Origin: an archaeon
GTDB taxonomy: Archaea > Iainarchaeota > Iainarchaeia > Iainarchaeales > CSSED10-239
Direction: 5' to 3'
NCBI GenBank assembly: GCA_035390665.1
Contig: DAOOUC010000013.1
Location: forward strand, 1 to 17,713
Length of the DNA: 17,713 nucleotides
Shown here: one piece after another, positions 1 to 17,713 of the stretch
Position numbering within the stretch: position 1 is the first letter of the stretch
Layout of the letters: each line of letters begins with the position of its first letter
The notes under the pieces: generated by a model
What the model saw: only the letters and a program-made list of their open reading frames with translations
Database searches by the model: none
What the model was told of the DNA's origin: nothing
Position numbers and translations under genes: made by a program

Positions 1-76
1 ACTCATAAATATCCCTAATCATTTCCTTTTGTCCTTTTCTAAAAGAGTCGTGTCTAAAATAAAGTTGTGCATTCAT
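1..76 (-). CDS. 5' end of a CDS that runs off the window; possibly a DEAD_2 / XPD-DinG-type helicase (tentative)
   Basis: Hand translation of the reverse complement from the ATG at 76-74 gives MNAQLYFRHDSFRKGQKEMIRDIYE with no stop before position 1. The F..(F)R.GQ.EM...I pattern resembles the N-terminus of Rad3/XPD/DinG-like helicases. Only 25 residues are visible. Confidence 0.3.
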   Translation of the reverse strand, partial: MNAQLYFRHDSFRKGQKEMIRDIYE

Positions 77-79
77 TTG

Positions 80-418
80 TTATTTCTTTTTAAATCCAAA
101 AAGTTTATTATATTTGTTGTGATCAATAAGATCAACGATAATTATAATGATCTCTATTTCTCCAGTATCTGTGATTGTGTAAAGTAGCCTCCAATATTCT
201 GAAAGTCTTACTTTTAATAAAAATTTAATATTATATTTTTCTAAATACCATTTTGGAATAAATTTTGATTTGACGGGTTCTCCAAAGTGAGGATCTTGTT
301 TAAGTAATTCTAGTTTTTCTGAAATAGATTTACTTAATATTCTTCCTTGTTTTGAATTATCCCTATTTATTTCTTCAAAGATTTTACTTGCTTCTTCTGA
401 AAATTGAATTTTAACCAT
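80..418 (-). CDS. RelE/ParE-family type II toxin-like protein
   Basis: This is track ORF 80..442. The likely true start is the internal Met (MVKIQFSEEA...) at 418, which overlaps the upstream gene's end (411) by 8 nt, as in TA operons. The layout is RelE/ParE-like: an N-terminal helix (ISEKLELLKQDPHFGEPVK), then a beta-rich core (LKVRLSEYWRLLYTITDTGEIEIIIIIVDLIDHNKY). Length is about 112 aa. Confidence 0.6.
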   Translation of the reverse strand: MVKIQFSEEASKIFEEINRDNSKQGRILSKSISEKLELLKQDPHFGEPVKSKFIPKWYLEKYNIKFLLKVRLSEYWRLLYTITDTGEIEIIIIIVDLIDHNKYNKLFGFKKK

Positions 419-722
419 ATACAATCCCTTTTTTGATTGCATCTTTTAGCTTCTTTGATGCAGGGTGTATATAAGTTATTCCTTTTTTTGAGTGTATTAT
501 CTGGTTAGTATATTCTAGATATTTCAAGATTTGTTTTAAATGTACTTTACTAACTTTATCTTTGACTTTCTTTTCAAGTTCTGTCTCTTTCATTATTGCT
601 TCAGGATATTTTTCAAGAATATCTTGAACAAGAAACACTTCGCTACCTGTTGGATAATAGTCAATCATAGGTTCTTTTAATTTTTTAGATTTAGAATCTT
701 TAACAACATATTTTGTAGTCAT
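411..722 (-). CDS. Small putative DNA-binding (winged-helix-like) protein; candidate antitoxin partner of the RelE/ParE-like gene
   Basis: This is track ORF 411..746. The likely start is MTTKYVV at 722. It lies immediately upstream of the toxin-like ORF and overlaps it. The segment VHLKQILKYLEYTNQIIHSKKGITYIH looks like a wHTH recognition helix plus wing. I did not recognise a family with confidence. Confidence 0.4.
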   Translation of the reverse strand: MTTKYVVKDSKSKKLKEPMIDYYPTGSEVFLVQDILEKYPEAIMKETELEKKVKDKVSKVHLKQILKYLEYTNQIIHSKKGITYIHPASKKLKDAIKKGIVYG

Positions 723-847
723 AATAATAATAGTACCAAAAACCATATTTAAAGGTTTCGGGAGTAGTTGTCCAGTGGAGGAATTTTTCGATAAAAATCA
801 AGAATAAATACATTTAAATACTTTTTGTAAACTAATATTTTTGTTAA

Positions 848-857
848 TTTTAAATAT
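848..857 (+). promoter_or_regulatory. TATA-box-like element (tttaaatata) upstream of the DGR target gene
   Basis: The AT box is centred about 23 nt upstream of the ATG at 876. That spacing fits an archaeal TATA box driving a leaderless or short-leader mRNA. In DNA this AT-rich, such boxes also occur by chance. Confidence 0.25.
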
Positions 858-875
858 AAAAGAGAAAAGAGAAAT

Positions 876-2228
876 ATGAAAAAATATAAAGTAAAGGCTC
901 TTGAGCCACTTATCGCATCAATTTTATTAATTGTAGTTGCTGTCATCCTTGTAACAATTGTTTTAAGTTGGGGTAAAGAATTTACAACAACTTCTGTAAA
1001 TAAAAGCAATTCTTTAATTAATCATGACATTCTAAGCGACAAGCAACCATTCATTCGCTTTGAAAAAGCAGAAAACGGAATGTATTTTTTTGATTTCTAT
1101 CCTCCAAACAATCAGGACATAAATTTTACAATAGTAGGTTATTCTCTAATTGGTTATAATAATTATATCCCTTTAGAACCAGAATACACAATAACCCACG
1201 CCGGCAAGTTTATGTTACCTTTAGGAATAATTGACGAAGACAGATTTACAATAGGTCTTCTTCTTGACGATGGTAGTTATCTAACCTTTAAAGATATAAC
1301 AAACAAAAACAGAAGCCCAAGCCCAAGTGATTGTCCAGCAGGCTTTGTTCCAGTACCTGGCAATCATCTTTATGGAACGGTTGGATCAAAGGGCGGCTTT
1401 TGTGTTGCACAGTTTGAGATGAAAGTTGATCAGAATGGCGATGGTCTTGGAGATAGCAACACAAGTTGTCAAAATAGCATTTATGCAACTTGGAATAATG
1501 CAGGCACTAATTGTGCATATAATACAGACACAAGAAGTTTAGTTTCAAGTGCAGCAGGTTATCCATTAGCAAACATATCTCAAACAGATTCAATCACTGC
1601 TTGTGAATCCATTGGTGGTCATTTAATAACCAATAACGAGTGGATGACCTTAGCAAGAAATATTGAAAGAGTACCAAGTAATTGGTCAAGCGACACAATT
1701 GGTACAGGATATATTTATTCTGGGCATAACGACGGAACTCCATATGCTGCACTTGCGGGAGACACTAACAACGGTAATGGTTATTATCTAACAGGTCAAA
1801 CAAGTGGCAATCAACGAAGAACTTTAACTCTAACAAATGGCGAAGTAGTTTGGGACTTAGCAGGAAATGTTTATGAATGGAGTGATACTATAAGTTCAGA
1901 TGATTTAAGTCTAGCTTATGATGATTATGAAAATTTAGGTGATGATGGAGAGTATTCTACATATTTTAGAACAGCAGACGGTAATTTTGGTAGTATAGGT
2001 TATAAAGGTAATTTTTTATTAAATTCAGATTATAATAGTGATAATGGAATTGGAAAAACTTGGGGTTGTACAACTGCATGTAATGGTGAGGAATATACAA
2101 TTGCGTTTTTGCGCGGCGGTACTTGGAGCAACGGAGCGAGCGCCGGACTTTTGACGTTGGACGCGAGCGGCGATCCGTCTAGCGCGGGCGGCGACTTCGG
2201 CTTTCGTTGTGTTGTAGTGCCCGAATGA
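876..2228 (+). CDS. DGR variable (target) protein: archaeal type IV pilin-like N-terminus plus C-terminal C-type-lectin / FGE-sulfatase-fold ligand-binding domain carrying the VR
   Basis: The N-terminus MKKYKVKALEPLIASILLIVVAVILVTIVLSWG has a short charged head followed by ALEPLIAxxLLI and a hydrophobic helix. This is the archaeal class III signal peptide ('archaeal flagellin N-terminal-like') pattern. From about aa 153 there are FGE-sulfatase/CLec hallmarks: CPAGFVPVPG, GFCVAQFEM, ACESIGGHLITNNEWMTLAR, GNVYEWSD, RGGTWS...FGFRCVVV. The VR occupies the C-terminal ~40 codons, in frame. Confidence 0.9.
   Translation: MKKYKVKALEPLIASILLIVVAVILVTIVLSWGKEFTTTSVNKSNSLINHDILSDKQPFIRFEKAENGMYFFDFYPPNNQDINFTIVGYSLIGYNNYIPLEPEYTITHAGKFMLPLGIIDEDRFTIGLLLDDGSYLTFKDITNKNRSPSPSDCPAGFVPVPGNHLYGTVGSKGGFCVAQFEMKVDQNGDGLGDSNTSCQNSIYATWNNAGTNCAYNTDTRSLVSSAAGYPLANISQTDSITACESIGGHLITNNEWMTLARNIERVPSNWSSDTIGTGYIYSGHNDGTPYAALAGDTNNGNGYYLTGQTSGNQRRTLTLTNGEVVWDLAGNVYEWSDTISSDDLSLAYDDYENLGDDGEYSTYFRTADGNFGSIGYKGNFLLNSDYNSDNGIGKTWGCTTACNGEEYTIAFLRGGTWSNGASAGLLTLDASGDPSSAGGDFGFRCVVVPE
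2101..2219 (+). repeat. DGR variable repeat (VR), in frame at the 3' end of the target gene
   Basis: These 119 bp align without gaps to 3231-3349. There are 20 mismatches, all at positions where the other copy has A (17 are G, 2 are C, 1 is T in this copy). Similarity stops abruptly at both ends: 2100 vs 3230 and 2220 vs 3350. The invariant 3' stretch tcggctttcgttgtgttgtagtg (2197-2219) is the expected position of an IMH-like element. Confidence 0.95.
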
Positions 2229-2342
2229 GCGTGGTCCGTTGTTTTGCCTGGACACTGGCTCCTGGACCACTGACTCCTGGAGTATAGTATGAAGTTTCTG
2301 TGAATGGAATAAAAAAGAGTTTTGGTAATAGTTGGGTTTGTT

Positions 2343-2380
2343 AAAAGGTACGATCGCGTAGCGACGTGCCTTTTGTGTTT
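2343..2380 (+). terminator. Hairpin followed by a T-run downstream of the target gene (putative terminator or DGR target-flank structure)
   Basis: aaaaggtacg (2343-2352) can pair with cgtgcctttt (2365-2374). That gives a 10-bp stem with one G.U wobble in RNA and a 12-nt loop (atcgcgtagcga). It is followed by ttttgtgttt. Confidence 0.4.
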
Positions 2381-2418
2381 GCAAAAAGATTAAAACGATA
2401 TCAGCTTAAAAAATAAAA

Positions 2419-2817
2419 TTGGGAAAAATAATGTGGGTTTATGATAAAGGGATTTCTAGTTTTAAAATATATCAAGAGATGTTTCCAGTAATTACCAATG
2501 CTTTAAATGCTTTGGTGGTTTGTGAAGAAAAAAATAAAAACTCGTCTTTTGCTTTTCTAATTTTGGATTCAAAAATAAAAGCAACAGATATTTTATCGTT
2601 TATTGCAAGTGGCTATAATAATTATGATACTAAGCTTAAAGTAATGGAATATAATAAAGCAAGAAACGCAATTTCTATTCTTCAATCTAATCTTATATTA
2701 TTAAATAATTATAAAATATTATTAGATGAAGATTTAAATGAAAATTACACTAATTTAGAAGATAAGTTAAAAATGATTTCTGGAGTTTTAAGAAAGATTG
2801 AAAAACTAAAAAACTGA
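2419..2817 (+). CDS. Hypothetical helical protein encoded inside the DGR cassette (possible divergent four-helix-bundle/Avd-like paralog)
   Basis: This is a 132-aa ORF. The track start is TTG at 2419, and an ATG at 2431 (MWVYDK...) is a likelier start. It ends 6 nt before the avd-like gene. The C-terminal half, KARNAISILQSNLILLNNYKILLDEDLNENYTNLEDKLKMISGVLRKIEKLK, loosely follows the pattern of the last two helices of four-helix-bundle (23S rRNA-IVS / Avd-type) proteins. No confident family assignment. Confidence 0.55.
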   Translation: MGKIMWVYDKGISSFKIYQEMFPVITNALNALVVCEEKNKNSSFAFLILDSKIKATDILSFIASGYNNYDTKLKVMEYNKARNAISILQSNLILLNNYKILLDEDLNENYTNLEDKLKMISGVLRKIEKLKN

Positions 2818-2823
2818 TAAAAT

Positions 2824-3156
2824 GTGCTTGATGATTTAAAAATATATAAAGAAAGTTATAATTTTTTTGTGTGGCTTTGGCCATTAATAAATAAATTTCC
2901 AAAATCTGAAAAATATGTTCTAGGTGAAAAACTAAAATTTTGTTTTTTAGAGTTCTTTGATGCAATTATTTCTTATAATTATAATTATGATAGAAAAGAA
3001 TCATTAAAAAAAGCAAATATAGAACTAGAAAAATTAAGATTATTTATAAGAATTGCAAGGGACTTAAATATTATTAATTTTACTAAATATGAAATTGCTT
3101 CTAGAAAATTAAACGAAATTGGTAAACTTCTAGGCGGTCTAATAAAAACAATTTAA
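2824..3156 (+). CDS. avd: Avd-like accessory variability determinant (four-helix-bundle protein family)
   Basis: The 110-aa sequence MLDDLKIYKESYNFFVWLWPLINKFPKSEKYVLGEKL...LEKLRLFIRIARDLNIINFTKYEIASRKLNEIGKLLGGLIKTI matches the four-helix-bundle family signature (l.vY..a..l...iy.l...fPk.Eky.L..ql ... l.iA.dl.yi....y..l...l.eigkmL.Glik). It sits directly upstream of TR, as in canonical DGRs. The start codon is GTG. Confidence 0.85.
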   Translation: MLDDLKIYKESYNFFVWLWPLINKFPKSEKYVLGEKLKFCFLEFFDAIISYNYNYDRKESLKKANIELEKLRLFIRIARDLNIINFTKYEIASRKLNEIGKLLGGLIKTI

Positions 3157-3230
3157 TTTAAAAAGTATTTCCATCTATCTTCTTTTGGGTTCTAAACCTA
3201 GGCTATACTAGATAACACAATGTTTGTCTG

Positions 3231-3349
3231 TTGCGTTTTTGCGCGGCGGTAATTGGAACAACGAAACGAACGCCGGACTTTTGAAATTGAACGCGAACAA
3301 CAATCCGTCTAACACGAACAACAACATCGGCTTTCGTTGTGTTGTAGTG
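3231..3349 (+). repeat. DGR template repeat (TR), non-coding master copy
   Basis: This is the adenine-rich copy of the 119-bp repeat, with 34 A. It is intergenic, between the avd-like gene and the RT. Read in the VR frame it encodes AFLRGGNWNNETNAGLLKLNANNNPSNTNNNIGFRCVVV, with 12 AAY (Asn) codons (10 AAC, 2 AAT). That is the classic DGR design, because adenine mutagenesis of AAY cannot create a stop codon. Confidence 0.95.
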
Positions 3350-3570
3350 TCTGCCCTAAAAGGGGTAATACAAAGAGTTTGTTTGTATTATTTTTAGTTA
3401 TTTAAAACAAACAAAGAAGTATTGTAAAAGAATACTACATTTAGTATATTCCTGGCTGGTATTTTTGCCTATATAATTTTAAATTATATAAAACAAGCCG
3501 AAAATAAACAAAAAAAAAGTAGTTAGTATTTTTTTAAAAGAATACTACTTTTTTTACAAAAATACAAAAT
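3350..3570 (+). ncRNA. TR-RT spacer, presumably part of the TR-containing DGR RNA; rich in hairpins
   Basis: There are four structures. Hairpin taatacaaa/tttgtatta is at 3366-3390. Hairpin agtatt/aatact is at 3418-3436. A perfect 10+1+10 palindrome, tatataattt-t-aaattatata, is at 3470-3490. Hairpin tagtatt/aatacta is at 3524-3547. The exact 14-mer taaaagaatactac occurs twice (3425-3438 and 3535-3548). No ORF is present. Confidence 0.5.
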
Positions 3571-4602
3571 ATGAAAACATATACTAGTTTGTGGCAGAAA
3601 CTAACTTCTTTTAAAAATCTATATCTTGCTTATAAAAAAGCAAAAAAAGCAAAACCACAAACTACTGATGCATTAGAATTTTCTATTAATTTAGAAAAAA
3701 ATATAGTGTTGCTTCAAGAGGAACTATTGACTGATAACTATAAACAATCAAAATATAGAACGTTTATAATATTTGATCCAAAACAAAGAATAATCAAATA
3801 TCTACCATTTAAAGATAGGGTTGTGCATCACGCGATAGTTAATATTATTGAACCGATTTTTGAAAAAAGATTTATTTCTACAAGTTATGCTTGTAGAAAA
3901 AAGAAAGGCACACATAAAGCACTAAAAGATATTAGAAAAGTAATTTATAACAAATTTAAAGACACAGGATATTGTTTGAAAGGAGATATAAGAAAGTATT
4001 TTCCTAGCATTAATCAAGACATTTTAAAAAATATAATTTCAAGAAAGATAAAAGATAAGAAACTATTAAATCTAATTTTTAAAATAATAACTAGCGATCA
4101 TTCCGATTTTGGAGAAACTAAAGGAATACCAATAGGTAATTTAACCAGTCAGTTATTTTCAAATATTTATCTTAATGAATTAGATCAATATGTTAAACAA
4201 GAATTAAATATAAAATACTATTACAGATATGTTGATGATTTTATAATCTTAAATGTTTCTAAGGAAGAATTGCATATAGATAAACAAAAAATAAAATATT
4301 TTCTTAAGAAAAGATTAGATCTAGATTTACCTAAGAGAAAATGTAATGTTTTTAAAATAAAAGACGGAGTTGATTATGTTGGTTATAAGCTTTTTCCAAA
4401 TAAGATATTAATAAGAAAAAGAAATCTTAAAAGATTTCTAAATAAAATAAAAAGCAAAAATACAAATAAAAACTATAATTCTTCAATTTATAGTTATTTA
4501 GGTTATTTTAAATACGCCAATTCATATAATTTATTATTAAAAATATTTGAAATTAATAAAACTTATTTAAGAGAAATAGAGCTAAGTAAAATCTATTCCT
4601 AA
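3571..4602 (+). CDS. DGR-type reverse transcriptase
   Basis: The 343-aa protein has RT motifs in order: FDPKQRIIKYLPFKDRVVHHAI, CLKGDIRKYFPSINQ, GIPIGNLTSQLFSNIYLNELD (the DGR-diagnostic [I/L]GxxxSQ), YYRYVDDFIIL (catalytic YxDD) and VDYVGYKLFP. Size and N-terminus (SFKNLYLAYKKAKKAK) are typical of DGR RTs. Confidence 0.93.
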   Translation: MKTYTSLWQKLTSFKNLYLAYKKAKKAKPQTTDALEFSINLEKNIVLLQEELLTDNYKQSKYRTFIIFDPKQRIIKYLPFKDRVVHHAIVNIIEPIFEKRFISTSYACRKKKGTHKALKDIRKVIYNKFKDTGYCLKGDIRKYFPSINQDILKNIISRKIKDKKLLNLIFKIITSDHSDFGETKGIPIGNLTSQLFSNIYLNELDQYVKQELNIKYYYRYVDDFIILNVSKEELHIDKQKIKYFLKKRLDLDLPKRKCNVFKIKDGVDYVGYKLFPNKILIRKRNLKRFLNKIKSKNTNKNYNSSIYSYLGYFKYANSYNLLLKIFEINKTYLREIELSKIYS

Positions 4603-4649
4603 TTTAATTTAAATAAACCTTTTTAAATTCTTTTATTCTTTGTTTTTGT

Positions 4650-5459
4650 ATGACTATTCAAAAAAAACAGTTCACTCCAGGAAAAGGAGCAATCTATTAT
4701 TTTTCAGGAACAGGAAACACTGCCTTTGTTGCTTGTGAGTTTCAAGAAAATTATAAAAAAAAAGGAGTGGTTGTTGATCTTTTCCAAATAGAAAAGATTG
4801 AAACAGTAACAAGTCAAGGAAAATATGATTTCCTAATGATTGGTTTTCCTACTTATTATTTTTGTCCCCCTCAAATGGTTGTTGATTTTATAAAAAAACT
4901 TCCAGAAGTAAAAGATAAACCAGTTATTCTTTTTGCAACAGGTGGTGCAAGTGCAGGAGCTAGTTTTAATGTATTAGAAAGAATCTTAAGAAAAAAAAAA
5001 TATCAAGTAATTTCTAATTTCTTGTATATTATGCCAAGCAATGATGGTTTTTTATTTAATAAAGATATAGATAAAGAAGAACATGCAGATCTTAAAATAT
5101 CCGGAACAAAAGAAAAGATTAAGCAGGATTTTGAGTTAATAACTTCAGGAAAATCAAAATTTAAATCCGCAAATATTTTTATATCTTTGATTTCTGAAAT
5201 TGCAAAGTTTGGAATGAATAAAAAAAACAAATGGTTCTGGGATAAAAAGGAATGTAATTTTTGTGGGCTCTGCGCAAAGGTCTGTCCAACAAAAAACATA
5301 ACAATAAAAAAAGAAAAAGGCAAAGTGATTTTTGGAAACAACTGTATGTTCTGTTCACGTTGTTATAATTTTTGTCCAAAGAAAGCAATACATTACAAAT
5401 CAATAAACAAAACAAAAAATTTCAAAAGATACACAAGATTAAAAAATGAAATAATTTAA
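4650..5459 (+). CDS. Flavodoxin-like domain fused to a 2x[4Fe-4S] ferredoxin domain (EFR1-type ferredoxin-like protein)
   Basis: The N-terminal YYFSGTGNTAFVA is a flavodoxin-like phosphate-binding loop. The C-terminus carries two cluster motifs, CNFCGLCAKVCP and CMFCSRCYNFCP. Confidence 0.8.
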   Translation: MTIQKKQFTPGKGAIYYFSGTGNTAFVACEFQENYKKKGVVVDLFQIEKIETVTSQGKYDFLMIGFPTYYFCPPQMVVDFIKKLPEVKDKPVILFATGGASAGASFNVLERILRKKKYQVISNFLYIMPSNDGFLFNKDIDKEEHADLKISGTKEKIKQDFELITSGKSKFKSANIFISLISEIAKFGMNKKNKWFWDKKECNFCGLCAKVCPTKNITIKKEKGKVIFGNNCMFCSRCYNFCPKKAIHYKSINKTKNFKRYTRLKNEII

Positions 5460-5470
5460 AGGCATAAAAT

Positions 5471-5929
5471 ATGGAAATAATAAAATATAGTTATGAGGAA
5501 ATAGAAAATCTTTGTGTAAAGGTTTCTGAAGAAATCAAAAGCACAGATTACAAGGTTGATTGTATCATTGGTGTAGCAGTAAGTGGTTTATTCCCTGCAA
5601 TGATTATGGCAAGACTATTAAATGTAAAAAATGTAATAAGTGTTTCTGCAGTTTCTTATCAAGGTAAAGAACAAAAAGAAATGAAACTTTTAAATGCCCC
5701 AGATAAAGCGGCTCTAAAAGGTAAGAATATTTTAATTGTTGATGATATTTGTGATTCTGGAAATACTTTAATTTTCTTAACCAAACTACTAAAAGACTAT
5801 CAAGTAAAAGAAATAAAAAGTGCAACAGTTTTCTTAAATAAAGAACATCACAAGATTGTTCCAGATTTCTACGGAGAAGAAATAAATAAATGGGTAGCAT
5901 TTCCATGGGACAAGTTTGAAAAGGAATAA
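5471..5929 (+). CDS. Type I purine phosphoribosyltransferase (xanthine/guanine-hypoxanthine PRT-like)
   Basis: The 152-aa protein has the PRPP-binding motif NILIVDDICDSGNTL and the early GVAVSGLFPA loop. The C-terminal WVAFPWD resembles Gpt/Hpt-type enzymes. Confidence 0.85.
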   Translation: MEIIKYSYEEIENLCVKVSEEIKSTDYKVDCIIGVAVSGLFPAMIMARLLNVKNVISVSAVSYQGKEQKEMKLLNAPDKAALKGKNILIVDDICDSGNTLIFLTKLLKDYQVKEIKSATVFLNKEHHKIVPDFYGEEINKWVAFPWDKFEKE

Positions 5930-5931
5930 GC

Positions 5932-7746
5932 ATGTTAAAAAAAGATTATCTTTTGTTTTTTTTAATACTTTCAATATTAATCTTTCCAACGGTTTATGCA
6001 AAAGAATTCAAAATAAACAATTATGAAATAACTTATTTTTTAGAAAAATCAGGAAAAATAAATGTTTCTGAAACAATAGATTATCAACTATCTGGTTGTT
6101 TTAAAGAACTTTATCTTCAAAGACCAGGAATTGATATTACAAATCCAACAGGGCAGTGTATAGGCGCAACTTGTGAATTTGAATATAAGCAGATAGGCAC
6201 AGAATCAGGTGACCCCGAACTAATATTACGTGGTAATTTCTGTAATCAAAAAGTTACTGCACATTTTAATTATAATTTGGAAAATCAAATTAGAAACTTA
6301 GTTGATGGTGCACAATTCTATTATCAAGTTTATCCTGGAAAAACAACTGTTTCAACTAATGCTAAAATTATGATTTATTTTCCAGGAGACATAAATAAAG
6401 TAACAAGATTTATTCATTCAAAAGATTATCTTTTAGAAACAAACGATAACGTATTAATTATTTCTAAACCGGTAGGTGCCTATGAAATAATAGAAATAAA
6501 TTTTTTAATGCCTAAGGAGTGGTTTAATCAAGGAAGTCTTTATAGCTATCCAGATACAAATTACACACAAGCTCAAATAATCCAACAAGAAGAAAACTGG
6601 GAAGAAGGTTATACAAAATATACAAAAGAAAATGTAAAAACAGAAGCGTCATTAGGCATTACATTTCTATATCTTTTCTTAATGATTGGTTTACCAATTT
6701 TATTATTATTTATTATTTGGTTAATATTTGGAAAAGAGATTCCAGAAAATAAAACAGGTTATTCAGGAACCTATGAAAGGGATTTACCTGGTGATGAAGA
6801 CCCAATTCAAGCACATTATTTAATAACAGGGAAATTATCAACACATTGGTTTTCGTCAGCAATCATGTATCTTGTTTGGAAAAAGCAATATGAATTAATA
6901 AAACAAGAAGACAAATCATTTTTTAGTTCTGAAAAATATAAATTAGTAAAAATAAAAAATGCACCAGAAATTAAACTTCCAGGTTATGTTTTAGAAGTTA
7001 ATAAATTTTTCTTAGAATATTATCCTGACGGCACAATTGATTTAGATGAATTAAAAAACGGGCAATACAAACCAAAAGGAGATTTAGATTTCTTCTCAGA
7101 ATTAGAGGAAAAAACTAATTTCGCAAACGATTTTAGTACTTTACAATTAAAGGTTAAAAAAGAAATAAGCAGATGGGAAAAAGAAAAAAAATATTTTAAT
7201 AAAACTGGAATGATTATAGCAAATATTACAATTGTTTTACATATATTTATTTTTTCAGAAATAATTCAGATGATATTTATGAGATATATTTTTCCAATAT
7301 GGATCTCATTTGTTTTTTGGAGTTGTATAATTTTAATAATTCTTGCAAATATTATTAGTAGATCCAAGATAAGTTTTGCAGTAATTTTTGGAAGGTTTTC
7401 TAAAGACGGCAGAGTTAAAAATTTACAATGGACAAATTTTAAAAGATACATAACCGATTATTCTTTAATGAAAGAGCACCCGCCACAACACGTGATTCTT
7501 TGGGAAGAATATATGGTTTATGCAACTGCTTTTGGAGTAGCAAAAGAAGTTTCAAAGGCATTAAAAGTGGTTATGCCGGAAGAAGTTTCAACAAATCAAC
7601 AATTTGCAGTATATTCAGCATTTGCAGTAAGTAGTTTTTCAACATCAACGGATTACTCGTCATCCGGCGGTAGTGGCGGCTTTGGTGGAGGTGGCGGGGG
7701 CTTTGGTGGTGGCGGTGGTGGGGGCGGCGGTGCCGGTGCCCGTTAA
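5932..7746 (+). CDS. DUF2207-type membrane protein with a C-terminal poly-glycine tail
   Basis: It has an N-terminal signal/anchor (LLFFLILSILIFPTVYA), a large extracytoplasmic domain and several TM helices. The tail SSGGSGGFGGGGGGFGGGGGGGGGAGAR is characteristic of the DUF2207 family. The start codon is 2 nt after the PRT stop. Confidence 0.75.
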   Translation: MLKKDYLLFFLILSILIFPTVYAKEFKINNYEITYFLEKSGKINVSETIDYQLSGCFKELYLQRPGIDITNPTGQCIGATCEFEYKQIGTESGDPELILRGNFCNQKVTAHFNYNLENQIRNLVDGAQFYYQVYPGKTTVSTNAKIMIYFPGDINKVTRFIHSKDYLLETNDNVLIISKPVGAYEIIEINFLMPKEWFNQGSLYSYPDTNYTQAQIIQQEENWEEGYTKYTKENVKTEASLGITFLYLFLMIGLPILLLFIIWLIFGKEIPENKTGYSGTYERDLPGDEDPIQAHYLITGKLSTHWFSSAIMYLVWKKQYELIKQEDKSFFSSEKYKLVKIKNAPEIKLPGYVLEVNKFFLEYYPDGTIDLDELKNGQYKPKGDLDFFSELEEKTNFANDFSTLQLKVKKEISRWEKEKKYFNKTGMIIANITIVLHIFIFSEIIQMIFMRYIFPIWISFVFWSCIILIILANIISRSKISFAVIFGRFSKDGRVKNLQWTNFKRYITDYSLMKEHPPQHVILWEEYMVYATAFGVAKEVSKALKVVMPEEVSTNQQFAVYSAFAVSSFSTSTDYSSSGGSGGFGGGGGGFGGGGGGGGGAGAR

Positions 7747-7823
7747 TCTATAAACAAATTATTTATAAATCCTTTATTCTTATTTATTTCTAAATATATT
7801 TATAAAATCAGGAGAGAAAAAAT

Positions 7824-10238
7824 ATGGTATCTAAAGAAAAACAATTTATTATGTGGTTTGATGAAGTAGGAATTGAAGACATTCCTTATGTTGGTGGAAA
7901 GAATGCCTCTCTTGGAGAAATGTATCAAAATCTTGGAAAAAAAGGCGTAAAGATTCCATTTGGTTTTGCAATTACAGCTTATGCTTACAGATATATTTTA
8001 GAAAAATCTGGAACAAAAAATGAAATTAAAAAAATATTAAAAGATTTAGATACTCATAACCTTGATTCTTTAGCAGAGAAAGGACATAAAATTAGAGATT
8101 TAATAAGACATACTGAGATTCCAAAAGATTTAGAAAAAGAAATATTTGATGCTTATGATAAACTTTGTAAAAAAGAAAAAATCCCTGATCTTGATGTCGC
8201 TGTAAGATCAAGTGCAACAGCTGAAGATCTTCCTGATGCTTCTTTTGCAGGACAACAAGAAAGTTATTTAAATATTAGAGGAAAAGCAAATCTTTTAGAA
8301 GCTGTAAGAAAATGTTTTGCTTCTCTTTTTACAAACAGAGCAATCTCTTATAGAGAAGATAAGCATTTTGATCACTTTAGTATTGCTCTTTCAGTTGTTG
8401 TTCAAAGAATGGTTAGAAGTGATTTAGCTTCTTCAGGAATAATGTTTTCAATTGATACAGAAACAGGTTTTAGAGATGTTGTTGTTATAAATTCAACTTA
8501 TGGTCTTGGAGAAAATATTGTTCAAGGTGCAGTCAATCCTGATGAATTTATTGTCTTTAAACCAACATTAAAACTTGGAAAAAAACCAATTATTTCTAAA
8601 GTTCTAGGAGAAAAAGCAATTAGAATGGTTTATGATAGAGAAGGCAATAAGCCAGTAAAAAATATTTCAGTTGAACCAACTGAAAGAAATAAGTTTTCAA
8701 TAACTGATGATCAAGCCTTGCAATTAGCAAAATGGGCTTGTGATATTGAAGAATACTATTCTAAAAAAGCAGGCTATCACAAACCAATGGATATGGAATG
8801 GGCCTTGGACGGTAAAACAAATGAATTGTTTATTGTTCAAGCAAGACCAGAAACAGTACAATCTAGAAAAAATTTAAATAGTTACACAACATACATTATG
8901 AACACAAATGAAAAACCAATAGTTATTGGAAAAAGTGTCGGCCAACAGATATCAACTGGAAAAGTAAAAGTAATAAAGGATGCAAAAGAAATCAATCAAT
9001 TTAGAAAAGGAGAAATTCTTGTAACAGAAATGACAGATCCAGATTGGGAACCAATCATGAAGATTGCTTCCGGAATAATAACAAACAAAGGTGGAAGAAC
9101 CTGCCATGCTGCAATTATTTCAAGAGAGCTTGGTATCCCTTGTGTTGTTGGAACAATTGACGGAACAGTAAAACTAAAAACCGGACAAGAAATAACAATG
9201 GATTGTTCAAGCGGAGATGCTGGTTTTGTTTACAATGGGAAAATACCTTTTACAAAACAAGTAACTGATTTAAAAGAATTACAAAAAACAAAAACACAGT
9301 TAATGATGAATGTGGGTAACCCAGAACAAGCATTTGATTTAAGTTTCTTGCCAAATGATGGTGTAGGCCTTGCAAGAGAAGAGTTTATTATCAACTCTTG
9401 GATACAGATTCATCCTCTTGCTCTTATCAATTACAATAAGATAACAGATGCAGAAACAAAAGCAAAGATTGATGAATTAACTGTTGGTTACACTGATAAA
9501 AAACAATATTTTGTAGATAAGTTAGCACAAGGTATTGCAAGAATTACAGCCGCATTCTATCCAAAGAAAGTAATTTTAAGACTTTCAGATTTTAAATCAA
9601 ATGAATATGCAAACTTAATTGGTGGTAAAGACTATGAGCCAATAGAAAGTAATCCAATGATTGGTTGGAGAGGTGCATCAAGATACTATCAAGGAAATTA
9701 TGTTGCAGGTTTTGCTTTAGAATGCCAGGCAATTAAAAAAGTAAGAGAAGAATTTGGTTTAACAAATTTAGAATTAATGATTCCTTTTTGTAGAACAATT
9801 GATGAAGCAAAGAAAGTATTTGCAGAAATGAAAAAGAATGGATTAGAGAAAGGAAAGAACGGTCTAAAAATAAACTGTATGTGTGAGATCCCTTCTAATG
9901 TAATTTTAGCAGATGATTTCTTAGAAGTCTTTGATGGTTTCAGTATTGGAAGTAATGATCTAACACAATTGACTTTAGGACTTGATAGAGACTCTGAACT
10001 TTTAGGTAATATCTATGATGAAAGAAATCCAGCAGTTAAAAAACTTCTTGCTGATGTCATAAAGATAGCAAACAAAAAGGGCAAATATATAGGTATCTGC
10101 GGGCAAGCGCCATCTGATTATCCAGAAATGGCAGAGTTCTTAGTAAAAGAAGGAATAAAATCAATGAGTTTAAATCCAGACTCAATTGTTAAAACAAGAA
10201 TTGCAATTGCAAAACTTGAAAAGAATTTAAAGAAGTAA
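7824..10238 (+). CDS. ppsA: Phosphoenolpyruvate synthase (pyruvate, water dikinase)
   Basis: The 804-aa protein has an N-terminal ATP-grasp region (VGGKNASLGEMY), the phosphohistidine swivel motif GGRTCHAAIISRELGIPCVVG and a C-terminal PEP-utilising TIM barrel (SIGSNDLTQLTLGLDRDS). A GGAG-like element lies 7-12 nt upstream of the ATG. Confidence 0.95.
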   Translation: MVSKEKQFIMWFDEVGIEDIPYVGGKNASLGEMYQNLGKKGVKIPFGFAITAYAYRYILEKSGTKNEIKKILKDLDTHNLDSLAEKGHKIRDLIRHTEIPKDLEKEIFDAYDKLCKKEKIPDLDVAVRSSATAEDLPDASFAGQQESYLNIRGKANLLEAVRKCFASLFTNRAISYREDKHFDHFSIALSVVVQRMVRSDLASSGIMFSIDTETGFRDVVVINSTYGLGENIVQGAVNPDEFIVFKPTLKLGKKPIISKVLGEKAIRMVYDREGNKPVKNISVEPTERNKFSITDDQALQLAKWACDIEEYYSKKAGYHKPMDMEWALDGKTNELFIVQARPETVQSRKNLNSYTTYIMNTNEKPIVIGKSVGQQISTGKVKVIKDAKEINQFRKGEILVTEMTDPDWEPIMKIASGIITNKGGRTCHAAIISRELGIPCVVGTIDGTVKLKTGQEITMDCSSGDAGFVYNGKIPFTKQVTDLKELQKTKTQLMMNVGNPEQAFDLSFLPNDGVGLAREEFIINSWIQIHPLALINYNKITDAETKAKIDELTVGYTDKKQYFVDKLAQGIARITAAFYPKKVILRLSDFKSNEYANLIGGKDYEPIESNPMIGWRGASRYYQGNYVAGFALECQAIKKVREEFGLTNLELMIPFCRTIDEAKKVFAEMKKNGLEKGKNGLKINCMCEIPSNVILADDFLEVFDGFSIGSNDLTQLTLGLDRDSELLGNIYDERNPAVKKLLADVIKIANKKGKYIGICGQAPSDYPEMAEFLVKEGIKSMSLNPDSIVKTRIAIAKLEKNLKK

Positions 10239-10263
10239 TTTTTACTTCTTTTCTTTTTTAATT

Positions 10264-10758
10264 TTGAAAAAAATGAAATCAATACTTTTCGTATGTTCAG
10301 GAAATATTTTTAGAAGCATGTGTGCTGAGCTTTTTCTAAAAAAACATCTTCAAGAAAAAAACATAAAAATTAAAGTAACTTCTGCAGGCATTACTGCAAA
10401 AAAGCAAGAGATTCACTTAATAGTAAAAAAAGAACTTGATAGATTAAATATTGATTATTCCAAGCACAAGCAAAGAAAAGTTACAAAAAAAATTCTAGAC
10501 TCTTCTTCTCTTGTAATCTCTATGGCAAAAGTTCATCAACAATTTCTTAAAGAAAAATTTAACAAAGATTCAATTCTTTTTAATGAAATAGTTTTTGAAA
10601 AGAAAGAAGATTTCTTAGATTATCCAGATATTTTAAAAGAAACAAATTCAGAGAAGAAAGCAGAAAACTATCTAAGAAAAGCAGTAAAGGAAATAGATAA
10701 AGGTACAAAGAAAATGCTTCTTTCAAAGAGTTTACAGCAGCTTTATAAACATAATTAA
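10264..10758 (+). CDS. Low-molecular-weight protein-tyrosine phosphatase (LMW-PTP / ArsC-like fold)
   Basis: The active-site P-loop ILFVCSGNIFRSMCAE (CX5R-S) lies at the N-terminus. The track start is TTG at 10264, and an ATG at 10273 (MKSILFVC) is an equally plausible start. Confidence 0.8.
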   Translation: MKKMKSILFVCSGNIFRSMCAELFLKKHLQEKNIKIKVTSAGITAKKQEIHLIVKKELDRLNIDYSKHKQRKVTKKILDSSSLVISMAKVHQQFLKEKFNKDSILFNEIVFEKKEDFLDYPDILKETNSEKKAENYLRKAVKEIDKGTKKMLLSKSLQQLYKHN

Positions 10759-10801
10759 TCAATATATATTTAGATTTTATAAATAAAATTGGTGATTAAA
10801 A

Positions 10802-11356
10802 ATGTTAGGATGGTTAATTCCTCTAATCATTTTAGGTCTTCTTGGTTTAATTACATTATTAATGTATAATGGTTTAATTATTACAAGAAACAAAGTAAAA
10901 AATGGTTGGAGTCAAATAGATGTTCAATTAAAGAAAAGATATGATCTTATACCTAATCTTGTTGAAACAGTAAAGGGTTATGCAAAGCACGAAGCAGGAA
11001 CATTATCCAAGATTACAGAATTAAGAAGCCAAGCAATGCAAACAAAGGATAAGAATTTAGCAATGAAAGCAAACGATCAAATGTCAAAAGCAATTGGTGG
11101 TTTACTAAACGTTGTTGTTGAAAATTATCCTGATTTAAACGCAAGCCAAAATTTCTTAATGCTTCAAGAAGAATTATCAGGTATTGAAAATAAAATAGCA
11201 TATGCAAGACAGTTTTATAATGATACAGTAATGGATTACAATAACAAATTACAAGTTTTCCCAAACAATATCTTTGCAAAAGCATTTAATTTCAAAGAAG
11301 AATCATTCTTAGAAGCAACATCTGAAGAAAAAAAAAACGTAAAAGTTTCTTTTTAA
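10802..11356 (+). CDS. lemA: LemA family protein
   Basis: It has a single N-terminal TM helix followed by YNGLIITRNKVKNGWSQIDVQLKKRYDLIPNLVETVKGYAKHE...YARQFYNDTVMDYNNKLQVFPNNIFA. This closely matches the conserved LemA core. Confidence 0.9.
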   Translation: MLGWLIPLIILGLLGLITLLMYNGLIITRNKVKNGWSQIDVQLKKRYDLIPNLVETVKGYAKHEAGTLSKITELRSQAMQTKDKNLAMKANDQMSKAIGGLLNVVVENYPDLNASQNFLMLQEELSGIENKIAYARQFYNDTVMDYNNKLQVFPNNIFAKAFNFKEESFLEATSEEKKNVKVSF

Positions 11357-11483
11357 TTTCTTCTTTTTTTCTATTTTTAACTTTATTTTAGTAAATAGTT
11401 AATATTTATATTCTTTTTCTTATTAAACATATATAAATATTTGTATCTTATAAATATATTATATATTAAAAGAGAGATAATAA

Positions 11484-14400
11484 ATGGCAAAAGCAAAATC
11501 CAAACCAGCTAAAGAAGAATTTGATGATTTTGAGGAAGAAGATTATGATTATTCCGATGAATCAAAATCAAAAGAAAAAAATATTTTCGGAAAAGCCTAT
11601 AGCTTTTTAGAAGAGAAATATTTTGCTTTTTCTGATTGGTTATCAAAGAAAGGAATTCCTTTAGATAAATTAAATACTTTCTTAGAAGAAAAAGGTATAC
11701 CTTCTTTTGCAGCAGTTACTTGTTTTTTCTTTTTGCTACTTGCAATAATTATTTTAATAATAATTAACATAGCAACAACAGCAACAATAGAATTAAACAT
11801 TACAGATTATTCTAATAATTCTTTATCTGATGTTCAATTAATTGTTTCTGATTTATATGGTAAAACAAAATTTAGTGGAATAGTAAATGATGGCGACAAA
11901 ATTAAAGCCAAATTAAAATCAGGAAGTGATTATGTAATTGAAGCCACAAAATCAGATTTAGAAAATTATAATAATCAGATAGTCTTTGTAAGAGGGGATA
12001 AATTTAATATAAAGTTTAATGAAAAATATACAACAGGAGATTTAAGTATTGTTGTAACAGATACTCAAACAAAGAAAAAAGTTCCATTATATGAAGTAAA
12101 ATTAAATTTTAGAATAAATGGAGAAGCAAAAGAAGAGGTTGCTATTGCAGATGAAAAAGGAGAAATTTCTTTTACAAATATTCCTTTAGATAAAGACATT
12201 ACATTAACAGTTAATGCAGATGGCTATCAAACATATTCTCAAAATTTTAGATTATTAAATTCTGTTGAAACAAAAAATATAGAATTGGCATTTGATGAAG
12301 ATTCTATATTATTATCAGGAAAAGAATCCAAAGTTACAATCGTTGTAACAAAAGAAAATGGAGACTTGATAGATGCAGCAGATGTAACAATTTATAACAC
12401 AGCAGGAGAAATAATTGCAACAAATTTAACTGTTCTTGGTAAATCAGTATTTACTTTAAACTCTGGTCAAGCAATAAGGTTTGTAGTATCAAAAGAAGGA
12501 TATAGAACATATGATAGTGATAAAGAAGAAAGATCTTATAGAATACAAAACCCAGAAGAAACCTATACTGCAAAATTAATTGCAGGAAGTTCTGATTTAA
12601 AAGTAAAAGTTTTAGAAAAAGGTGTTGGTCCTTTATCTGAAGCAGAAGTTTCTTTATATAATTCAAGTAATAATTTAATTGAAAGTAAAACAACACAATT
12701 AGACGGGATTGTAATATTTACAGGTTTAGATAAAAATACAGAATATATTGTAACAGCTTGTAAAACAGGATACTATTGTTTACAATCTTTTGCAAACATA
12801 GAAGAAGAAAACGAAATTCAACAAGAGTTAGAAAAAGTAAGCATAGACACTAGTGCATTATTATCTATTTATGTTTATGATTCTTTAAATTCTCCAATGA
12901 CAAACGCAAAAGTTAATGTTTTTAAAGAAGTTATGTCAAGATATGTGGCAACAGGTCATGGCACATTATCTGTTGATTTAACAGGCCAAACATCAATAAT
13001 GACAAAACATGGAGACAAATATAAAGTAACTGCAATTGTTGGCGAAGTTGAAAAAACAGAAGAGATAACTATTGATCCTTTTAAAGATAATAAATTAATT
13101 TTGATTTTAGATCAAGCATCAAGATTTGTTACTTTAAATTTAACAGATAAAGATGGAAATCCAATAACTGAAGGTTGTGTATTAATAAAATCAAAAACAG
13201 GAGAAATTCTTTTTGATGATTGTTTGAATGGTTCAAATATAGTTGAATTTAATAATAAAGGATATAAAGATTTAATTGTAGAATACACAGACATAGAAGG
13301 AAACACAACAACCATGTCAACAAGACTTGGAGAATCTGATGAAATAAATTTAAAAATTAAGCAAACAACTGTTGGAAATAATCCAGTAATTAGCTTCTTA
13401 GAATTAAGGGATTCTTATAATTCTTTAACTCCAATTTTAAGTTTAGATAAAGAATATTATGCAGTCTTTGATGTTTTGATACCAGAAGGGGCAACATCTT
13501 GTGCAGTACATTTTAGAGCAGGAGATGATGAACAAACAGATTCAGATAATATGACTTACGGAATAACAGGTTATAAGGCAGACACAACAAATTACAAGTA
13601 TTCAACAACATACACCCCAGGGCAACAATCAATAGATTATGATAATTCTGGTTCTCCAAATCAAATAAACAAATGGCTAGAATTATATTGGAAGAATTTA
13701 GATCAAATAACAAATAAGCAAATAATGATAAAATTAAAAGCAACAGAACTTGATGAAAAATTTATTTTAAAATATAGAGTGTGGTGTGAATCTGAAGGAA
13801 AAGTATATAGAGATCCAATAGATTCTGTTTTAGGAGAAACAAGATCTAATTCTCAAAAACAATTTTTATATGCAGACACAAAAGAGCAAACATTTGATGT
13901 TTTAGAAACTCCTGCAGATTGCTCCGGAGATTTATGTATTGATTATAAGTTTATAGATGATAGCTCATTTGAATATACTCCCGAAAAATTCTATGCAGTT
14001 AAAGAAGGATTATATGCATTAGAGTTGTCTTTCTTAAGTATGAAAAATACAGAATTATCAATTGATTCTGAAACAGACAAATCTAGACCAATAATTGGGT
14101 TAGTAAATTATCAAGATACAGGAATGTTCCCAAGTAATACTGTAGCTTCAGAAGAAGTTCAATTATCTTACACAAATTTAAATTTAGAAGCAACAAAAAG
14201 AAAAGCAGTTTATCTTTTCTTTATTGCAAAAGAAACAGGATCAACATATCTTGATTTAAAAATAAATAATAATTCTAAAATTACAGAAAAAAGAATAAGT
14301 TTTAATGTTGTTCCAAGAAAAACAATGGAAGTTTTAGTTAAAGATGTAATACCATATAATTCTCCAATAGTTGTTGAGATTAAAGACAAAGACACAAAAA

Positions 14401-17400
14401 AAATAGTAGATACTGCCTTTGTGAAAGTAAGTGATGATTCTGGAAGTTTATTAGGTAGTGTGAAAAATAGTAAAACAGGGAAATATATAATTAATCAAAA
14501 TTTCTCTGTAGCAAAACCAATTCTTGAAGTTACTGCTCCAGGTTATGCTCCATATGCAAAACATTTGATTATTGCAGATACAGGCATATTGTCTGCACCA
14601 GATAGATTAGAAATTAGATTTGGAGAAAACATTAGTCAAGAGTCAGAGTCATTTATAATAATAAATAAAAGTAGTCAAGAAATTACAGATTTAACCTATC
14701 AATTAAATTATATTGATTATGTTGCAAGCATGCAAGCAACTTTAGACTTACCAGCTGTGTTAAAATCAGGAAAATCTGAAAACTTAGAATTAATAACAAC
14801 CGTTGATCCTAAAGCAAATTTTAAAACCGCAAAAGGAATTTTAACAATTTCAGGATTTATTGGTAATAAGCAAGTTGTTAAAGAAATTGAAGTAATTTAT
14901 TATAGAGGAACAATAGAAAGTGATTGTTTAGAAATAAAACCAAAACAATTGTTTGCTTATGTTGGAATAAGTGAAGGTTCAAGTCAAGAGTTAATGTTTT
15001 CTGTACATAACAATTGTCAAAAAGCAATATCTATAACTCCTGAGCTATTAAATTCAAGAGGCACAAAGATTAGAAAAGATGAAAATATAGAAATAATTAT
15101 TCCAAATATAGATATAGAAGCAAATGAACAAATTGATGATTATACAATTGTTGTAAAAAATAATAAAGAAAGAAAATTAACAAAAACTTATAATTTCGAA
15201 ATAGCATGGAGAAATCAATATTTTGTTTTCGAAAATACAAAACTTAATGTTGAATTAGTAGATTTGTCAAAATCATTAGTAGTTATACCATTGGCATCAG
15301 CAATTTCTTTAGTACAAGTTGTAGATCAACAACCAGCATTAAATCAAACAAGATTTATATTAAAGAATGTTGGTAAATATCCATTAACAGACATCCAAAT
15401 ATCTAGATTTGAAGCAACAACATATTCAAATATAGAAGATAAAATAGAGCCTCCAAGTTTTGAATCTATAAAACCAGGAGAATCAAAATCAATAACAATA
15501 AGGTATTCTGGTAAAATTGATAAAGCAACATATGCTGATTTATATTATCAGGTTACAGCTAATGCAGTAGGGGTCAGTACACCAATAACTACAAAGTTTA
15601 GTGTTGGATTTATGTTTTCTTCTGCTGGTTGTTTAAAGTTAGATCAAACAAAGATTAGTTTCTATTCTAAAGTAAATGAAGAAAAAACAAAATTAATTAA
15701 TATTACAAATCAGTGTGCAGAACCTGTAGGTTTAATAACACACGACCAGGGAAATAGCACATATTTTATAGATACCTTTGGAGATGGAACACAGGTTTCA
15801 ATATATCCTGCAGTTGCTGCTCCTGTAATTTATCCTGGTCAAACAATAGGTTATTTTATAAGAATAAAACCAACTAAATATTTCACACCAAAAACAGATA
15901 GAGTTGTGAGATTATTAGGTGTTCCAACAAATTATGGACAAGGAGGAAGAGTAACTTCAAATACTTTCCTATTTTCTATAGAATTAGAACCAGAACACCC
16001 AGATCAAGAAGAAGATTATAAAAGAGTAGAAGAAAATATAAGTATTCCAGTTTGTGGAAAAGATTCAGAATCTGACGATTCAACAGTTGATTATACTTTC
16101 CCAGTAATTGTCCCTGATTGTAAACAAGACGGATATTGTGATTCCTATTCTGCTGCCGAGTTAATTTTAGAGCAAATACAAAGTTTACATACAGAAGTAA
16201 TAAATTCTTCAAATCAAGCAAATAATAAAGTTGTTCAAACAGCATGTTCACAAACTGCAGCAAATAACGGTTATTGTCCAATCTCAGACATATTGCCTCC
16301 ACAAAAATTACAAGAATATAAAAATATTTTATTGTATTTACAAAATGATAACTTAAGTGAAAGAACTATTGAGTTATTATTAAAAGATGGAAACACAAGT
16401 GCAACTAAATATCCAACCATAAAAGATTACATGGTAAAGGCAAATGTAGGTTATACAACAGGTGGTTTAGGATTTTCAGGAAATGTAATACATATTTCAA
16501 ATAAATTAAATGGTTGTGGAAGATATAAATTAGAAATAACAGGAGCCATAGCTACAAAAAACTACACAGACTTAGATCCACAAAGGGCTTATTTCTTCTT
16601 AGATGTAGTTGATTCAAATAAAACAGATCAATGTAAAAAAAATATAGAAAATGTAATGATATTTTTACCAAAAGATTTGAAATTTAGAAGAACAAATACA
16701 GGAGATACTTGGCTTACAATAATAACAGGAAGCAAAGATTTTGCACAACCAATAGCAAAAGATGTATTTGGTTCAGAAGATAGATTTGTTTTAAAATCAG
16801 TAGAACAAAAGAAATACAGTTTATTAGATGTAACAATAGGGGAATTAAAAGACAGTGAATCTGATGCAATCGCAAAAATGTATTATAAAGATTCAGTTGA
16901 TTCAAATAATTCTAAAGCCGAAGAAGTTTCAATAATAATAAATGATAAATTTGGAATTAAAAAAGAAGGCATTAAAGATGTAAATTATCCTGCAGAATTT
17001 ATAACAGATACTTCAAGAAGCATTAAAGCAATATTAGAAGGTAAACCTGCAAATATTTGTATATCAGAAGACAAAAGTTATATGTTAATTATGTCTATTG
17101 ATTCAGATTATGGATCTTTATTCTTAAAATCAAAAGCAGATGGTAAATTACAATTAAAACCAACAAAGACATGTACAGAGTTTACAGTTAAATCAGCAGT
17201 TAATGAACAAGTTTCAATTTCTTATGAAGATCTTTCAGGAATTCAACTTAATTTTAACTATGATGGTAAAGATTATCCAAGTCCTATGCCTTTGGTTTTA
17301 GAAAAAGACAAAGAATTAGATTTCAATGTTTGTATTAAATCAGACATTAGTCAAATATCGTCTTGGAATAATAAAGAATTAAAAGTAATAGCTGAAAGTA

Positions 17401-17713
17401 AATTTTCTGAAGTTGGAAAAATTAATTCTAAAAGGAAAGGAGAAGCAATTGTAAAATTATCTTCTTATGGAATAACCCCTATGGAATTACTTTCAGTAAT
17501 ACAAACAACAAAAGATGAAATGATTAAAGATAAAAAAGACAATGAAATAATCTATGCTTATGTTGATTGGGAAAAAGAATATAGTTCTTCAAACACAGAA
17601 GAATACTGTAAGACTTTAGAAAGATATAATTTAAAATTAGGAGACAAAGAAACAACATTTAGAAAACCTGCAGAATGTGATTTTGAGGAAAGTAAATCAG
17701 AAAAAACTGCAAA
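11484..17713 (+). CDS. Giant membrane-anchored surface protein, 3'-truncated by the window end (more than 2076 codons)
   Basis: It is absent from the supplied ORF track. Hand translation from the ATG at 11484 stays open for 6230 nt to the last base. No other + strand ORF and only short - strand shadow ORFs are listed here. It has an acidic N-terminal tail (EEFDDFEEEDYDYSDES) and one TM helix (about aa 74-98, nt ~11703-11777). Then come tandem beta-sandwich-like repeats and Cys-containing, Asn/Thr/Ser-rich extracellular sequence. Confidence 0.85.
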   Translation, partial: MAKAKSKPAKEEFDDFEEEDYDYSDESKSKEKNIFGKAYSFLEEKYFAFSDWLSKKGIPLDKLNTFLEEKGIPSFAAVTCFFFLLLAIIILIIINIATTATIELNITDYSNNSLSDVQLIVSDLYGKTKFSGIVNDGDKIKAKLKSGSDYVIEATKSDLENYNNQIVFVRGDKFNIKFNEKYTTGDLSIVVTDTQTKKKVPLYEVKLNFRINGEAKEEVAIADEKGEISFTNIPLDKDITLTVNADGYQTYSQNFRLLNSVETKNIELAFDEDSILLSGKESKVTIVVTKENGDLIDAADVTIYNTAGEIIATNLTVLGKSVFTLNSGQAIRFVVSKEGYRTYDSDKEERSYRIQNPEETYTAKLIAGSSDLKVKVLEKGVGPLSEAEVSLYNSSNNLIESKTTQLDGIVIFTGLDKNTEYIVTACKTGYYCLQSFANIEEENEIQQELEKVSIDTSALLSIYVYDSLNSPMTNAKVNVFKEVMSRYVATGHGTLSVDLTGQTSIMTKHGDKYKVTAIVGEVEKTEEITIDPFKDNKLILILDQASRFVTLNLTDKDGNPITEGCVLIKSKTGEILFDDCLNGSNIVEFNNKGYKDLIVEYTDIEGNTTTMSTRLGESDEINLKIKQTTVGNNPVISFLELRDSYNSLTPILSLDKEYYAVFDVLIPEGATSCAVHFRAGDDEQTDSDNMTYGITGYKADTTNYKYSTTYTPGQQSIDYDNSGSPNQINKWLELYWKNLDQITNKQIMIKLKATELDEKFILKYRVWCESEGKVYRDPIDSVLGETRSNSQKQFLYADTKEQTFDVLETPADCSGDLCIDYKFIDDSSFEYTPEKFYAVKEGLYALELSFLSMKNTELSIDSETDKSRPIIGLVNYQDTGMFPSNTVASEEVQLSYTNLNLEATKRKAVYLFFIAKETGSTYLDLKINNNSKITEKRISFNVVPRKTMEVLVKDVIPYNSPIVVEIKDKDTKKIVDTAFVKVSDDSGSLLGSVKNSKTGKYIINQNFSVAKPILEVTAPGYAPYAKHLIIADTGILSAPDRLEIRFGENISQESESFIIINKSSQEITDLTYQLNYIDYVASMQATLDLPAVLKSGKSENLELITTVDPKANFKTAKGILTISGFIGNKQVVKEIEVIYYRGTIESDCLEIKPKQLFAYVGISEGSSQELMFSVHNNCQKAISITPELLNSRGTKIRKDENIEIIIPNIDIEANEQIDDYTIVVKNNKERKLTKTYNFEIAWRNQYFVFENTKLNVELVDLSKSLVVIPLASAISLVQVVDQQPALNQTRFILKNVGKYPLTDIQISRFEATTYSNIEDKIEPPSFESIKPGESKSITIRYSGKIDKATYADLYYQVTANAVGVSTPITTKFSVGFMFSSAGCLKLDQTKISFYSKVNEEKTKLINITNQCAEPVGLITHDQGNSTYFIDTFGDGTQVSIYPAVAAPVIYPGQTIGYFIRIKPTKYFTPKTDRVVRLLGVPTNYGQGGRVTSNTFLFSIELEPEHPDQEEDYKRVEENISIPVCGKDSESDDSTVDYTFPVIVPDCKQDGYCDSYSAAELILEQIQSLHTEVINSSNQANNKVVQTACSQTAANNGYCPISDILPPQKLQEYKNILLYLQNDNLSERTIELLLKDGNTSATKYPTIKDYMVKANVGYTTGGLGFSGNVIHISNKLNGCGRYKLEITGAIATKNYTDLDPQRAYFFLDVVDSNKTDQCKKNIENVMIFLPKDLKFRRTNTGDTWLTIITGSKDFAQPIAKDVFGSEDRFVLKSVEQKKYSLLDVTIGELKDSESDAIAKMYYKDSVDSNNSKAEEVSIIINDKFGIKKEGIKDVNYPAEFITDTSRSIKAILEGKPANICISEDKSYMLIMSIDSDYGSLFLKSKADGKLQLKPTKTCTEFTVKSAVNEQVSISYEDLSGIQLNFNYDGKDYPSPMPLVLEKDKELDFNVCIKSDISQISSWNNKELKVIAESKFSEVGKINSKRKGEAIVKLSSYGITPMELLSVIQTTKDEMIKDKKDNEIIYAYVDWEKEYSSSNTEEYCKTLERYNLKLGDKETTFRKPAECDFEESKSEKTA

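Follow-up and report, generated by a model that had tools for sequence, protein, structure and literature searches.

A probable chromosomal DGR with a pilin-like lectin target in an uncultured, probably DPANN-type archaeon

The stretch of DNA analysed here (the window) comprises the 17,713 nt of contig DAOOUC010000013.1 and carries on its forward strand a cassette in which a target gene is followed by two small genes, a non-coding TR and a gene for a reverse transcriptase (RT). The positions of the genes, repeats and non-coding elements are collected in Table 1. A preliminary description of this DNA had proposed a complete DGR at 876-4602, and target, Avd, TR and RT are all present. Its assignment to an archaeal genome also stands, in that identical proteins are deposited in NCBI as 'MAG: archaeon', where the locus is already available with Avd named as such. 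The neighbouring genes are cellular and encode PEP synthase, PRTase, LemA and a ParE-like toxin.

Table 1. Features of the cassette, with positions in the window
Feature	Position	Strand	Remarks
DGR target (variable protein), 450 aa	876..2228	+	domains from Pfam, AF2, Foldseek and phmmer
VR	2101..2219	+	encodes the last ~40 residues of the target (AFLRGGTWSNGASAGLLTLDASGDPSSAGGDFGFRCVVV)
G+C-rich element directly 3' of VR	2220..2290	+	conservation extends to the diverged strain L005 (alignment)
Terminator-like hairpin, then T-run, after target gene	2345..2378	+	stem 2355-2368 plus CCTTTTGTGT
ORF-X, 128 aa, pI 8.6	2431..2817	+	putative divergent Avd/23S-rRNA-IVS-family four-helix-bundle protein, in tandem with Avd
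Avd (accessory variability determinant), 110 aa, pI 9.4, GTG start	2824..3156	+	
Conserved non-coding leader 5' of TR	3157..3230	+	TCTATCTTCTTTTGGGTTYTAAACCTAGGCTATACTARATAACACAA
TR	3231..3349	+	non-coding; 34 adenines; 12 AAY codons (VR frame)
Spacer hairpin 1, directly 3' of TR	3347..3371	+	core TGCCCT/GGGGTA
TR-to-RT spacer	3350..3570	+	includes inverted repeat 3519-3556 just before RT start
Spacer hairpin 2, variable loop	3378..3415	+	TTTGTTTGT / ACAAACAAA
DGR reverse transcriptase, 343 aa	3571..4602	+	IGNLTSQ and YVDD motifs

An ungapped alignment of VR with TR over 119 nt contained 20 mismatches, and tabulation by TR base placed all 20 at adenines (17 A>G, 2 A>C and 1 A>T) and none elsewhere. 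VR thus replaces 20 of the 34 TR adenines and is identical to TR at 85/85 non-A positions, exactly as had been claimed from the first alignment. The chance of all 20 mismatches falling at A is (34/119)^20 = 1.3e-11, and a hypergeometric test gives 5.7e-14. The pair is the longest direct repeat found in a repeat search of the window, its homology ends sharply on both sides with unrelated flanks, as reported earlier, and an adenine-masked scan of both strands of the window returned no further VR-like copy. VR is in frame with the target gene and ends 9 nt before its stop codon, which bears out the placement at the extreme C-terminus; in this frame 30 of the 34 TR adenines occupy codon positions 1-2, and the number of AAY codons agrees with the earlier count. 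One TR codon absent from that account is AAA (3284-3286), from which stop codons can be reached by mutation, unlike AAY; related TRs have AAC at this place. The substitutions in the window VR are strongly skewed to G (17/20, P 3e-6), which could reflect selection or RT bias rather than fresh random mutagenesis.

Both motifs previously noted in the RT are present in its translation, which matches Pfam RVT_1. Its best PDB match is the Bordetella phage bRT (8ub7; 190 bits, 8e-55, aa 3-323), the next match stands at 1.8e-21, and group II intron or retron-type RTs score ~80 bits or less. Public annotation names the enzyme 'retron-type' or 'reverse transcriptase/maturase family', and group II is its highest-scoring NCBIfam model (152 bits); both would favour a reading in which TR and VR are an ordinary duplication or gene-conversion tract beside an unrelated enzyme of group II intron or retron type. 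However, that score is half the group II cutoff (300), the retron and Drt cutoffs are missed as well, the RT lacks a maturase or endonuclease extension, and an Rfam search found no family match in the TR-to-RT spacer and no intron RNA. The comparison of group II or retron-like with DGR-like affinity and the RT and Avd profile searches, both called for in the preliminary description, place the RT nearer to bRT, 110 bits above any group II RT, and beside a bona fide Avd that passes its equivalog cutoff. The adenine-restricted mismatches (P about 1e-11 or less), the bRT score, the adjoining Avd and the empty Rfam result refute the duplication reading, and we put its probability close to nil.

The small gene next to TR, first described as Avd-like, belongs to the Avd family proper: its product scores 103.2 bits against the DGR-Avd equivalog NF033474 DivGenRetAVD of NCBIfam (cutoff 80) and 84 bits against Pfam bAvd, and NCBI already lists an identical protein, HOW29812.1, under the name DGR Avd. 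ORF-X was not recognized earlier as a second Avd-family gene. All 11 members of the ORF-X family give sub-threshold matches to PF05635 (1.9e-5 at best, 0.016 for the window copy), and the orthologues of L011 and L005 (L-numbers denote related loci or strains) cover the whole profile at 5e-6 and 1.3e-5. The AF2 model of ORF-X has four helices (pLDDT 74.5). Its Foldseek matches all have weak E-values; 2gsc and 2rld, which belong to this family too, lead the ranking and Avd 4dwl comes 20th. One homologue carries the name 'four helix bundle protein [archaeon]'. Direct comparison of ORF-X with the window Avd by hhalign gave no match. ORF-X is conserved within the window's sub-clade and is probably a second, divergent Avd-family gene, an assignment based on sub-threshold profile matches and on Foldseek matches with weak E-values.

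Conservation is far higher in the TR leader and the spacer than in the RT protein. The window, L005 and L010 share a near-invariant leader even though RT protein identity to L010 is only 67%, and the spacer shares 82% nucleotide identity with L010 and L011. Two hairpins lie in the spacer 3' of TR, neither of which appeared in the earlier account. Hairpin 1 stands at the matching place with differing stem sequences in the folds of the window/L005, L010, L014 and L041, and as ACTCTT/AAGAGT in L011 (read by eye from the alignment); it was not called by RNAalifold. Hairpin 2 has an RNAalifold consensus in which double changes in L014 and L041 preserve 2 of 9 pairs. Compensatory changes in the aligned sequences thus support both hairpins, and the spacer is presumed, by analogy, to form the 3' part of the DGR RNA as the counterpart of the BPP-1 'Sp'. 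Neither a canonical tight GC hairpin nor an IMH/IMH* pair was identified 3' of VR. The G+C-rich element there contains the inverted repeat GTGGTCC (2231-2237)/GGACCAC (2264-2270), whose DNA fold (7-bp stem, 26-nt loop) is not significant (z -1.3); after the BPP-1 example, this element is a candidate for a target-recognition role as an IMH flank or hairpin.

Variation among related loci was judged from consensus public assemblies, an approximation to the read mapping first proposed. L008 and L009 stem from separate samples, and over ~1.8 kb their only differences are 2 at the contig end and 21 in VR, with 21/21 of the latter at TR-A positions. Every difference between L007 and the window (98.7% identity) falls within VR. 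The VR alleles of L008, L009, L007 and L005 (whose scaffold breaks at VR and carries a second VR allele) differ from the window at TR-A positions, and the window, L008 and L009 together have 28 polymorphic VR sites, all TR-A, affecting 30/34 TR adenines. The TRs keep their adenines: those of L005, L010 and L011 show 9-10 differences from the window TR, only 1 at an A, and the single difference in the L092 TR is at this same A. A-biased TR/VR pairs of 87-132 nt, with at least 80% of mismatches at A, occur in 30 of 80 related metagenome loci. Sister alleles thus vary only at TR-A positions, and these sequence comparisons support real mutagenic homing. Cassettes of the window's sub-clade can also decay, because the lectin gene adjoining the L011 cassette no longer matches its own TR (51 mismatches, 22 at A).

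Within the clone to which the window belongs, no diversification is visible at the timescale of five near-identical assemblies (L001-L004 and L006; 99.88-100% identity), which share one VR and differ elsewhere by up to 17 SNPs in 14 kb. This constancy would fit a DGR that is a relic or now silent in this clone, with VR a frozen allele possibly kept by selection, and so would the G-skewed VR rich in Gly, Ala, Ser and Asp, which suggests a selected allele, the decay of the adjoining VR in L011 and the stop-prone AAA codon of TR where relatives have AAC. However, only ~0.14 background SNPs are expected in 119 nt, the five assemblies may be non-independent (re-assemblies of related samples), and minor alleles do not show in their consensus contigs; every ORF is intact, the catalytic motifs are conserved, the perfect agreement of VR and TR at non-A positions argues for recent homing or ongoing homogenisation, and several VR alleles exist among sister strains. 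We consider a silent DGR unlikely, though worth serious consideration, and the cassette may still be active in this clone at present.

The target had been called a CLec/FGE-fold protein, with which its AF2 model (pLDDT 86, pTM 0.84) agrees: its top Foldseek matches in the PDB are the DGR variable proteins TaqVP (5vf4) and Mtd (1yu4) together with FGE, and the protein scores 30.5 bits against Pfam FGE-sulfatase (cutoff 23.3). An archaeal class III signal/pilin-like helix (aa 1-44; KVKA|LEPLIA...) opens the protein, a beta-sandwich domain spans aa ~60-141 and the FGE-type C-type-lectin domain occupies aa ~150-450. The N-terminal part matches archaeal pili 6w8u and 6nav in Foldseek, aa 4-47 match an archaeal 'flagellin' (8fk7; E 2e-3, phmmer), and Pfam Pilin_N matches occur in 44 of 81 target homologues. 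This archaeal type IV pilin-like N-terminus is new relative to the preliminary description.

The first DGRs came from phages, and many relatives of the window RT are viral, with 173 matching phage records that include Bordetella and crAss-like phages. Together with an IS carrying a DDE transposase that adjoins the cassette in two related strains (L007 and L093) and the adjacent ParE-like toxin gene, these relatives would fit a cassette residing in an archaeal provirus or other mobile element, with a viral receptor-binding protein as target instead of a host pilin-like adhesin. We regard this as highly improbable: the closest viral RT reaches only 47% identity, whereas RTs on cellular archaeal contigs are 67-91% identical (RT homologues are labelled archaeon, Nanoarchaeota or Patescibacteria), the window is without capsid, terminase, tail or integrase genes, the genes on either side have housekeeping or membrane roles and keep their synteny in several strains, and the target has a class III signal/pilin helix and not a tail-fibre N-terminus. 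The cassette is very probably a chromosomal DGR of an uncultured, probably DPANN-type archaeon, and is proposed to work on the BPP-1 paradigm.

The locus resembles the BPP-1 DGR (mtd-avd-TR-brt) in its gene order of target, avd, TR and RT, in the position of VR at the very C-terminal end of an FGE-type CLec domain, in its AAY codon design and adenine-restricted mismatches, in its basic Avd and in its RT. The anatomy and protein families of the Mtd/Avd/bRT paradigm, as invoked previously, therefore hold, but the extra Avd-family gene and the pilin-type target N-terminus depart from it: the BPP-1 target is a tail-fibre trimer and its host a phage, not a cellular archaeon. The window also lacks a recognisable BPP-1-type IMH with a tight hairpin, and its spacer RNA is unrelated in sequence. 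Paul et al. reportedly treated the DGRs of DPANN archaea and CPR bacteria in Nat Microbiol in 2017. DGRs of Nanoarchaeota/DPANN archaea and CPR bacteria have been described (Paul et al. 2015, PMC4372165; Handa et al. 2016, PMC5006420) and surveyed (Wu et al. 2018, PMC5758913), and those of Nanoarchaeota/DPANN are likewise chromosomal, belong to uncultured archaea of ultra-small size and have CLec-fold targets with a presumed role at the surface or in attachment. According to the Fig. 3 legend of PMC4372165, DPANN DGRs have small basic ORFs between target and RT, as in the window, and a passage of PMC6642488 citing Paul 2017 mentions putative pilin-like targets for the DPANN/CPR set. In contrast, AvpA-type Nanoarchaeota targets carry their VR internally and have a CLec variant outside the FGE type (PMC5006420), whereas the window VR is terminal and its fold FGE-type, and the tandem of ORF-X and Avd is rare in the 2018 survey, where two avd genes occurred in 1/372 DGRs (PMC5758913). 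TaqVP of Thermus aquaticus, the best structural match of the target model (Foldseek E 7e-6), and Treponema TvpA share the FGE-type CLec domain and C-terminal VR, but at only ~15% sequence identity and with other N-terminal modules; TaqVP is without a pilin signal. Archaeal and DPANN DGRs have been known since 2015-2017, and the window locus is a clean example of a known system.

On the BPP-1 paradigm, the conserved leader, TR and the structured spacer with its two hairpins would form one non-coding RNA, which RT and Avd, probably joined by ORF-X, would bind. This RNA would be reverse-transcribed faithfully save opposite adenines, and the adenine-mutagenised cDNA would replace VR at the 3' end of the target gene, giving combinatorial variation at ~17 codons (12 AAY) on the ligand-binding face of the C-type-lectin domain. 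Bacteroides DGRs diversify type V pilus adhesins (bioRxiv 10.1101/2024.11.15.621889) and thus also vary an adhesive, pilus-associated protein; they differ in domain of life, in target fold context and in pilus type, the window target being presumably incorporated into an archaeal type IV-like pilus. Because the lectin domain sits on an archaeal type IV pilin-like N-terminus, the target may be a surface or pilus-displayed adhesin, the specificity of which would be varied by the DGR.

The locus is a genuine diversity-generating retroelement (DGR) and was correctly interpreted as such in the preliminary description, whose account of the repeat pair proved accurate in every number on recomputation. 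In an ungapped comparison, the variable repeat (VR) and the template repeat (TR) differ at 20 of 119 positions, and all 20 mismatches fall on the 34 adenines of TR, leaving the 85 non-adenine positions identical (probability of all 20 on adenine by chance, 1.3e-11; hypergeometric P 5.7e-14). Beyond the repeats, the sequences are unrelated at either end; no direct repeat in the window is longer than this pair, and an adenine-masked scan of both strands found no other VR-like copy in it. VR lies in the frame of the target gene, with 9 nt between its end and the stop codon. TR, located 221 nt upstream of the RT start, is non-coding, with no plus-strand ORF of at least 60 aa over it; read in the target's frame, it contains 12 AAY codons, and 30 of its 34 adenines occupy codon positions 1-2. 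A single TR codon (3284-3286), overlooked in the preliminary description, is AAA, which, unlike AAY, is mutable to TAA, TAG or TGA; because the same codon is AAC in related TRs (L005, L010, L011 and L092, where L-numbers denote related public contigs or metagenome loci), the AAA of the window is a derived, potentially deleterious state. The substitutions in the window VR comprise 17 A>G, 2 A>C and 1 A>T, a skew toward G that departs from equal thirds (17/20, P 3e-6) and amounts to 36 of 53 substitutions over three alleles (window, L008 and L009). This skew may be due either to misincorporation bias of the RT or to selection for Gly/Ala/Ser/Asp.

The protein components are in accordance with this reading. 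The closest solved relative of the RT in a phmmer search of the PDB was the Bordetella phage DGR RT (8ub7; E 8e-55, 190 bits, aligned over residues 3-323), followed at a distance by the next match at 1.8e-21, with group II and 'retron-type' RTs at 1e-21 or worse. A group II intron was considered and rejected, since the RT scored 152 bits against the group II RT/maturase family TIGR04416 (NCBIfam cutoff, 300) and no group II intron or other intron RNA in Rfam matched the window; likewise, the score against retron St85 (51 bits) lies below its NCBIfam cutoff of 235, as do the scores against the Drt2/3/4 families. With IGNLTSQ as its form of the [ILV]GxxxSQ motif of DGR RTs, the enzyme is thus best placed by sequence in the DGR clade rather than with group II intron, retron or Drt enzymes. 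The Avd gene product exceeds the cutoffs of both the NCBIfam equivalog NF033474 'diversity-generating retroelement protein Avd' (103.2 bits, cutoff 80) and Pfam bAvd (84.1 bits, cutoff 40). The target protein scores above the Pfam FGE-sulfatase cutoff, and its AF2 model (pLDDT 86, pTM 0.84, built on 81 homologues) found TaqVP (5vf4), Mtd (1yu4) and formylglycine-generating enzymes as best PDB matches in Foldseek, which predicts that VR is carried on a C-type-lectin scaffold. Identical proteins are deposited in GenBank as 'MAG: archaeon' (HOW29810-HOW29819), where Avd is named 'diversity-generating retroelement protein Avd' and the RT 'reverse transcriptase/maturase family protein'. The preliminary description had read the locus as a DGR-type RT with IGNLTSQ, an Avd-like gene and a CLec/FGE-fold target with a terminal VR in an apparently archaeal genome; the 8ub7 match together with the below-cutoff group II and retron scores, the two Avd family matches, the FGE-sulfatase and structural matches, and the deposited archaeal proteins, respectively, bear this out.

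Features of the DGR locus and its surroundings
Feature	Position	Remarks
Probable toxin-antitoxin pair	80-746, minus strand	ParE-like toxin, 80-442; overlapping ORF, 411-746
Imperfect inverted repeat around cassette	793-839 / 4601-4647	judged chance
DGR cassette	876-4602	
Target gene	876-2228	
VR	2101-2219	end of target gene
G+C-rich segment	2220-2290	downstream of VR
ORF-X	2431-2817	between target and Avd
Avd	2824-3156	
Non-coding region	3157-3570	Avd stop to RT start
TR	3231-3349	
Predicted pairing at TR 3' end	3318-3345	
Spacer hairpin 1, directly 3' of TR	3347-3371	stem 5-7 bp, sequence differs in L010, L014, L041 (single-sequence folds)
Spacer hairpin 2, 3' of TR	3378-3415	two pairs kept by double substitutions in L014 and L041
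RT	3571-4602	343 aa
AT-rich motif	4610-4647, 7751-7788, 10228-10265	just upstream of three consecutive genes
Glycine-rich C-terminus of DUF2207 protein	7650-7746	
Giant ORF	11484-17713	continues past window end

Natural alleles of the locus provide a further view of VR diversification. The exact RT protein is present on eight public contigs. Five of these (L001-L004 and L006; L001 is the window's source contig, ERZ27257456 k141_51376) match the window at 99.88-100% identity. Each of the five has a VR identical to that of the window, although these may not be independent assemblies, minor alleles are hidden in consensus contigs, and the background SNPs expected in 119 nt number only about 0.14; diversification is therefore not visible within the window's clone. 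The target proteins P0001 (contig L009) and P0123 (contig L008) show no difference outside VR. Over ~1.8 kb these two contigs, which come from different samples, differ at just 2 contig-end bases and at 21 positions, all 21 of which lie inside VR at adenines of the window TR; both VRs match TR at 85 of 85 non-adenine positions. Across the window, L008 and L009, all 28 polymorphic VR sites correspond to TR adenines, and 30 of the 34 TR adenines are substituted in at least one of the three alleles. Contig L007 and window 865-2824 share 98.7% identity, with the differences confined to VR; the L007 VR is frameshifted, in a contig of 3.6x coverage. In L005, a 95-96% identical strain with an identical RT protein and a TR of its own, a 10-N scaffold gap is located exactly at the VR 3' end (L005:1527-1760) and beyond it comes a second VR-like fragment, which has other A-site substitutions and an insertion of 3 nt; at ~3.4x coverage, this probably arose when the assembly collapsed a VR population that was heterogeneous. 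TR behaves in the opposite way: those of L005, L010 and L011 show 9-10 differences from the window TR, just one of them at an adenine. A VR that varies at A sites only and a TR that protects its adenines constitute, at the level of sequence comparison, the signature expected of mutagenic retrohoming. Thus, the expectation of the preliminary description that VR would vary at TR-adenine sites while TR stays constant is borne out among sister lineages (L008/L009, L007 and L005) but is not seen in the window's clone, in which VR is the same in five assemblies and any present-day activity is putative. The related contig L011, which encodes an RT 68% identical to that of the window in the same ORF-X/Avd/TR/RT layout, was rejected as a further TR/VR pair because its adjacent VR is degenerate: the C-terminus of its lectin gene (L011:110-1300) has 51 mismatches to TR (L011:2280-2398) in 119 positions, of which only 22 fall on A, and this VR has either decayed or lost its target role.

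The N-terminus of the target protein was not discussed in the preliminary description. Its sequence, MKKYKVKA|LEPLIASILLIVVAVILVTIVL, fits the pattern of a basic leader, a [KR][GA] site and a hydrophobic helix, and it resembles a class III signal peptide or pilin helix of archaea. A phmmer comparison with the archaeal filament subunit 8fk7 gave E 2e-3, and 44 of the 81 homologues match Pfam Pilin_N (PF07790; best 2.9e-4), with the window protein itself falling short of E 0.1. The AF2 model comprises a 35-residue helix (aa 10-44) followed by a beta-sandwich (aa 60-141), and this N-terminal part matches Pyrobaculum (6w8u) and Sulfolobus (6nav) pilins in Foldseek (E about 2e-3, prob 1.0), so the predicted arrangement is the long helix plus beta-rich globular domain of archaeal pilins. 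Lower-ranking homologues have only the C-terminal ~65% in common (40-49% identity), and in place of the archaeal-type N-terminus they have bacterial prepilin N-methylation motifs; similarly, bacterial-type prepilin N-termini are found on the targets of the related DGR loci L022, L047 and L064. No pilus assembly genes were found in the window. A full-text literature search, beyond whose reach most subscription papers lie, found no description of an archaeal-pilin DGR target.

Between the target gene and Avd lies ORF-X (128 aa, pI 8.6), whose family membership was likewise not noted in the preliminary description. It seems to belong, as a divergent member, to the Avd/23S-IVS four-helix-bundle family, as suggested by sub-threshold Pfam matches and predicted fold. 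The window copy reached E 0.016 against PF05635 (15.9 bits, cutoff 33.8), and sub-threshold matches to this profile were obtained for all 11 ORF-X family members (best 1.9e-5), those of the L011 and L005 orthologues extending over the whole profile (5e-6 and 1.3e-5, respectively); in addition, one homologue carries the label 'four helix bundle protein'. AF2 predicted four helices (pLDDT 74.5, with one of five models confident), for which the top Foldseek hits were the family members 2gsc and 2rld, with Avd (4dwl) lower and weak E values of 0.02-0.3 for the top hits. Alignment of the ORF-X family with the window's single Avd sequence by hhalign gave no signal. The tandem of ORF-X and Avd is kept in L005 and in the more divergent L011, while more distant relatives have one Avd each; two avd genes were reported in 1 of 372 DGRs in a 2018 survey (PMC5758913).

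The region between Avd and RT is conserved beyond TR itself, with ~82% nucleotide identity to L010 and L011 and RT protein identity of just 67-68%. Two putative spacer hairpins, conserved in structure, were located directly 3' of TR (see the table). The stem of hairpin 1 reads ACTCTT/AAGAGT in L011, as seen by eye from the alignment alone, versus ACCCTT/AAGGGT in L010; RNAalifold did not call this hairpin because of alignment gaps, and its support comes from single-sequence folds and alignment inspection. In the Bordetella phage BPP-1 system, the spacer RNA binds bRT-Avd and primes cDNA synthesis (PMC6182149); by analogy, hairpins 1 and 2 are likely to be parts of the DGR RNA. RNAalifold also paired the last AAC codons of TR (ACAACAACATCGG) with its invariant 3' end (CGTTGTGTTGT), a hairpin that would form in TR RNA and break in mutated VRs and whose columns are invariant and hence without covariation. 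On the target side, the 23 nt at the 3' end of TR/VR are invariant, which is compatible with an IMH, and the G+C-rich segment downstream of VR, with its 7-bp inverted repeat, is still conserved in L005. The predicted fold of the DNA 3' of VR has a long loop and is not significant (z -1.3), and we therefore do not claim an IMH hairpin. A 47-nt inverted repeat around the cassette, 70% complementary and AT-rich, was dismissed as a chance match.

The surroundings of the cassette are cellular. The flanks encode a ParE-like toxin, flavodoxin/ferredoxin, a phosphoribosyltransferase, DUF2207, PEP synthase, an LMW phosphatase, LemA and a giant surface-type protein, and no viral hallmark genes were found in the window. 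Among annotated phage genomes, the RT matched 173 records, Bordetella and crAss-like phages among them, at identities of 35-43%. The nearest viral RT is 47% identical; together with the cellular flanks and the absence of viral hallmarks in the window, this indicates that the element is chromosomal and cellular. Among homologues, the labels are archaeon, Candidatus (I)ainarchaeum or Nanoarchaeota, with Patescibacteria appearing at lower identity; from these labels we infer a DPANN-type host. A search of genome contigs with the RT returned one relative, labelled 'uncultured archaeon'. Scans of the window found no Rfam families or tRNAs, and sigma-70 promoters, not expected in an archaeon, were at background level. 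An AT-rich motif of the form TAAAYAAA..TTTWTAAAT..CTTTTMTTCTT recurs three times and may represent archaeal TATA/BRE-type promoters whose leaders are very short.

Several features of the neighbourhood vary among strains. An IS with a DDE_Tnp_1 transposase is present in the related contigs L007 (802-1695, 11 nt upstream of the target ATG) and L093 (1097-1990, 43 nt after the RT stop), with window junctions at 865 and ~4645; the two copies encode 88% identical proteins and have termini of the form CTGTAGAAATCC...GGGTTTCTACA, and thus one IS family flanks the cassette on opposite sides in different strains. In L091, a 93-98% identical strain, additional genes adjoin the cassette (L091:1359-4559): DUF7768 and an SSF-family transporter lie between RT and the flavodoxin/ferredoxin gene, which is followed by a GDSL lipase; the right flank is thus a strain-variable spot. 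Directly upstream of the target, and divergent from it, the ParE-like toxin (Pfam ParE_toxin, 26.5 bits) overlaps a 111-aa ORF with no family match, and the two form a probable toxin-antitoxin pair. Further downstream, the glycine-rich run at the C-terminus of the DUF2207 membrane protein (…SSGGSGGFGGGGGGFGGGGGGGGGAGAR) accounts for the G+C spike at 7501-8000 in a genome of 28% G+C. The giant ORF, 2210 aa long in the contig of L001, has CarboxypepD_reg and alpha-2-macroglobulin MG3-like domains and probably encodes a very large surface protein; no VR-like copy of TR was found in it.

A metagenome scan with an RT profile recovered 80 loci, of which 30 contain TR/VR pairs of 87-132 nt with at least 80% of the mismatches at adenines, mostly in the layout target, Avd, TR, RT. 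In many of these, TR is 70-78% identical in sequence, which reflects the lectin scaffold that they share. The window TR (3242-3341) shares 68-78% nucleotide identity with the TRs of L013-L084, whose RTs are just 40-55% identical, and some of these TR-similar loci have pilin targets of the bacterial type. Conservation is thus higher in the lectin VR scaffold and its template than in the enzymes. Paul et al. reportedly found in 2017 that DGRs are abundant in DPANN and CPR organisms. For their set, pilin-like targets are mentioned, at second hand, by PMC6642488; archaeal DGRs were described in 2015 (PMC4372165) and CLec-fold targets of archaeal DGRs in 2016 (PMC5006420), and a DGR diversifies the pilus adhesins of Bacteroides type V pili (bioRxiv 10.1101/2024.11.15.621889). 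DGRs in DPANN/CPR organisms, CLec targets and pilin-like targets are thus already known, as is the Avd of this locus by its GenBank name, and the current picture is unchanged. The added interest is modest and lies in an archaeal-pilin N-terminus on an FGE-type lectin that also occurs in bacterial-prepilin versions, and further in the conservation of a second Avd-family gene, the support by covariation for the spacer hairpins and the several natural VR alleles.

We speculate, tentatively and as a possibility that stops short of being probable, that the target is a true subunit, probably minor or at the tip, of an archaeal type IV-like pilus; that a DPANN-type archaeon displays a DGR-diversified lectin on a filament for attachment to a host or substrate; that a hypervariable adhesin cassette has been exchanged between domains, its N-terminus being swapped to suit the pilus machinery of each; and that, in this sub-clade, ORF-X and Avd act as a two-paralogue Avd set with the RT. 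If this is true, the fusion of the lectin module to bacterial prepilin N-termini in CPR-like bacteria implies inter-domain exchange of the cassette. As an archaeal DGR, the locus is complete, very clean and comparatively well sampled, with RT, Avd, TR and VR intact and with VR alleles and related strains at hand, and it is therefore a convenient model for asking by what means ultra-small archaea diversify the proteins they attach with, whether the RT complex includes a second Avd paralogue, and which RNA elements 3' of TR are needed for archaeal DGR priming.

Follow-up and report, generated by a model that had tools for sequence, protein, structure and literature searches.

A probable archaeal modular type IV pilin as the target of a complete DGR

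DPANN archaea and CPR bacteria harbour DGRs unusually often, yet little is known of what the targets do. Most DGR targets "remain entirely uncharacterized" (Paul & Eren 2022), and the targets of archaeal clade 5 and CPR clade 2 typically have no recognisable transmembrane or other conserved domain, their binding to membranes having been left open (Roux et al. 2021, PMC8144416). The DGR described here lies in a stretch of 17,713 nt (the window, by which we mean the whole of the DNA that was analysed) from an archaeon, and it raises the question of how the variable protein that it rewrites might be displayed. ORF 876-2228, on the plus strand, encodes a protein of 450 aa that begins MKKYKVKALEPLIASILLIVVAVILVTIVLSWGK, and is the target of a complete DGR in which VR, TR, bAvd and RT are all present. 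The features referred to below are the following, with the evidence for each in brackets.

876-2228, + strand: DGR target gene, encoding a probable 450-aa modular archaeal type IV pilin composed of pilin module, linker and CLec module (ORF, translation, homologues, AF2)
876-899, + strand: class III signal-peptide leader, aa 1-8 (MKKYKVKA), with predicted prepilin-peptidase cleavage at A8/L9 (family statistics; solved pilus chains)
900-1013, + strand: predicted pilin alpha-1 helix, aa 9-46, with hydrophobic core at aa 12-30 (AF2, KD19, HMM alignment to 8fk7)
1053-1298, + strand: predicted pilin globular domain, a 7-strand beta-sandwich, aa 60-141 (AF2 strands, Foldseek)
1311-1331, + strand: linker RSPSPSD, aa 146-152 (read from the sequence)
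1332-2225, + strand: predicted C-type-lectin / FGE-sulfatase-fold (CLec) module, aa 153-450 (Pfam PF03781, Foldseek)
2101-2219, + strand: VR, aa 410-448 (119-nt repeat paired with TR; codon table; the VR of TaqVP aligns here)
2431-2817, + strand: 128-aa accessory ORF (position kept in archaeal cassettes of the target family)
2824-3156, + strand: bAvd accessory protein, 110 aa (Pfam PF22296, E=1.2e-23)
3231-3349, + strand: TR (119-nt repeat paired with VR)
3571-4602, + strand: DGR reverse transcriptase, 343 aa (Pfam RVT_1, E=7.1e-23)

Comparison of VR with TR (119 nt each) revealed 20 mismatches, all 20 of which are located at TR adenines. Read in the frame of VR, TR contains 34 adenines, with 10 AAC and 2 AAT codons. 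The codon table gives 19 A-containing TR codons, exactly the number reported by an earlier account of this DNA that had been made without database searches (the sequence-only reading), and in 17 of them an A occupies codon position 1 or 2. The diversifiable residues of VR number 17, all inside aa 416-441, and the 17 variable codons make about 8e17 protein variants possible. Within the target family, TR-A codons have an entropy of 2.99 bits compared to 1.07 at other VR codons, and aa 416-441 contain 14 of the 45 differences between the target protein and a 90%-identical homologue (P0001). The sequence of TR is identical across five public contigs, and that of VR is identical across five contigs from four samples. 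Homologues of the 128-aa ORF occupy the same position in loci L008/L021, L015, L016, L017, L020 and L056. This ORF is annotated as 128 aa in public contigs, and a Pfam search with that form gave no match at E<=0.01; with an upstream TTG start (132 aa) it has a sub-threshold match to 23S_rRNA_IVP (E=0.017). Close homologues of the RT adjoin homologous targets in archaeal as well as Patescibacteria (CPR) loci. We note that a hairpin 3' of VR (7-bp arms, 2231-2237 / 2264-2270) was considered as an element of the cassette and rejected, as shuffled sequence folds just as well (z=-1.1). The target ORF, its N-terminus, the linker, the lectin domain and VR, all of which the sequence-only reading had described, were found where it had placed them.

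The module that contains VR appears to have the fold of known DGR variable proteins. Specifically, the Pfam FGE-sulfatase family (PF03781) matches aa 201-341 at E=3.8e-7, above the gathering score, and the match covers only part of the profile (positions 62-194 of 255). A full-length AF2 model (pLDDT 80.8, pTM 0.81), in which an insert at aa 346-371 of the lectin module is of low confidence, has as its top Foldseek matches in the PDB TaqVP (5vf4, 2e-5), FGE (2q17, 5e-5) and Mtd (1yu1, 6e-5), and also matches the archaeal pili 6w8u and 6nav. The VR of TaqVP aligns to aa 409-447 of the target protein, in agreement with the earlier proposal of a CLec fold of the DGR variable-protein type with a C-terminal VR. 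Both the incompleteness of the Pfam match and the likeness of the fold to DGR variable proteins led us to reject the possibility that the protein is an FGE-type enzyme. On the predicted strand 424-432, hypervariable positions take turns with invariant ones at i/i+2 spacing, a conservation pattern that argues for exposure of the variable residues to solvent. In the DGR variable proteins Mtd (BPP-1), TvpA (Treponema denticola), TaqVP (Thermus aquaticus) and nanoarchaeal AvpA, a CLec/FGE-type fold likewise ends in a VR of ~40 residues, and these proteins share with the target described here an AAC-rich template, adenine-only mismatches, an adjacent RT and Avd, and the alternation of variable with invariant positions. 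It is the mode of display that differs: Mtd is located on phage tail fibres, and both TvpA and the variable protein of Legionella (LdtA) are lipoproteins (PMC8867640), whereas the CLec module studied here appears to be joined to an entire archaeal type IV pilin. A term search of the available text of PMC4372165 and PMC5006420 found no mention of an N-terminal targeting or pilin feature for nanoarchaeal AvpA.

Evidence for the pilin begins at the N-terminus. Around the predicted cleavage site the window protein reads MKKYKVK-A|LEPLIASILLIVVAVILVTIVL, that is, a short basic leader followed by a hydrophobic stretch of ~20 residues. The Kyte-Doolittle mean over 19 residues reaches its maximum of 3.4 at aa 12-30, the sole strongly hydrophobic segment (after aa 45 the best value is 1.15), and AF2 places a helix at aa 11-44/46. 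Among 60 full-length homologues the leader has a median length of about 8 aa, with K/R at position -2 in 59 of the 60, and with A/S/G at -1, I/L/V at +1 and P/A/S at +3 in every one. When the window protein is searched alone, PF07790 (Pilin_N) scores 14.8 bits against a cut-off of 25.2 and TIGR02537 scores 15.1 bits against a cut-off of 20, each in the correct register; with the protein below both curated cut-offs, the signal-peptide call rests on family-level and profile evidence, together with structural evidence. Matches at E<=0.01 among the same 60 homologues number 38 for UpsA pilin, 36 for TIGR02537 (best 1.2e-6) and 14 for Pilin_N, and homologue P0009 has a precomputed PF07790 match. 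PF07963, the bacterial N-methylation type (IPR012902), has no match in the window protein, whose motif is archaeal. In the deposited chains of the pilus subunits 8rey, 5kyh and 3j1r, residue 1 is the position that aligns to L9, and from this alignment with the N-termini of solved pilus subunits we infer that a prepilin peptidase would cleave between A8 and L9.

The resemblance to pilins extends beyond the signal peptide. A profile of the N-terminal 150 aa of the family matched 8fk7 best in the PDB (E=2.6e-7, profile positions 3-51), the subunit of which has the motif G|LEPIV, with LEP at +1 to +3 identical to the target protein. Further matches of this profile were 8rey (7.4e-4), 9myg (6e-3), 8gi2 (0.01) and 8fj5 (0.02), the weakest pilus matches being 5kyh, 8fjs and 3j1r at 0.14-0.16, and the first unrelated match appeared only at E=0.27. 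When an AlphaFold model of aa 1-152 (pLDDT 83) was compared to the PDB with Foldseek, archaeal pili (8fk7, 6w8u and 6nav) took the first three places and FN3 domains came next; the beta-sandwich is modestly similar to those of pilins (TM about 0.4), with FN3 domains reaching almost the same scores. The AF2 model shows a lollipop fold in which a long N-terminal alpha-helix leads into a beta-rich globular head with strands at aa 60-66, 69-74, 84-92, 97/98-106, 110-115, 124-130 and 135-141 (pLDDT mostly >85). The sequence-only reading had described an uncharacterised module of ~120 aa in this position; a module is present, but instead of being uncharacterised it appears from AF2 and Foldseek to be the globular beta-sandwich of the pilin itself. 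The SPSPS linker that the same account had pointed out (aa 147-151, nt 1314-1328) includes a proline, P148, that is invariant across alignments, as is C153 directly after the linker. Taken together, the profile and the model support the notion that aa 1-152 constitute a whole archaeal type IV pilin module. Solved archaeal pilus subunits (P. calidifontis 8fk7, P. arsenaticum 6w8u, S. islandicus 6nav and Iho670 5kyh) have a homologous leader, cleavage motif and alpha-1, and share the plan of a helix followed by a beta-sandwich; unlike the target protein, they are about 130-300 aa in length and have no appended lectin domain or hypervariable cassette.

Homologues of the target protein number 575, and the full-length ones are found in DPANN-type archaea. 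The pilin module itself has a wider distribution, with 1240 representative proteins of 56 to 1134 aa matching it at E<=1e-3, and among the 150 best listed matches its start is nearly always no more than about 30 residues from the N-terminus. A search with the first 62 aa of the target protein against a set of 5.8 billion proteins returned only 4 short matches. The proteins that match the pilin module include stand-alone pilins of about 140-180 aa; two of these, P0200 and P0140, are on contigs of 0.8 and 3.6 kb. Alpha-1 of the target protein is 57% identical to that of one stand-alone small pilin (L022:822-1385). GLUG (21 members), a ConA-like lectin (15), Lcl_C/DUF1566 (11), RCC1 (7) and Peptidase_M26_N (7) are among the C-terminal modules of 96 long members. 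In related archaea, in other words, one and the same pilin module is combined with many further modules at the C-terminus.

This arrangement is reminiscent of that of the bacterial modular pilins (PilB/PilC of S. sanguinis, CofB of ETEC, TcpB of V. cholerae and PilX1/PilX2 of Saccharibacteria), which have the same order of class III signal peptide, small pilin module, short linker and bulky ligand-binding module, and which, like the target family, use lectin-type effector modules and re-use one carrier with many modules. The modular architecture set out in the available text of Raynaud et al. 2021 (PMC8179133) corresponds here to a predicted pilin module (aa 1-145), the RSPSPSD linker and the CLec module (aa 153-450). 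The bacterial proteins differ in being of the IPR012902/N_methyl type with Glu5, whereas in the target described here the signal peptide is of the archaeal Pilin_N type and the head is a beta-sandwich. Lacking PF07963, the pilin type on which the survey of Raynaud and colleagues was based, it is an archaeal counterpart that falls outside the surveyed set. A term search of the available text of PMC11623550, and the available text of Raynaud et al. 2021, gave no report of bacterial modular pilins being diversified by a DGR. We consider it likely that the product of ORF 876-2228 is an archaeal modular type IV pilin, and that the adjacent DGR rewrites its effector module.

Genes for assembling such a pilin were found in related genomes. 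Locus L072 contains a full archaeal pilus operon (T2SSE, two T2SSF, class III pilins and a Peptidase_A24 with Arc_PepC) that includes two CLec-bearing pilin-like genes. In addition, Peptidase_A24 genes are located near paralogues in Ca. Forterrea (L023) and in L010 (from the genome of P0025, P0029, P0038 and P0100), a T2SSE gene is located near P0029 (L012) and another in L029, and in L022 three tandem small pilins with matching alpha-1 are located 8 kb from a homologue of the target. Most paralogues in related genomes do not adjoin pilus genes, and for those in L007, L010, L012, L013, L014, L022, L023 and L072 there is no local TR within 10 kb on either side. In the source organism, the roughly 29 kb present in public contigs (each <=20 kb) contain no prepilin peptidase, ATPase, platform or small pilin gene. 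The machinery near the homologues of relatives, together with the family-model matches, the profile comparison with the PDB and the fold matches, corroborates the pilin-like N-terminus with a class III signal that was proposed at the outset.

Some archaeal proteins with class III signal peptides, such as the sugar-binding proteins of Sulfolobus, are not classical pilus subunits. By analogy with the Sulfolobus 'bindosome', the signal peptide and pilin-like module of the target protein might serve as a mere anchor, or as a short stalk through the S-layer, with no extended pilus. This would fit with a hydrophobic helix at the N-terminus being the one membrane segment of the protein, with the finding that the roughly 29 kb of the source organism contain no pilus genes, and with the scattering of most paralogues among housekeeping genes; moreover, most cellular DGR targets have been described as membrane-anchored binders (Roux et al. 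2021, PMC8144416). We nevertheless think it unlikely, as sequence and fold alike liken the first 150 aa to subunits that form filaments, with a cleavage motif that is strictly conserved, as relatives have small pilins with near-identical alpha-1, a requirement of co-assembly, and as the full pilus operon of L072 contains CLec-bearing pilin-like genes. The sequence-only reading had predicted either incorporation into a pilus-like fibre or retention by the N-terminal helix; the pilin homology and fold on which this prediction depended hold up, and of its two outcomes we favour a pilus, into which the protein would be assembled, over a mere anchor.

Assembly into a pilus could occur in more than one manner. 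Were the target protein the major filament subunit, hypervariable binding sites would coat the whole length of the fibre. Large subunits of archaeal fibres are known, one of them, Iho670 (303 aa, 5kyh), being among our profile matches, and a position in the filament body is considered possible with a flexible linker in the available text of Raynaud et al. 2021 (PMC8179133). Modelling presented in the same text, however, suggests that steric hindrance disfavours a 300-aa globule borne by a 140-aa pilin module within the lattice of a type IV pilus, and the paralogues of relatives, with their differing C-terminal modules, together with the small stand-alone pilins, present the usual minor/major pilin pattern, so that we regard a major-subunit role as quite improbable.

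The cassette is flanked by housekeeping genes (encoding an XPD-like helicase, a class I tRNA synthetase (PF00579), a flavodoxin, a phosphoribosyltransferase and a PEP synthase), its context is the same in four samples for the part that each contig covers, and no capsid, tail or integrase genes were found around it in the Pfam search of the window or in the public contigs. We rejected a viral origin on account of the housekeeping flanks and of the context shared, where covered, among the four samples. A ParE-like toxin gene is located just upstream of the cassette. That DGRs were first found in phage receptor-binding proteins, that this toxin gene is so close, and that several homologues carry the NCBI name 'SUMF1/EgtB/PvdO family nonheme iron enzyme' might suggest that no cellular surface structure is involved, and that the protein either serves an integrated virus or mobile element as its receptor-binding protein or is an intracellular FGE-like enzyme, but the housekeeping flanks without capsid, tail or integrase genes, the partial Pfam FGE match and the presence of TaqVP and Mtd among the best fold matches make this extremely improbable.

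If the target protein is, as we think likely, a modular type IV pilin, its class III signal peptide would insert the pre-protein into the membrane, where an A24-family prepilin peptidase (of the PibD/EppA type) would remove MKKYKVKA, so that the mature protein would start at L9. Extraction of the pilin module, comprising the helix of aa 9-46 and the beta-sandwich of aa 60-141, from the membrane would then fall to a T2SSE ATPase and T2SSF platform, and the module would pack with small pilins of about 140-180 aa that have nearly the same alpha-1. The SPSPS linker would keep the 300-aa C-type-lectin-fold module outside of the filament. The bulk of this module best fits a location at the pilus tip, or in a sparse minor subunit, by analogy with the bacterial PilB, CofB and TcpB. 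The DGR (RT, bAvd, 128-aa ORF and TR) would copy TR into VR with adenine-specific errors, and in doing so would re-randomise 17 residues (aa 416-441) that alternate with invariant scaffold residues, giving access to about 8e17 variants of the binding site. Such a protein may give this DPANN-type (Iainarchaeota-like) archaeon a programmable adhesin with which to bind host cells, particles or glycans.

A complete type IV pilin that carries a variable lectin in one large archaeal target family would provide a concrete mechanism of display, and would answer, for this family, the question posed by Roux et al. 2021 of whether archaeal and CPR DGR targets are located on the cell surface. It would also extend to archaea the 'modular pilin' concept, which has so far been surveyed in bacteria only, and would join two features thought to be central to episymbiosis, namely type IV pili and DGR hypervariation. 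In the literature that we searched, a scope that leaves Paul et al. 2017 (Nat Microbiol) outside, no paper makes a link between type IV pilins and DGRs. A parallel is offered by the type V pilus tip adhesins of Bacteroides, for which the available text of a preprint (bioRxiv 10.1101/2024.11.15.621889) likewise describes an adhesive pilus component diversified by a DGR; that system differs in its type of pilus (type V, assembled by strand exchange), in the domain of life and in its ecology, which is that of the human gut.

Patescibacteria (CPR) have DGRs that diversify a homologous CLec module, here placed behind a bacterial prepilin N-terminus of the N_methyl type (L043, L054 and L078), the targets of these three loci matching the bacterial PF07963 type. 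Mismatches between VR and TR are located at TR adenines in 18 of 18 cases in L043, 15 of 16 in L054 and 15 of 15 in L078. The bacterial prepilins that carry the same module in these CPR relatives would likewise offer a concrete mechanism of display. It is quite possible, if somewhat short of probable, that DGR-programmable pilus adhesins are a device common to both radiations of ultra-small episymbionts, in which one CLec module and a related RT/Avd cassette are combined, in DPANN archaea of the Iainarchaeota-like kind, with an archaeal carrier of the class III pilin type and, in Patescibacteria (CPR), with a bacterial one of the N-methyl prepilin type, which would imply transfer between domains accompanied by a swap of the carrier.

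The target gene of the window is part of a canonical and complete diversity-generating retroelement (DGR), whose components are these:

876-2228, + strand: target gene (450 aa), with the variable region at its 3' end
2101-2219: variable region (VR), at the 3' end of ORF 876-2228, a repeat pairing with the template region
2431-2817, + strand: 128-aa ORF between the target and bAvd
2824-3156: bAvd accessory gene (PF22296, E=1.2e-23)
3231-3349: template region (TR), the 119-nt repeat copy pairing with the VR
3571-4602: reverse transcriptase (RT) gene (RVT_1, E=7.1e-23)

All mismatches between VR and TR (20/20) fall at TR adenines. Counted in the VR frame, the TR has the 19 adenine-containing codons of the sequence-only reading; ten are AAC and two AAT, the A stands at codon position 1 or 2 in 17, and a stop can be reached by mutation from one codon only (AAA, K427). 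The computed protein repertoire within reach of this DGR is ~8e17 variants. Five public contigs (loci L001-L006), assembled from four metagenome samples (JGI 3300010429, 3300009838 and 3300025706; ENA ERZ27257456), agree exactly in both VR and TR, and at the consensus level the VR is unchanged between the samples. The window differs by one base from positions 351-18063 of ERZ27257456 k141_51376, and contigs from the three JGI samples encode an identical target protein or an identical PEP synthase.

We note that substitutions at TR adenines lean strongly to G, both in the window (17 A>G, 2 A>C, 1 A>T) and in eight related cassettes pooled (L015, L016, L017, L021, L043, L054, L056 and L078; 78 G, 33 T, 24 C). 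The lean could stem from biased misincorporation by the RT of this DGR clade, or from selection for binding sites rich in Gly/Ser/Asp, and because of it there is a local GC peak (41%) in an otherwise AT-rich window (GC ~27%). The archaeal cassettes L008/L021, L015, L016, L017, L020 and L056 all keep the 128-aa ORF at this place, and no counterpart was detected in the bacterial cassettes. It has no Pfam match at E<=0.01, its 132-aa form (upstream TTG start) has only a sub-threshold match to 23S_rRNA_IVP (E=0.017), and possibly it is a divergent second accessory protein of the Avd type. In some DGRs a target-recognition hairpin occupies the position after the target. Here the sequence directly 3' of the target stop codon is GC-rich (2229-2290) and contains a 7-bp inverted repeat (2231-2237 / 2264-2270); we rejected a hairpin at 2231-2270, which folds no better than shuffled sequence (z=-1.1). 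The TR-RT spacer (3350-3570) has many inverted repeats, including perfect 12-nt arms (3512-3523 / 3544-3555) and 13-nt arms (3378-3390 / 3403-3415), which could be structural elements of the DGR RNA, many of them possibly occurring by chance in such AT-rich sequence.

The target protein begins MKKYKVKA-LEPLIASILLIVVAVILVTIVLSWGK, and aa 12-30 form its sole strongly hydrophobic segment. Scanned alone, it aligns in the correct register, below threshold, with PF07790 Pilin_N (14.8 bits, cut-off 25.2) and TIGR02537 (15.1 bits, cut-off 20). We found 575 homologues and aligned 60 full-length ones, which share a cleavage motif:

Cleavage motif in the full-length homologues
position -2: K/R, 59/60
position -1: A/S/G, 60/60
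position +1: I/L/V, 60/60
position +2: S/E/T, 60/60
position +3: P/A/S, 60/60

The motif continues as (L/I)(I/V)A(T/S)ILL(I/V)VV, and the leader has a median length of ~8 residues. Scanned singly, the homologues match TIGR02537 in 36/60 cases (best 1.2e-6), the Sulfolobus UpsA pilin model in 38/60 and Pilin_N in 14/60; several carry the JGI name "flagellin-like protein". A profile built from 32 homologues over their N-terminal 150 residues was compared to all PDB sequences, and its best match was 8fk7 (E=2.6e-7), a subunit of the P. calidifontis "flagellar-like archaeal type IV pilus" whose sequence, MKTKG|LEPIVAAVLLIVVAVI, shares an unusual Glu at +2 with the window protein. The next matches were 8rey, 9myg, 8gi2 (Natrinema PilA2), 8fj5, 5kyh (Iho670), 8fjs and 3j1r, in that order, with the first unrelated protein at E=0.27. 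Residue 1 of the deposited chains of 8rey, 5kyh and 3j1r is the profile position matching L9, and from these chain starts we predict that a prepilin peptidase would cut between A8 and L9.

AlphaFold2, run on the full target with the 60-sequence alignment (pLDDT 80.8, pTM 0.81), predicted a helix (11-46), seven strands within 60-141 and then the lectin domain. The top three PDB matches of a separate model of aa 1-152 (pLDDT 83.3) are all archaeal pilus subunits (8fk7, 2.2e-4; 6w8u, 5.6e-4; 6nav, 1.8e-3), with FN3 domains ranking after them and TM-scores modest at ~0.4. The ~120-aa module that had been called uncharacterised is thus the pilin's globular head, and residues 1-145 make up a complete pilin module. 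Over residues 7-53 the identity to a stand-alone pilin of a related archaeon (L022:822-1385, a 187-aa ORF with a mature form of ~163 aa) is 57%, and co-assembling pilins typically keep alpha-1 while their heads diverge. Taken together, the homologue motif, the PDB profile search, the predicted fold and the stand-alone relatives support the class III signal peptide proposed in the sequence-only reading, whose N-terminal pattern, linker (SPSPS, aa 147-151) and lectin domain were accurate in every detail.

In the lectin module Pfam FGE-sulfatase spans aa 201-341, and in the PDB the full model comes closest to TaqVP, a DGR variable protein (5vf4, 2e-5), to formylglycine-generating enzymes and to Mtd. 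In the family profile the VR lines up with the C-terminal TaqVP segment ...RGGDWGNGGVAGLAALYLL...GVGARPA. Mean column entropy among the 60 homologues is 2.99 bits at the 17 TR-adenine codons, compared to 1.07 bits at other VR codons and 1.50 bits in the remaining lectin module, and invariant scaffold residues (G414, G415, W417, G424, L426, L428, G442, R444 and C445) interleave with the variable ones. Along the predicted strand 424-432, conserved L426, L428 and A430 alternate (i/i+2) with variable T427, D429 and S431, the pattern expected if variable side chains face solvent, as we infer that they do.

The pilin module also occurs as a carrier of other domains. Its profile, searched against 1.84 billion representative proteins, retrieved 1240 proteins at E<=1e-3, of which 203 reached E<=1e-10. 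In the best 150 of the 1240 (56 to 1134 aa long), the module begins no more than ~30 residues from the N-terminus in almost every case (latest start, residue 89). Stand-alone pilins of 140-178 aa are among the matches listed, and one of these pilins, P0140, has the same KALEPLIAT motif. Long members of the set carry varied C-terminal modules:

C-terminal modules among 96 long members
GLUG: 21
ConA-like lectin, Laminin_G_3: 15
Lcl_C/DUF1566, a common DGR-target lectin domain: 11
CHB_HEX_C_1 with Fn3_assoc: 8
RCC1 propellers: 7
Peptidase_M26_N: 7
PKD, Kelch and FGE-sulfatase: also present

This is the pattern for which Raynaud et al. 2021 (PMC8179133) introduced the term "modular pilins" in bacteria, where their survey likewise reports lectin and M26-peptidase modules.

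Patescibacteria (CPR) are rich in more distant relatives of the lectin module (~35-45% identity), many of which start with the bacterial prepilin motif G|FT(L/I)(I/V)ELL. At three such loci, each with RT and Avd adjoining, VR/TR mismatches fall at TR adenines (L043, 18/18; L054, 15/16; L078, 15/15), and the proteins match Pfam N_methyl above its gathering score as well as FGE-sulfatase. The RTs of these three loci come nearly as close to the window RT (E ~1e-80 to 1e-92) as do the RTs of more distant archaeal cassettes (1e-99 to 1e-106). As judged from the verified VR/TR pairs, the N_methyl matches and the closeness of the RTs, archaea and bacteria appear to share one diversifiable module and retroelement, each with the pilin carrier of its own domain.

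The organism's public contigs come to ~29 kb together (longest 20 kb), and their upstream 10 kb encodes an XPD-like helicase, a class I tRNA synthetase (PF00579) and other genes of this sort. In a GTDB species-genome scan, full-length homologues turned up in MAGs labelled "uncultured archaeon" and in those of Ca. Iainarchaeum. Ca. Forterrea multitransposorum, whose genus NCBI places in Nanobdellati (DPANN kingdom), Ca. Iainarchaeota, has three homologue copies in its complete genome (CP045477.1). One of them lies 7.5 kb from a Peptidase_A24 gene and has as neighbours two further large genes with pilin N-termini, making three in tandem (L023). Another genome encodes the paralogues P0025, P0029, P0038 and P0100, of which three map to a single 688-kb contig; it has a Peptidase_A24 gene 3.4 kb away from P0100 and a T2SSE ATPase of 771 aa ~6 kb from P0029. 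L022 has three tandem small pilins with matching alpha-1 8 kb from its target homologue, and the same MAG contains L014, which among the GTDB relatives is closest to the window protein (58% identity). The most telling locus for pilus association is L072 (uncultured archaeon CAYXAY010000001.1), where 4937-15790 is a complete archaeal type IV pilus operon: T2SSE (1.6e-46), two T2SSF, class III pilins, two lectin-pilins, pilins, Peptidase_A24 with Arc_PepC, and pilins, with about eight class III pilins in all. Its tandem lectin-pilins match the window's lectin module (phmmer 6.9e-36 and 4e-25) and have the other archaeal class III signal type (KGQxSLE; PF04021). No RT or TR was found within 10 kb; the pilin-lectin fusion therefore exists also without a local DGR. 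A pilus-machinery gene lies within 10 kb at ~5 of ~22 archaeal loci, which are not independent, suggesting a possible enrichment near the homologues.

We note that single small genomes have three to four pilin-lectin paralogues (L007, L010, L012, L013; Forterrea L021, L023, L056), only some beside an RT; the rest are perhaps fixed variants, or are diversified in trans. In L019 (Ca. Iainarchaeum MAG JBBISB010000001.1) target and RT occur twice, as identical copies ~6.35 kb apart (5210-6637 / 11561-12988), either a duplicated cassette or an assembly repeat. L031 508-5494, in a MAG labelled 'uncultured Planctomycetia', encodes a >1600-aa protein with a homologous lectin module and an internal archaeal-type class III signal motif (KNAQISLEILAILG), suggesting a mis-binned archaeal contig or a mis-called start.

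We propose that the class III signal peptide would direct membrane insertion and that an A24 peptidase would cut at A8|L9. By homology and from the relatives' gene neighbourhoods, a T2SSE/T2SSF machine would then assemble the pilin module with small pilins. The SPSPS linker would hold out the lectin module, and steric analogy with PilB, CofB and TcpB makes the tip its probable place; Raynaud et al. 2021 (PMC8179133) argue that the tip is the likeliest site of modular pilins. The DGR, whose signature is present in the sequence, would re-randomise 17 putative surface positions. Adhesion to host cells, glycans or particles is a plausible role, with a precedent in Saccharibacteria, where lectin-like minor pilins on type IV pili mediate host binding (PMC11623550). 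The protein could instead serve as a non-polymerised anchor or a short pseudopilus-like stalk, which we consider rather unlikely. A fully decorated fibre, with the lectin protein as major subunit, is improbable, and a viral protein or intracellular enzyme most improbable of all.

DGR lectin-fold variable proteins, archaeal type IV pilins and bacterial modular pilins are each known singly. In the literature searched we found neither their combination, of which an earlier mention is possible, nor "class III signal peptide" together with DGR, nor a link of DPANN or Patescibacteria pili to DGR targets. One survey lists "G-type pilin" among rare VR-holding domains (PMC11661182), and Roux et al. 2021 (PMC8144416) describe archaeal clade 5 and CPR clade 2 targets as typically without any transmembrane or conserved domain that can be recognised, and do not settle where these proteins are localised. 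Through the pilin-lectin target, the DPANN/CPR DGR "attachment" hypothesis becomes specific experiments.

Directly upstream of the DGR target, on the opposite strand, a gene for a ParE-like toxin (PF05016, E=9.7e-6) overlaps with an upstream ORF of 111 aa (80-442 and 411-746, - strand) that has no Pfam match and is likely the antitoxin. Further downstream are a DUF2207 membrane protein (5932-7746, + strand) with a C-terminal Gly/Ser-rich tail of ~40 residues (…SSSGGSGGFGGGGGGFGGGGGGGGGAGAR) and a giant ORF (11484-17713, + strand) that runs off the window end. In L004 (11834-18463) the giant ORF reaches 2210 aa and is still cut by the contig end; it matches only CarboxypepD_reg and, below threshold, a bMG3 domain near the N-terminus, and probably belongs to the giant surface proteins that are common in DPANN genomes.

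Follow-up and report, generated by a model that had tools for sequence, protein, structure and literature searches.

Between positions 11,484 and 17,713 of the window, we identified the first two-thirds of one real, continuous and conserved gene, here called giant 1, whose product probably serves to grip and open a neighbouring cell. The preliminary description had read this region as one giant anchored beta-sandwich surface protein and a candidate for contact with other cells, and this core reading was supported. Based on sequence comparison, the full protein is estimated at roughly 2,800-3,100 aa, with the remainder predicted to lie on a second contig of the assembly, C11.

The giant-1 open frame and its orthologues

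The window (the whole stretch analysed, 17,713 nt) belongs to an Iainarchaeota (DPANN) assembly of 848 kb in 21 contigs that is 86% complete and contains an archaeal SSU match (1352 bits). An ORF listing with open ends, together with translation, showed that the frame beginning at the ATG runs without a stop from 11,484 to 17,711 (+), i.e., 2,076 codons plus 2 nt to the window end, as first described. It had also been said that the gene is missing from the supplied ORF track; this is the case because the track lists closed frames only, and the giant-1 frame has no closing stop. Since the window is the entire contig (C13), the gene runs off the contig end. The start codon is backed by orthologues that open with MAKEKAKPK.

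Two observations that would contradict a single gene had been named beforehand, namely, an in-frame stop and a fusion or frameshift. Computational translation of 11,484-17,713 gave 0 stops in the gene frame, compared with 236 and 234 in the other two + frames and 89-195 in those of the reverse strand; at the base composition of the region, a run of 2,076 codons without a stop has a probability of approximately 1e-89. Gene fusion or frameshifting was not indicated either, since the orthologues are single collinear frames of 2,640-3,180 aa; additionally, GC content at codon positions 1, 2 and 3 is even along the gene (0.38-0.40, 0.31-0.35 and 0.10-0.13, respectively). An artefact produced by gene fusion, frameshift or a chimeric contig would fit the contig end that cuts the gene and the fragmentation of the assembly into 21 contigs. 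Nevertheless, zero stops in 2,076 codons against approximately 235 in the other same-strand frames, the even codon-position composition, and collinear single-frame orthologues in dozens of genomes, including the closed chromosomes CP045477 and CP010424, make this explanation vanishingly improbable, and we rejected it.

Orthologues of giant 1, in open frames of about 2,530-3,450 aa, were found in 36 of the 40 relatives searched; these relatives include Ca. Iainarchaeum, Forterrea and AR10. Identity to the window protein is 50-68% for orthologues of the same genus (E = 0) and 24-37% at the family and order levels; P0003, its nearest full-length relative, shares 63% identity with it across 2,063 aa. 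Between residues 41 and 2076, the alignment of 31 sequences has an occupancy of 0.83 or more throughout.

Table 1. Location of giant 1, its predicted segments and the adjacent upstream features in the window
Feature	Residues	Position	Strand	Basis
LemA gene		10802..11356	+	Pfam LemA, 1.4e-59
AT-rich intergenic region after LemA, upstream of giant 1		11357..11483	+	Sequence read
Giant-1 gene, 5' part (2,076 codons + 2 nt)		11484..17713	+	0 stops; even codon-position GC; collinear with 30 orthologues
Predicted cytoplasmic head	1-74	11484..11705	+	Genus-specific acidic/Lys-rich extension, then conserved ~40-aa tag
Predicted single signal-anchor TM helix	75-100	11706..11783	+	Hydropathy scan, flank charges
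Stalk, about five CnaB/prealbumin-like beta-sandwich domains	101-615	11784..13328	+	Pfam, PDB profile match
S1, three tandem adhesin-type Ig-like beta-sandwiches	616-1015	13329..14528	+	AlphaFold2, Foldseek, conservation
S2	1016-1490	14529..15953	+	CarboxypepD_reg-like domain in orthologues, then about four beta modules
S3, undescribed Cys-rich module of ~590 aa	1491-2076	15954..17711	+	Conserved in 30 orthologues

N-terminal anchor and extracellular modules

The N-terminus of giant 1 consists of a tag followed by one TM helix, with no cleavable signal peptide. The TM segment FAAVTCFFFLLLAIIILIIINIATTA is the sole strong hydrophobic segment in every orthologue according to a hydropathy scan, and the charges on either side obey the positive-inside rule, with 4 K/R preceding the helix and none following it. 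Because of these flank charges, the head is predicted to be cytoplasmic and the helix to anchor the protein with its N-terminus inside. The head contains 18 D/E and 13 K/R residues, in line with the short acidic cytoplasmic head and single TM anchor proposed earlier. The conserved tag (residues ~33-74, ...NIFGKAYSFLEEKYFAFSDWLSKKGIPLDKLNTFLEEKGIPS) was represented by an HMM built from the orthologues, which scores E 1e-30 on the window protein and also matches a second giant on C11 (giant 2, E 3e-19) and a 2,144-aa giant on contig C3 (E 2e-7). In relatives, the tag is kept at the N-termini of all giant-1 and giant-2 proteins.

From residue 101 to residue 1015, the protein is a tandem series of beta-sandwich domains like those that build bacterial fibrillar adhesins, as seen with Pfam, a PDB profile, AlphaFold2 and Foldseek; this confirms the repeated beta-sandwich modules first reported. 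The stalk matches the Pfam families CarboxypepD_reg (2e-13), bMG3, SdrD_B and SpaA, and a profile of its orthologues matches the CnaB2 domain of FbaB (PDB 2x5p, E 6e-5). S1 is the most conserved segment of the window protein and includes the invariant pair Cys813/Cys818. It was modelled by AlphaFold2 with a mean pLDDT of 87.1, and its top Foldseek match in the PDB was to the Ig-like domains of PrgB (7.6e-11), with the antigen I/II C-domains of AspA/SpaP/BspA/SspB, integrin alpha and the MG domains of a2-macroglobulin among the other top matches. Both the stalk and S1 are common to giant 1 and giant 2 (E 2e-26 for S1).

S2 and S3 are specific to giant 1; for S2, no match was found in the paralogues. 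The tally of beta modules in S2 was read by eye, and Pfam matches in its orthologues are CarboxypepD_reg at residues 976-1043 of L016 and DUF7507 at residues 1282-1333 of P0010. S2 has two conserved Cys pairs, 1148/1178 and 1383/1411, while nine Cys residues of S3 are invariant across the 31 orthologues. Searches of S3 against Pfam, NCBIfam, PHROG and the PDB gave no match. The Cys pairs noted at the outset are real, as they are gained and lost pairwise across the 31 orthologues, which suggests a disulfide-stabilised chain of extracellular modules that would project far past the cell surface. The N-x-S/T sequons, described initially as abundant, are not enriched (22 observed versus 20.2 expected from composition).

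The predicted C-terminus and its Cys-His-His domain

Contig C11 opens with a 592-aa frame, open at its 5' end, which we assigned to the C-terminus of giant 1 by homology and synteny. This frame can be aligned with the final ~450 aa of three orthologues from the genus, and its end falls no more than 6-7 residues from theirs. Additionally, the layout of C11, i.e., the giant-1 C-terminus, a 569-aa pilin-like protein (KGFTLFTAL...), the 2,563-aa giant 2 and a giant 3, mirrors the synteny of relatives. The join of the two contigs is predicted from homology and synteny rather than from a sequence overlap, and the ~100-440 aa that would link them are unassembled, with no trace of them in any contig of the assembly. 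In the orthologues, a conserved Cys/Gly-rich hydrophobic hairpin comes immediately after the position that corresponds to the window end.

The last domain of the C11 frame looks like a cell-wall-cutting enzyme, namely, a putative divergent NlpC/P60-like domain with a Cys-His-His signature. In alignments of 8 and 12 sequences, a Cys and a His are invariant, and a second His, 17 residues later, is near-invariant; in the AlphaFold model (pLDDT 74.7, pTM 0.76), a helix starts at residue 65, which is the conserved Cys. The resulting order, Cys...His...His, is that of NlpC/P60-type catalytic sites: a Cys at a helix N-terminus, a His on a beta strand and a third polar residue. With hhalign, the domain aligned to the NlpC/P60 profile at all three catalytic positions with a probability of 84%, below the 95% level (E 7.7e-6), while cross-controls for this comparison gave 0.1-0.2%. 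Murein hydrolases of the NlpC/P60 or CHAP type take all of the top six places among the Foldseek matches in the PDB (best probability 0.99, E 0.014), and phage NlpC/P60, CHAP and lysin proteins head the viral fold matches (best E 2.9e-3); these structural matches are weak, with no E below 0.001 and a TM of ~0.4. No Pfam family, including PF00877, matched the domain in the protein of this genome.

Known enzymes that the C11 domain resembles include PF00877 proteins, T. vaginalis NlpC2 (6biq), PlyPy (5udm) and the CHAP domain of the phi812 hub (9eum), which share with it the order and spacing of the Cys...His...His residues and a helix that begins at the Cys and precedes a beta sheet. The C11 domain differs in that it lies below the Pfam detection limit, is very rare (20 representatives among 1.84 billion) and has a longer Cys-to-His spacer with an extra conserved A-W/N-x-V-W segment. 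PHROGs searched with the C11 fragment, with the C-terminal thirds of two orthologues and with S3 gave no meaningful match, and a phage tape-measure or virion-associated lysin protein was rejected by sequence on this basis.

A PDB sequence-profile search with the C-terminal domain family returned a single match, Tae2 (6win), which is a type VI amidase effector; its E of 0.25 is not significant. This match, the phage lysins and virion-associated hydrolases among the fold matches, and the swapping of hydrolase cassettes between lineages, as in effector arms races, would suit a contact-dependent weapon whose wall-degrading domain kills or lyses competing bacteria, resembling type VI amidase effectors in effect and serving no symbiosis. 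We rate this as very unlikely: the protein is anchored to its producer, a small non-motile cell would gain little by killing unless it also fed, and an immunity gene is neither needed nor seen. Sequence data do not separate a weapon from the wall-cutting surface arm that we prefer.

The enzyme at the end of giant 1 varies among the orthologues. In P0003, a canonical PF00877 domain directly follows the Cys-His-His domain (1.5e-23); in P0015, the Cys-His-His domain is paired with a YkuD L,D-transpeptidase. The giant-1 orthologue of G038 carries PF00877, and that of L041 carries NlpC/P60, Amidase_3 and Glucosaminidase domains together with a weak LRAT match. SLT occurs within the giant-1 frames of G037:C25 and G031:C23, while SLT (PF01464) has no match anywhere in the present genome or in the C11 fragment. 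A terminal enzyme domain is missing from five Forterrea-type orthologues, which stop after a Gly-rich patch and a small beta domain, and in ~15 orthologues at the order level, the terminal domain belongs to no known family and does not resemble SLT (hhalign 0.6%). Since some orthologues have no recognisable terminal hydrolase, a wall hydrolase is not universal in the giant-1 family.

The many orthologues that have no recognisable murein hydrolase would be expected if giant 1 were an envelope or cohesion protein of the archaeon itself, such as a canopy over the S-layer or a connection between sister cells, with the Cys-His-His domain acting as a non-murein peptidase or a transglutaminase-like cross-linker or being inactive. 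Stalk-like beta-sandwich domains make up most of the protein, and the 7.2% of the assembly taken up by the giants would suit an abundant structural component. A papain-like fold is likewise found in transglutaminases and acyltransferases, a point to which the weak LRAT match in L041 and the recovery of factor XIII and transglutaminase 2 in the S1 fold search could be added. Nevertheless, independent orthologues have unambiguous murein enzymes (SLT, Amidase_3, Glucosaminidase) at the same position, and the catalytic triad is invariant or nearly so. Such enzymes would have no substrate in an archaeon where no murein-synthesis genes were found (neither Mur ligase nor PBP transpeptidase, in a genome whose 86% completeness means that absence is not proven). 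We thus consider a purely structural role unlikely.

The same hydrolase evidence would serve a scavenging protein, that is, a tethered murein peptidase that digests environmental peptidoglycan debris, supplying amino acids and amino sugars to an organism of minimal biosynthetic capacity, with no attachment to living partners. The small, 848-kb genome, the lack of a known partner and adhesin-like modules that could just as well bind fragments of wall would suit this reading. However, a tether of ~3,000 aa with its tag and hairpin, accompanied by a co-conserved pilin-like protein and further giants, far exceeds the needs of a secreted scavenger, and the orthologues that have no enzyme domain retain the rest of the architecture. 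Scavenging therefore appears improbable. On balance, we think it rather likely that giant 1 is a surface arm for reaching another cell and cutting its wall.

Gene neighbourhood, related systems and a possible contact apparatus

Giant 1 heads a conserved cluster, predicted in this genome to continue from the window into C11, in which it is followed by a pilin-like protein of ~570 aa and then by paralogous giants that have the tag, stalk and S1 in common. The pilin-like protein, of ~490-670 aa across the orthologue loci, has a class-III-type signal (KG/FTLFTAL...). Upstream, LemA lies just before the giant-1 orthologue in genus-level loci and serves as a synteny marker. The intergenic region between LemA and giant 1 contains the TATA-like runs TTTATATT and ATATATAAATA and may include a promoter.

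Giant 1 had been noted to sit only ~7 kb from a DGR-diversified adhesin-like gene; we consider this proximity incidental because DGR genes are absent beside the orthologues and the sole VR/TR pair (2101-2219 / 3231-3349) has its VR in the DGR's own target gene. No VR/TR copy occurs in 11,484-17,713, and giant 1 was rejected as a DGR target, as it has no variable repeat matching the template.

The literature on giant 1 is limited to one sentence on Forterrea and an analogous proposal for Woesearchaeota and Pacearchaeota. The Forterrea paper devotes that sentence to the giants of a 42-kb region, for which it proposed a role in cell-cell interaction with no domain analysis. The Forterrea chromosome (CP045477) has the same arrangement of giant 1 (2,671 aa), pilin-like protein (559 aa) and giant 2, which reflects true orthology; its giant 1 aligns collinearly with the window protein over residues 24-2074 of the latter, at 32% identity. 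The window protein thus belongs to an Iainarchaeota giant-1 orthologous group that takes in the first giant of the Forterrea region. Unlike the Forterrea-type orthologues, the genus represented by the window adds the putative NlpC/P60-like Cys-His-His domain.

In Woesearchaeota and Pacearchaeota, giant SLT proteins (fam00969) carry a bacterial-type wall hydrolase that suggests bacterial partners (Castelle 2021, PMC8204110). As compared by description, fam00969 and giant 1 are both giant extracellular proteins of small-genome DPANN archaea with bacterial-type wall hydrolases, and the two SLT-bearing Iainarchaeota orthologues strengthen the likeness. Nevertheless, fam00969 belongs to a different phylum and carries SLT, whereas the present genome has the divergent NlpC/P60-like domain; the N-terminal tag, hairpin and pilin-like partner are absent from the description of fam00969. 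We rejected giant 1 here as an SLT-domain giant, there being no PF01464 in the genome.

Gram-positive fibrillar adhesins (FbaB, SdrD, AspA/SpaP/SspB, PrgB) have the same tandem CnaB/Ig-like stalk domains. These adhesins are anchored by a C-terminal LPXTG sortase motif, whereas giant 1 would be held in the archaeal membrane by its N-terminal helix; giant 1 also has conserved Cys pairs, is about three times longer and has a hydrolase-like end. The C11 fragment ends in ...YDQFVTKTA, with no LPXTG or hydrophobic tail, and this end, together with the N-terminal anchor, led us to reject a sortase-anchored adhesin.

For the favoured surface arm, we propose that the chain of beta modules would carry the terminal domain far beyond the archaeal surface, where the cysteine peptidase/amidase predicted at the tip could cut the peptide stems of another cell's peptidoglycan. 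In this way, the archaeon might hold on to a bacterium and locally open its wall for attachment, feeding or exchange. The Cys/Gly-rich hydrophobic hairpin may insert into a membrane, and the common N-terminal tag may be a handle for export of the giants or for assembly with the pilin-like partner.

A bolder and doubtful proposal is that giant 1, the pilin-like protein and the paralogous giants, marked by the tag, form a single contact apparatus. In such an apparatus, the adhesin modules would bind a bacterium, the hydrolase cassette of each lineage would then cut its murein, and the hairpin would enter the membrane of the partner. If this is true, the apparatus would be an archaeal, chromosome-encoded analogue of the phage tail-tip/tape-measure penetration device, and it would provide the first molecular evidence of Iainarchaeota living on bacteria rather than on archaea.

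Open frame, assembly context and missing C-terminus of giant 1

The preliminary description placed an open-ended surface-protein gene, here called giant 1, in the last 6.2 kb of the window. Translation confirmed this: from the ATG at 11484 on the + strand, 2,076 residues run to the window's last complete codon with 0 stops. The same 6.2 kb holds 236 and 234 stops in the other two + frames and 89-195 in the reverse frames. With the base composition of the region (42% A, 30% T), the chance of a stop-free run of this length is approximately 1e-89, and GC at codon positions 1/2/3 (~0.39/0.33/0.11) is the same in every 600-codon block. Beside these figures, the possibility that the frame is an artefact is negligible. 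No tandem DNA repeats were found in the gene within the window. Since the window is the entire contig C13, giant 1 is cut by the contig end and is therefore missing from ORF lists that demand a stop codon.

The source assembly (848 kb, 21 contigs, 86% complete, 28% GC) contains a full-length archaeal SSU rRNA (1352 bits) and belongs to the Iainarchaeota (Diapherotrites), DPANN. Public contigs bearing orthologues of giant 1 are named Candidatus Iainarchaeum, Candidatus Forterrea multitransposorum (CP045477) and archaeon GW2011_AR10 (CP010424), among others. The gene, or a cluster of Iainarchaeota type, also occurs in public bins L034 (JAFCBY010000012.1), L035 (JAFCCH010000030.1), L047 (JAZDJR010000014.1) and L057 (JBAYNB010000006.1), which are labelled Falkowbacteria, Thaumarchaeota, Micrarchaeota and Pacearchaeota; these labels are probably wrong or coarse.

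A six-frame search identified giant-1 matches in 36 of 40 relatives, with open frames of 2,950-3,130 aa at genus level and ~2,530-3,450 aa at family and order level; the window thus lacks roughly a third of the protein. Candidates for the continuation were frames running off contig ends in the same assembly. The 592-aa frame that opens contig C11 (L020) can be aligned with the final ~450 residues of three orthologues from the genus and stops within 6-7 residues of their stop codons. It is followed by a 569-aa protein starting MKLNNKGFTLFTALISLILVS, then by a 2,563-aa giant (giant 2, a paralogue of giant 1) and by a third giant. The order in relatives is PEP synthase, LMW phosphatase, LemA, giant 1, a pilin-like protein of 490-670 aa and giant 2. 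Based on the alignment to orthologue ends and on this matching order, we infer that C11 continues C13. We discarded the first candidate, a 2,055-aa frame located at the end of C3, as its C-terminus resembles that of giant 2 and C11 fits instead. Different orthologues bracket the unassembled link at ~100-440 aa. A tblastn search of the whole assembly for the missing hairpin region, and an exact-match scan of a metagenome contig collection with the last 34 nt of giant 1, gave no match. In a genus-level relative (L023, DAOOON010000009.1, 10001-19353), unknown bases split the giant-1 frame into 2,541-aa and 433-aa pieces. This gap and that in the source genome lie at similar places in the gene, which suggests a stretch that is difficult to assemble.

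Throughout the genus LemA directly precedes giant 1; in three family-level relatives it is found ~7-9 kb upstream. The window also holds a complete diversity-generating element (DGR, 876-4602), whose nearness the preliminary description had pointed out. Giant 1 contains no copy of the variable repeat (VR), and no DGR genes were found beside its orthologues in relatives, where LemA and PEP synthase do occur. A link was thus rejected; the nearness is incidental. Elsewhere in the assembly, a further four ORFs, each 1,997 aa or longer, lie on the minus strand of C3 (~89-123 kb), and one of them has the same N-terminal tag. Genome-wide, ten ORFs reach 1,500 aa or more and account for 7.2% of the assembly.

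Features of the window, of the giant-1 protein and of contig C11
Feature	Position	Remarks
DGR target, FGE-sulfatase/CLec-type	876-2228	VR at 2101-2219
ORF, 132 aa	2419-2817	inside DGR region; no assignment
bAvd	2824-3156	
TR	3231-3349	83% identical to VR
Reverse transcriptase (RT)	3571-4602	
DUF2207 membrane protein	5932-7746	upstream of giant 1
LemA	10802-11356	upstream of giant 1
Giant 1 (+)	11484-17713	runs off the window end
Head	residues 1-74	genus-specific acidic/Lys-rich extension, then conserved motif F/Y-x-x-L-E-E-K-Y-F...KKGIP...LEEKGIP
Stalk	residues 101-615	tandem CnaB/prealbumin-type sandwiches; Pfam CarboxypepD_reg (2e-13), bMG3, SdrD_B, SpaA
S1	residues 616-1015	three beta-sandwiches in predicted fold (mean pLDDT 87.1, 31-sequence alignment)
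S2	residues 1016-1490	further beta modules; CarboxypepD_reg and DUF7507 Pfam matches in orthologues, remainder read by eye
S3	residues 1491-2076	Cys-rich module
Conserved cysteines	813/818, 1148/1178, 1383/1411, 1524, 1552, 1588/1598, 1678, 1717, 1859, 1897, 1950	
Common order-level end	last ~170 aa	...VPEALLVTVAIWK...GC...CAA..L...; L033-L038, L042, L044-L046, L048, L049, L055
Pilin-like protein	C11 (L020) 1816-3522	class-III-type signal KG/FTLFTAL; no Pfam match
Giant 2	C11 (L020) 3659-11347	tag, stalk and S1 as in giant 1
Giant 3	C11 (L020) 11395-16860	broken by 100 N at 16113; tandem repeats there

Modules of the window protein

Over its full 2,076 residues the window protein is collinear with 30 orthologues (occupancy at least 0.83), and conservation is highest at the N-terminal tag (41-80) and at 641-800. 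The tag HMM also matches giant 2 and a 2,144-aa giant on C3, and in relatives every giant 1 and giant 2 starts with the motif. The anatomy proposed from the sequence, an acidic head followed by a single transmembrane segment, held: the head contains 18 D/E and 13 K/R, and the one strongly hydrophobic segment is residues 75-100. This segment has four K/R immediately before it and none immediately after, which under the positive-inside rule would place the N-terminus in the cytoplasm. The supposed wealth of N-x-S/T sequons did not hold, with 22 counted vs 20.2 expected from composition; enrichment in glycosylation sites was accordingly rejected.

In the stalk, the orthologue profile matches the CnaB2 domain of FbaB (PDB 2x5p, E 6e-5). 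A single-sequence PDB search with the first stalk domain returned nothing significant, so the CnaB2 link comes from the profile search only. S1 has no family match by sequence. In the PDB, its predicted fold is closest to Ig-like domains of PrgB, an enterococcal adhesin (7.6e-11), followed by antigen I/II C-domains (AspA, SpaP, BspA, SspB), integrin alpha legs and alpha-2-macroglobulin MG domains. The TM-scores are low because three domains were compared together, and the matches to the model point to the domain type, not to a specific relative. Tag, stalk and S1 are common to giant 1 and giant 2; S2 and S3 were found in giant 1 only, not in the paralogous giants. No match to S3 was obtained in Pfam, NCBIfam, PHROGs or PDB, nor to any of the window protein in NCBIfam.

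Across 31 sequences, 15 of the 25 cysteines of the window protein are invariant or nearly so, and less conserved ones (426/432, 565/580, 673/768, 2042/2065) are gained or lost together. This pattern matches the one that would be expected of disulfides in an extracellular protein.

Terminal domain and exchange of hydrolase ends

Directly past the position of the window end, orthologues contain a Cys/Gly-rich hairpin (...GCxxxC...WNCGxGCGLP...) that is conserved and moderately hydrophobic. Next come a stretch rich in Gly and several hundred residues whose sequence is of low complexity and probably coiled; after another Gly-rich hydrophobic patch, a small beta domain leads to the terminal domain. 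A resemblance of the C-terminal third to phage tape-measure proteins gave no PHROG match and is kept as an architectural analogy only.

In the terminal domain of the genus (C/H/H), one Cys (NYCSAF) and one His (PSHVVLYVGK) are invariant, and a second His, 17 residues on (IIHQWG), is nearly so. An exhaustive HMMER search found this domain in 20 proteins among 1.84 billion representatives, and no Pfam model claims it. Compared with a profile of bona fide NlpC/P60 domains, it scored a probability of 84% (E 7.7e-6), its Cys, His and His aligning to the catalytic triad; the cross-controls were null (C/H/H vs SLT 0.2%; the other C-terminal type vs NlpC/P60 0.1%). In the AlphaFold model (pLDDT 74.7, pTM 0.76), built on 12 sequences since deepening the alignment gave only 7 more proteins, a helix starts at the Cys and a sheet comes after it. 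NlpC/P60 or CHAP murein hydrolases make up all six of the model's best PDB matches, among them T. vaginalis NlpC2 (probability 0.99, E 0.014), PlyPy, the CHAP domain of the phi812 hub and an amidase of S. aureus; among viral proteins the model best matches NlpC/P60, CHAP and lysin proteins of phages (best E 2.9e-3). No line is strong by itself; the lines agree mutually and with the context in suggesting an NlpC/P60-like domain. P0003 (3,182 aa) is the closest full-length relative, with 63% identity over the window part; it carries a canonical NlpC/P60 domain (PF00877, 1.5e-23) immediately after C/H/H, and another protein combines C/H/H with a YkuD L,D-transpeptidase.

We grouped the C-terminal ends of 25 complete giant-1 orthologues. 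C/H/H is the end type of the source genus; ~15 order-level proteins end in a common domain without known family, and five Forterrea-type proteins lack an enzyme domain at the end. The common order-level end, first read by eye as SLT-like, was rejected as such (hhalign 0.6%). L041 ends in tandem NlpC/P60 (9e-7), Amidase_3 (2.8e-20) and Glucosaminidase (2e-10) domains. Additionally, genome searches located a PF00877 domain inside the 3,381-aa giant-1 frame of G038, and canonical SLT domains in those of G037 (6.4e-15) and G031 (2.2e-12); these contigs and frames are identical with the ones picked as orthologues by the six-frame search. Four murein hydrolase classes thus occupy the distal end of one scaffold in different lineages. 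The enzyme-free Forterrea ends would suit a structural or cohesion protein with a non-muralytic terminal domain, a reading that we consider improbable beside the hydrolases of the other lineages.

Of 61 genomes of the archaeal order that were searched, 27 have SLT lytic-transglycosylase domains (24 above the Pfam cut-off); several of these domains lie within frames of 1,900-2,900 aa. On contig C10 (18362-18766, L062), a separate 433-aa ORF includes an NlpC/P60 domain of canonical type (PF00877, 36.7 bits).

Neither a Mur ligase nor a PBP transpeptidase was found in the source genome at 86% completeness. Given murein hydrolases at the distal end and no murein-synthesis genes found, the substrate is most likely another cell's wall. 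A tethered enzyme for scavenging, which would also act on such material, appears an unlikely alternative.

Proposed role at the cell surface

To our knowledge, neither hosts nor attachment machinery have been identified for most DPANN archaea, and the Iainarchaeota have no cultured partner. Giant 1 is one conserved gene that combines the tag, one anchor helix, adhesin-type modules and paired cysteines; as in relatives, it would lie in a cluster with a pilin-like protein and tagged paralogues. Its predicted papain-like Cys-His-His terminal domain is matched in orthologues by unambiguous murein hydrolases at the same place. The protein would be held by an N-in signal anchor, and a disulfide-stabilised arm would extend past the cell surface and bind another cell, whose peptidoglycan the terminal domain would cleave locally. 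The hairpin may insert into a membrane, and the tag may have a role in export or assembly. We regard such an arm, binding another cell and cutting its wall, as the probable function. A bacteriolytic weapon would use the same hydrolases, and seems very unlikely for an arm that is anchored in its own cell.

The general idea of giant proteins acting on bacterial walls has already been proposed for Woese- and Pacearchaeota: Castelle et al. 2021 (PMC8204110) described Pacearchaeota and Woesearchaeota proteins that reach 3,000 aa and contain murein-like lytic transglycosylase domains, and proposed that they bind and degrade bacterial walls. The giant-1 family spans the archaeal order, and, judged by sequence, the first giant of the published Forterrea set is an orthologue. 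New here are the domain map, the probable identity of the split C-terminus, an NlpC/P60-like domain that is both rare and divergent, and the finding that hydrolase cassettes are swapped within the family. Three modules are uncharacterised: the N-terminal tag, the Cys-rich S3 and the NlpC/P60-like domain. Adhesin-type modules joined to interchangeable NlpC/P60-like, SLT, amidase and glucosaminidase domains, in organisms where no murein-synthesis genes were found, lead to the hypothesis that these archaea physically engage bacteria, and our analysis names the gene products through which contact between Iainarchaeota and bacteria may be studied.
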